In this document: in pieces, positions 1 through 64,000 of the stretch
Layout: every line of letters starts with the position of its first letter
Position numbering within the stretch: position 1 is the stretch's first letter
NCBI GenBank assembly: GCA_038087875.1
Contig: CM075988.1
Span: 18,974,001-19,038,000, forward strand
Reading direction: 5' to 3'
Source of the DNA: Malacoraja senta
Taxonomy: Eukaryota
Length of the DNA stretch: 64,000 nucleotides
The notes under the pieces: generated by a model
Told to the model about the DNA's origin: nothing
Database searches by the model: none
Seen by the model: the letters and a program-made list of their open reading frames with translations, nothing else
Position numbers and translations under genes: made by a program

Positions 1-1644
1 GGAAACCCACGCGGTCACGGTTAGACCGTACAAACTATTTAGAGATAGCACCCTTAGTCAGGACCTGGTGCGGCGGTAAGGCAGCAACTCTACCACTGCA
101 CCGCTGCACCGTAATGATTTGCAGTGGAGCCACATTTCAGATGCAGGAGGCAACAGGGAGCCTGGATTTCCCCTGCTTGTTCAATACAACCAGCTGAGGG
201 AACATTTTTTGAAGCAGCCCTACAAAGAAGTTAACAAATAGTTCAACAAATGTGAAAGCTGGTATCCTAGACAACGGGGCCCACCCGTGCTGAAATGTCG
301 ACTGCATTATTCTGCTCAACTTCATTGTTTAATCCACAGTTCCGGCTCAGAGATGATGGTGTTACCGTTTGAGTCAAAACAGATTGGAAAGCATCAAAAT
401 TAAACAGCCAGTGGAGACCAGCTCTGCTTCTGTCAACCACGAAGTTAAAACACTGGAAATAGACTGTTTCTATGGCTGGAGGGAATCATTCGAACTTCAC
501 CACTCATTGAATTCGGGATACGCCAGCAGATATTTGAGCCATATTGACAGACAACAATTAGACAAATACAAATTTTCACTTTCCATTCTCATTGAAAGTT
601 CAATGGATCAGGGTGATAAATAATGGCAAGGACAATTCTTTGTGGGGTATCTTCCTGCCTAGGAGGTATCTTAATCGTTAACAGGCTTTTTTAGCTGCAT
701 TTCCAACAGAATACTAAACCATGTGCCTGAAGACAAGCTCGGAGCATCTTCTCTGCAACATGTCATCTCTACTTTCAGGGAAATAGCCTAATTATAGCCA
801 ATTAAAGTCAAATCTTTCGCAACCAAAGTTACCTCCCATTACAGCCCTTCAATCAATGTGTTTAAAAAAAAAAACTTAAGCCAAACCCACAGCGACTCTC
901 AGGGGATTTAATGCGCCTCTCAGGGATTTGTCACCAATGATGTACAAAGGGAAACTCATCTTGATGGGATATTATTTTAGCAACTTTCATTTCCATCGGA
1001 AAAGTCTGCAACAGATAAATGAAGTAAAAATCATTACAATAATTACCAAACTGCCTGGGAGTCAGCATAAATTTAACGATCCATCCCAGTAATATTTATC
1101 TGAATTAATGTGTAATTTTAAGACATTTTATGACTGCTTGAAATCCCCTCTGACACATTCGCTCAGTTGCAAAACTTGTTCTTATTCCACCTGACTTTAA
1201 ACCTTATTCCTTAATTGAATGGGATACTTAGCAAACTTTTAAGAACCACCGCAATCATCTTCTGTTGATGGACCAGAAAGCTCATTTAGGCAGGAGGTTG
1301 ATGAAGTAGTTCAGGTTCCACAGGGAGCATCTCTGTAGCTAAGTGGAAAATTTACAATTACCATAACGATTAACAAACTGCTTTCGGTAGAGGTCTACTT
1401 GTCAGTGGTCCCTGACTCTGATCGACATTTCAGCAGCAGGTTCTGGCGGAGAAACTGCTGGTCAGATTTTACCAAGATTTTAATAATTCATATCATCGAG
1501 TCCGTGTTTGGTACAGCACAGAAACAGGCTCAAAAAGCTGAGGATCTCAGCGGGTCAGGCAGCATCTCTGGAGAAAATGATAGATGATGTTTTGGCTCCC
1601 GGTTTTCCTGAACTGAACTTAGAATGGCAACTTAACCTGCCTGC

Positions 1645-1848
1645 TCACTTTGGGCGACTACTCCCGACCATACAGGCGGCATGGTCGCGGGGGTGATGCC
1701 TGTTTGGTCGTGAGTGGTCGCCCAAAGAGTCATACCTTTTTCTGGTCCCCGCTGGATTGTCAATATGTTGAAAATTTCGGCGACCTGCTGTGACTATGAC
1801 GGGTGCCGGCAAGTTGCCGAAAAAAACCGCGTAAGTAGGACAGGCCCT
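1645..1848. mobile_element. Partial copy of the same palindromic MITE
   Basis: Matches centre and right arm of 34507-34838, ending GTAAGTAGGACAGGCCCT. Confidence 0.85.
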
Positions 1849-3259
1849 TTAGGCTAAGACCTCTAGTCTAGACTCTCCCACTAGTGGAAACATCTCTCCA
1901 CATCCACTCTATCACAAGCCTTTCACTATTCTGTATGTTTCAATGAGGTCCACCCTCATTCTTCCCTTATGGAGAGAAGGAATGGGTGACGTTTCGGGTC
2001 AAGACCCTTCTTCGGACACTCAGTGCATCAACTCAAAGTCTCCACTAAAATTGGGGAAAACCTCAGCGTTCATAAGCTTCTACATTTAAAAATTATTCTT
2101 TTGAACAAACAGTTTCACCTCATTAAGCCACAACTTGTGCTCTTTGAATAGCGTGAATCTATTACTTTAAGAGTTGTTTTCCATTTCACCCCCCCATGTT
2201 GTGCTCTGCACCATCATCACCATGAGATTACAAAACGCGCTGCACTTTTAACTCCTAATCAGTATTTTCTTAAGAGCTAGTTCAAAAAGTAAGACAAAAC
2301 TTTCTCTGCATTAATCACGGTAGCGCAGCAGGCTGTGAAAACATTTCAGATGCATTTGGAATATTTTATTGTCTTCGCCACAGAACCTCCAGCTGACTTT
2401 GATGTGAAGAGATTAAAGTACACTCACTGATTGTCACATGCAGAAATTAATAGACATTGACTGCAGTATCGGTTAAAAAGCTGGCCTAGCTGTGGCATGA
2501 CATTCTACAGCACTGCGTAAGCTGCAAAAATATGACTATGTTTGAGTATCACAGAGAGATCTAGGAATGTTTTGCAGAATATACATGATCACTGATCTCA
2601 TTTGGAAAGCTACTTAAAACAAGTACGGTGTCATAGAGTCTGGAAACAGACTCCTTCAGCCCAACTTGCCCACGCCGATCAACATGCCGCATCTACATTA
2701 GTCCCACCAGCTGGCTTTTAGCCCACATCCCTTCAAACCCAAAATGTATAAAAGTTTGAAAACACACACCACTAGATTCAGGGACAGTTTCTTCCTAGCT
2801 ACTATCAGGCAACTAAACCATCCTATTACAACTCGAGAATGGTCCTGAAATACTATCTACCACTTTGGAGACCCTCAGACTACCTTTGATTGGATTTTAA
2901 TCTTACACTAAATGTTATACACGTTATTCTCTTTATCATGTATCTGTGCACTGTGGATGGCTTGATAATAATCATCTATTGTCTTTCTGCTGACTGGTTA
3001 GCATGCAGTTAAAGCTTTTCACTGTACCTCGGTACACGTGACAATAAACTAACTTCAAACCCATCCCATCATGTACCTGTCTAAATGTTTCTTAAATGTT
3101 GCTATAGTACCTGCCTCAACTACCTCCTCCGGCAGCTTATTTCATACACCTACCACCCTCTGTGTAAAAAAGTTATAGGTGACGTTTTGGGTCGGGACCC
3201 TTCTTCAGACTGATTGTAGTAGGGGGGAGAGAAGCTGGAAGAGAGGTGACAGGTGCACA

Positions 3260-3582
3260 GATGCACAGAATCTCTTGCCCAGAGTAGGGGAATAGAGGAC
3301 CAGAGGACATAGGTTCAAGGTGAAGGGGAAAAGACTTAATGGGAATCTGAGGGGTAACCTTTTTCACACAAAGGTTGGTGGGTGTATGGAACAAGCTGCC
3401 AGAGGAGGTAGTTGAGGCTGGGACAAACCCAATGTTTATGAAACAGTTAGACAGATACATGGATTGGACAAGTTTAGAGGGATATGGACCAAGCACAGGC
3501 AGTGGGGTTAATGTAGCTGGGACATGTTGGGCAAGTTGGGCCGAAGGGCCTGTTTCCACACAATTTCACTCCATGACTCTAG
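3260..3582 (+). mobile_element. CR1 (HER1-like) LINE 3' end
   Basis: FFTQRLVGVWNKLPEEVVEAG motif and GGGCCGAAGGGCCTGTTTCC tail. Confidence 0.85.
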
Positions 3583-5499
3583 GACCCCAGATAGCTACAG
3601 TTGAGAGGGCTTTGATTGGCAGATGGATGGACAGAGGCCAGAGAGGTCGTGGACAAAAGGCTGTGAGATATGAAGACAGCAGAAGGGGCGTAGGTGGGAG
3701 GGAGCAGGGGGGAGAGATATAGATGGGAGCAAGGGGAAGGCAAAAGGGGGGAGGGGGTGGGGGTTGCAATAGTGGGAGTTATTTTCCTTTCTGACACTAC
3801 TTGTTCTGTTGTAATGTTTGCTGTGGGAACATCTTTATATGGACTCAGTGGGTCAAGAAGGTGGCTCAAGGCATATCTCGCAATAGATGTATTTCCTTGC
3901 CAATAACCCCCACATCTCAAGGACCTGAGCATAGGGTCAGTTAGGCTAGGACTTTAATCCTTGGAGCACAGAAGACTCAGGGGCGATCATATGGAGGAGT
4001 TTAAGACCATGAGAGACTATGGATGCACAGAGTCTTTTTCTATCATCTTCACAAAGCCATCAAGAATGCCAAGAGACAATACCAAGGCAAACTTGAGTCC
4101 CAGTCTAATCATTTGGATATCTGCAGACAGTGGCAAGGTCTGAATACGATAACTGGCTGCAAAGTGACCGCTCTTAAAGACCCTTGAAACTCCGCCAGCA
4201 TGTTTGCCGCCATCATCACTCCTAGCTCTCCGGTGATTTCTACATTTCTGAAAACTGCAACTGCAAGGAATTGCAGATTATATATTGCAGTAAATATAGC
4301 CCAGTCCATCACACAAAGCTGACTTCCTACCATTGACTCCATCTAAACTTCACGCTGCCTCGGAAAAGCAGCCAACATAATCAAACTCGTCGTATCCCAG
4401 TCACTCCTCCTTCTCCCTGCTCTTGTTCGGCAAATGTACAGAAGCTTAAAAGCACGCACCGATGTACACACACTATCAGACGCAGTAAGAGCTTCTTCTC
4501 CTGTTATCAGGCTTCTGAACTCCTTCGATAAGCAAAGGTTACTGTCTGATTCACCTCAACCCCATGGTGGACATTGGACTTTGTGTTTGGAACTGATGCG
4601 CTACAATGCTGAGAACTATATCTCTGCACTCTGTATTTTGCCTTTTGCTCTGTAATACTTGAACTGTTTGTATATATATATCTGATCTGTTTTGGACAGC
4701 ATGCAACACAAAGCCTTTTACTGTACCTCTGTACACGCGACAACATTAAACCTAAACAGAAACATAAACAGATCAGACAGCATCCACGGCAAGAGAAACA
4801 GGGTTAGAGTTCCAGATTGATCACCTTTAAAACACTGAAGTAACAGCGGGGTTGTTAGCCTTTGCATTATCTCACATGCAGCACCTGTGTTTTCATGTTG
4901 GCTACATCTGTGAAGCCCAGATCCATCTTCCTGGGAAGACTAATGGTCTCTGGATACAGAGATCGAAACAGCAACAGGCCAGTAAAACTGAGCCATACCT
5001 CTTTCTCCCTGCAGCCAATTAATGAAATACTAAAGACTGAAAAATAGAGTCTTGGCAGAGATACTATCATTTGTTTCGGGAGAAAGAGAGAAATGTTGTT
5101 TTTTGTTTGGCTCAAGGCAAAGGAAAACCGCTGACCTGTACTTGGAGAGAAAGTCTCTCTCTCCTACTTAATAAATGATGAAATAACCGCTCACCTAATG
5201 TTATCTGGTCAATGGAAGTAGATATACCATTATGTCTGATTTCATACTCCCTGCATGGTTAGATTGACTCCTTGGGCTAATGACATCCATTCTTCTTCTT
5301 CTTTCGTGTGGCGTGCACAGCCTAAAGTTGCTGGACAACTTGTTCTATTTGATCTTCCGTTTGTGCACGTCGAGTTGATTGCATTAGTCGAAACAGGGCG
5401 GACCAGGTGAAGGTTGCAATCTTCCACCCCATGACATCCATTGTTTTTATAGAACACAGCAGCACAGATCCAATCCACTCAACACAGCATCACTGGAGA

Positions 5500-5782
5500 A
5501 AAGGATGTATATTTACGAAGGAGATGAGGAGGAATTTCTTTAGTGAGAGGGTGATGAATCTGTGGAATTCATTGCCACAGAAGGCTGTGGACACCAAGGC
5601 AGTGGATATTTTTACGGCAGAGATTGACAGATTCTTGATTAGTACGGGTGTCAGGGGTTATTGCGAGAAGGCAGGGGAATGGGGTTCAGAGGGAAAGATA
5701 CATCAGCCTTGATTGAATGGTGGAGTAGACTTGATAGGCCGAATGGCCCAATTCTGTTCCTAGAAATTATGAATTATGAACT
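5500..5782 (+). mobile_element. CR1 LINE 3' end
   Basis: EMRRNFFSERVMNLWNSLPQKAV motif. Confidence 0.85.
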
Positions 5783-6329
5783 CCATCAGACTGAAGAAGG
5801 GTTAGTCTTAGCCAGTCTTAGAAGGATTCCGACCCAAAACGTCACCCATCCTTTTTCTCCAGAGATGCTGCATGACCCGCTGTGTTACTAGAACACTTTG
5901 TGTCTATCTTCAGTATAAACCAGCATCTGCAGTTCCTTTCTGCACACCACTTATTTACGACCCTTTGCTCAGCCTGGTCTGAGAGTCAGGTCCATGTTTC
6001 CATCACATCTGGAAGTTATCATAACTTACATGAGTCCCCATGCTCCCAATAGTCATGGCATTTGTCAGCTCACATGCAATCCGTCTTGGAAAGGCAAACC
6101 AGACCCATGCATCTGTCAAAGGACCAAGATGAAGACAAATCCTTTTTTTCTTTTTGCAGCATCATCCCTCTTGAAATCCTCAGATCTAGACTTTAGCAGA
6201 TTTTTGTTTATTTTTCTTCCTGTTCATCTGCGGTTTCAGGCTAGGATAAGCCCTAAAGGAGAGATGTTACTGCAGTTTCCAGAATAAGAAATAGGGCAGA
6301 CATTTGAGAACGGGATAAGAGTCTAACAT

Positions 6330-7140
6330 CAGGCAACATGGAGAGCAGTTTGAGAAGAGGGGTGGTGAATGCAGAACTGAAGGTAGTTACAGGTATATTT
6401 GAGTGCGTGCAGTGTACGAAACAAGGTGGATCAGCTTAGAGTGCAGATATAAGTCGGCAGATACCATGTTGTGGGCATCACACAGTCGTGGCTGAAAGAG
6501 GATCAGAAATGGAGCTGAACATACAAGGACACATATCCTTTCACAAAGGCTGGCAGGTGAGCAGAGGGGTGGGGTGGCCCTGCTGGTAAGAAATTAAATC
6601 CAATCTTCAGCAAGAAACGACGATGGATCAGATGATGTAAAATCCTTGTGGGTAGAGTTAAGAAACTGCCTTGGTAAAAAGATCCTGACGGGAGTTATAG
6701 ACAGTCTATGGAGCCCACACTTCCTGAGGTCATCTGTTACCGGCCCTGTTTTGTGCTGGCCTTCTCTATCCTTCAGTCTGAAGAAGGGTTCCAACCCAAA
6801 GTGTCACCCATTCCTTTCCTCCAGAGATGCTGCCTGACCCGTTGAGTTACTCCAACACTTTGTGTCAATTTCCATATAAACCAGCATCCGCAGTTCCTTC
6901 CTACACCCAGATGGGAGTTATATATAGGTCTCGGAATAGTAACCAGGATGTAGGACATAGAAAAGGCATGTAAGAAAGGCAGTGTTGCAATGGTCAAGGG
7001 GATATCAATGTGCAGATAGACTGGGAATATCAGATTGGTACTGGATCCCAAAAAGAAGGAATTTGTGGAATGGCTCTGAGTTGGGTTTTTAGAGCAACTT
7101 GTGGTTGAGCCCATTAGGGAAAAGGCAGTTCTGGATTTGT
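6330..7140 (+). mobile_element. Degraded CR1 LINE ORF2 N-terminus (AP endonuclease), interrupted by a Penelope-derived insertion at ~6700-6910
   Basis: Relic translation VVGITQSWLK...GVALLVRN...SLWVELRNCLGKKILTGVI. GGGAGTTATA duplicated around the insertion. Confidence 0.75.
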
Positions 7141-7917
7141 AACCTCCTGGTGAGAGGATGGTTCAGTTGCCTGATAAGAGCTGGGAAGAAACTGTCCCTG
7201 AACCTGGAGGTTTGCGTTTTCAGATTTCTGCACCTCTTGCCTGATGGGAGTGCGGAGAAGAGGGAATGACCGGGTTGAGACTGGTCTTCTCTCTTTTAGA
7301 AATGCTCATCCTTTATGCTGTTGTTTTTTGTGTGTGTGCAGTTCAAAAGTTACGTCTCAATCCGTCTGCAGATTGTATATCCGTCACTTCGCAAGATAGC
7401 AGCATGAAGACAGTGCTTCTCCAAGCAGATTCTGTGACATGTTTTAAGATGAATGAGTTTCATTTGGAATATTTAATGAAACATTTGTTTCCAGATTGGA
7501 ATATAACAATTTAGAAGCTGTGCTATTAGACCGTAGATCTTCTGCATCATACACTGTTGAACCAGTCACTTTGTTCCTTGTCATATGACCAAAAGCATGT
7601 ACGATCCATCCCTGACTGTAGCTAGCAACATCCCTCATGGATCCATTGGGCAAATAATGTTAATGATTAACAACACAATGAGTGCTGACATTTCTCCTCA
7701 CTCCCATTCTGAATGTTCAACCCTCTTATCTCAAGGCAACATCACTTGGTTTGAACTCTCCAGCCTGAGAAACACCACTAAAAGATCCCTCTCACGGTCA
7801 CCGCTCAATCTTCTGAGCTTTGGTGAGTTTACAACAATCTTACTCTCTTCAATCTCCCATAAGACAGAGGAGTAGAATTAAGAATTAAGTCGTGCAGCCC
7901 ATCAAAATCTGCTCTTC

Positions 7918-8799
7918 GTACGACATACGTACGACATACGCTTATCCAATTTAAAACATTACATAGATTATATTATTCAAAAACCAAACTAAATAAAATC
8001 TTTCCTAACGTCTCACCAATCTGTGATAAATGTATATGTCAAGAAGCTACCATAGCACATTCTTTTGTTTTTTGTACAAAAATCCAAAAATTCTGGTTTG
8101 AAATATTTGATATTTTTTCAAAATTAATCAAAATAAAACTGGTACCAAAACCAGAATGGATTATTTTTGGAATATCGGAAGGTATTCCTGAATTAAACGT
8201 GTATCAGAAGAATTTACTCAATTATGGGCTAATAATGGGAAAAAAGCTTATACTTAAATTCTGGAAAAATGCGCCCACACCAACAATAAAAATGTGGACA
8301 TCAAATATGTTGGAAACATTACATCTGGAAGAGATGAGATTCCTCCTAGTAGGCAAAGTAGACCAATTTCAAAAGACGTGGTCTACGTTTTTGGACCTAT
8401 TACAAGCATGAGGTGCAATAGTAATTTAGAAAAACAAATAAATAAATAAAAGGTATCTGGACCTGGTAATGGGAGGTAAAATAAAAACAGACTTGGTTGG
8501 TAGTTCCTTCTCTATGAAGTATGGTATAAGAGTTATAATAGAGCGATTGTTCCTTCTTTCTTTCTCTTTCTTTTCTAGGGTCTATTTTCTAACTTTACTT
8601 CCTTCTCTAACTTCTTTTCTAAGGGGCTTTCTTTTCCCAACACTCTTTTGCACTTCACAACCTTTGCGCACTTTCTTCACTTTTCTTACTTCTTTCTTTT
8701 TCTTTCTTAAAGTTTAAAAAAGTGAAGCGGTACAAAAAATGTATTAATATATACGTGTTGTACATTACTGTAATCTACCGTACTTCTATTAAAAAAATT

Positions 8800-8837
<38 letters not shown>
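7918..8837 (+). mobile_element. 5'-truncated L1-clade LINE with ORF2 C-terminus, 3' UTR and poly(A)
   Basis: Open frame 7941-8411 LIQFKTLHRLYYSK...CDKC...H...C...W (Cys-rich L1 C-terminal domain). A-run 8804-8837. 14-bp TSD AAAATCTGCTCTTC (7904-7917 / 8834-8847). Confidence 0.92.
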
Positions 8838-8841
<4 letters not shown>

Positions 8842-9339
8842 CTCTTCAATCTCCCATAAAACAGAGGAGTAGAATTAGTCGTTCAGCCCATCAAAATCTG
8901 CTCCACGATTTGATCGTGCCTTCTCCCTGTAAACTTTGACGCTCTTCCTAATCAAAAACCTAGCAATTTCCGCTTTAAAAATACCCAATGTCTTGGCCTC
9001 CAGACTCCTCCCACATACCAAAGACACAGGTTTGTAGGTTAATTGGCTTCAGTAGGTTGTAAATTGTTCATTGTATGTAGGATGTTGCTCGTAAACGGGG
9101 TGGTTGCTGCTCGATGTGGACTCGGTGGGCCGAAGGGCCTGTTTCCGTGTGGTATCTCTAAAGTCTAAAGTCGCAGCCGCCTGTGGCAATAAATGCATTA
9201 TGCATTCTGGTGTATCTGTACCATAAATATATAGACAAGACTAAAACTGTATGTGCTGCTTCAAATAATGTTTCAGCAGACACCTGGATATTTGTAGTAC
9301 GGCTAAAACCTGAATTAATAGCACAGTAAGTAACTTTAG

Positions 9340-9655
9340 TTTAGTTTAGTTTAAGTTCAAAGAAACAGCAAGGAAACAGACCCTTCGGTCCACTGAATCC
9401 ATGCTGGCCATTCGCACTGGTTTTAATGTTTTCCCACTTTTGTATCTGCTCCTTACACACCACGGACAATTTACAGAAACCAATTAACCTACAAATCCCC
9501 ATGTCTTTGGAGTGTGGGAGGAAACCAGAGCACCCGGAGGAAACCCACACTGTGACAGGGAGTACGTGCAAACTCCCCACAGGCAGCAATCATGGTCAGG
9601 ATTGAACCCAGGCCTCTGATGCTGTGAGGCAGCAACTCTACCACTGTGCCGCCCT
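9340..9655 (-). mobile_element. tRNA-derived V-SINE (HE1-like)
   Basis: tRNA-like head with A/B boxes, V-domain GTTTCCTCCCACACTCCAAAGAC, CR1-derived tail and (AAACT)n. Confidence 0.9.
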
Positions 9656-9756
9656 TGGATTACATAATTTAATGCGATCCAAAATTTGATCTTCTCCCTC
9701 AAAAGTGTCGCGACTGCCCCGAAGTTCAATGGTTCAATGATTCAATGGTTCTTTAT

Positions 9757-10230
9757 GTATAAGAAAGAATTTTGAGGTGCTGTTCCTCCAATTTGCGTCC
9801 TCTATTGCATCCGCTGCTCTAGGTGTCAGCTGCTCTACATCGGTGAGACCAAGCGCCGGCTTGGCGATCGCTTTGCCCAACACCTCCGCTCAGTTCGCAA
9901 TAACCAACCTGATCTCCCGGTGGTTCAGCACTTCAACTCCCCCTCACATTCCGAATCTGACCTTTCTGTCCTGGGCCTCCTCCATGGCCAGAGTGAGTAA
10001 CAGCACAAATTGGAGGAACAGCACCTCTCCAATTTCAGGTAGTCCTTGCTTTCTCCCCCCTTCCCCTCCCCTTCACCGCTCTCCCACAGTCTACTGTCTC
10101 CACCTCTTCCTTTCTTCCCCCCCCCCCCGACATCAGTCTGAAGAAGGGTCTCGACCCGAAACGTCGCCTATTCCTGCGCTCCATAGATGCTGCCTCACCC
10201 GCTGAGTTTCTCCAGCTTTTTGTCTACCAG
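9757..10230 (+). mobile_element. Penelope-like element 3' fragment (GIY-YIG endonuclease relic and hammerhead-bearing terminal repeat)
   Basis: From 9803: YCIRCSRCQLLYIGETKRRLGDRFAQHLRSVRNNQPDLPVVQHFNSPSH. Short inverted piece at ~9773-9797. TSD TGGTTCTTTAT (9746-9756 / 10231-10241). Confidence 0.9.
10138..10165 (+). ncRNA. Minimal type-I hammerhead ribozyme core in Penelope terminal repeat
   Basis: CTGAAGA-A-GGGTC-TC-GACCC-GAAACGTC: CUGANGA box, helix II, GAAA box, palindromic ACGU, GUC cleavage triplet. Confidence 0.7.
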
Positions 10231-11576
10231 TGGTTCTTTATTGTCTATCACTTATGCACAGCAAAGTGAAATTCTTTAGCACAACCACAAATGCGCAGTC
10301 ATTGCAATTTTGGCACCGTTAAAAAAAAAGAAAATAAAGAAAAACAGGAAACACAGTGCAAATATTGTGAGAATTGGACTGTCAGATGCTTGCAATGGGG
10401 GACCCTGTGCAGTAGCTGAGACAATACATCTTTGTGAAAAGGTAATGAGAACATTATCCGCTATCCAATTAGGCCTTTCTCCGCCCGAAAAAGTTCAAAA
10501 GTGAAATCGTGAATTGCAAAATGCAAATTCTGCTTCTCTCCCATGTAACAATATCCCCGACTAAAATAAAGGAATGCAAATTCAAACGTTCAATTCTCAA
10601 TATGTAAGACAACTGGGTTTAATGTAAATGAATGACTGAAAGCGAATGATGATTAAATTGTGTAGTGATTGGATCAAGTACAGATTATTTGTAATTGTCC
10701 CAGTGAATGAAGTGACTCTATTCACTGACGGGATAGACGATCATCTATCTTACTTACGCCTGACTGGAGGATTTGGGACGGATATCTCATGTGCTCGACC
10801 CATTGGCAACCTGCTAAAACCTGCCACACTACACAACATCGAACATTTAATAGACGCCAAGTGCGGGAGTAACTCAGCGGGTCAACATCCCTGGAGAAAA
10901 GGAATAGATGACCCGTTTCGGGTCGAGACCCTTCTTCTGAAGATGAGTCTATCTTCCGTGTAAACTAGCAACTGCAGTTCCTTCCTGCACATTAAACATT
11001 TCATTCCAACTGCTAATTTTATATAACTTTCTATAATGCTGAATATCTGAGAAACATCAATTGGTGTTGCATCCAGAGCTATCTCTTTTGAAAATGAGCC
11101 TGCCAATCTCTAGAGACTGTGCTCAGGAGCTATCTATAGAGTGTAGTTTTCTGCTCACTAATGGTCTGCCCGCGTGAGAAGCGGTTCATGCATCATTTGA
11201 TAACTCAATTACATCTTGCATTCGAAAGCTAACGTACCGCTCAAGTTATCAAAACCCCTATTTTGCCAATGAACGTAACCCATTCTTTCCAATAGAGCAG
11301 AGTTTGTATGTTCTCCCCATAACCTGCATGGGTTTTCTCTGGGAGATCCAGTTTCCTCCCACAATTCAAAGACGTACATGTTTGTATGTTAATTGGCTTG
11401 GTAAAATTGTAAATTGTCCCAAGTGTGTGTAGGATAGTGTTTGTGTGTGGGGATCATTGGTCGGCATGGACTCGGTGGGTCGAAGGGCCTGCTTTCACGC
11501 TGTATCTCTAAACTAAACCAAACCAAACTAAACTAAACTAAACCAAACTAAAGCAGACGTTGCTGGAGAGGGTGGT

Positions 11577-11683
11577 AAAGATGGAGACACAAAACAGTAA
11601 AGTTGTTGGAATCTTGAGCAATGCAAAACTGAAAGATGGAGACACAAAACAGTAAAGTTGTTGGAATCTTGAGCAATGCAAAA
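11577..11683. repeat. 52-bp perfect tandem duplication
   Basis: AAAGATGGAGACACAAAACAGTAAAGTTGTTGGAATCTTGAGCAATGCAAAA twice, separated by CTG. Confidence 0.9.
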
Positions 11684-11999
11684 AGTGCTGGAGGAACTCA
11701 GTGGGTCAGGCAGCATCCGCGGAGGGAAGTGGGCGGACGACATTATGGGTCTGTCCCGATCTGAAACAACATGTGTCCATTCCCTCCACAGAATTAGCAG
11801 GTATTCGGTTGACTGTGGGTTTTTATTTGTTTATAGGGTGTCGCTATCTTCGCCAGACCAGCATTTAAGGCCCATCCAGTATTGGCTTGCAAGCCCAATC
11901 CAGGCACCTTCCAAGGGTCAAAAACTTTAAGCGAGTCATAGAAATGTACAACATGAAAACAGGCCCTTCAGCCCACCTTGTCCATGCCAACCAAGTCGG

Positions 12000-12305
12000 C
12001 ATTGAATCACTTCCCTCTGGAAGGCGACTCCGGACTGTCAAAGCTGCCACAGCCAGACATAAAAACAGCTTTTTTCCACGAGTAGTGGCTCTATTCAATA
12101 ACCAAAAATCTGTAGCCTCCTTTTGCTCTGGTATTATAATTAATTCACATGTTTAATCAAAAAATGTTTTATTATTTATGTTTAATGTTTTATGTGTCAT
12201 TCCTTACTGTCACTGTATGTCATGTTGTCACTTGCGGGTGGAGCACCAAGGCAAATTCCTTGCGTGTGAATACTTGGCCAATAAACTTTTTCATTCATTC
12301 ATTCT
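12000..12305 (+). mobile_element. Rex1-type LINE 3' end, second subfamily
   Basis: SLPSGRRLRTVKAATARHKNSFFPRVVALFN, ends GGCCAATAAA + (TTCA)n. Sister copies 31645-32035(-), 47810-48190(+), 63690-64000(-). Confidence 0.85.
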
Positions 12306-13107
12306 GCGTTGGTCTCAGTTGCCTACAGTTGGCCTGTAGTCCTCTAAACCCTTCCTTTCTACGTATCTGTCCATATATCTTCTGGAAGTCTAAAATGTTC
12401 CTGGGCCTGGGTTGAGTCCCACAACAGATCAGGCAACAATGATGGATTTTCTTTTCTGAATGGTATCAGTAAACTTCATGTAACAATCTAGAGGTTTCAT
12501 GATCAACTTGATTACATTTTATTCCAGGTTTGTGGAATTGAAAGTCCACAATTCCCGTGGCAGGGTTTGAGCCATCTCCGTATCCAGACCATCCAACAAC
12601 CTAACAGCTGCAGTCCCGTAACCCACAATTCATGACAGCATGGAAGAACATAGAACACAGAACAGTGAGCACAGCAAAAAACCTTTCAGCCCAAAACATC
12701 TATGCCGAACATAATGCCAAGACCAACTCTTATCTGCCTGCACATGATCCATGTCCCTCCATTCCCTGCTCATCCATACGACTATTCAAAAACCTTTTAA
12801 ACATCACTATCGTATCTGCCTCCACCAGCAACCCTGGCAGCACATTCCAGGCCCCCATCACCCAGTGTGTGAAAAAAACATGCCCTGCACATCTCCTTTA
12901 CATATTGCCCCCCCCCCCCCCCCTCCCCACCCCTCACCTTAAAGCTATGACCTCTAGTATATGATTTTCCATCCTGGGAAAAAGGTCCTGACTGTCTAGC
13001 CTATCGACAGTACACCTCTAGATAGGACACACCAGAGAAATACATAGCAGAGAACTATTGCCTCTTGCTTCCCAGCTGTACAACTGCAGAAACATGGTCA
13101 CTCTACA

Positions 13108-13415
13108 AGGCGGCGCAGTGGTAGCATTGCTTCTTTACACCGCCAGAGACCTGGGTTCGATCCTGACCATGGGTGCTGTCTGTAAGGAGATTGATTGTTC
13201 TCCCTGTGACCTGCGTGGGTTTTCCCCCGGGAGCTCCAGTTTCCTCCCACGCTCCAAAGATGTACAGGTTTGTAGGTTACTTGGCTTCGGTAAACATTGT
13301 AAATTGTCCCCAGTGTGTGGGATGGTGCTAGTGTACGGGGGTTATCGCCAGACAGTGCAGACTCAGTGGGCCAAATGTCCGGTTTCCACGCTAAATCTCA
13401 AAAGTCTAAAGTCTA
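13108..13415 (+). mobile_element. V-SINE (HE1-like)
   Basis: Full-length copy with the same three-part structure. Confidence 0.9.
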
Positions 13416-14733
13416 GAGTCGTTAGAACTGAGCTCATGTCATCTTGGCCCTTCCCACGTACAGTGCCAGCCCAGAATAGCGGTGGCTACAAGTTGGTGTC
13501 TTTGTCTCCTGCCTAGGAGGTGATGCATGGCTTCAGAAGATTCAAAGTCTCCCATTCACAAGGGGCAATGACTAGCAAGAGCTATAGGGCCAGCTAATTC
13601 CCCACATGAGTTGTGGGATTCAGTCTATGACCAGAGGCACTGCTCAGGTCAGCCAACACTGCATTTGTTTTGCAGGATTGTTAATCAATTCATTGTTTAC
13701 TGGACTGCTGCCCTTTCATGGTCCTGCTGACTGGTTTACAGGGACAGAATGAGTCAAGGTTTGCTTTTACCGCGTGGAATTTCAGCATTTCCCTGGCCGT
13801 TACTGTTGCTTTGCATCATACCTGCAGGTAATTGCATTTTTTTCTGTTAATAAAAGTGTCAAAACAGTGGAATTACTCATTAAACCATATAACACATACA
13901 CAGAGTGCATGTGTCTGCTTTGGCTCAGTTAGTGCTTTTCTCGCATCTAAATCAGAAGGTCGTGGGTTCAACTCCCACTCAAGGATATGAAGAACTAAAA
14001 CCTGTAGGAGAACGTGCAAAATCCACACAGACAGCACCCAATGTCAGGAACGAACCCAGGTCCCTGGCGCTGTGAGGCAGCGGGTCCGCAGACGGCGTCG
14101 TTGTGCCGATGTTGCTATTCTGGGCGGTGCTGCAATTTGCCAGGCTGCTCTGTTCCAGCCTCATATTACCATTTAAAATGAACAAGTACTGACAACGTGT
14201 TAATGCCTGTCAAAGATATTGAGGCTCCAGCCCAGCACTCGGAGAACTCACTGAACATTTGTTTGTTTCACGCTGTACATCCTGCATCTTAATAAATAAT
14301 CTGTCACTTGGGTATTTTGCTAACTGTTGCCTTTCATTAAAATATATCTTGGTAGAATTCAGCAGCACATCACGCCGTGTCTTAGTGCGCACCAGGTTCT
14401 GGATTCACTTTCCACTTCCCGAGGAATTAGCAATTCAGGTTGTGCAGAATTCATTCCATTCCTTGCAACTCAACACCGGAGACCCATGGAATTATGCACT
14501 CAGCGCCAGAGAGTCAAAGTCATTCAACAGAGCCATAGAGCCATGCAAATAATTCCAGTCATAGTCATAGTAATACATAGTCACGGAGTCTTTCATTGGA
14601 GTCATAGAATAACGCAAGAGTCATAGAATAAAACTATAGAGACATATAACAGAGACATCAAGTCATAGACTCATACAACAGTCATAAATAGAGTCATTGG
14701 GTCACAGAGTCTTACTTAGTCATACAAATAATT

Positions 14734-14961
14734 TACACCCTAGCAGTATGAATATTGACTTCTCTAACTTCAGATAGCCCTTGCTTTCTCTCTCCATTCC
14801 TCCTTCCCAGTTCTCCCACTAGTCTTACTGTCTCCGACTACATTCTATCTTTGTCCCGCCCCCTCCCCTGACATTAGTCTGAAGAAGGGTCTCGACCCGA
14901 AACGTCGCCCGTTCCTTCTCTCCAGAGACGCTGAGTTACTGCAGCATTTTGTGTCTACCTT
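14734..14961 (+). mobile_element. Penelope-like 3' fragment
   Basis: HPSSMNIDFSNFR-type ORF end plus terminal repeat. TSD CAAATAATT (14725-14733 / 14962-14970). Confidence 0.85.
14879..14906 (+). ncRNA. Minimal hammerhead core copy
   Basis: Same 28-nt core as 10138-10165. Confidence 0.7.
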
Positions 14962-15146
14962 CAAATAATTCCAGTCCTTGCAACTCATCACTGGCGAGCC
15001 ATACAGTTACCTAGCCAGTGTCATGGAATCATAGAATGATACAGCACGGAAACTGGCCCTTCAGCCCAACCCGTCCATGCTGACCAAAATGCCCCATCTA
15101 AACTATTCCCATTTATCCGCACGTGACCCATATCCCTCTAAATCTT

Positions 15147-15496
15147 AAAGAACTTCAACTCCCCCTCCCATTCCGAATCTGACCTTTATGTCCTGGGCCT
15201 CATCCATGGCCAGAGTGAGGACCACTGTAAACTGGAGTAGCAGCACCTCATATTTCGCTTGGGTAGTTTGCATCCCAGCGGTATGAACATTGATTTCTCT
15301 AATCAGATAGTCCCTACTTTCTCATCCCCTTCTCAACTCTCCCTCAGCCCACTGGCTCCTCCTCTTCCTTTCTTCTTACCCCCCCCCCCAAACTCACATC
15401 AGTCTGAAGAAGGGTTTCGACCCGAAACGTTGCCTATTTCCTTCGCTCCATAGATGCTGCCTCACGCGCTGAGTTTCTCCAGCATTTTTGTCTACC
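15147..15496 (+). mobile_element. Penelope-like 3' fragment
   Basis: FNSPSHSESDL...HPSGMNIDFSN relic. 14-bp TSD TCCCTCTAAATCTT (15133-15146 / 15497-15510). Confidence 0.88.
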
Positions 15497-15659
15497 TCCC
15501 TCTAAATCTTTCCTTATCCATGTTCCACAGTTCAATAGTCCTTTGTTGTCACGTGTACCCTAAGGTACAGTGAAGTTTGATTTTACCATACAGTCAAATC
15601 AAAAAAAGCAACAAGATACAAAATTAAACATAAACAGCCACCACAGCAACATGTGAGAA

Positions 15660-16555
15660 GTTCACGTTCAAGTTCACATTTATTGCCACATGCACCGATT
15701 AAGGTACGGTGGAATTTAACTTACCATGCAGCCTTACAAACAAAAGAGCACAATACACAATAGAATACAACATGAACATCCACCACAGTGGAATCAACTT
15801 CTTCACTGTGGTGGAAGGCAATAACTTTGTCAGTCTTCCTCCTTTGTTCATCCGTGGTCGAGGCCATGAACCCTCCGCAGTCACCGCTACGGTTGGCCCG
15901 ATGTACAGGCCCTCTCGTCGGGATGCTCGAAACTCCGACGTCGGGACGGACGGACACTCCGCGGCTTGGAGGTCCCGAATCGGCCGCTTCCCAACGGAGA
16001 CCGGGGCTTCACGATGTTATAGGCCACAGGCCGGCGGCCGGAGCTCTTAAAGTCCACACCGCTCCCACGGCTAGAAGCTCCGCAGACCGCGGCTTCAGTA
16101 TGTTATAGGCCGCGGCCCGACGGTTGGAGCACTTCTTCTGGCGACCCTCGGCAAGGGCTCGCCAACTCCGCGATGGAACGTCCACGCCGTGCCCGCAGCT
16201 AGAAACTCCGCAGACCGCGGCTTCAGGATGTCATAGTCCACGGGCCAGCGATCGGAGCACTTCTTCTTGCGGCCCCCGGCAAGGGCTCGTCCGCTCCGCG
16301 ATGGATAGTCTGCGCTGCACCCGCTGCTGAAGCTCTGGACCCGACTCCGGGAAAGGCCGCACCAATCCAGGCCGCGAGGGAGGGCGAAATGCAATTAGAA
16401 GAAAAGTCGCATTCCACTGAGGTAAGTGACTAAAAAACAGTTTCTCCCAATTCCCGCCCCCACCCCCCCACACTAAAACACACTTCTAAACATACTAAAA
16501 ACAAAAATAAAGTGGAAAAGATGAACAGTTGCCGGCTCGCAGCGCCACCCGTCTG
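15660..16555 (-). mobile_element. GC-rich non-autonomous retroposon with conserved hairpin and Rex1-type tail
   Basis: CpG-rich body with internal ~128-bp duplication, 12-bp stem at 15779-15814, 3' end resembling CACTGTACC...GTACACGTGACAATAAA plus short-repeat tail. Confidence 0.65.
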
Positions 16556-17156
16556 ACCTTGCCGGAGATGCGACTGTTGTCCGGTTCGTGTCTCCGGTCG
16601 CTATGCGGCCTAACATCGGGAAGCTGGAGGCCTTGCTCGGGACTGATTTTGAGCCCCACCGTGCGGCGTGGACTTACCATCAGAGCCGATTCCTTGCCTG
16701 GGATTGAAGCTCCAACCGCGGCCTGCGGATCTTAACATCAAGAAGCCCGCAGTCTCGGGTTGAGACTGACGCGGGAAATTTCCAAATGCCGCACGACGTT
16801 CAACTAGCCCCGACCTGGGGTAGATCGCCCGGTGTGGGGGAGCTGAGATGCCCCCCCGATGCAGGAGCTTGATCGCCCCGACGAAGAGGCCTGCAATCGG
16901 CTACGGCAACCAAGATCGTCCCTGTCAACGGAAGGTTAGAGGCCCCCGACCGCTGGAGGACAAAGAAGGGAGAGATTGAACTTTTTTTCGCCTTCCATCA
17001 CAGTGAGGAATGTGGAGGAGTCACTGTGGTGGATGTTTATGTTAAAATGTATTTTGTGTGTTCTGTTGCTTTTTATTGGTATGACTGTATGGCAAATAAA
17101 ATTCCTCGTATGTTGCAAAACATACTTGGCTAATAAAGTATGATTATTATTATGAT
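16556..17156 (+). mobile_element. Related GC-rich retroposon, head-to-head with the previous copy
   Basis: GGAGATGCGAC...CCTAACATCG body, hairpin 16994-17033, tail AAATTCCTCGTATG...CATACTTGGCTAATAAAG(TAT)n. Confidence 0.65.
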
Positions 17157-17584
17157 CTCAATCTAAACCTCAACTTGACAATATGACAAATTTTAATGTC
17201 TAGAAAAGAACTGCAAATGCTGGTTAAAATCGAAGGTAGATATAAAATGCTGGAGTACCAGGCAGCATCTCCAGAGAGAAGGAATGGATGACATTTCAGT
17301 TTAAGACCCTGCTGATCAGTCTGAAGATGGGTCTCGACATAAAACATCACTCATTCCTGCTCTCCAGATATGTTGCCTGTCCCGCTGAGTAGCTCCAGCA
17401 TTTGTGTCTACCTTTGACAAATTTTAACATTGGCACTGACAACTGGGAAACGGCTGCTGAGGACAAGGGGAGGTGGTGAAAGGACCTCCAGGCAGGTGTG
17501 AAGCAGCATCTGCTCAAAGACCATGGATGCCGGGCACCAACACCATAAAATGATCAATGGCAACAGCAACACACTCCCCATTCT

Positions 17585-17995
17585 AACGGCGAGAGACATC
17601 TTCACATGTTGGATTCACTGGAGGTGGTCTTGGAGGGGAGGATGCTCCTCAAACTGCGGAGCATCTTGGACAATATAGCTCGCCCCTTCCATGACACACT
17701 GGTCAACCTGAGGAGCACCTTCAGCAACAGACTGGTTTCACCAAGATGCAGCACAGAACACCACAGGAGATCCTTTTTTCCCTGTGGCTATCAAACTGTA
17801 TAACTCTTCTCCCATCTGTCGTGCGGTAGACTGACCCCTCCCCTCCCCTCCCCCCCCTCCCCAATCTTTGCACATCCCCAATCCTGGACTTTACACATCA
17901 CTTTAATTTCATGTTTCATGTATCCTGTTGTGGTTTTATGACTGGTGGCAGACCAATTTCCCTCCTGGCATAAATAATGTTCTATCGTATCATAT
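17585..17995 (+). mobile_element. Rex1-type LINE 3' end, third subfamily
   Basis: LDSLEVVLEGRMLLKLRSILDN...PRCSTEHHRRSFFP. Sister copy 48770-49185(-). Confidence 0.8.
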
Positions 17996-20204
17996 TATAT
18001 GCCTCTGGCACTGTGAGATGGTGACCTTACTAGCTTTGCCTCTGTGCCTTCCAAGGCCAGCAGTGTATGATTTTCTTTGAGCAGTGCATCTTTTTGTGTG
18101 AAAATCAAGAAACTGCAGATGCAGGAAATCGTATCGTACCGTATCATATCGTAATGTATCATAATCGTAACGTATCATATTTGTAGGCTGTGGGAGGATC
18201 TGCCAGTCAAGGATTGTCCTAGTCAGCCACAGCAGGAAATGTGACCACGGATGAAACATTCCCGTCTCCAAGCAGGGCAATGTCAATCCTATACCATCAT
18301 CTCTAGCATAGATGGAAGATACCAACTAACAACCGAAACTTAAACTTAGTGGATCAGGCAGGATTTGTGGAGGGAAATAGACAGATAACGTTTCGGGTTG
18401 AGACCCTTCTTCAGAAGGAGTCAAAGTATTCAGTCTGATGAAAGATCCTGACCCGAAATGTTGCCTGTCCATTCCCTCCACGGAGACTGCCCAACCCACT
18501 GAGCTTCTCCAGCACTTTGTGTTTTGCTCAGGGTTACAGCATCTGTGGCATTTTTGTGATTCTGTTATCATTTAATTATCCCAATTCCAATTTGGGAGCT
18601 TTCTGTGTACATTGGTTGCTACTTTCCCACTTTGTAAAGATACTTCACGGAATGCAAAGTATGTTATAGTGTGCCCTGTGGTCTTGAAAGGTGTTGTAGA
18701 AGTAAGTACCAGGCTTCTTCCTTTAATGTGATGTTTTATTAATATTAAGTGCTTTCATCTTCCCGAGGTAATTTTGTTGCAAACCTGTTAGCCACCATTT
18801 CAACAACTTTCTCCATCATTGCTTTGAGGATTTCAGACAATCCTCCTATCCAGATTAATCACCTTGCGTTTCTGCATCCAGTGTGTCCTAAAGATTGGTA
18901 CATTTATCATTTACTTTTAAGCCAGTTTGATAGGATTTGGAATCTGCCGTTTCATGAAAATGGCCGTGAAAGATTCAGCACCCATTCAGAGCTCCTGCAA
19001 CACAATTTAGTCTCAGGCTTTCCGTGTGCTTTATACAAGTTTTAAAATTATTTAATCGTTTATGCTGCCCCCACCTGCAATTTACTGCTCTTCATTTTAA
19101 CCATTACTAGTCATCTCGGTTTTTCTCACTGATGTGGGAAGAATCTTTGAGTGTAAGAGCCCCTCTACGGTAAGGAAATCTCCATCTCACAGTCACTTTG
19201 TTCTTCAATGTTGTTGTCGAGACCTTGGTGTTTTCTTCGACAAACCCTCTTGTCTAAATCTCTCAAGGCAGCAATCAGATTTCTAATTTATCCGAAGCTC
19301 TTTTCATTGTCCTCACACCTCCCAATGTAATTGCTGATGCATTCCCTTTGCTTCATTTGAGCCCTTTACTGCACAAATCGACTATGACACTTCCCTACAT
19401 AACAGTGAATATATTTCACAAAGTGATTCATTCGGTATGAAATGTTTTGAGATGCCTCGAGGAAGTGATAACGTGTTTAAAAAGATTTCTTTTTTGTGCG
19501 CTCTAACTTAAAATTTGGTTCTCCTGCATGCATTCTGAGTTGTCATAATTTAAGTTCCGCTGCCAAATCTAATATGGAATAAAAACTGAGCTGGCTTACA
19601 TTCACCTTCAAGGAAAGAATAATTGATGAATAGACTTTTAAATATTAAATGAATTTGGCTTGTGTTGGAATATCCTGCTGCACGTTATATTCTAAGGGAA
19701 CGCTGTCTATTGTCTTTACTGAACTGGTCTCAGTTTCATGGTGCAGTAACGATGGTTTCTGCTGTCCACTACACCTCCAGGATATTGAAATACCTCCTGA
19801 TTTCCTGCTGCCTCGCTCATTCACCAAGCAACTTGTGATTTAGCTATCATATTCATGGAATCAGCAGTTGCCAGCATTTGCCAATTACCTCGTGCAATTT
19901 TTATCATTGCTAATTTGAACCCATCCTGTTTGAATCATCTACCACCTGTTGTTATTTCATTCTTTTGATAGGTGTTGCATCTTCCCTCACCAGCAGCAAT
20001 CCTCTGAACCTAACTCGCCCATTATCCCCATCGTTACAGAGTGAGTTATTCCATGCATAAGCTGGTTAGATGCTCACAGAAGTGGCTGCAATCGTTCACC
20101 TTTTTTGCCATGTACAGTACTGACCTTGCCTGCTGAAATTGCATTTTTTAACCATTACTCTCTTTTCCTCAACAGCATTATTGCTAACCAGTTGAGTTAA
20201 AATA

Positions 20205-20775
20205 ATGTAGAAATAAGGAATTGCCGATGCAGGTTCGTACGAAAGGACACAAAGTGCTGGAGTAACTCAGTGGGTCAGGCAGCATCTCTGCAGAACATGG
20301 ATAAGGTGGTGCATTATATACAACACAGCAGTATGATGTTAATTTATCTAATTTCAAGTAACCCCTGCATTCTCTCTCTCTCCCCCCTCGCCCACCCTAG
20401 ACGTTCCACTGTTCTCATCCTTGCATCTCTTCGTTATCACCTCTTCCCAGCCAACGATGGGCTCTTATGGACTTCATCCTTCCTTGGTCATCTGTTGTCA
20501 GCCCTGCTTTGTTCTGGCCTTTTCTTACCTCCAGTTCCCTCCCCTCTACGTCCAGTCTGAAGAAGGATCCCGACCCGAAACCTCACCCATCCTATTTCTC
20601 CAGAGATGCTGCCTGACCTGCTGAGTTACTCCAGCACTTTTTGCCCATCGATGGATAGGTGATGCTTCAGGTTAGGACCCTTCTTCTGAGGGTCCCAACC
20701 TGAAACATTACCTATCTATGTTCTCCACGGATGCTGCCTGGCCTGCTGAGTTACTCCAGCACTTTGGGTCTTCCT
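20205..20775. mobile_element. Cluster of Penelope-derived terminal repeats in both orientations
   Basis: Three or more copies of the GAGATGCTGCCTGACC...GAGTTACTCCAGCAC module. Confidence 0.8.
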
Positions 20776-20884
20776 GTCTTAAATGAATGAATTAAAGATG
20801 TCAGCCATTCAGTGTGTTCTCCAAACCTAATATTTATCCCTCTGGTCAGTTTACGCATAGATCTTCATTACTAATTTTTCAGTC

Positions 20885-21180
20885 ACGGTTGGGCAGCGGT
20901 AGAGTGAATGCAGCACCAGAGACCCGGGTTCGATCCCGACTACTGGTGCTGCCTGTATGGAGTTTGCACGTTCTCCCCATGACCTGCGTGGGTTTTCTCC
21001 GAGATCTTCCATTTCCTCCCACACTCCAAACGACGTACAGGTTTGTAGGTTAATTGCTTGGTAAATGTAAAAATTGTCCCTAGTGTGTGTAGGATAGTGT
21101 TAATTTGTGGGGACCACTAGACGGCGCGGATCCGGTGGGCGAAAGGGCTTATTTCCACGCTGTATCTCTAAACTAAACTA
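20885..21180 (+). mobile_element. V-SINE (HE1-like)
   Basis: B box GGTTCGATCC, V domain, CTAAA tail. Confidence 0.9.
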
Positions 21181-22172
21181 ATTATGCCAATTCAAAAACC
21201 TTCATAATTAGCCACAAAAAACAATTAGCCACTTAGTACTGGTGAACATAATCTCAGTTGATTATTTTTCCCACATCCTCTGATCTATCACTTGAACTGG
21301 ACAAAAAAATTTAGACAGATTTTTGGGTCTTCAAATTTTTGATGATTTTCCTCCTCTATTTAGCAGAGTGTTTTCATGTTACACTAATTACTATGTGTTG
21401 ATATGTGGTTAAGTGTCAAGAATCAAGTCAATGGTGTTTAATTGTCATAAGTACCGACAAGGTAATAATGAAATTCTTACTTGCTGCAGCTTAGCAGGTC
21501 TGCAAATGCAATAACTCACAGATAATATATAATAACAAGGCCAAGCGGGACCCGTTGTGTCCCTGTCACATGGAAGGGCTGGTCCCCGAATTCAATATTC
21601 CACCACCCACCCATAGCCCCCAACAGCGCAGGCTTGGCTGACGGGTTCCCATTGTGATGCCAGAGATCCCCGTTGTGACGCGACTCACGGCAACGCTCCC
21701 CAAGTGCGCCTCACCATCCCTCTTCCTACCTCTATCTTCCTCCATTCCCCCTCATCCCCAGAACTTCCTCCTCCTCCTCCTCTTCACCCTCCCTCTTCTT
21801 TCTCCTCTCCTCCTCCTCTTCCCCACCCACACCTCTCCCTCTGTCTCTTTTCCCCTACCCTCAGTCACCCTCCCTCCCTCCATATCCCCTCTCCCCTCCC
21901 TACCCCACTTGACATCATTGTGAGGTAGAAGCTGCTGTGTTTTTGAAAAGGAGGTTTTTTAAATGTAAATGAGATCCCATTGTGATGTAATTGTGGAGGG
22001 GAACACTGCTGATGGGCAGTTTACGTAAATGAGATCCCATTGTGATGTCATACGATGCTAACTGTAGTGCAGATGGAAGAGATTTTTGTTAAATTGTTTT
22101 TTGTAAAGTTTAAAATGTGAATAACTTGTAAAATATACCATCAATCTGAACAAAACGTGACTAATGCACACC

Positions 22173-22761
22173 TGTTATGCGCTCCCTCTGCTGGTGTTAA
22201 TTATGTACTAACCTGTTTCTCTGATTACCATTAGTACCTCCTGCTGCCTGGCTGCTCCTGACCTGATTGGAGGCTCCTGGCCCAAGCTGCATCACGTGAA
22301 CCTGATGACGGAGCCTCAGCTTTAAAAGACCATGTGACTGGCAGTCTCTCTCTCTGTCTCTCTCTTCCCCCCCCCTCAGACTGGTGGCAGCAGTCTGGTG
22401 TTGGTTTAGTTTGTTTGATTGCATAGTGTTCTTTATGTAACTCTTCATTCTGTATTAACTTATTTTGCTTGGGAAGGATGGGACTGGCATTATTGTTTTC
22501 ATGGTTTTGTTTCAGGTTTATTTTAACACTGAGGCAGGTGTAGAGTCTCTGGTCCGACGGCCCATTGAGCGGTCGGCCAGAGCACCCTTTATCTTTTGTT
22601 TGCTAGCCCATCCGACCCCGCCCCCCCCCCCCCCCCCCTCTGTTTGTTTGATCCAGGTTTTAGTTCTTTTTGTTAGTGAAAAATAAATAATATTTCCATT
22701 TGAACCTGGTTTTGTATTATGTTATTGGCTTTTGAGGTATTTAATTTTGGCGGCCATAACA
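22173..22761 (+). repeat. 5' LTR (589 bp)
   Basis: Starts TGTTATGCG, ends CATAACA. Near-identical to 27623-28161. Contains CACGTG, TTTAAAAG and AATAAA. Confidence 0.96.
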
Positions 22762-22767
22762 TAATTA

Positions 22768-22779
22768 TGGGGGCTCGTC
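22768..22779 (+). promoter_or_regulatory. Primer-binding site, tRNA-Pro type
   Basis: TGGGGGCTCGTC just after the 5' LTR matches the first 12 nt of the canonical tRNA-Pro PBS TGGGGGCTCGTCCGGGAT. Confidence 0.85.
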
Positions 22780-22928
22780 TAAACTTTTGAGTAAACCCTA
22801 GACGTTTTGTGTACTTTTATAGGCTAATTGTGGCAGTGGTAGTCTGTTTGTGTAATCATTTTTTTCTGCTTTGCGGTTCTAGTAACCTGTTGTTTTGGCT
22901 ATTTTGGTAACATTTGTGAGCAGGAAAA

Positions 22929-24056
22929 ATGGAATTTAAGGTGGAAGAGTTTGTTGAGACGCCTAGCCTAGAGATGTTTCATCAATGTACTAAGGAAAAT
23001 TTAGTGTTGCTTGCAGATAAATATGGCGTTTCTATTAATAAACAGGCAAACAAACAGTCAATTAAGACGTTGTTATGGACTGCTTTAGTTGACCAAGAGG
23101 TGTTGCCTAGTAGTCCTGACAGTCATAAATCTATACAGCCAGTTCAGAACATGGAGGCCGTCATTAAACTGAAGGAGATGGAGCTTGAGTCACAGAGAAT
23201 GGCCTTAAAAAAGGATGAGCTCATGCATGTTCTTGAAATGAAACGGCTTGAGCTTGAGGAGGAAACCAAAAGGGCTGAATTTCAGCTGCGGGAGAAAGAA
23301 TTAGATATTTCCCGGTTCTCTTCTAAAGAGCATGAGTTTGATGTGAGCAGAAATATTCGTTTGGTTCCACCGTTCAGTGAAAAAGATGTTGATAAATATT
23401 TCACTTTGTTTGAGCGTGTGGCTATATCACTGAAATGGCCTAAGGGCGTGTGGACATTGCTGTTGCAATGTGTCCTTGTTGGTAAAGCGCGTGAGGTATA
23501 TTCGTCATTGTCTGTAGACAATAGCCTTGACTATGACATTGTAAAATCTGCCGTCCTCAGAGCGTATGAGTTGGTTCCCGAAGCGTACCGCCAAAAATTC
23601 CGGCGTTTCAGAAAATATGATAACCAAACATATGTTGAATTTGCTCGCGAAAAGGAGGCTCTGTTTGAACGCTGGTGTGCTTCTCAGGGGTAAAAGATTT
23701 TGCCCAGTTAAAGTCCTTGATGTTAATGGAGGATTTTAAAAACTGTCTTCCTGAAAGAGTAACAACATATCTTAATGAGCAGAAAGTCTCAGTCGTGTCT
23801 AAGGCCGCTGTATTGGCGGATGAATATGTGCTCACTCATAAAGCAGTTTTTGGGGAGCGATCCTCTGGTTTTAGTGGGAGACCAGTTGATCGTGGTGGTG
23901 TTGCTGGTAACGGTATAAAAACTTTTTCTGTGCCAGTTGATAGCAGCACTTCAAAGCAGTGGGAAGTCAAACCTGATAAAACTGAGTGATTTGGGGCATA
24001 AGGACAGTCCAATGTGTTTCTTCTGTAAGGAGAGAGGGCACATTTGTAAAACGTGT
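22929..24056 (+). pseudogene. gag: gag (SCAN-like capsid region and CCHC zinc knuckle), frameshifted twice
   Basis: ORFs 22929-23693, 23675-23989 and the start of 23937-27263 join across frame changes. Motifs IRLVPPFSEKDVDKYF...AYELVPEAYRQKFR and CFFCKERGHICKTC (24015-24056). Confidence 0.9.
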
Positions 24057-27000
24057 CCCATTCTTAAAAAGAAAAAAGCGGAGCCGGTGGTTTTGGTCAA
24101 CACACAGAAGGCACATGCAATCCCTGTGGTGCCTGAGACTGATGATTTGGTGGATTTGTCTCCTTTTGTCATGAGGGGTTTTGTGTCTATGGAGGGTGGG
24201 GACAGTAAAGTACCTGTGACAATCTTGCGTGATACTGCTGCCTCTCAGTCCTTCATTTTGGAAGATGTGCTACCATTTTCAGCTGAATCATCTGTTGGTT
24301 CTAGTGTCCCAGTTGTAGGGTTTGGTATGGAGGGCATGGGAGTGCCATTGCATACTGTTAACCTTGAGTCTGAGCTTGTTTCGGGTCGAGTATCTGTGGG
24401 GATACGGCCACGTTTTCCCATAAAGGGAGTGTCGTTGATTCTGGGTAACGATTTGGCTGGGGGAAAAGTTTTGGTCACTCCTGAAGTGACGCCTGTTCCT
24501 ATGTTGCAATGTCCAGATAAACATGCTGAGCAGCATCCCAAAGTTTTTGCATCATGTGCTGTGACTCGCACTATGGCTAGAAACCAAGCTACGTTTGATG
24601 ATGAAATTGACTTGAGCGAGTGTTTCCTTGTGGATCAGGATGGTGGATCCTGTGTTGCGCAGGGTGTGTCTGCATCACAAGTTGGTGAAATGTCTGAGAC
24701 TAAACCGGTGTCGTTGTCACGTGACCAGTTGGTTGCTGAGCAGAAATGTGATGCCGATTTGTCTGCTTTGATTGACAGCGCAGTGTCGGAGGTGGAAGTG
24801 GATTCCTTGTCAAAGGGATATTTTCTGAGGGATAACTTGCTAATGCGTAAATGGTCTCCTTTGAATGCATCTGGTCAGGATGACTGGAGCGTTGTTAAGC
24901 AGATTGTAGTGCCACATAGGTATCGGAATGAAATACTTACTTTGGCTCATGATAATCCTCTTGCTGGCCATTTAGGAGTTAATAAAACATACGACCGTAT
25001 ATTACGACATTTCTTTTGGCCTGGGTTAAAGAGGGATGTAGTGCAGCATTGCAAGTGTTGTCATGCATGCCAAGTAGCAGGTAAACCGAACCAGACTATC
25101 GTTCCTGCACCCTTGTATCCGATACCTGTAGTTGGTGAACCTTTTGAACGTATTATGATAGACTGTGTGGGTCCACTGCCTCGAACGAAAGCTGGCAACA
25201 AGTTTTTGTTAACCATAATGTGTGCATCTACCCATTTTCCAGAGGTGATTCCATTACAGAAGATAACTGCTCCCACTATAGTGAAAGCTCTTACTAAGTT
25301 TTTTTCCTTGTTTGGTCTACCTAAGGTGATACAAAGTGACCAGGGATCAAACTTTATGTCTAAAGTATTTGCTCAAGTGCTGAAACAACTAGACATCAAA
25401 CATTGTCATTCAAGCGCTTATCATCCTGAGAGCCAGGGCGCTCTCGAGCGTTTCCATCAGACATTAAAGTCTATGTTGCGTACGTACTGTCTGGAATTTG
25501 AGAAGGACTGGGATGATGGTGTTCATCTGGTGATGTTTGCAGTACGAGAGGTCGTGCAGGAATCTTTGGGTTTTAGTCCTGCTGACTTAGTTTTTGCCCA
25601 TACAGTACGTGGTCCTTTAAGAGTCCTAAAAGAAAAGTGGTTACAGGAAGAAACTAAACAAAATGTTTTGGAACACGTCAGTAACTTTAGATTTAGACTG
25701 CGGCGGGCATGTGAATTGGCTCTGGAAAATCTTGAAACTGCCCAGACAAAAATGAAAGAATGGTTCGATAAGAACGCTAAGAGCAGAGACTTTTTACCAG
25801 GTGACAAAGTTTTGGTATTGTTGCCAATTCCTGGGTCTAGTCTGCAGGCTCGTTATAGCGACCCTCGTCTGGTAGAAAAGAAAATGGGTGAGAGAGATTA
25901 CCTAATTGACACTCCTGATCGGAGGCATAAAAATCAGCTTTGCCATGTAAACATGCTCAAACGATATCACGAGAAAAAGGCTGTGGGTTTTGAATCGGAG
26001 ACGCTGTGTCCCACACTATCGTCCAAGCCTGTTTTGACTGCGATGGTGCTGCCCCCTGACACTGGTGCTGAAGTGGGTGAGGCACGTTTGTCTGTGGCTG
26101 TGACGCATGGTAAGCTGTCCAATTCTCAGGCGTTGAAAAAACTTCCATTGCGTTTGTCTCACTTGACTGAGAGTCATTGGAGAGATCTGATTACTTTGGT
26201 TGAGTCAAATAAGTCGCTGTTTACTGATGTGCCGTCTCAAACTTCCATTCTAAAACATGACATTGACGTGGCTGATACTAAGCCAATTAAACAACACCCA
26301 TATCGTGTCAATCCAGACAAGCGCCGCCGTATAAAGAGTCAGGTTGACTATATGCTGCAGCATGGCATTGCCGAGCCTAGCTGTAGTTCATGGAGCTCTC
26401 CTTGTCTGTTGGCTGCTAAGGCTAATGGTGACGACCGGTTCTGTACTGACTTTCGTAAGGTTAATAGCGTAACCAAAACCGATTGTTTTTCTCTCCCACG
26501 TACGGAGGATTGCGTGGATCGTGTCGGTAGAGCCTCTTTTGTCACAAAATTGGACTTATCGAAGGGATATTGGCAAGTCCCTCTAACTGAGCGTGCGAAA
26601 GAAATCTCTGCATTTGTTACATCTGATGATTTCCTTCAATATACTGTCATGGCTTATGGTATGCGTAACGCGCCGGCAACATTTCAACGGTTGGTAAACG
26701 TAGTGTTGTCTGGTCTGTCTTATTGTGAGGCATACCTTGATGATTTGGTTGTGTGCTCCAGGTCGTGGATCGACCACATCGACCACTTGACAGAGGTATT
26801 CAAACGACTCGCTCATGCAAACTTGACCATCAATCTTGGAAAGTGTGAATTTGGCCAGGCCACGGTAATGTTTCTTGGTAAAGTGGTGGGCCGGGGTCAG
26901 GTTCGCACTCTCCATGCAAAGATAGAGCATATTGTCGCGTTTCCAGCTCCTACCTCTAGGACTGAGCTCCGTTGTTATCTGGCAATGGTGGGGTACTATA

Positions 27001-27537
27001 GAGGGTTCTGTCCAAATTTCTCTGTGGTGGCTGCTCCTTTAACAGATCTGTTAAGTCCGAAAGTCATTTTTGAGTTGTCCGATGTGTGTCAAACTGTTTT
27101 TGAACAAACAAAGAGCCTTCTTGTGTGCGCACCCGTGCTTGCAGCACCCGATTTTGAACGGCCGTTTAAGTTGGCAGTTGATGCTAGTGACAGTGGAGTT
27201 GGTGGAGTTCTTCTCCAAGATGGTTCTGATGGGGTGGAACATCCAGTTTCATACATTTTTTAGAAAGTTTAATCGCCATCAGAAATGGTACTCTACCATC
27301 GTAAAAGCAACTCTTGCAATGTTAATGGCTCTGGATCATTGTGAGGTTTATGTTGGTTCCTCGAATGTTCCCGTCGTCGTATACACAGATCACAATCCGC
27401 TGGTGTTCTTAAATAGGATGAGAAATAAAAACCGCCGGTTAATGAGCTGGAGTTTACAGTTGCAGGGCTACAATCTGGAAGTCAGGCATATCCGTGGCAG
27501 GGATAATGTCTTGGCTGACGCATTGTCGCGCCAGTGA
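23937..27537 (+). pseudogene. pol: pol: protease - integrase - reverse transcriptase - RNase H, one frameshift near 27255
   Basis: LRDTAASQ protease (~24231); HHCC (~24948-25070); DCVGP / DQGSNF / ERFHQTLK integrase; YLDD at 26733-26744; DASD at ~27180. RNase H C-terminus (YTDHNPL...NVLADALSR) is in ORF 27070-27537. Confidence 0.95.
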
Positions 27538-27612
27538 TGTCTGAGCTACTAAATAGTTTCTGAAATTTGGTGGTGGTCTTTATTTTATTTTCAGAAACAT
27601 ATTCAGTAACTT

Positions 27613-27622
27613 AGGGTGGGGG
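27613..27622 (+). promoter_or_regulatory. Polypurine tract
   Basis: AGGGTGGGGG immediately before the 3' LTR. Confidence 0.8.
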
Positions 27623-28161
27623 TGTTATGCGCTCCCTCTGCTGGTGTTAATTATGTACTAACCTGTTTCTCTGATTACCATTAGTACCTCCTGCTGCCTG
27701 GCTGCTCCTGACCTGATTGGAGGCTCCTGGCCCAAGCTGCATCACGTGAGCTGATGACGGAGCCTCAGCTTAAAAAGACCATGTGACTGGCAGTCTCTCT
27801 CTCTGTCTCTCTCTTCCCCCCCTCAGACTGGTGGCAGCAGTCTGGTGTTGGTTTAGTTTGTCTGATTGCATAGTGTTCTTTATGTAACTCTTCATTCTGT
27901 ATTAACTTATTTTGCTTGGGAAGGATGGGACTGACATTATTGTTTTCGTGGTTTTGTTTCAGGTTTATTTTAACACTGAGGCAGGTTTAGAGTCTCTGGT
28001 CCGACGGCCCATTGAGTGGTCGGCCAGAGCACCCTTTATCTTTTGTTTGCTAGCCCATTTTAGTTCTTTTTGTTAGTGAAAAATAAATAATATTTCCATT
28101 TGAACCTGGTTTTGTATTATGTTATTGGCCTTTGAGGTATTTAATTTTGGCGTCCGTAACA
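27623..28161 (+). repeat. 3' LTR (539 bp)
   Basis: Copy of the 5' LTR lacking the 47-bp segment 22611-22657, with about 10 substitutions counted by eye. Confidence 0.96.
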
Positions 28162-28298
28162 ACTCCGCAGGACAATGGTGAGCAAGGTGGGCCAAAAATT
28201 GTAGCACTATCGCGTACAGTTTTAGCATAATTTCAGGATCACACTCATCACAGACACGCATAGAAAGAAACAAGATGAGAGTTTTAGTAATATATAGA

Positions 28299-28665
28299 TA
28301 ATACAATAAATGAATAACTGTAACATGGGTGTCTGTTAATAGTGAGAAAATCGTAGTGCAGCCAAAGACACAATCTATAGAAGATCTTTGTTGCTGAGGT
28401 TAGTGTTGTGCCGTGTTCAAGAGCCTGATGGTTGCTTGGAAGAGGCTGTTATGGAACCTGGAGGTCACAGTTTTCAGGCTCCTGTACCTTCTTCCCCTTG
28501 GTAGGAGCAAGATAAGAGCGTGGCCAGAATGGTATGGGTCTTTGAAGATATATAGGCTGCCTTTTTGAGGCAGCCACTCTTGTAGATCCCTTTGATGGTG
28601 GGGAGGTCAGTACTTGTGATGGATCAGGCAGTGTCTACCACTCCCTGTAGTCTCCTTTGTTCTTG
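28299..28665 (-). mobile_element. Rex1-type LINE 3' part, continuing at 21422-21535 on the other side of the Helitron
   Basis: GTTCAAGAGCCTGATGGTTG...CAGGCTCCTGTACCTTCTTCCC. A copy without the Helitron is at ~37550-38005. Confidence 0.7.
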
Positions 28666-31192
28666 GTACCCACCATATTAAATGAAGCAGATAATACTGC
28701 AAATATTTACTTGGTCAGATAGCATCGGAAAGAAACATCAATGATTTTGCATCAACACTAGGCTGTCAAATGCTGTCAACTGTTTCCACACCAAGAGCTT
28801 GCTTACCAAAGCCTAGTTTGGATTTTGTAAAGACAACATGACCCCAAACCTTATAGCAACCTGGGTTCGTTCCTGACTATGGGTGCTGTCTGTACGGAGT
28901 TTGTATGTTCTCCACGTGACCTGCGTGCGTTTTCTCCAAGATTTTCGGTTTCCTCCCACACCCCAAAGAGGTATGGGTTTGTAGATTAAGTGGCTTGGTA
29001 TAAATGTGTTAATGTGCGGGCATCGCTGGTCAGTGTGGAGGCGGTGGGCTGAAGTGCCTGTTTCCGTCCTGTATCTCTAAACTAAACCAAACTAAACTAA
29101 ACCTTTCGGCTGACCAAAACACTGATTGCTGGAGCTGAGCTGAGATTGTTCGTCTTGAACATCAAGGCACAGTTTGACCAGGAGTGGTTTCAATAATTCT
29201 TGGGACAGCTGAAGTAAGGAACACCAACAGAAAGACCGATCACTGGCTGGACTTATCCCCATCGCAAATGAAGAATGTATTGAAGGTAGACAAAATTGCT
29301 GGAGAAACTCAGCGGGTGCGGCAGCATCTATGGAGCGAAGGAAATAGGCAACTTTTTGGGGCCGAAACCCTTCTTCAGACTGAATTTTGTCTACCTTGGA
29401 TTCTCCAGCATTTGCAGTTCCTTCTTGAACAAGAATATATTGGAATTGAAGATCAATTGTCCTGGCATCAGAGCATCACTGCAGGATTACCGATCATCTT
29501 CTGTAGAGTTATGCATCTACTTGAGGAGCTGCCTCAAGAAGGTGGCTGTTATGATCAAAGATCCCCACCATCCCCACCATGTCGCCTGTTCACTGCTTTC
29601 ATTGGGCACGAGGTACAGAAGTCAAGAAGTTCAGGGACAGCTGCTTTCCAATATCTATCTGGTTCTTGAATCGATCTGCACAACCGCAATCCAACCTTGA
29701 CTTTGGACCACTTCTTGCACTCACTATGGACTTTTTTTCTTTTCTAATTATGTTTTTGCTTGTTCTTTGCAGTCTTCTTTCTTGAGTATAATTAGTTTTT
29801 TGTGTGCGCTGTCTGAGTCTATGTGCCTGTCTAAAAATTGTAAATTGTCCCAAGTGTGTAGGATGGCACTCGTGCATGGGGTGGTCACTGCTCAGCATGG
29901 ACTCGGTGGGCCGAAAGGCCTGTTTCTGCACTGTATATCTAAACTAAACATTTACCATCAGACTCTGGAACAGATTCTTCCCCTTTATTATCAGGCTTCT
30001 GAACGGTTTGTTCATAAGCTAGGGAACTGTACATTCACCTATACCCCATTGTGGACGTTGGACTATCTCTGGAACTGATGCTCTACAATGCTGACAACTA
30101 TACCATGCACTCTGTGTTCTTATCTATTTGCCATGTAATAACCGTCAATTTAAAAAAAAAACCTTCTGGTGATCGAATCCAAAATTAGGCTCATGACTTC
30201 AGAATGTTATTTCCAATGAAGACGCCAGGAGGAACAGCTCGTCACAGAGAGCGCTGGCATGAATGGTAAAGGGCTTTAAAGAGGAAACTGGGTGAGCAGT
30301 TAAAGGAGAGGGAAATAGTTGGATGTACCGAGAAATGAAGGATGCAAGGAGATAGGTGTGGAGCATAAGGTCCATCAGACAAACCAACCTCCCTTCAATT
30401 GACTCCATTGGCAAGGCCAGCGACATAATCAAGGACGAGTCGCGCCCTGGCCACTCCCTCTTCTCCCCTCTCTCATCAGGCAAAAAGGTATAGAAGTGTG
30501 TAAACGCACACCACCAGATTCGTGGACAGTTTCTTCCCAGCTGTTATCAGGCAACTGAATCATCCTACCACAAGCAGAGAGCAGTGCTGAACTGCTATCT
30601 ACCTCTTTGGTGACCCTCTGACTATCCTTGATCAGACTTTGCTGGCTTTGCCTTGCACTAAACGTTATTCCCTTTCGTGTATCTACACACTGTAAATGGT
30701 TCGATTGTAATCACATATGACCTTTCCGCTGACTGGTTAGCACGCAACAAACCTTTTCACAGTATCTCAGTACACGTGACGGTAAAATAAGCTGAACTAA
30801 ACTAAAGGTCAGGAAGAGATCTGATAGACCAGTCAGCCTCTCCCTCTGCTCTGCAGTTCAGACAGCGATCCAATCAATGTTCATTGATGTTTCCTTTTGC
30901 AGAAAGTAACTTGTTGGATTTTCCGGAACGTTAATATTTAAAGTCATTTCTGTTACCATCGTTTTATTATGATAACAGGATACACATTTCAAAACATGTT
31001 CATCCATCAAAGAGCACAGATCTGTTGGGCCAGAGTTTATATTGAAGATTATCATCTCACCCTCTCCCACCATGAGATACAATCTTCCTTTTAACCACCA
31101 AAATATTAATTGAAATAACTTTGTTCGCCAAACAGCCAGTGTTATCGATCGCGGGAGCAGCTGTATGATTCATACATACACTAGTTCAGGCC

Positions 31193-31283
31193 ACGTTGCC
31201 AGGGGCAACGTTCGGTAAGGTCGGAAGTGAGTGAGTCATTGCTGACGTTTACATGCTGCTATGTCCCTACAGAAGTCACGTGA
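31193..31283. promoter_or_regulatory. Candidate promoter/enhancer motif cluster
   Basis: RFX X-box GTTGCCAGGGGCAAC (31195-31209), ETS CGGAAGTG (31222), AP-1 TGAGTCA (31232), CRE-like TGACGT (31243), E-box GTCACGTGA (31275). Confidence 0.55.
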
Positions 31284-31330
31284 TTATTCCCGTCCAAACT
31301 ATCGTCTATCCATTCCCTCCACGGATGAGT

Positions 31331-31358
31331 CTGAAGAAGGGTCTCGACCCGAAACGTC
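31331..31358 (+). ncRNA. Minimal hammerhead core copy
   Basis: Same 28-nt core. Flanks GATGAGT / ACCCATT could form a 6-of-7-bp helix I. Confidence 0.7.
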
Positions 31359-32319
31359 ACCCATTCTTTCTCTCCAGAGATGCTGCCGGTCCCGCCGAGT
31401 TACTCCAGCATTTTGTGTCTACCCTCCACAGAAACTGCCTGACCCACTGAGTTCCTCCAGCACTTTTGTGTGTTTTTGCTCAAGATTCCAGCATCTGCAG
31501 TTTCATCTGACTCCATTTTACCGCTTCCCCTTAAAGTGTGCCTACTTTGATGGTTGGCATCTTGGTTGGCATGGGCAAGATGGCCCAAAGGGCATGTTTC
31601 CATACTGTATGACTCTGTTCTCTTCCTCTCTCTGCCAGAAGTTCTATGAATGAATGAATGAATGAATGAATAAATGAATACGTTTATTGGCCAAGTATGT
31701 ACACATACAAGGAATTTGACGATGCTCCGCTCGCACGTAACAACGCGACATATAATAACAATTAAGAATGACACATAAAACATTAAACATTAATTATAAA
31801 ACATTATATTTTAAACATGTGAATGAAATAAAATACCAGAGCAAAAGGAGGCTACAGACTTTTGGTAATTGAGTAGCTACTACTCGTGGAAAAAAGCTGT
31901 TTTTATATCTGGCTGTGGCAGCTTTGACAGTCCGGAGTCGCCTTCCGGTGAGGTGCTTCAAAGAGTTTGTGGCCAGGGTGAGAGGGGTCAGAGATGATCT
32001 TACCCGCTCGCTTCCTGGCCCTTGCAGTGTACAGTTTGTTTATGTGACCCCCCTCTCACTGCTCCCCCTCTGTTCCTGTTGCTCCCTCGCTTTTCCACCA
32101 TGTTTTGACCCAGACCAATTTGTCTGAAGAAATGTCCCGACTCGAAACATCGCCTGTCCATTTTGCCCCCACGGATGCTGCCTGACCCGTTAAGTTGCTC
32201 CAGCACTTTGCGTTATGCTCTAGATTCCAACATCTGCAGTTCCTTGAGCATCATATCATTAATTCCCCCTTTTCTCCTTTGCATATCTTCCAGCTTTCCC
32301 TCATTCTTTATTTCTCTTA

Positions 32320-32955
32320 GACTTTAGACTTTAGAGACACAGTGTGGAAAGAGGCCCTTCAGCCCACAGAGACCGCGCCGACCATCGATCCCTGTATACT
32401 AGCACACCAGGGACACTAGGGACAATTTACACACTAGGGACAATTTACAATTTACAGAAGCTAATTAACCTGCAAACCTGTACACCTTTGGAGTGTGGGA
32501 GGAAACCGGAGCACCTGGAGAAAATCCACGTGGTCACAGGGAGAACGCACAAACTCCATACAGACAGCACCCGTAGTCAGGATCAAACTCTGGCCCTGTA
32601 ATAGCCCTGTCCCATGGTGTGAGTTCATTCCAAGAGCTTTCCCGAGTTTAAAAAAAATCAAACTCGTGGTAAGCACGGAGAATGAACGTAGAGGGTACGT
32701 CGGAGCTCGGGAACGTCTCTTAGCGCTAACGGCAGGTACTCGGGAAGACTCGCTAACGGCAGGTAAGCACGGGAAGACTTGTGAAGATTTTTCAACATGA
32801 TGAAAAATGTCCACGAGAGCCCCGAGTACTGACGAGTGGCCATTACTGTAAATCTCCGAGTTAGTATCAGGGCAAACTCGGGAGAACTCTTGGAATGAAC
32901 TCGTACCATGGGACAGGGGTTTAAGGCAGCAACTCTACCGCTGTATCACTGCTGC
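32320..32955 (-). mobile_element. V-SINE (HE1-like) split by a MITE
   Basis: SINE halves flank 32602-32921. Confidence 0.88.
32602..32921. mobile_element. PIF/Harbinger-type MITE inserted in a SINE
   Basis: TIRs CCCTGTCCCATGGT..GAGTTCATTCCAAGAG / CTCTTGGAATGAACTC..ACCATGGGACAGGG. TAA TSD (32599-32601 / 32922-32924). The SINE sequence CTGTAA|GGCAGC rejoins across it. Confidence 0.9.
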
Positions 32956-33196
32956 CAGATCCGCTGAGTTACTCCAGCTCTTTCTGTCCCTACTGGAAGC
33001 TCATTCAATGTACTTGCCACTATCTACGTGAAAATGGTGCCCCCTTGGCTCCTATTAAATATTTTCCATGCAACCTTAAACCTATGCCCTCTAGTTCTTG
33101 ATGCCTCCTCCCTGGGAAAAAGACCGTGCGTTCTCCTTGAAGTTCATTAAGTTATATTCTTTTTTTTTTAGAAAATATCATAATGGAAACTTGTTG

Positions 33197-33364
33197 CTAT
33201 GCTGCACTCATTCTGTGTTCATCAAGATATTCATATTTTCTAACACTTTGAATTATTTCAGCAAGCAGGTGTTGGACAGCGATAATCGAATCTCTCTTAT
33301 CTGGAGATAAAGTACAGTGTCTCTTTATAGTGCTATTAGAAAGATTTCTCCTACTTACTGAAAC
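33197..33364 (-). CDS. Candidate terminal coding exon, unidentified gene
   Basis: Acceptor ccttttttaag, phase 0, VSVSRRNLSNSTIKRHCTLSPDKRDSIIAVQHLLAEIIQSVRKYEYLDEHRMSAA*. Confidence 0.35.
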   Translation of the reverse strand, partial: VSVSRRNLSNSTIKRHCTLSPDKRDSIIAVQHLLAEIIQSVRKYEYLDEHRMSAA

Positions 33365-33459
33365 CTTAAAAAAGGATCAGTAACTTATGATTCAAATCTG
33401 AATGCAGGAAACAGCGCTCATTGAGGGGGAGCTGGAGTTCCACAAGGCAAGGTCATTGG

Positions 33460-34030
33460 TTTGGGTTTGTTATGGCCACATGTACCCGGGTACAATGACA
33501 AGCTTTTTTTTGCATGTTATCCAAACAGATGAGATATACCATACGTTCTGGAAGTATAATCTGGTCAAACACAACTGCAATAGATAGAGGAAAGAGGAAG
33601 ATACAGAGTACAGAATATAGCTCTCAGCATTGTCGCGCGTCAGTTCCATAGACATTCCAATGTCCTCAATGGGGTAGAGGTGAAAAGGGCAGTACCCTAG
33701 CTTATGTAAGGACCGTTCAGAAGCCCGATAACAGAGGGGAAGAAGCTGTTCCCTAGTCTGGTGGTGCACGCTTTCAAACATCTGTACTTTCCGCTTGACG
33801 GGAGTAGGGAGAAGAAGGCATGACTGGGGCTGGACAAGTCTTTGATTATGTTCAATGGTTTTCCACTGCAGCATAGGTGTAGATGGAATCAATGGTGGGG
33901 AGTCTGGTCTGTGATGGACTGGGCTACATCCACAACTTTCTGGAATTTAGTGCGCTCTTGAGCAGAGCTGTTCCAAAACCAACATGTGCTGCATCCTGAC
34001 AGTATGGTGCATCTAAGAGTCACTGGAATC
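33460..34030 (-). mobile_element. Rex1/Babar-type LINE 3' fragment
   Basis: Reverse complement of the same C-terminal motifs and UTR. Confidence 0.8.
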
Positions 34031-34506
34031 ATTGGCGAACAAAATGAGAAATGTTTGTCTCTGGGGAGCAATGTACTGGAGCACCCAGCATCCAGTTGCA
34101 CTAATCCCATTTATTTTATTTTATTTTATTTATTTTATTTTGTTTTTTTTCTTTTTCTTTTATGTGCAATTTATGTATAATTTATCTTCTTAGGTGTTTG
34201 AACCTCTGTGCCTGTGATGCTGCTGCAAGCAAGATTTTCATTGTAGCTGTGTTTCACTGTACTGATGCACATGGCAATAAATTTGACTTGTCCTGACTTA
34301 ACTAACCGTACAGCCATTTGGAAATCGGCTTTGAATCATGGGTTCACCGAGTTGCACAGCACAGAAATGGGCACTTCTGCTCCCCACATCCATGCCGACC
34401 ATTTTCCCCTGGTAGAGCTCTATCCTATTCCTTGCAAAGTCCACATTTTTACACAATGTACGTTGGCAGGCGGAGTCTGTCATTATCTCATAGTCATGGT
34501 GACTTA

Positions 34507-34838
34507 TGGGCCTGTCCCACTTACGCGACTTTTTCGGCGATTGCTGGCACCCATCATAGGTCGTTGCAGGTCGGCGAAAATTTTCAACATGTTGAAAATC
34601 CAGCGTCGACCAGAACAAGGTACGACTCTTTGAGCGACTACTCGCGACCATACAGGCGTCACCCCACGATATGTCGTCTGTATGGTCGTGAGTAGTCTCC
34701 TCAGTCGCCCAAAGAGTCGTAGCTGGTCTTTCTGGTCTCTGCTGGATTTTCAACATGTTGAACATTTTTAGCAACCTGCAACGACCTATGACAGGTGCCG
34801 GCAGTCGCCGAAAAAGTCGCATAAGTGGGACAGGCCCA
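34507..34838. mobile_element. Palindromic PIF/Harbinger-type MITE
   Basis: TIR TGGGCCTGTCCCACTTA...TAAGTGGGACAGGCCCA, TTA TSD on both sides, whole element folds back. Confidence 0.9.
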
Positions 34839-34889
34839 TTAGAGTCATACAGCGTGGAAATGCATCTCCTTTCATGGTAAAGGTGTTGG

Positions 34890-35475
34890 TGGACCAAGAA
34901 AGCGCACCAAAGTCTCTAATGCCTCAGAAGGCTTAGGAACTTCGGCATGTCTCCAACTACCTTCACCAACTTCTACAGATGCACCATGGAAAGCATTTTA
35001 TAGGGATGCATCACAGCTCCATCCAAGACCACAGGAAATTGCAGAGAGTTGTGGACGTAGCCCAGTCCATCACGCAAACCAACCACACGTCCATTGACTC
35101 CATCTACAGTTCACGCTGCCCCGGCAAGATCACCAGCATAATCAAAGACCAGTCTCACCCCAGTCACTCCCTTTTCTCCCCTCTCCCATCAGGCAAGACG
35201 TACAGAAGTGCGAAAACGCATACCTCCAGATTCAGGAACAGTTTCTTCCCCACAGTTATCAGGCAACTGAACCTTTTGGTCATCAACTAGGGAGCAGTCC
35301 TGACCTCCCTTCTACCTCACTTGACCCATCTTTAATCGGACATTATCTTGCACTAAACATTATACCCTTTATCCTGTATACACTGTGGATGGCTTCATTG
35401 TAAACATGTATAGTCTTTACACTGACTGGGTGACACGCAACTAAAAGCTTTTCACTGCACCTCAGTACACGTGTA
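34890..35475 (+). mobile_element. Rex1/Babar-type LINE 3' fragment
   Basis: KLQRVVDVAQSIT...SHPSHSLFSPLPSGKTYRS...RFRNSFFPTVIRQLN plus 3' UTR. Related fragments at ~2745-3055, 4255-4760, 30370-30805, 36610-37075, 46590-47690. Confidence 0.85.
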
Positions 35476-37159
35476 TCAGCCACAGTGAGTGGTGTGGCCA
35501 CACACAACACCCGAGAAAGTGCAGGAACAATGAGTGAATCTGAGCATATACCGACCTTTAGCGGAGAGTCTGAAGCACAGGACAACCAGCTCCAAGCTTG
35601 AAGTTCCTTCCATTCGCCAGCCCGTGAAGTACTCTTTCACACAGCAGGGGGCCACCTGCTAATGAGGCCAACCAGAGAAGGCTTGGGTTCGGCGTTGTAG
35701 ATCGATTCGGAAGGTTTTGTTGCCTGCCTTAAAGCACTTGACAAATAACCTTTCGAGTGAGGAACTTTGAACATGTTGGCTAACACTGAAACAGTAGCAC
35801 TCTCTTCCTCCTTTTGATAATTCTGAAGTCCTGTGAATCCATTCAGACATTGGCTGGCATGCTCTATAAATATATATAATTTGATAGAAAAGATGTCAGA
35901 AGTATCCTGTGGATTTAGTTAACCTTTACTTCTTTCCTGGTGTAAGCAGGGATTTTTTTTTTAAATGCCCTGTCTTTCTCCTTAATTGAACCAGACATGT
36001 TTGCTTCCGCAGTTATTCGTTTAAAGGCTGTGGACGTCGAAGGAGGAAAAATGTGGCACACTGGACCGTAATTGGGACCAAGATGGAAGTTTTTGGGAAT
36101 AAATTATAATTCAAGAGGAAAAGCAATGGACAGAATGAACATTAGAACATAGTGTGCAGTGGTCGAGTTGCTGCCTTACAGCGTCAGAGGCCCAGGTTTG
36201 ATTCTGACCACGGGTGCTGTCCGTATGGAGTTTGCACATTCTCCCTGTGACCACGTGGGTTTTCTCCAGGTGCTCTGGTTTCCTCCCAAATTCCAAAGGC
36301 GTGCAGGTCTGTAGTTAATTGGCTTCGGTAAAATTACAAATCGTCGCTGGTGTGTAGGACAGTGCTATTGCACGAGGTGATCGCTGGTCGGCGCGGACTT
36401 GGTGGGCCGAGGTCACTGTTTGCGCACTGTCTGAAATAAAGTGCAATGGCAGTGGCAGGGACTGCAGAATGACAAACTACATCAATGTCTTGGGTCAATA
36501 ACTCTTCGTCAGAATCGATCTTGACTCATTCATCACGAAAGAAAGATATAATCGTTTCTGTTTGCAGCATTCAATTCACTTGAATAAGTCATCGTTTCTT
36601 ATTTTCTCTGCTCCAAGATGTTTTGGAAACATTACTGCCGAAGACCGCAGGAAATTGCAGAGTTGTGGATGTACCACCGTCGACTCCATCTACACCTCAC
36701 GCTGCCTCGGGGAAGCAGCCAACATAATCAATGACTTTATTCACCCTGGTTATTCCATCTACCCCATGCTGCCATAGGGCAGAAGATTCAAAGAATGTAT
36801 ATCGCCAGATTCAAGAACAGCTTTCTCCCCTCTGGTATCAGACTGCTTCACGCGACTCCCATCAGTTAAGTGTGTAGTCCTGATCTTCCAATCTACCTCA
36901 TTGCGGAACTTGTAACACTGTAATTCTTCACTCTGGTATTTTCCTCTTTGCACTACCTGTTGTACTTGTGGATGGCTTGATGGTGATCATGCATAGTGTG
37001 ATTTGACTGGGTGGCACACTGGTTTACACTGTATATCGATACACATGACAATAATGAACCTATACCAAATAAACTAAGCCAAAGTCCATTGAAAAGTTGA
37101 TCAAACTTGGTGGGTGAAGAAACTTTCTAACATTAATTCCTTCTTTCAGTAATATGAAC

Positions 37160-37244
37160 CTGGTCTTGGTCTGCTTTGATCAAATGATGCTTTCTCGTCC
37201 TTCCAAATTCCAGCCTTTTCACTTCTGGTTCAACTGGAGATGAC
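37160..37244 (-). CDS. Candidate coding exon, unidentified gene
   Basis: Acceptor ttgtcttag, 85 nt. The only open frame, SSPVEPEVKRLEFGRTRKHHLIKADQDQ, matches the phase of the previous exon. Donor GTTCAT. Confidence 0.4.
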
Positions 37245-37433
37245 CTAAGACAATTGATGAGAGGAATATTATTCTTGTAATATATAGAGAGATCGAATTC
37301 TGTAACTATTCAGGCAGGGGATGCACATTATTTTTGATATTATTCCTTTAAAATTGAACTTGCGTTCAACCCAAGTCTCTAAACCATAGAATTTCTACTA
37401 TGCAAGCTAGAAATATTTACTGATGAAACTCAC

Positions 37434-37492
37434 TGATAGTCGGCTGAAGCTTGTGTCCTTTTCAGGACGGACGATGACAGTGATGTTAACAT
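37434..37492 (-). CDS. Candidate coding exon, unidentified gene
   Basis: Acceptor ccatcttccatgtttcag, 59 nt, MLTSLSSSVLKRTQASADY(Q), strong donor GTGAGT. Confidence 0.45.
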
Positions 37493-39411
37493 CTGAAACA
37501 TGGAAGATGGACATGAAAGAAGAAGTTAGAGATCTCCATTAGTCTATCAAGAGTCAAGAGTGTTTAATTGACAAATGGACCAATGGCATTTGTAGTCGCT
37601 CCAGGTCTGCAAACTCAATACACATAGATCTTTTTCTTATCGAGTCCACAGACAAGATTAGAAGATGTTCAGCCAGAGCTGAACACACTTCTCGGCATCT
37701 GCACACGATGGTGTCTGTCTTGTCGCTTCTTGTGCTTCTTGTGTGTGGTGGTGGAAAGATTGGTGAAAGCAGGGCCGCGACGTGAACGCTCTTTCCTTGA
37801 CCCCAATACACATAGATTATATATAAGAAACAAAAATTCAATACATTAATAACCACAATGCACATGCAAAACAAAAAACAAAATTACTTAATGTAACCAG
37901 ACAGTTCACAGAAGATCATAGGTTAGTGTTGTGCAGTGTTCAAGAGCCTGATAGTTGTTGGAAGAAACTGTTCTTGAACCAGGAGCTCACGGTTTTCAGG
38001 CTCCTGTACCTTCTTTAGACTTTAGATTTTTGAGTTACGGCACGGAAGCAGGGCCTTCGGCCCACTGGGTGTGCAGCGCCCAGCAATCCCTGCACACTAA
38101 CCTACACACACTCGGGACAATTTTACAACTTACCAAAGCCAATTAACCTACAAACCTGTACGTCTTTGGAGTGAGGGAGGAAACCGGAGCACCCGGAGAA
38201 AACCCACGTGGTCATGGGGAGTATGTACAAACTCCATACAGACAGCATCCGTGGTCAGGATCGTACCTGGGTCTCTGGCACTGTAAGGCTGCTCCATGGT
38301 GCCATCCCCAAAATGTCTTCCTGATGATATGAGAGTGTGGCCAGGGTGGTGTGGGTCTTTGATGATATTGTCTATGAGAAGGACTTGCTACGTTTGACCT
38401 GCTGCTTCCCTTGTATGATGATAAAAATAGACCGGAACAAAAGCTTCCACCATTGCTTCAATTCTGCTCAAAAGCAAAATGTGCATTTATGAATTAACAT
38501 CATTCATATCTTTAAGATGTTACTTCCTAAAGACTGTTGTATCTCTGCTGCAACTCAAGGCTCTGTAATCTATACCCATAACTTATGAACTTATTTTTTA
38601 AGGTGTAGATTGACAGATTCTTGATTAGTAGGGGTGTCAGGAATGATGGGTTTGAGAGGGAAAGATAGATCAGCCGTGATTGAATGGCGGAATAGACTTG
38701 ATGGGCGGAATGGCCCAATTTTGATCCTATAACTTATGAACTAATCGGACAACATTTGGGATACACCATGCAGCGTTTAATATCCTGATTCTAGCAATGT
38801 GTAGAGAGGAGCCATGAGGATCATTCCTATTGTTGGACATTTGAATGATGAAGGAAAGGTGGTGAAGTTTGGATTTCTCTATTTATGAATGGCCACCATA
38901 AAAGAATCATCGACAAGTCTACAAAATTATAAATCAGAAAAATGTGCAGATTCAAGCTGACTTGGGACTTTGTTGACCACCCCACAACAGACTTGTGAAC
39001 AGCTGCTTCCCTGCTGTTATCAGACGACTGAGCGGTAAGCTAGGATGGAGACCCAATCTTCCAACCTACCTCATTATGGACAGTGCACTTTTTCTCTGTA
39101 ACCGTAATGCTATAATGTTGCAACGCTACATTCTCCACTCTGGTATTCTTGTCTTTCCACTACCTGTTGTATTTGTGTGTGGCTTGTTAGTAATGTACCC
39201 ATGTACAGCATGATTTGAATGGATGGTACACAAAGTTTTCACTGTATCTCAGTTCTCGTAACAATAATAAATCAACATCAACACCAATGGCGGTGGATGT
39301 AGCGAGTAGTACTTTAGAGGAGTTTAAACTGTGACCTGTGCCTTTACAGATTTTATGATGAAAGAGGCAGAATAGGCTCTTCCCTCTTTACATCCCCATG
39401 GGCACAAGATA

Positions 39412-39726
39412 CAATAGACAATAGACAATAGGTGCAGGAGTAGGCCATTCAGCCATTCGAGCCAGCACCACCATTCACTGTGATCATGGCTGAACATCCA
39501 CAATCAGTACACCGTTCCTCCCTTCTCCCCATATCCCCTGACTCCGCTATCTTTAAGAGCTCTATTTAACTATCTCTTGAAAGCATCCAGAGAATTGGCC
39601 TCCACTGCCTTCTAAATGGATTATCCCTTATTCTTAAAGTGTGGCCCTTGGTTCTGGACTCCCCCAACATCGGGAACATGTTTCCTGCCTCTAGCACGTT
39701 CAAACCCTTAATAATCTTATATGTTT
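39412..39726 (-). mobile_element. CR1 LINE 3' end with (TCTATTG)n tail
   Basis: ACAATAGACAATAGACAATAGGTGCAGGAGTAGGCCATTC start on the plus strand. Confidence 0.75.
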
Positions 39727-40019
39727 TCAAAGCACATGCTATCAGATCCAGGAACAGCTCTTCCCCACTGTTATCAGTTTACTGAGTTGTCATCTCATAA
39801 GCTAGGGTGTAGTCCTGATCTTCCAACCTACTTGATTGCAGACCTTGCACTTTCTCTGGAACTGTAATGCCACATTGCTGTAACACTATATTCTGCATTC
39901 AGGTGTTTTTCTCTTTTCACAAGTGTTGTACTTGTGTATGCTTTGATTGTATTCATGTATAATATGATTTGGCTGCATAGCACACCAACGTGTTTCAATG
40001 TATCTCAGTAATAGCCAAG

Positions 40020-40170
40020 TACCACACGCACACGCATGTACAAAACGCAAACACACATGCACATGCTTATGCGCACACACAGAACACGTGCACACCCACA
40101 CAACATGCTTGCACACACACACAAACACACGTGCACACACACACACGTGCACACATACGCACACACACGC
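40020..40170. repeat. Degenerate (CA)n microsatellite
   Basis: Direct reading. Confidence 0.95.
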
Positions 40171-40479
40171 AGAGACTCATTAAAGCATACATAAAGAAAA
40201 CACACCCACCCACAGAACAGAAGATAACAAACATTAGGAAACTTTTCACACAGCTACAGAAAAACGGCCTCAGCGTCACATACAAAGGTGCCTGGAGAAC
40301 AAAAATCCACTCTCTTCACGCAGTGTCGATCCTTCATAAAAGTGCAATTGTCAAGGCCAATAAGACAATGAGAAAAAAAATCAGCTCCACCACGCAATGT
40401 GTTGCCTTGACAACCATCTGGAGAATGCATCAAGTCTGGCTCGAAAAAATGCCACTTCCGGAGATGGGCATGGAACTAC

Positions 40480-40566
40480 CAGGAGGAGCCCTTGGGCCCC
40501 TGCATCTCCGCATGCCGAAGGCTGTTCAAGACAGGACATATGTTGCAGAAACATCCTCGTTTTTAC
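40480..40566 (-). CDS. Candidate coding exon, unidentified gene
   Basis: Acceptor ttcttttccatctgttatttttag, 87 nt, VKTRMFLQHMSCLEQPSACGDAGAQGLLL, weak donor GTAGTT. Confidence 0.3.
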
Positions 40567-42439
40567 CTAAAAATAACAGATGGAAAAGAAAAAATAGGAA
40601 TGTCAGAGCAAATGTGGGATATTTTAAGTTTTACACGGTTCTATGTCTTACTGGACAAAATAGTCATTACTATAACTCAATGTGATATGATCTTTCTTTG
40701 CTAACTGAGGAAAATAAGTAAGATGATAGCTGGCAAAAGGCTGTTAGACTAAAGACGATTTATTAAATTTAGGTGACACTTTCTGATAGTATTATCAAAG
40801 TTCAACGCTAAGAAGCTACATGTTTATTTTCATTAGAAGTTAGGTGGTTGGACACTGCCATTGTCCAGCGGCACATATCGGGAGCGGCCGGCAATGCTCT
40901 CCGCTGGTCTAAATGAAGCCAGTGCTAAGAACTCTCTCGAAGTTTGCCACCATCAACGGCAGATGCATCCCATCCACCGCCTTAGACATTCATTCTTTCC
41001 ATCACGGTGGCTACAGTGTAGCTCATGGCAAAAGGTGGATTGTGTTCTGCTCAAGGTCTCTTGACAGCATGTTCCAAACCCATGACCTATTTCACCAAGG
41101 AGGACACGGTGGCTCGGCGGTAGAGTTGCTGCCTTACAGCACCAGTTACCGGGGTTTGTTCCTGACTATGGGCGCTGTCTGTATGGAGGTAGGTTCCTGG
41201 ATTGCATTTCCAGGGGTGGTGGTTGAGGTAGGTATGATAGTGGAATTTAACAGACTTTTGGCTTTTGATATGCAGGGAATGGAGGGATGTGGATTATGTG
41301 GATTATGTGCAGGCAATTAAGTGTTCGTCTTGGCATCATGTTCAGCACAGACATTACAGGCCAATGGTGTAGGAAGGAACTGCTGGTTTAAACCGAAAAA
41401 AAGACACAAAATGCTGGAGTAACTCAGCGGAACAGGCAGCATCTCTGAATAGAAGGAATTGATGAAGTTTCGGGTTGAGATCCTTCTTCAGACTGACTGT
41501 CTTACAGGCCAATGGCCCTGTTTCTGTGCTGTACTGCTCTATGTTCTATGTACTATGTTTTATATTGTAGTTTTTGTATGAAATGAGAAACAGGAGTATT
41601 ATTCAATGGATAAAACATCAGAATTGATATTAAACGTTACCTATTTCCTTCGCTCCATAGATGCTGCTGCACCCGCTGAGTTTCTCCAGCATTTTTGTGT
41701 ACCTTTGATATTTGATATTAATATTGATCTCTATGTACAACATCTTGAAACCAAAATCCCACACAGAATTTAGATTACCTTGCATGCCTATGATTACCTA
41801 TGTCTGTACATTGCAGTCTGTTCTCACAAACTGTGCAGTTTAAAGATACAGCATGGCAACAGACCCTTCAGCCCATCGAGTCCATACCGACCATCGATCA
41901 CCCATTCACACCAGTTCCACATTATCCATTCACTACACACTAACGGCAATTTACAGAGGACCGATTAATCTATAATGGAATGTGGGAGGAAACGGGGGGC
42001 ACCCAGAGGAAAGCCACGTGGTCATAGAAAGAACATGCAAACTCCGCGCAGACAGCACCCTAGTTCTGGATTGAACCTGCGTCTCTGGTGTGGTGAGGAG
42101 GCAACTCTACCGTTGTGCCATTGTGGGGTAATTTCTATATTCATTTTTTATAACTTTTAATTCTCTGTCAAATTATTTATCTATGTACCTTTATAGTTAC
42201 CGATGCAGAGCTAACAACCTGTTACTATTTTCCACAAACAAGGGATAGCTTTTCAATGCGACAACGTTGCAATTTGCTGGGGGACTGAGGACTGAGAACC
42301 AAGTTAGACCCTGTCTGGAACAATGCAGAGTAGATAATTATTCTCCTCATCCAGAAGGTGAATCCAATGCCTTGGCTGTGGTCTGAATCCTGAAATGACA
42401 AAAAGAAATGAAAAGCAGATGTAACTAGTAAGGCGTAGG

Positions 42440-42730
42440 ACAGCACAGTGACGCAGTGGTAGAGTTGCTGCCTTACGGTGCCAGAGACCAGGTTCGATCC
42501 TGGCTATGGGTGCTGTCTATATGGAGTTTGTACCTTCTACCCGTGACCACGTTGGTTTTCTCCAGGTGCTCTGGTTTCCTCCCATATGCCAAAGACGTGC
42601 AGGTTTGAGGGTAAATTGGCTTCTGTAAACTGTCCCAAGTGTGTAGTGTGGAACTAGTGTATGGGTCGGCGTGGACTCCGTGGGCCGAAGCGCCTATTTC
42701 CGCACTATATCAATAAACTGAACTAAACTA
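42440..42730 (+). mobile_element. V-SINE (HE1-like)
   Basis: Full-length copy. Further copies at ~1-110(-), 11300-11550, 28858-29100, 36150-36430, 38015-38305(-), 41840-42125(-), 53080-53380(-), 59695-60006, 60870-61160. Confidence 0.9.
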
Positions 42731-44045
42731 AATTGTACAACTGTGAACTGTGGAACTGGTGAGCCAGAGATAGGATTCACAAAGGAGCACGACAGACATT
42801 GCCAAGGTACAGGTGCAGGATGAGACTACTCTGGCTCCCAAACCTGCCCTGCCACGGTTAATCCAATCTACTTTCATGCCATATCCAAGAGGCTGACTCC
42901 CCTGAAGTAATAAAATATATAGAAGTTAATCCTTTAATATACTTAATGTCTTAACATCCTTAGCTCTCTAGAGTAGAGATTACAAAACTGGAAATTTGGT
43001 CTGGATGAATGTCCAAAACTAAGGGATGGTAAACGACCTTCAGTAGAACTGTAGATAGGCAATCCCCTCACCCCACTTTCTTCCCTCCCCCTCTTCCCTG
43101 TGCCCCACCTGGATGCTCACCTCTGTCTCCCCTCCTCCTCCCCCCCCCCCACCAATATTCCTTCCTCTGGCTTCACAATTCGCTCTTTTACCCTTATCTC
43201 ACACTTTTTTTATCTTTTGACCCCTGGCCTTTGTTCACCCATCTATCAAAAACACTCACCTGGGTGAAGAAGGGGTTTGGCCCGAAACGTTGCCTATTTC
43301 CTTCGCTCCATAGATGCTGCTGCACCCGCTGAGTTTCTCCAGCACTTTTGTCTACCACCTGCATCCACCTATCACTCACCATGCTTTGTCCTGTCTTTCC
43401 TGTCTTCCAGCTTTCTCCCCTCCCTCCCCACCTCAATCAATCTGATGAAGGGTCCCAACCTTAAATGTCACCTACCCTGTTCTCCAGAGATGCTGTCTGA
43501 TGCATTGACTTGCTCCTCCTTGGCTGTGGGTCTGACTTCTGAATGGCAGAAAGGGCCAAAAACTGAAAACTATGCAGTGTTTAGCAACTATGCAGTGAGG
43601 AAGCTCCTCCTCATCCCATTGTTAAATGGACGATCCTTCACCCTGATCGTATGCTGCCTATTCCAGTCTACAAGAATGATTGAGTTAACATATGGTTAGC
43701 GTTTGAAGCTCCCAGCGAAAATCCACGTAGGTCACGGGGAAAATGTACAAACTTCGTAAAGACAAGCACCCATAGTCAGGATAATCTGGCTCTGTAAGGC
43801 AACAACTCTACTACTGCACTGCTGTGCCGCCCATATGTTATACTAGACTAAGTGGGACCCGTTGGGGCTCATGTTCACATGGGAGGGCTAGCCCCACAAC
43901 GCAATATTCCATCTCTCCATCAATTCCAATATTGGTGGCCAGTGGGGGGGGGGGGGGCTTTCTGGTGCGCTAGTATGAGTGTCGTAGGCCAAAGGGACTG
44001 GTTTCCAGAGGGCTAGTATGGACATTGTGGGCCGAATGGACTCTT

Positions 44046-44272
44046 GGGCTGGCAGCTCAGTCACTCAGGCCTGGTAGGATGGCAGGTCAGTCATTCAGGC
44101 CTGGGGAGCTGGCAGCTCAGTCACTCACCCTGGTAGGCTGGCAGCTCAGTCACTCAGGGCTGGTGGGCTGGCAGCTCAGTCACTCAGGGCTGGTGGGCTG
44201 GCAGCTCAGTCACTCAGGGCTGGTGGGCTGGCAGCTCAGTCACTCGGGGCTGGTGGGCTGGCAGTTCACTCA
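44046..44272. repeat. 30-bp minisatellite (~7.5 copies)
   Basis: Unit GGGCTGGCAGCTCAGTCACTCAGGGCTGGT. Confidence 0.95.
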
Positions 44273-44298
44273 CGGCTATTCCTTGAAATTCCATTTCA

Positions 44299-44567
44299 AG
44301 CAGAGTGCGGACCACCAAATTCAATTTCATGGCATTTCAGGCAGAGTGTGGGCCACCAAAGTCAATTTCATGGCATTTTTGGCAGAGTGCGGGCCACCAA
44401 AGTCAATTTCATGGCATTTCAGACAGAGTGCAGGCCACCAAAGTCAATTTCATGGCATTTCAGGCAGAGTGCAGGCCACCAAATTCAATTTCATGGCATT
44501 TCAGGCAGAGTGCAGGCCACCAAAGTCAATTTCATAGCATTTCAGGCAGAGTGAATGCCACCAAATT
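44299..44567. repeat. 41-bp minisatellite (~6.5 copies)
   Basis: Unit GGCAGAGTGCAGGCCACCAAAGTCAATTTCATGGCATTTCA. Confidence 0.95.
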
Positions 44568-45126
44568 GCCAAACAACTCATTGGCATTAACAACAATTGG
44601 CATTAAGGGCTAACAAATCATTTATTGCAAGTACATTGCAGACTCACGGTTCAGTTGAATCAAAGCTTTGAATTACAGTTGTGGACTCTCCCTCGCGATC
44701 TTCCCGAGTGACTGACTCACGTCCAGCCATCTGGGGTTTTATAGTCCTGCCCCCCCCCCCGGAAGGGGCGTTACCTTAATCGTGGTGATTGACAGGCGAG
44801 GGGACCAATCAGCTGATCTCAAGGTTTTTTAAACACTCATAACTTTTTTATTTTTATTCGATCGGAAAAATCCTCAGGGCTGCCTCAGCGGAGGAGGACT
44901 GTGAATAAGATGGCCAACAATCGTAATGATATATGGTAGCGCTTTTTCTAAAATCAATATACAGCGCAGACAGGAAGTGGTCAAGATGAGACTTTTCGTT
45001 ATATAGATGTTTCTATCAGGTATTTTCTCATTTTTCACAATCAGCTTACTCTTTCTTATAACGTAACCCTTAGCGTTGGAATTTAATCCAACGAAAACTC
45101 TTTGCACTGCCTTCAATATAAGCATA

Positions 45127-45335
45127 AGATAGACACAAAAAGCTGGAGTAACTCAGCGGGTTAGACAGCATCTCTGGAGAGAAGGAATAGGTGATGTTTC
45201 TGGATCTGAGGAAGGGTCTCAACCCGAAACGTCACCTATTCCTTTTCTCCAGAGATGCAGTCTGTCCCGTTGAGTTACTCCAGCTTTTTGGTTCTATTTT
45301 TGGTTTAAACCTGCATCTGCAGTTCCTTCCTACAC
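45127..45335. mobile_element. Penelope-derived short element as an inverted pair
   Basis: Minus arm (AGACACAAAAAGCTGGAGTAACTCAG...) followed by plus arm (...GAAACGTCACCTATTCC...GAGTTACTCCAGC). Confidence 0.8.
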
Positions 45336-45839
45336 TTTTAATATAAACATATTCTATCTGTGATCTTGTTCCACAAGACCAATCAAATTTTTATTACTAG
45401 TTCCCCCTGACCTTTTTATTAAACAAATGAGACTTGCAGAAGCTTTAATGCATTCATGTTAGGATATGATATTTGGATTGAGTAGTTAAAAAGCCATTCA
45501 CAAGATATTATATAGAAAATTATTAAATTAACATTAAAAAAATCACCACTGGTCACTGCAACAAAGGAAAATAATATTAAAAATGCCATATAAAATTTTA
45601 ATTGACACTTAAAGTTTGATTAGCACATTTTTAATTTAGTGTTATTCTTATATCATCGCCTTGGTTAAAGTTCCATTTTATCTTTATCTTTGGCTCATGA
45701 CTAGATTTCAATTTAATTTGAAAATGATGTGAATAAAGATGTGAGATTTGCAAACAGATTCCTACAGAAGTATTTTGCTCTAATGTCCTTTGGTATTAGC
45801 TGTTCCTTTCACTCTGTAGTTTTACTCCATAGGTCTATT

Positions 45840-46312
45840 AGTCATAGAGTGATACAGTGTGGAAAGAGACTCTTTGGCCCAACTTGCCCACACCGACCGA
45901 CATGTCCCAACTACACTAGTCCCACCTGCCTGCATTTGGTCCATATCCCTCCAAAATTGTCCTATTCATGTACCTGTCCAACTGTTTCTGAAACGTTGGG
46001 ATAGTCCCAGCCTCAACGTCTTCCTCTGTCAGCATGTTCATACACCCACCACTCTTTGTGTGAAAAAGTTACCCCTCAGATTCTTATTAAATCTTTTCCC
46101 CTTCTCCTTGAACCTATGACCTCTGGTCCTTGATGCCCCTACTCTGGGCAAGAGATTCTGTTCCTCTACCCGATCTATTCCTCTCATGATTTTATACACC
46201 TCAATAAGATTGCCCCTCATCCTCCTGCTCTCCAAAGAATAGAGACCCAGCCTACTAAACCTCTCCCTATAGCTCAGACTCTCTAGTCCTGGCAGCATCC
46301 TCTTGACAATAT
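45840..46312 (-). mobile_element. CR1 (HER1-like) LINE 3' end
   Basis: ORF 46038-46352: RLGLYSLESRRMRGNLIEVYKIM...TRGHRF...FFTQRVVGV. Confidence 0.9.
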
Positions 46313-46755
46313 CTTTCCTATAACAGCTGATGGCTTCTGCTGATGAGCACATTTACACCAACGCTTTCCTCGTCACGGGGATCCCTGATTTCAAAGGGAT
46401 CGGGACGGATCAAAACTGCGTCACGCTTCAGACTGAGAGGCAGTAAATTGGCCGAGAAATTAGCACTGTTGCTGATGTTCAGGTCACACCTTGGGAGCAC
46501 AATAGTTGTTACTGAGCATAAAGGGGAGGATCACCTACACTTAGAGATGTCCAGACCAGTCTCGCCCCGGTCACATCAGGCAAGAGGCACAGAAGCGTGA
46601 AAGAGATAGTTTCTTCCCGGCTGTTATCAGGCAACTGAACCATCCCCCCACAAATTAGAGAGCGGTTCTGAGCTACCATCTACCTCATTGGAGACCTTCG
46701 GCTTATATTAATTTGGACTTTACTGGGCTTTATCTAGCACAAACTGTTATTCCCT

Positions 46756-47546
46756 TGATAATCCTGGCTGAAACCGAGCAGCCATAGTACCCAAACTTTA
46801 ATCAGGACTCATGTATTGCTAGGCCATTTTGGTCAAGTTTGGTGTGCTCTGTAGAAACGGGACAAGCTTCTGAATGGTGCCAGCAAGTTTGTGGCCCAGA
46901 TCAGTGTTGCATATTCCATTGACAGATGGATGGGATTTTTGCAGGGGACATCCTGGGAAATGTAAAATGCATGAGGTTAATTGGATAAATGCAAACATTG
47001 TAAATAATGTTGCGAGACAGGTACCCTGTTAAGTGTCGATTGGTTGAAATGTTTAGCACTGTCAGCATGTTCATACACCCACCACTCTTTGTGTGAAAAA
47101 TTGTTTGAATCCCAGGGTAAATGTTGCATATTCAAGATTCTGTTAGCCTCTTCTGGAAGCTTCACCTGCAACAATGTAAGAGGTTTCTGTAATTAGCCTG
47201 TGTACCTGTCAGTAATGTATTATTGTAATTTGTTGTACTTGATTGGATTGTAAATATACCACCCCTCTGTAGTTCGGCCCCTCAAGGTTCGGGGACCTAT
47301 AAAAGGCGGCCCCCACGAGGTCCGTTGTCGATCTTCTGGAAGAACGCTTGGGACTGTGTGACCTTTTGGAGTGTCTCTGCTTGCACGAGGCTTTCAGGCT
47401 TGGCCAGGCAGATACAAGGATCGAACCTGCAGTGGTTTAGGTATCGTATAGGGTCATTTGTTGTGCTATCCAAAAATAAAGGTTAGTTGTTCCAGTGCTT
47501 TATTGACTGACCTAGACTGGTGGGAAGCTTGGAAAGCATATTTGCA
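46756..47546 (+). mobile_element. Solo LTR (791 bp), family unknown
   Basis: TG...CA ends, TATAAAA 47298-47304, AATAAA 47475-47480, 4-bp TSD CCCT/CCCA. Splits a Rex1-type 3' UTR (GTTATTCCCT|TTATCCTGTATCTG). Confidence 0.7.
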
Positions 47547-49989
47547 CCCATTATCCTGTATCTGTACACTGTGGACAGCTTGATTGTAATCATGTATGGT
47601 CTTTCCACTGATTGGATAGCACCAAACAAAAAAGCTTTTCATTGTATCTGGATACACGTAACAATACTCAACTAGACTAGACTAGACTAGACACGAACGT
47701 CAGCACAGAAACAGGCCCTTCATTCACCTTGTCCATGGCAACCAAGTTGGCATATTGAGCTCGTCCTATTTGCCTGCATTTGGACTACCTCCCTCAAAAT
47801 CCTTCCTGTCGATATATCAGCGGGCAAGATCATCTCTGGCCCCTCTCACCCTGGCCACAAACTCTTTGAATCACTTCCCTCTGGAAGGCGACTCCGGACT
47901 GTCAAAGCTGCCACAGCCAGACATAAAAACAGTTTTTATCCACGAGTAGTTGCGCTACTCAACAGCCAAAAATCTGTAGCCTCCCTTTGATCTGGTATTT
48001 TGTTGGTTCACATGCTTGATCAATGGTGTTTTATCATTAACGTCTTATTATTATTAATGTTTAGTGTTTTCTGAGTCATTCGTAACTGTCACTGTGTGTC
48101 ATGTTGTTACTTGTGGGCGGAGCACCAAGGCAATTTCCTTGTATGTGAATACTTGGCCAATAAACTTACTTACTTACTTACTTACTTATCTGTCCTAATG
48201 CCTTTCAAGGCATGTTGTTTTTCTTTGTTTATTCTTTTTATCTAATGTAGGCTCTACAAGCTGATACTGTTACAATACCTCATTGCCAAAGCTTTTTTTG
48301 GCAGGAAATATATGCCAGTTGTATTGACACTGGTAAACTTGTATTTACAGATGAACTGTTGGTCAGTCTGCAGGCCAGATGCACATTGATTGATACAGTT
48401 TGATAATTCACCAGCAAATACATTTGCCTATCTGCACCTTTTCAATTGTATTTTATGGAAGGCAACTGCCTTTCTGTTCAATTAGGTTTCACCATTTGCC
48501 CTGATTTACCACCAGTTTGGGCTCAGAAATTCATTTTCAGTTTAGATCAGGTTGCAACATGAAGTTGTTACCTTGCTTCATGCAGTTGATGAAGGGAACA
48601 GAGATTGCTGGGCACTTGGAGTGATGCTAAATTCTGGGCCAAACCTTATGTTAGTGGACCTGCTAAGCTGCACATGTAAAACGTTCATGGTACTGTTGTT
48701 GGTACAATAGACACTATGGACTTCTGTCTGCTTCCTTTCTCCTTTTGCACAACCTATGTACTCATGTACGATATGATATGGCACGACAGAAATGTATTCA
48801 TCCCAGGAGGGAAATTGGTCTGCCAACAGTCATAAAACCACAACAGGATACATGAAAAACATGAAATTAAAGTGACGAGTGGAAAGTCCAGGATTGGGGA
48901 TGTGCAAAGATTGGGGAAGTGGGGGAGGGGGGTGAAGGGGAGGCAGTCGACCCCACGACAGAATGGGGAGGAATTGTGCAGTTTGATAGCTACTGGGACC
49001 TCCTGTGGCATTCTGTCCTGCATCTTGGTGGAACCAGTCTGTTGCTGAAGGTGCTCCTCAGGTTGACCAGTGTGTCATGGAGGGGGTGAGTTTTATTGTC
49101 CAAGATGCTCCGCAGTTTGAGGAGCATCCTCCCCTCCAAGATCACCTCCAATTAATCCAACTCCACCCCCAGGATGGAGTAAGGTATGATTTGATTTGAC
49201 TGGATAGCACGCAAAACAATTTTTTTTCACTGCATCTTGGCTCACGTGAAGAGAATAAACTAACTCCGATAATTGAAACTACAGTCACAATTGATCTGAT
49301 GAATGACATAACATTCACATGGGCCCATTGCAGCTACCGTACAATGGGCTTGGGTCTCTCACAATGTCTTTGTATTTCATATTGTAAACTTCCACTATGT
49401 AACCACATCACAATTCTATGGTCATTGTTAACCAACAAAATGTTTGCTGCTTGTAAATGACCTTCCGATCTAGTCCTCAATCAACGCACAGAGCACTGAA
49501 CATCTTTTGTGAATGATTTTAAGATGAATACTCTTTTTCTTTTGGGCTCAAAAACACAATTTTCTCCTGGACTAAAACGGGAGAATGAATAACCGGAGCC
49601 GGCTCCCTCATTGGTTTTGTGTCAAGATTCAAGGTACAGGTCCATGGAATATGAAGGTTTTTATCTCCTGCAGCCAAGGCTCGGAGATGCAAAGTCTTCA
49701 ATCATATTATCTGCATCAAGAGGCAATGGTTTGTCCTTGGAAGGATGCGGTTAATGAAGGGGTTAGTAAGCTGCATCGTTTTTTCCGTGACTGATAACTA
49801 ATCTAATATTTCAGATATAATTAATGATCTGGCTTGCTGTTTCGAACTGATTTCCCCGATATAACTTTTACAAGCATGCGTTTGTTTCTGAAGTGCCATG
49901 ATTGATGTGCAGCCTCTACTGTTCAATTGTACATATCTCTCTCAGCCAGGCTGTTCCAGTTGTCAGTGGGGTTGAAGAATTTCCATTCA

Positions 49990-50300
49990 GTATCAGCACT
50001 CGTGCCTTCTGAACATTAAAGGCTCAACTCTTGCACCGGGCGAGAAATTTGAGAATGGAAACCCAGGCAGACACCTCAGGGCAGTCTTGATGGGGTGCTG
50101 CAGTGTCAGAGGGTCGGTCTTGTAAATGAAATCTGAACCTGGTCTCCCAGGTGCATTACAAACCTGTTCTTAGAGTTGAATGTAAACTGTTGCATGGCAC
50201 TATTTCAAAGAATAGGACAGTTCCATGTGCGCTCAGGGATCAATATTAATGCCCTGCCAACATCACAAAGAAAATATTATTTGATTGTTTCGTAGTCATG
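49990..50300 (+). mobile_element. Ancient Deu-domain SINE relic (SacSINE1/AmnSINE1-like)
   Basis: GGGTGCTGCAGTGTCAGAGGG...CATGGCACTATTTCAAAGAA...CAATATTAATGCCC..CAACATCACAAA resembles the Deu core as recalled. Related head at ~13920-13985 and tails at ~18590-18710 and 19370-19490. Confidence 0.6.
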
Positions 50301-50382
50301 TTTTTTTGTCCCATGTTATAACTTTTTTTTCTTAAGAAAAATTTGTTTCCTTTTTAAATCAGTGTATCTTTCTGACTAAAGG

Positions 50383-50950
50383 TTTCAAAGGTTCAAAGGT
50401 CATTTTATTGTCACGTGTACCAATTAAGGTACAGTGATATGCGAATTACCTTACAGCCATATGGAAAAAAAAGCAACAAGACACACTACTACCTAAAAGT
50501 TAACATAAACATCCACCACAGTGGATTCCCCACATTCCTCACTGTGATGGAAGGCAACAAAGTCTAATCTTCTTCCTCTTTATCCTGCAGTCGAACCATT
50601 CGTCGGGGTGATCAAAGCTCCCGCAACCAGCAGTCGAAGCTCCCACGTCGGGGCATTCGAAACTCCCGCGTCGGAGCTCCTGCGGCTTGGAGTTCCCAAA
50701 GTCGGTCTCTGACCAGAGACTGCGAGCTCCGTGAAGTTAAGTCTGCAGGCACCCACGGTAGGAGCTCCGAGGTCGATCCCCGGCAAAGGGATCGCGGGTT
50801 CCGCGATGTTAAAGTCCCGTAGGCTCCCCGCGGTGGAGCTCTCAAAAGTCGGTCTCCAGCAAAGGCCACCACCTCCTCGATGTTAGGCTGCAGTGCGGAC
50901 AGAGATACAATAAGGAAAAAAATCGCATCTCCGTCGAGGTAAGAGATTAG
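50383..50950 (-). mobile_element. Third GC-rich retroposon copy
   Basis: Same hairpin (~50512-50551), repeated GATGTTA motifs, Rex1-type 3' end and (CCTTTGAA)n tail. Confidence 0.65.
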
Positions 50951-51078
50951 TCATGGAATAGGGGAATGAGAAATATAGATGGCACATAGAACAGATGAAT
51001 GAAAGATATGCTAAAAGCAATGATATAATGATATATAGCCGTCTTTATCTCTTGTTCCCCTTTCCTCTGTCTCTCAGG

Positions 51079-51106
51079 CTGAAGAAGGGTCTCGACCCGA
51101 AACGTC
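51079..51106 (+). ncRNA. Minimal hammerhead core copy
   Basis: Same 28-nt core. Confidence 0.7.
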
Positions 51107-51499
51107 ACCTATGCCTTTTCTTCAGAGATGCTGCTTGTCCCGCTGAGTTACTCCAGTTTTTTGTGCCGATCTTCGGTTTAAATCAACACCTGCAGCTCCT
51201 TCTTACACAAATGTCTTCGAAATGTCTTCTAAAAACTATAATGGCAAGATTAAAAAAGTTGTTGTTTTACTTTGCATGACAACGAGTTACCGTAAGTGAT
51301 TACATGCATCAAACGATTGTGGGTTTTCAGTTATCATATTTGTGTAAAATTATTGATTATTTATTAATGTGGATTATAATATCCAAGGCTATCAAGATTG
51401 CAGGCCTGTTATGCAACTGCAAGTATGAATTTCACTGTTCTTTGGTTGGTACACAGGACAATTAAACACACTTGACTTCTGTAAAACGACTGCTGTCTT

Positions 51500-51960
51500 T
51501 CCACACAAAATTCTGAAGTAACACAGAGGGACAGGCAGCATCTCTGGAGAGAAGGAATGAGTGATGTTTTGGGTCAAGATCCTTCCTCCGACTGAGAGCC
51601 AGGGGAGAGGGAGTCTAGAGATATGGAAGAGTAAGGTGTGAAAATGACTGATCAAAGCAGACGATGATGAAATGTAGAATGGTTCATTGTTAGCTGAGGG
51701 GAAGGTGACAAGGAGGCTTATAACCAGTAGAATTAAACAGGACAGTGAAACTACAAGTCAGGGTGGGGAGGGATGGACAGAGAGGGAAAACAAGGGTTAT
51801 TTGAAATCAATATTCATACCACTGGGTTGTAAGCTGCCCAAGCAAAATATGAGGTGCTGTTCCTTCATTTTGCGTTGGACCTCATTCTGACAGTGGAGGA
51901 GACCCAGGACAGAAAGGTCAGTATGGGAATGGGAAGGGGAGTTAAAGTGTTTGGAAACCA
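51500..51960 (-). mobile_element. Penelope-like 3' fragment
   Basis: ORF 51797-52117 contains KHFNSPSHSHTDLSVLGLLHCQNE...QPSGMNIDF, followed by the terminal repeat. Confidence 0.85.
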
Positions 51961-53579
51961 GATCACGTAGGCCTAGATAGACTGAGCTATTCCCAAGCTC
52001 TTGCCAGCTCCAGAACCAGGCAATGCCACCAAACTCAAGGTTCTCCACCCTCGAGCTCACATGGCACTCTGATCCCCCACCCTCGATGTAGCTTTGTGCT
52101 GTAAGATGAGCGACCATTGACGGAGAACTTCGCCGAATTATTCATCGCTTCAAGACAGCGGTAAGAAGGGACCTGCCAAGTGGGGCCCATGTGTAAGAAA
52201 GAACTGCAGATGCTGGTTTACACCGAAGATAGACACAAAATGCTGGAGTAACTCAGCGGGACAGGCAGCATCTCTTGAGAAAAGGAATGGGCGACGTTTC
52301 AGGTCGAGACCCTTCTTCGGACTGATGTCAGGGGAGGGGGCGGGAGAGTATGTAGGCGGAGACAGTAAGACTCGTGGGGGAACTGGGATGCCTGACCATA
52401 CTTGGCTTCTGTTCGGAGTCTCACGGCAAAGCTACCATTCATCACCAGAGCTTTCCCACATATCACATCCCCCCCCAACCGACATGCTGGCAAAGCGATT
52501 CGGAAAAGGAGAATATTTCCACGGTTGAATACGGTCTCCCCATATAGCAGACTAGGCCATGGCTTCACAATCTGTGCATGAGTACATCTACAAGATGCCA
52601 AGCCTGATAGACGTTAGATTAAACTGCCCACGGTGGAGTTTCACTGCCTCTAATAGAGACAGACATGGCATTTCCACAGGGACCTTTGATTTTAACAAGA
52701 AGTGAGCAAGATAAAGGTACGTGAAAGAGAGAGGCAACGAGAGACTTGCACCTTGATGTTTTCGCAGAATTATGCGATCCGTGATGATAAATTTATTCTA
52801 ATCAATGCTGTGCATGTAGCTGGCTCAGGCACTGGGGCTGTGGACAGGCTGACCGAGGAACGACACTCAAGTGGATGTTTGTTTAACTCATCCTCTTTTC
52901 CTTCTGAATAATTTGAATAATCATCTGAGCGACAGCAGAACTTGCTCGGATAAATGATGGAAGTGCCTGCTGGTGAGTGGGTTTTGCATTGCAAAGCACC
53001 TTTGGGCTCCCACAGTGCAACGGTTCTTAAATCCCCCGCCCCCAACTTGTGCACTTCAAAACGTCTGCTCATGACAATGGTTTAGTTTAGCGATACGGCA
53101 CGGAAACAGGCCCTTCGGCCCACCAAGTCCACGCCGACCAGCGATCCCCGCACACTGATACTATTCTACACACACTAGGGACAATTTACAATGACACCAA
53201 GCCAAATTTACCTACAAACCTTGTACGCCTTTGGAGTGTGGGAGGAAACCGAAGTTCTCAGAGAAAACCCACGCAGGGAAAAAATACAAACTCTGTACAG
53301 GCAACATCCGTAGTCAGGATCGAACCCGGGTCTCTGGCGCTGTAAGGCAGCAGCTCTACCGTTGCGCCACCATGCCGACCCAATGGTGATGGGGAAAGGA
53401 TACAGTGACGGTGGAGGTTACAGTTACGGGGGGGGGGGGGGGGTTGTAGTGGTTGGGAGGGGGGGGAGGGGTTGGGAGGGGTTGGGAGGTTGTGGTAAAG
53501 CAAAGGTGCAGTAATGGATGGAGGGGAGGTTGAGTTGACAGGGGGAGGGGGAGATTACATTGATCGGGAGGTTACAGTA

Positions 53580-54150
53580 AAACATCAGAACACTACAGCA
53601 CAGGAAGAGGCCCTTCGGCCCACAATGTCCATGCTGAGCATGATGCCAGGTCAAACTAATCTCGGCTATTTGCACATGCTCCACATCCTTCCAGTCCCTC
53701 AACATCCATTTCTCTATCTAAAACTTTCTTAAAAATGCCCCTATGATATCTATTTCCACCATCACCCCTAGCAGCATGTTCCAGGCACCCACTGCTCTCT
53801 ACAGAACAGAACTTGCCTAACACATCTCCTAGAAACTTTCCCCCTCTCACCTTAAAGCTATACCCTCTAATTTGAAGAAGGGTCTCAACCCGAAACATCG
53901 CCTATTCCTTCTCTCCATAGATGCTGCCTCACCCGCCGAGTTTCTCCAGCATTTTGTGTCTACCCTCTAATTTAAGATATTTCTACTCTGGGATGATGGT
54001 TCTGACTGTCTATGTCTCTCATAACATTATAAACGTCTATCTGGTTTCCCTTCAACTTCCAATGCTCCAGAGAAATGAATCCAAGTTTATCCATCCTCCC
54101 CTTACAGCTAATGCTCTCTAATCCAGGCAGATTTCTGGTGAACCCTTCTG
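53580..54150 (-). mobile_element. CR1 LINE 3' end, degraded
   Basis: FTRNLPGLE...KLGFISLE relic and GGGCCGAAGGGCC tail. Confidence 0.75.
53874..53960 (+). mobile_element. Minimal Penelope-derived insertion in a CR1 fragment
   Basis: Flanked by 13-bp TSD TACCCTCTAATTT (53861-53873 / 53961-53973). Confidence 0.85.
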
Positions 54151-54729
54151 CACAGTGATGGTGTTCGGCTGATGTGATGGACGGAGGTGACACGGTGATG
54201 GGAACAGCCATTGCAACCCAGGTTGAAAGTCTGAATTCACTACTGAGGCTGAATTAACCCCTGCAGGCGAGATATCTTTGAATGAAATATAAGCACAACA
54301 CAGATCTTGGATTCATCTTGTACCTTGATTGAAAACGCGTTTGCAATAAATGAAAAAAACTGCAGAAGCTGAAATTTAAAAAAAAGCAGGTTGTAAAAAC
54401 TCAGCAGGCCAGGCAGCATCTGTGGGAAATGAAACAGTGAATGTTTCAACATGCAGTAGCCATATTCATATTGTTACCGTTACAGAGAAATTGCAGATTA
54501 AAAAACAGCAAGGTAGATTATAAAAACAATGAGGTAGATTATAAGATTGGCAGCACAGTGGTGAGGCTGGCAGATCCACCGTCTCACCACACCAGGGAAC
54601 CACGTTCAACCCTGAACTCGGCCGTTGCCTGCGTGGAGTTTGCACCTCACGTATCTTCAAAGAAAGTACGGGTTAAAAAAAAGTGCAAGGGCTGCAACTG
54701 AGTAGCTTGGAAGATGGGGGCTACATTTT

Positions 54730-55190
54730 TAGCATGTGAGAGGCACATTAAGTTGTCTGACTACAGTGGGGAAGAAGCTGTTCCTGAATCTGGTATTTAG
54801 GCATCTTTTGTATCTTCTGCCTGACAGGAGAGGGGAGGAGAAGGAATGACCGGGTGCGAGCGGACCTTGAGTACGTTGGCTGCTTTCCCGAGGCAGTGTG
54901 AACGATAGGTCAGTCAATGGGTAGAAAGACTGGCTTGCATGACGGGCTGGGCTGTGTTCACAGTTTCTCATGTTCTTGGGCAGAGCAGTTACCATACCGA
55001 GCTGTGATGCATCAGAATAGAATGCCTTCTATGGTGCATCTATAGAAATTGGTAAAAGTCAATGAAAGCATGCAGAATTTCCTCCGCTTTCTGAGGGACC
55101 AGAGCCATTGGTATGCTTTCTTGCCTGTAGCATCAATGTGGTTGGATGAGGAACATATTGTTGGCAATATTTACACCTAGGAACTTGTGT
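54730..55190 (-). mobile_element. Rex1/Babar-type LINE fragment
   Basis: LSGRRYKR...RFRNSFFPTVVRQLN in ORF 54729-54995. Confidence 0.8.
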
Positions 55191-57077
55191 GATACAATAT
55201 CTTGATATTTCCTTCCATTTTTAGTCCAGTATTTATTTTATAAATGTTTTCTTTTCTCCCTGTAAACCCTGCTGCGATAAGTCTTGTTGGAAGAACAAGC
55301 TAAACCAAGTTGCTTCTTGCTGTGTAGTCTTTCCCTCACCATAACAGTGAATAGATGATCAAAGGGTAAACTCGGCGGCTCATGAGCCCTGTCCCCTCAG
55401 GCAAGCTCAAAGCTGCCTTGACATCAAAAGATAGATTTTTTTGAAATTTTAAAACAATGACAAATTCTCATTACCTGTGACTATGTAGCACCCCCTCTCA
55501 GCACCATGTTTTTGTTCGCAGAATATGATGTATTCCTTTTCTCCAGAGATGCTGCCTAGCCTGCTGAGTTTAGTTTAGTGCAGTTAGTTTAGAGATACAG
55601 CCCTTCGGCCCACTGAGTCTGCACCGACCTGCGATCCCTGCACAAGAACACTATCCAACAGACATTTGGGACAATCTTACATTTCCTGCAGAACCCATCA
55701 ATGGTGAGGTCAGTACTTGTAATGTACCAGACAGTGTCCAGCACTCTTTGTAATGTCGTTCATTCCTGGACTTTCGAGTTGCCAAACCAGGCCACGATGC
55801 AACTAATTAATGCTCTCTATCGTACACCTATAGAGAGTACTCATCGAAATATCAAATCTCCTCAGTCTAGTTTTAATCACACGCTCCTTCAATGGACTAA
55901 ATTGCAATGTGTGTCACAATGATATCAGCCCAATTCAGAGAGTGGTAACATTTTCCTTCCACTTGTATCTGTTGTACTTGTGCATGGCTTGAATGTACTC
56001 ATGTACAGCACAGTTTGGCTGGATAAGATGCAAACAAAAACTTTTCACTGTATCTCCAGTACACATGACAATTAATAAAAACCAATACCAATACTGAAGG
56101 AGGGCCCCGACCCGAAACGTCGCCTGTCCATTCCCTCCACAGATGCTGCCTGACCCGCATAGTTCTTCCAGCACTTTGTTTTTTGACCAATACCAAACAC
56201 ACCTAATACAACCTTTTACCACTACTCCCGTAAGGTCATAAGGAGCAGAATTAGGCCATTCAGCCCATCAAGTCTACTCCGTCATTCGATCATGGCTGAT
56301 CATTCTCTCCATACTAACCCCATTCTCCTGCCTTCTCCCCATAACCCCTGACACCCACCCAGTGGACCAGCGCAGGGAGTAACAGGATTAGCATCTGTGC
56401 CTAACCTTTCTTCCCCTTTGCTCCACCGATCAAGTGAATGTTTTCTTCCACAGCACTCAGGCTACCAGCTCTCGCGACGGCAGACTGTTCTCATCAAATT
56501 AGGGACTTTAAGTCGATCCACTGCACACCACCTTCAGCACTTCACTATATTTTAACAAACAAAGACGGCAAGTGCCTGCCTGAAGATTCCTAATTAAAAG
56601 GGCCAGTCAAAATTAGAAGAGTGAGTTACAATGTGGGTGCTCAAAACATAATTAAATGTCATATTGTGTGTATTAAGATAATGCATGACTGGACTTTGTC
56701 ATTACATTAATTTGCCTGAAGTATGAGTTTCAGGATATCATTCAAGGTGCCGTCTTGTCCCACCTGTATCTAATTTGCAGAACAGTAATTGCCTTAATTA
56801 GAGTGGGTGGGATGAAGTTGCTAACATTATAATTATCTCATGAAGTCAAGCAGGCACGGTGATATCATCCTGATATGCTCAGAGTATTGCAGGTACGGTG
56901 TTGTAGTGGGTTCAAGCGCGTTAGGTGGAGAACCGATTTTAAACTGTGTGTCTGTGAAGAGCCGGGGCTGGCTGTGTGCAGCATCCCTTCCCACAGATTC
57001 CCGGAGAGCGGGCGATTCTCAGTGTGCGGGTCGCTACCAGTGTTGACAAGGATGAAGAGAAATAGGAAAGGGACAAC

Positions 57078-57603
57078 TTTAGTTTAGGGATACAGTGTGG
57101 AAACAGGCCGTTCGGCCCACTGAGTCTGCGCCGACCATCGATCATGGATACACTAGTTCTATGTTAACCTAGTTTTGCATCCTACACATTAGGGACAATT
57201 TACAGAGGCCAATTAACCTGCAAACCTGCAATGTCTTTGGAATGCGAGTGGAAACCAGAGCACCTGGAGAAAAGCCACGTGCTCTCAGGGAGAACATGCA
57301 AACTCCACTCAGCTGTAGAATTGCTGTCTTACCGCACCAGAGAGCTGGGTTCAATCCTGACAACATGTGCTGTCTGTACGGAGTTTGTACATTCTTCCTG
57401 TGACCACGTGGGTTTTCTCCAGGTCCTCTGGTTTCCTCCCACGTTCCAAAGACGTGCAGGTTTGTAGGCTAATTGGTTTTGGCAAAGTAGTAAATTGTCC
57501 CCGGTGTGTAGGATAGTGCTAGTGTGTACATGGTGATCGCTGGACAGCGTGGACTCGGTGGGCCTAAGGGCCCGTTCCCGTACTGCATCTCCAAAGTCTA
57601 AAG
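57078..57603. mobile_element. Two V-SINEs head-to-head
   Basis: Minus copy 57078-57310 directly abuts plus copy 57310-57603. Confidence 0.85.
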
Positions 57604-58429
57604 AATGATCACAAACTCAGTGACTGCAGACCACCAGAATATAACCCAATTATTAGTGCAAGATGGTCAAAGAGAGTCCACCGTGCCCCCCAAAATTAAT
57701 TCCCCTGAAGCTGCTGGGGGTTCAACCAGTAAATCAACCTTGCACCAATCAAGCCAAGAGGGTTTAATTGTCACACATAGCAACAACAGAACAACGTGTG
57801 GGAAGGAACTGCAGACGCTGGTTTAAACGGAAGATAGACACAAAAAGCTGGAGCAACTCAGCAGGTCAGGCAGCATCTCTGGAGAAAAGGAATGGGTGAA
57901 GTTTCGGGTCGAGACCCGTCTTCAGACTGTGATGTCTGTGAGATTATTAAAGCTGTCACAGGATCTTGGTGAAACCAGCGACAACATAGAACTATCTGTG
58001 CGTTGGCAGCAGAATGAATGAAACTGCCAACGAGGGGACCAGTGCATCAGTCAGCAGCAGAATGCAGGTGGACACATTGTACGTTGAGTAATGCTGGCCC
58101 AGTGCTTTGAACATCACTGTGGGAAATAAATTTATGGCTGCTGTCAGTTTAACACCTGGAGACAGTACAATTGGAGTCACTTAGAACACTGTAAATCCAG
58201 CTTCTATTAATTGGCATTTATGCTTTTTTTTGTTTTGTTAATCCCGAATGTCCAAAGGATCTGTTTTTGCTGATGTAGACACATTTAATAAGGGTGGAGA
58301 CAAAATGCTGGAGTAACTCAGTGGGACAGGCAGCATCTCTGGAGAGACGGAATGGGTGACGTTGTGGAATGTGTAAAGACCCGTTGTGGAATGGGTGAAG
58401 ACTGTGATGTCCGTGAAACTATTAATGCA

Positions 58430-58640
58430 AGGCAGACAAAAGTGCTGGAGAAACTCAGCGGGTGCAGCAGCATCTATGGAGCGAAGGAAATAGGCAACAT
58501 TTCGGGCCGAGACATGAAGAAGGGTTTTGGCCCGAAACGTTGCCTATTTCCTTCGCTCCATAGATGCTGCTGCACCCGCTGAGTTTCTCCAGCACTTTGT
58601 CTCCCTTCGATTTTCCAGCATCTGCAGTTCCTTCTTAAAA
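58430..58640. mobile_element. Penelope-derived short element as an inverted pair
   Basis: GCTGGAGAAACTCAGCGGGTGCAGCAGCATCTATGGAGCGAAGGAAATAGGCAAC mirrored by its reverse complement. Confidence 0.8.
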
Positions 58641-61584
58641 ACTATGAATGCAGTTGTCCAAAGGGCAACTTGCACCCCCACACTACCCTCCCACCCGCTG
58701 AATTTGTGCGTTCACAAGGTGCAAGCTGGAGATGGAAGATGGCCCACGCTGTAGTCTGACCTTGGGTATTTGCCACCCGTCAAATGATGGATCCACCTGC
58801 ACCGCACTCTGCAGGCTCAGGCAATCGAAACCTTCTGCTGACGGACACCATTAGATTCAACGACGGTCCCCATATTTTCATGTGAACAGAAGCTGTCAGC
58901 CATTCCATCTCTCCAGAGATGCTACCTGTCCCGCTGAGCTACTCCAGCATTTTGTGTCTATCTTCGGTTTAAACTTGCACCTGCAGTTCCTTCCTGCACA
59001 TTTAATAAGGGTCTGAAGAAGGGCCTCGACCCAAAACATCACCTATTCCCTTTCTCCAGCGATGCTGCCCGACCCACTGCATTACTCCAGCATTTGTGTC
59101 TATTTTCTCCATTACTAAAGCAATGGCTTCGCTAGCAAAACCTATCACCTTCCCCTGCTTTGGCTAATCCATGACTGCTCCTGCTCTAACATGACCGATG
59201 CTTAACCTCTGTGCAAAGCCATTTAGTTCTATCAAACCAGCAAAACACAAAATGCTGGAGTAACTCAGCGGGTCAGGCAACATCTATGAAGGGAATGACA
59301 GACAATGTTTCGGGTCAGGACCCTTCTTCGGACTGAACCTTTTCATTATCCTGGCAGATTTATACAGTTGTACATGTCGGAATCTTAAAGTCATAAACCA
59401 CAGAAACAGGCCCTTCAGCCAAATTTGCCAAAAATGCCTCATTTATGCTGGTACCACCTGCATACATTTGACCCATATCCCTCTAAACCTTTCCTATCCA
59501 TGTACCTGTTCAAATGTCTTTTAAGTTTTGTTACAGTGCCTGCTTCAACTACAGTAATTCCTCTGGCAGCTCGTTCTGTACACCCTCCACCCGCTGTGTA
59601 CAAATGATGATGCTGGCTGCCTTTTTTTGAGCCAGCGCCTCCTGTGGATCCCTTCGCTGGTGGGGAGGTCAGTACCCGTTATGGATTGGGCAGTCACGGT
59701 GGCGCAGCAGCAGTTGCTGCTTTACAGAGAATTCAGCGTTGAAGACCCGAGTTCGATCCCAATTACCGGTGCTGTCTGTACGGAGTGTGTACGTTCTCCC
59801 TGTGACCCGCGTGGGTCTTCTCCGAGATCTTTGGTTTCCTCCCACATTCCAAAGACTTACAGGATTGTAGATTAATTGGCTTGGTAAATGTTAAAATTGT
59901 CCCCAGTGGGTGTAGGATAGTGTTAATGTGCGGGGAATCACTGGTCGACGCGGACCCGGTGGGCCGAAGGGCCTGTTGACGTGCTGTATCTCTAAACTAA
60001 ACTAAATAGTTTAAGTAGATACGTTTCATAGTGAAGGCATTCATGAGTCTTCAGAAAAAAGCAAGGGTCACTGAGGTGCAAATCGTTTTAACAGGATTCA
60101 CTTTTGCAAAATAATTATAGTAAATGCTAACTTTGGTTATGCATTTTCAGCTTTTGTTGATTTCTGGATATGCTTATGTTAAACAGTGAACCCTAGATGG
60201 ATTAACTTTTGATGTTGGTAGTGTTGGGCCTCCAAATGAGAATCGAGGCTCAGGACTAGCCCGGGGGTACTGTGCTATGTTAATTTCTTATCCTGCCTCT
60301 TCAGGCTCAGCATCATTTCAAAACCCATACCGTCCCATTGATTTTTTGTTGAATGAATTCATGAGACGCGGGCACAGAAGTAAAGGCCAACAATTCCTGC
60401 CCTTCCCTAATTGCCTTTGAACTGAATAGTTTGCTGGGGCATTTTGTAAGGCAGCTAAAAGTCAAACATTTTGCTGGATATACATGAAGGGCAAGGATGG
60501 TAGCTTTCATTGAAGAGATTTAGTAACCCAGGTGGATTTTTGCAGCTTTTCTTTCACACACATTTTCATTTCCAGTTACTGGTACTAAATTTTTATTAGT
60601 TAATTTAATTACCTAGAATTTAAATTCCATGGATGTTGTGGGGGATATTGTGGATTCCCAACATACAACACTCTATCGAAGTATGGACATCTTGAAGTAC
60701 TGGCACCTTGAAGGACATTGGACCATTCAAAAAAGCACCATTGAACCATCTATCCATCCTAATCCCATTTATCGGTTCTTGGTCTATGGTCAATGTGTTA
60801 TGGCACTTCAAGAGCTCACCCTGGACCTATTTAAATGCAATGAGAATACTTTGTCTTTTTCAAACTTCACCAGTGGGTAGAGCTGCTGCCTTACAATGCT
60901 AGAAACCCGGATTTAATCCTGGCCTTGGATGCTGTCTGCGTGGAGTCTGCATGTTCTCCCTGCAACTGTTCCTCCCACATTCCATTGAAAGTGCGGGTTT
61001 GTAGATTTATCAGCCTTGGTAAATCCCCCCCGGTGTGTAAGGAATGGATGGGAAAGTGGGATAACAGGGAACTAGTGTGAGTGGGCAATTGGTGGTCGGT
61101 GTGGACACGGTGGGCCGAAGGGCCTGTTTCAATGCTACATATCTCTAAACTAAACCAAACATGCCTTCAAGCAGTTAATTCAACACCTCTATGTGAATGT
61201 ACCTGAAAGCACTCAGTAAGCCAGGCAGTCTTGTGAAAGGAGAAACAGAGTTTGAATTCAACACTAATTCTGATTATTCTCCAGCATTTTAAGTTTTTAT
61301 TTCAGATTTCTAGCATCTGTGTTTTTTATTTGACTTTGAATTACTTCCAAAGTTATAGCCCTTAGTCATCAACTAGTCCACGAGGGAAAATAGGCTCTTC
61401 CTCTTCCAGCTGTCAAGACCTGTTATCATTTTATGTAACTCCATTATTTCTCTCTCAACCTCCATTGAGCCAAAGAAAACAGCTCCGTCCTAGTCAATGG
61501 AGACACAAGGAATTGCAGATGCTGGAATCTTGAGTAAACCACAAGAGATTGCAGAAGCTGGAAGAACTCAGCAGGTCAGGAAAA

Positions 61585-62227
61585 CATCCTTAACGTATGA
61601 TGAGCGTTTGACGTAGCTTGGCCTGTACTCAAAGGATTTTATCTGTTAGCTTTGTTGTTACCTTCTCCCAACTAACAATGATCTATTCTACATTTTCCTT
61701 GATCTCCATTCCCTTTGCCCAGTTTTCACACCTTACACTTCCTTATCTATAAACTTCCTTACCTATGCACCGCTCACTCCCCTGACATCAGTCTGAAGAA
61801 GGGTCTCAAACCGAAACGTCATCCATTCCTTCTCTCCAGAGATGCTGCCTGACCTGCTGAGTTACTCCAGCATTTTGTGTCTATCTTTGATTTAAACCAG
61901 CATCTGCAGTTCAATGGAGTTTCGAAGGATGAGGTGGGACTTCATTGAAATTTGCTGAATATTGAAAGGCCTGGATAGAGTGGATGTGGAGAGGATGTTT
62001 CAACTGTTGGGAGAGTCTAGAATCGGAGGGCATAGCATCAGAAAAAAAGGACGTACCTTTAGAAAGACGAGGAGGAATTTCTTTAGGCAGATGGTGTTGA
62101 ATCTATGGAATTCATTGCCATAAAAAGCCTGTGGCGGCCAAGTCATTTGGTAGTTTTATGGTGGAGGTGGACAGATTCTTGATTAGTAAGGGTGGCAAGG
62201 GTTATGGGGAGAAGGCAGGAGAATGGT
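61585..62227 (+). mobile_element. CR1 LINE 3' fragment with nested Penelope-derived insertion (~61640-61912)
   Basis: RRNFFRQMVLNLWNSLP relic, interrupted by the hammerhead-bearing repeat. Confidence 0.75.
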
Positions 62228-62619
62228 CTACTTCTGCTTCAATGACATCAACTAATGAACTTATTTGTGGAGCGAATGGACAGGCGACGTTTCAGGTCGA
62301 GAATCTTCTTCAGATCCTTCATGGTTCTGAAGAAGAGTCCTCACCCAAAGTGTGTGTTCGTTCCCTCCACAGATGCTGCTTGACCAGCTGAGGTACATCA
62401 GCACTTTGTGCTTTCCGCCAAATTAGAATTGCTTGTGGAAGACATGTTAGGGAGGGTGAAGGGATGGGGGGAGGGAAAGGTTAAAGGTGCTTCAGCAAAC
62501 ACGTAGACACCAAAGCATGTCAGAAGCTATCAGTTGATAAAATGGTGTGAGACACTTTACCATATACCTGACCCTGCAACCTACACTATGATACTCAGTT
62601 GCAAGCATAGGGCTGAAAT

Positions 62620-62845
62620 GTAATAGGAAGGAACTGCAGATGCTAGTTTATAGCAAAGATAGACACAAAGTGCTGGAGTAACTCGGCGAGTCAGGCAGCA
62701 TCTCTGGAGAAAAAGGATAGGTGACGTGTCGGATTGGGACCCTTCTTCAGACGGTCTGAAGAAGGTCCTGACCGGAAAGTTCACCTATCCATTTTCTCCA
62801 GAGATGCTGCCTGACCCACTGAGTTAGTCCAGCACTTTGTCTCGC
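62620..62845. mobile_element. Penelope-derived short element as an inverted pair
   Basis: Arms meet at CTTCTTCAGACGGTCTGAAGAAG. Confidence 0.8.
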
Positions 62846-64000
62846 TCTTTTACATAGGGCTGAGACTGCATTCGGCTTTTCTTTCAGAAATTTGTTAATA
62901 CTCAGCACTTTATAAATAGATGCACCGCTCTATAAATAAATGTCCTATTCAATGTTAGCAAGGGCCCTGTAGGATCAAGAGCTGTACGGTGTGTGCTGTA
63001 TACGTGACCTAGCTGGGATGGAGAAGACGGGTCTATTTTGGACCGGATAAAGTACTGCATAAAATAACTAGGCCAGGTCGTATTCGGCTGCAATCAGGTC
63101 AACCTTAGGTCATGTTATAATTATACATCTAAGCAAATTTTTCCTTCAGTTTCTCGATTAACATTATACAATCTAGCAGCCCAGTTATAGACAGCTTTGT
63201 AATGCTCCCTGCGTATGTCGTACACAGTGCTCTCTTTATTGGTTTCTAATACTGAATTAATTTAATGATTGTGGCAAGGATCAATGGATAACGACACTTT
63301 GTGAATCAGAAGTAACAAGGTGGTGCAGTGATTATGAGCCTGGGCTAGTTCTACAACATAGACCATAGAACAGTAGAGCACAGAACAGGCCCTTCGGCCC
63401 ACAATGTCTGTACCGAACAAGATGCCAAGCTAAATTAGTCACCTCTGCCTGCCCACATAGCCCTCCATATCCATGTTCCTACCGAAAAGCCTCAAAACGC
63501 CACTATCATATCCGCCTCCACCACCACTCCTGGCAACATGTCCCATGCACTCAGCACCCTCTGTGTAAAAAACACAGTTACCCCATGTAACCCCAGGGGC
63601 AGCACAGTGGCACAGTGGTAGAGTTGTTGCATTACAGTGCTTGCAGTGCCGGAGACCTGGGTTCGATCCTGACTACGGGTGCTGTCTGTATGAATGAATT
63701 AATAAGTTTATTGGCCAAGTATGTACACATACAAGGAATTTGCCTTGGTGCTCCGCTCGCAAGTAACAACACGACATACAGTAAACAATAAAGAATAAAA
63801 CATTAAAACATTAAAAATTTAGAATAAAACATTACAGTTTAAACATGTGAATGAAATAAAATACTAGTGCAAAAGGAGGCTACAGACGTTCGGTTTTTGA
63901 GTAGAGCTACTACTCGTGGGAAAAAGCTGTTTTTACGTCTGGCTGTGGCAGCTTTGACAGTCCGGAGTTGCCTCCCAGAGGGAAGTACTTCGGAGTTTGC

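Follow-up and report, generated by a model that had tools for sequence, protein, structure and literature searches.

We consider it likely that the largest of the repeat families listed for the 64-kb stretch of DNA analysed here (the window) represents the 3' end, or pseudo-LTR, of a Neptune-like Penelope-like element (PLE), that its minimal hammerhead motif was selected in the source elements and would act, if at all, only as a dimer, and that most of its copies are short cDNAs made by the element's own protein which have since decayed neutrally. The element type, the presence of minimal hammerheads, mostly solo, in Penelope repeats, the tail, the inverted ends and the duplications are already published; two 3' ends, the pairing of long with short ends and a sharp 5' start are new here beyond the preliminary description of this DNA, and the latter two features likely record how the element is copied. 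Seen as a ribozyme, the module is ordinary and only adds a further family to the Penelope elements known to have a minimal hammerhead; what makes it useful is the trace it keeps of the mechanism, with the smallest insertions showing both ends, both start sites and the apparent RNA 5' limit within 250 bp. The literature searched gave no description of the module family, nor of a twin-priming reading for Penelope; Repbase and Dfam probably list the family, and supplements of PMC4209133 and of bioRxiv 10.64898/2026.07.22.740005 may do so.

The repeat family and its source element

A profile built from 13 window copies recovered 52 module segments on both strands, in 37 groups that together span 5,006 bp (7.8% of the window) at a density of about 0.6 loci per kb, i.e. 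approximately one locus per 1.7 kb; the reversed window, used as a control for this profile, gave no segments. The pattern CTGANGA-N(1-30)-GAAAC occurs 14 times against 1.38 expected from the shuffled window, with 13 matches belonging to the module family and one, at 60023, lying outside it. The 28-nt module start is found at 24 places in the window with at most 5 substitutions, and is identical at 10138, 14879, 31331 and 51079, the four positions at which the preliminary description had called it intact. That description had also reported a module of ~100-150 nt recurring many times on both strands; the recurrence is confirmed by the profile, but the length resolves into two, about 100 and 135 nt.

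Three module subfamilies can be distinguished, of which A and B each contain both short and endonuclease-linked copies. On average the module copies differ from their subfamily consensus by about 10% outside CpG and by 24-29% within it, so they are not recent. Copies at 31311-31511, 43250-43539 and 58297-59108 lie within or directly beside older copies of the same family. If the density observed here holds genome-wide, the family would be a major, and probably mislabelled, part of skate genomes.

In 4 of the 37 groups the module is joined to a GIY-YIG relic: upstream of each of these four copies comes a pyrimidine-rich UTR and, before it, the last part of a GIY-YIG endonuclease gene (Table 1). 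Attachment at three loci had been described previously and stands; the fourth piece (14712-14768) had been missed, and the extent of the first locus, formerly given as 9757-10230, is corrected to 9757-10227, between the target-site duplications at 9743-9756 and 10228-10241. At this locus the UTR (10039-10136) opens with a GT resembling a splice donor, close to where the ORF stops, and closes with a pyrimidine tract and CAG directly ahead of helix I, like the intron of the D. virilis element.

The relic at 9791-10027 is 84-89% identical to Leucoraja proteins, with further best relatives in Rhinoraja and sharks, which points to a skate or other batoid as the likely source of the window. The nearest skate and shark proteins carry, in this order, a reverse transcriptase (RT), a CX4CxxC linker and, at the C terminus, a GIY-YIG domain, the linker being seen in the closest relatives (P0001, P0003 and P0009); a CX2-5CxxC linker between RT and endonuclease is given as the mark of Neptune in PMC8557442. 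The window relics end before the linker and no RT gene was found in the 64-kb window, so the Neptune assignment rests on these relatives. RT lies upstream of the endonuclease in the shark relatives and at 33 of 79 related metagenome loci, and the endonuclease is C-terminal in its ORF and upstream of the terminal repeat, as in endonuclease-positive PLEs. Judged by its relatives' linker, the source element was likely an endonuclease-bearing Penelope-like retrotransposon of the Neptune clade, and the Penelope-like origin proposed in the preliminary description is supported by both the GIY-YIG relics and their protein relatives. One zebra-shark protein reads on into a peptide resembling the hammerhead's own translation, a faint hint that the link between endonuclease and hammerhead may be old in elasmobranchs.

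Table 1. Positions of the hammerhead motif, module copies and other repeats in the window (.: copies on both strands).
Feature	Position	Strand	Basis or remark
Minimal type-I hammerhead motif	10136..10167	+	Sequence, subfamily invariance, covariation with distant relatives
Helix I	10136-10137 with 10166-10167	+	Sequence
Hammerhead core	10138-10144	+	Sequence
Bulged A	10145	+	After A9, before helix II
Helix II	10146-10149 with 10154-10157	+	4 bp, G10.1-C11.1
GAAA	10158-10161	+	Sequence
Palindromic helix III, no loop	10161-10164	+	Sequence
Predicted cut	Between 10165 and 10166	+	Motif mapping
Left target-site duplication	9743..9756	+	Matches 10228-10241, 11-nt exact core
Inverted long (tail) 3' end remnant	9757..9769	-	12/13 bases as tail end of 52191 copy, by eye
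Inverted endonuclease gene piece	9774..9795	-	22 nt identical to reverse complement of 10006-10027
GIY-YIG relic	9791-10027	+	Pfam match to PF01541 above the cut-off (E 5e-5); truncated at the 5' end, with a C-terminal deletion and one in-frame stop
Pyrimidine-rich 3' UTR of pseudo-LTR, ends TCAG	10028..10135	+	Common to copies at 14879, 15404, 52320
3' module part to short 3' end	10168..10227	+	End fixed by duplication; 3'-end clusters
Right target-site duplication	10228..10241	+	Matches left duplication
Head-to-head: short-end copy (-) and tail-only piece (+) at 10944-10990	10848..10990	.	Profile segments
GIY-YIG piece	14712-14768	+	Endonuclease C-terminus
Copy with endonuclease C-terminus, UTR, intact motif at 14879	14712..14960	+	
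GIY-YIG relic	15142-15309	+	Linked to copy with motif at 15404
Short-end copy joined to endonuclease relic; 14-bp duplication; motif at 15404 intact, with a GUU site	15149..15496	+	
Head-to-head pair, long left, short right, 13-bp duplication	17198..17412	.	
Head-to-head: short-end copy (-) and tail-only piece (+) at 29385-29430; 12-bp duplication, one mismatch	29283..29430	.	
Solo long-end copy, 14-bp exact duplication	41367..41498	-	
Head-to-head pair, short left, long right	45127..45335	.	
Older copy, endonuclease relic, longer UTR	51503..51958	-	
GIY-YIG relic	51958-51803	-	Linked to older copy 51503-51958
Head-to-head pair, short left, long right	58430..58640	.	Nested in inverted insertion 58297-58999 with 16-bp duplication
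Head-to-head pair, long left, short right	62623..62852	.	
SINE-like copies	9046-9171, 11300-11521, 13116-13411, 20893-21181, 28864-29090		
SINE-like copies	36157-36447, 42453-42725, 57310-57603, 59716-60005, 60876-61155		

The hammerhead motif in source elements and copies

Minimal hammerheads, mostly solo, have been described in Penelope repeats including those of fish Neptune elements (Cervera and de la Pena 2014, PMC4209133), and the window sequence maps base for base onto the minimal motif given there, sharing with those motifs the lack of loop 3, the palindromic 15.2-16.2, the bulge between 9 and 10.1 and the G10.1-C11.1 pair, as well as location in a terminal repeat and occurrence mostly as solo copies with some opposite-strand pairs. 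The core CUGANGA, GAAA and UH elements are invariant in the three subfamily consensuses and present in relatives, and helix III reads ACGU in all three subfamilies and in 19/19 alignment rows (5 window copies and 14 relatives). Across subfamilies the core is better conserved than its flanks, the reverse of what the preliminary description had named as telling against the motif: none of 11 core columns differs among the three subfamilies, as against 23 of the 85 other columns (p 0.04), and polymorphic columns number 0/10 in the core and 28/71 elsewhere (p 0.013). Such subfamily differences as do fall within the motif affect loop 2, the H17 base or are pair-preserving.

Rfam gave no hammerhead match at the gathering score over the whole window, and on 10080-10260 with E up to 10 only chance matches, none of them to a hammerhead; as the Rfam models describe canonical hammerheads, this null result is not counted against the motif. 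An exact motif scan of metagenome contigs likewise gave no matches, and 32 motif candidates in viral contigs yielded none that was confirmed. The 79 metagenome loci encoding relatives of the endonuclease (44-62% identity) include 69 with at least 350 nt of downstream sequence, and among these the same core follows the endonuclease match within 800 nt in 36, compared with one of 69 on the opposite strand; RT lies upstream in 16 of the 36. Helix I, which was outside the search filter, has at least 2 bp (2-5 bp) in 34 of these 36 relatives. Both inner helix I pairs are flipped between the window copies and the relatives, and at two helix II pairs both partners differ. When 5 window copies were aligned with 14 of the 36 relatives, picked by hand and with the two of helix I below 2 bp excluded, 6 of the 8 pairs of helices I and II change on both sides, giving 31 cells against 10.3 when shuffled (0/500 shuffles as high), counts that are inflated by kinship; among the window copies alone no pair changed on both sides.

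The conserved core in relatives, together with these double-sided pair changes, indicates that the hammerhead structure was selected in the source elements, and the minimal type-I hammerhead with palindromic helix III recognised in the preliminary description is thus borne out by invariance and covariation. The flipped pairs also show selection on a helix I of only 2 bp, and this speaks for a genuine function in the source elements, probably with the help of a protein. In six of the relatives (L011, L034, L047, L049, L050 and L067) likeness ends just past TTTT-AGTCTACC, about 100 nt after the motif; this stretch resembles the short end of the module, and a downstream stem is common to them.

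Individual copies behave differently from their sources. Selection on single copies was considered and rejected: the raw divergence of the core, 4.4% as against 10.3%, ceased to stand out once polymorphic and CpG columns were removed, leaving 19/386 changes in the core and 117/1855 in the flanks (p 0.35), and copies therefore decay neutrally after insertion. The full motif is intact in 7 of 35 copies and helix I, already described as weak in most copies, is 2 bp in most of those in the window, as in D. virilis but shorter than the 4-5 bp of the Schistosoma families in PMC4209133.

In folding models the active dimer reaches -6.1 to -6.7 kcal/mol, whereas competing folds lie at -22 to -57, i.e. 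the dimer is 15-50 kcal/mol above them, and in 6 of 7 tries a single-copy fold had no advantage in stability over shuffles. In the consensus fold, 10146-10149 (the 5' strand of helix II) is paired with 10166-10169, after the cut site; this alternative helix is kept in 21-23 of 24 copies per pair and might represent an "off" fold. Given the 2-bp helix I, the disfavoured active dimer and the competing consensus fold, cutting of naked RNA by the predicted ribozyme is doubtful, in keeping with the earlier caution about activity. As reported in the respective sources, minimal hammerhead motifs cut poorly (PMC4209133), 1 of 9 Xenopus dimers cut (bioRxiv 10.64898/2026.07.22.740005) and the ribozyme of PAc, the green anole Poseidon element, needs the element protein (Frangieh et al. 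2024, PMC11167929).

These results bear on the retrozyme model proposed in PMC4209133, in which the ribozyme drives the family, dimers self-cleaving and ligating to circles that template insertion. Conservation of core and helices over great distance would suit such a model, as would the intact motifs at 14879 and 15404, 525 nt apart on one strand, but copies do not begin at the cleavage site, neither head-to-tail tandem units nor a head-to-tail hammerhead array is present in the window, the active dimer is energetically disfavoured, and insertion of PAc is described as independent of cleavage (PMC11167929); we regard this model as very improbable.

Insertion anatomy and the origin of the copies

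The 52 segments have their 3' ends clustered either at profile columns 96-114 or at 134-138, with about 35 nt between the clusters. Target duplications scoring at least 10, of 10-20 bp, flank 17 of 45 ends and none of 60 random places, inverted pairs being counted twice in this figure and at least 2 of the 17 matches being internal to the element. Twelve loci are inverted and head-to-head, and in all eight with readable outer ends (9757, 10848, 17198, 29280, 45119, 58297, 58427 and 62623; assigned by eye, with 4 loci unreadable) one outer end is long and the other short (chance about 0.004). End clusters and long/short pairs together amount to a one-sided tail of 30-40 bp. Both arms belong to one subfamily in 9/9 pairs (three labels by eye) and are more alike than other copies in only 5 of the 9. 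At two loci (10848 and 29283) the RNA is divided almost neatly between a tail-only arm and a short-end arm, the outcome expected of two primers acting on a single template. Separately, within 14453-14990 a 20-bp near-repeat encloses the 14712-14960 copy and 240 bp rich in AGTCAT; this may be a single insertion that captured DNA, or else a local repeat arising by chance.

We infer two-ended priming, the start site and any role of the ribozyme as follows. The element protein would bind the RNA near its 5' end and nick both target strands about 12 bp apart, and reverse transcription would be primed at a short or a long internal RNA site, as for PAc in vitro. With an RNA that starts a few bases upstream of the core, copying from the first two sites would run off the 5' end to give a copy of 100 or 135 nt; priming from both nicks would give an inverted long/short pair, and priming in the downstream repeat the longer endonuclease-bearing copies. 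The template would be uncut RNA, making the ribozyme a passenger in these copies.

In LINE-1 twin priming both target nicks prime cDNA, leaving an inverted 5' part between duplications; in the mechanism proposed here, unlike that of LINE-1, both priming sites would be fixed internal RNA sites, and the arms mostly overlap. Inverted ends and a one-sided tail have so far been explained, in the literature consulted, by endonuclease resolution or self-priming. Fold-back self-priming on an antisense template, instead of two target nicks, was proposed for rotifer elements from junction palindromes (PMC3846280), and the junction at 62749-62756 is indeed a short palindrome and in 5 of 9 pairs one arm is closely related to the other; it gives, however, no reason for long and short ends to abut the duplications and leaves the tail-only arms at 10944-10990 and 29385-29430 unexplained, and we judge it unlikely. 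The further idea that hammerhead dimers join two different RNAs for twin priming was rejected, because the arms are of the same subfamily in 9/9 pairs and Naiads are reported to form the same structures without hammerheads (PMC8557442).

All boundary counts come from the single 64-kb window. Among 34 core-spanning copies scored (one segment starting mid-core was excluded), 19 start between -6 and +2 of C3, where about 1.6 would be expected from the rate of truncation within the module, and one further copy starts at that boundary with a deletion; upstream of the core, 14 of the 34 have pyrimidine-rich sequence, two of these being also short by their duplications, and 12 or so continue into the UTR. 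At most 3 of the 52 segments start within 3 nt of the cleavage site, which was accordingly rejected as the origin of 5' ends. That copies start just before the core and not at the cut argues for insertion of an uncut RNA whose beginning likely lay immediately ahead of the core. The best-supported rows for contigs of four other runs include joints at 10133-10136 where the strand switches, and loose ends on the upstream side at 10132-10136; some loose ends carry AT-rich, unlike flanks, and part of those at 10132-10133 are the UTRs of other subfamilies.

The boundary might alternatively reflect random 5' truncation of Neptune insertions, its sharpness arising where pyrimidine-rich UTR sequence ceases to align or where RT stalled at a C-rich tract. 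Heavy 5' truncation is usual for such elements according to PMC8557442 and PMC8969392, 15 of 50 segments do start within the module, and apparent 5' boundaries are inflated by a UTR that is of low complexity and not the same in every subfamily. Most boundaries are, however, set by an inversion junction or a duplication and not by alignment, and the starts at -6 to +2 precede the C-rich tract (from about -10), leaving this explanation decidedly unlikely.

The RNA 5' end a few bases upstream of the core is probably a transcription start at TCAGT at the module boundary, which we take to resemble the initiator consensus. TCACT is noted for a rotifer element in PMC3846280, and Penelope promoters are described as internal in PMC2377424. 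The boundary may instead come from splicing, since pyrimidine tract and CAG resemble an acceptor, as in D. virilis, in which an intron separates the hammerhead from a start situated well upstream (PMC2377424, PMC4209133); against this, the short copies show no shared upstream exon, and a 10038-10137 joint is absent among the 15 joints listed (219 others being unlisted). A spliced join would not lengthen helix I.

An internal promoter would also suit a different history, in which short modules form a non-autonomous element of their own, SINE-like or a solo retrozyme, that has its own RT start sites, is itself transcribed and is recopied in trans by Neptune protein. The sharp 5' boundary fits this history, as do the solo copies at 41367, 53870 and 56094, each with its own duplication, a summed contig depth that in two large runs is about 4-7 times as high over the module as across most of the endonuclease (depth, not copy number), and the non-autonomous derivatives proposed in bioRxiv 10.64898/2026.07.22.740005. 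Subfamilies A and B, however, mix short with endonuclease-linked copies, 12 or so of the 34 copies run on into the UTR, and the same boundary is expected from full-element transcripts; we find this history rather doubtful. The suggestion in the preliminary description that the terminal repeat had spread as a short ribozyme-bearing family likewise stays a conjecture, as does a part of the ribozyme in that spread: copies start upstream of the core and not at the cleavage site, decay neutrally after insertion, and have the ends, tail and duplications of ordinary Penelope insertions.

Extending the preferred reading, in which the copies are cDNAs made by the element's own protein, we advance only tentatively, and on balance doubt, the idea that batoids hold on the order of a million "strong-stop" copies of 100-135 nt, running from the two start sites to the pre-hammerhead start, with inverted long/short pairs as the trace of twin-primed insertion in which each nick primes at one of the sites, and that the unit, having promoter, ribozyme and start sites, recopies as a Pol II hammerhead-headed SINE. 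If true, this would constitute a huge natural dataset for the unsolved mechanism of Penelope insertion.

Relation to known elements and other features of the window

As far as they are described in PMC8557442 and PMC3846280, Neptune PLEs share with the present family the C-terminal GIY-YIG, the zinc linker (here that of the relatives), 5' truncation, an inverted 5' copy, the one-sided tail and duplications of about 10 bp; unlike them, most insertions here retain no more than their final 100-135 nt, in many cases as an inverted pair and nothing else, and microsatellite targeting was not seen at the loci in the window. In PAc, two internal RT start sites define the tail, both strands are extended and uncut RNA is used (PMC11167929). 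The arrangement here is similar, with a hammerhead about 100 nt upstream of two putative RT start sites whose spacing equals the tail, as read from sequence, and insertion from uncut RNA, as judged from copy starts; PAc differs in belonging to another clade and in having its ORF start at the hammerhead, whereas the core here lacks an ATG.

Non-LTR retrozymes, reported in one cartilaginous fish in bioRxiv 10.64898/2026.07.22.740005, are likewise short, non-coding, hammerhead-bearing and pseudo-LTR-derived with many monomers, but are defined there by head-to-tail hammerhead units, whereas the pairs here are head-to-head. The module density in the window may be set against the 4,000-9,000 motifs per genome given for coelacanth and Xenopus in PMC4209133, figures that are counted differently, most copies here lacking an intact motif.

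A second abundant family of the window resembles a SINE of tRNA origin with short TAAAC or TAAAG repeats at its end. Open stretches of 257 and 1114 aa at 22920-27537 are of Gypsy-type LTR-retrotransposon character, with an integrase-like ahead of an RT-like region, an order that we take to be Gmr1-like, and a 182-aa open stretch at 7863-8411 resembles the C-terminal part of a LINE ORF2. Finally, two adjoining tandem arrays, of 30-bp units (7.7 copies) and 41-bp units (6.7 copies), occupy 44045-44565.
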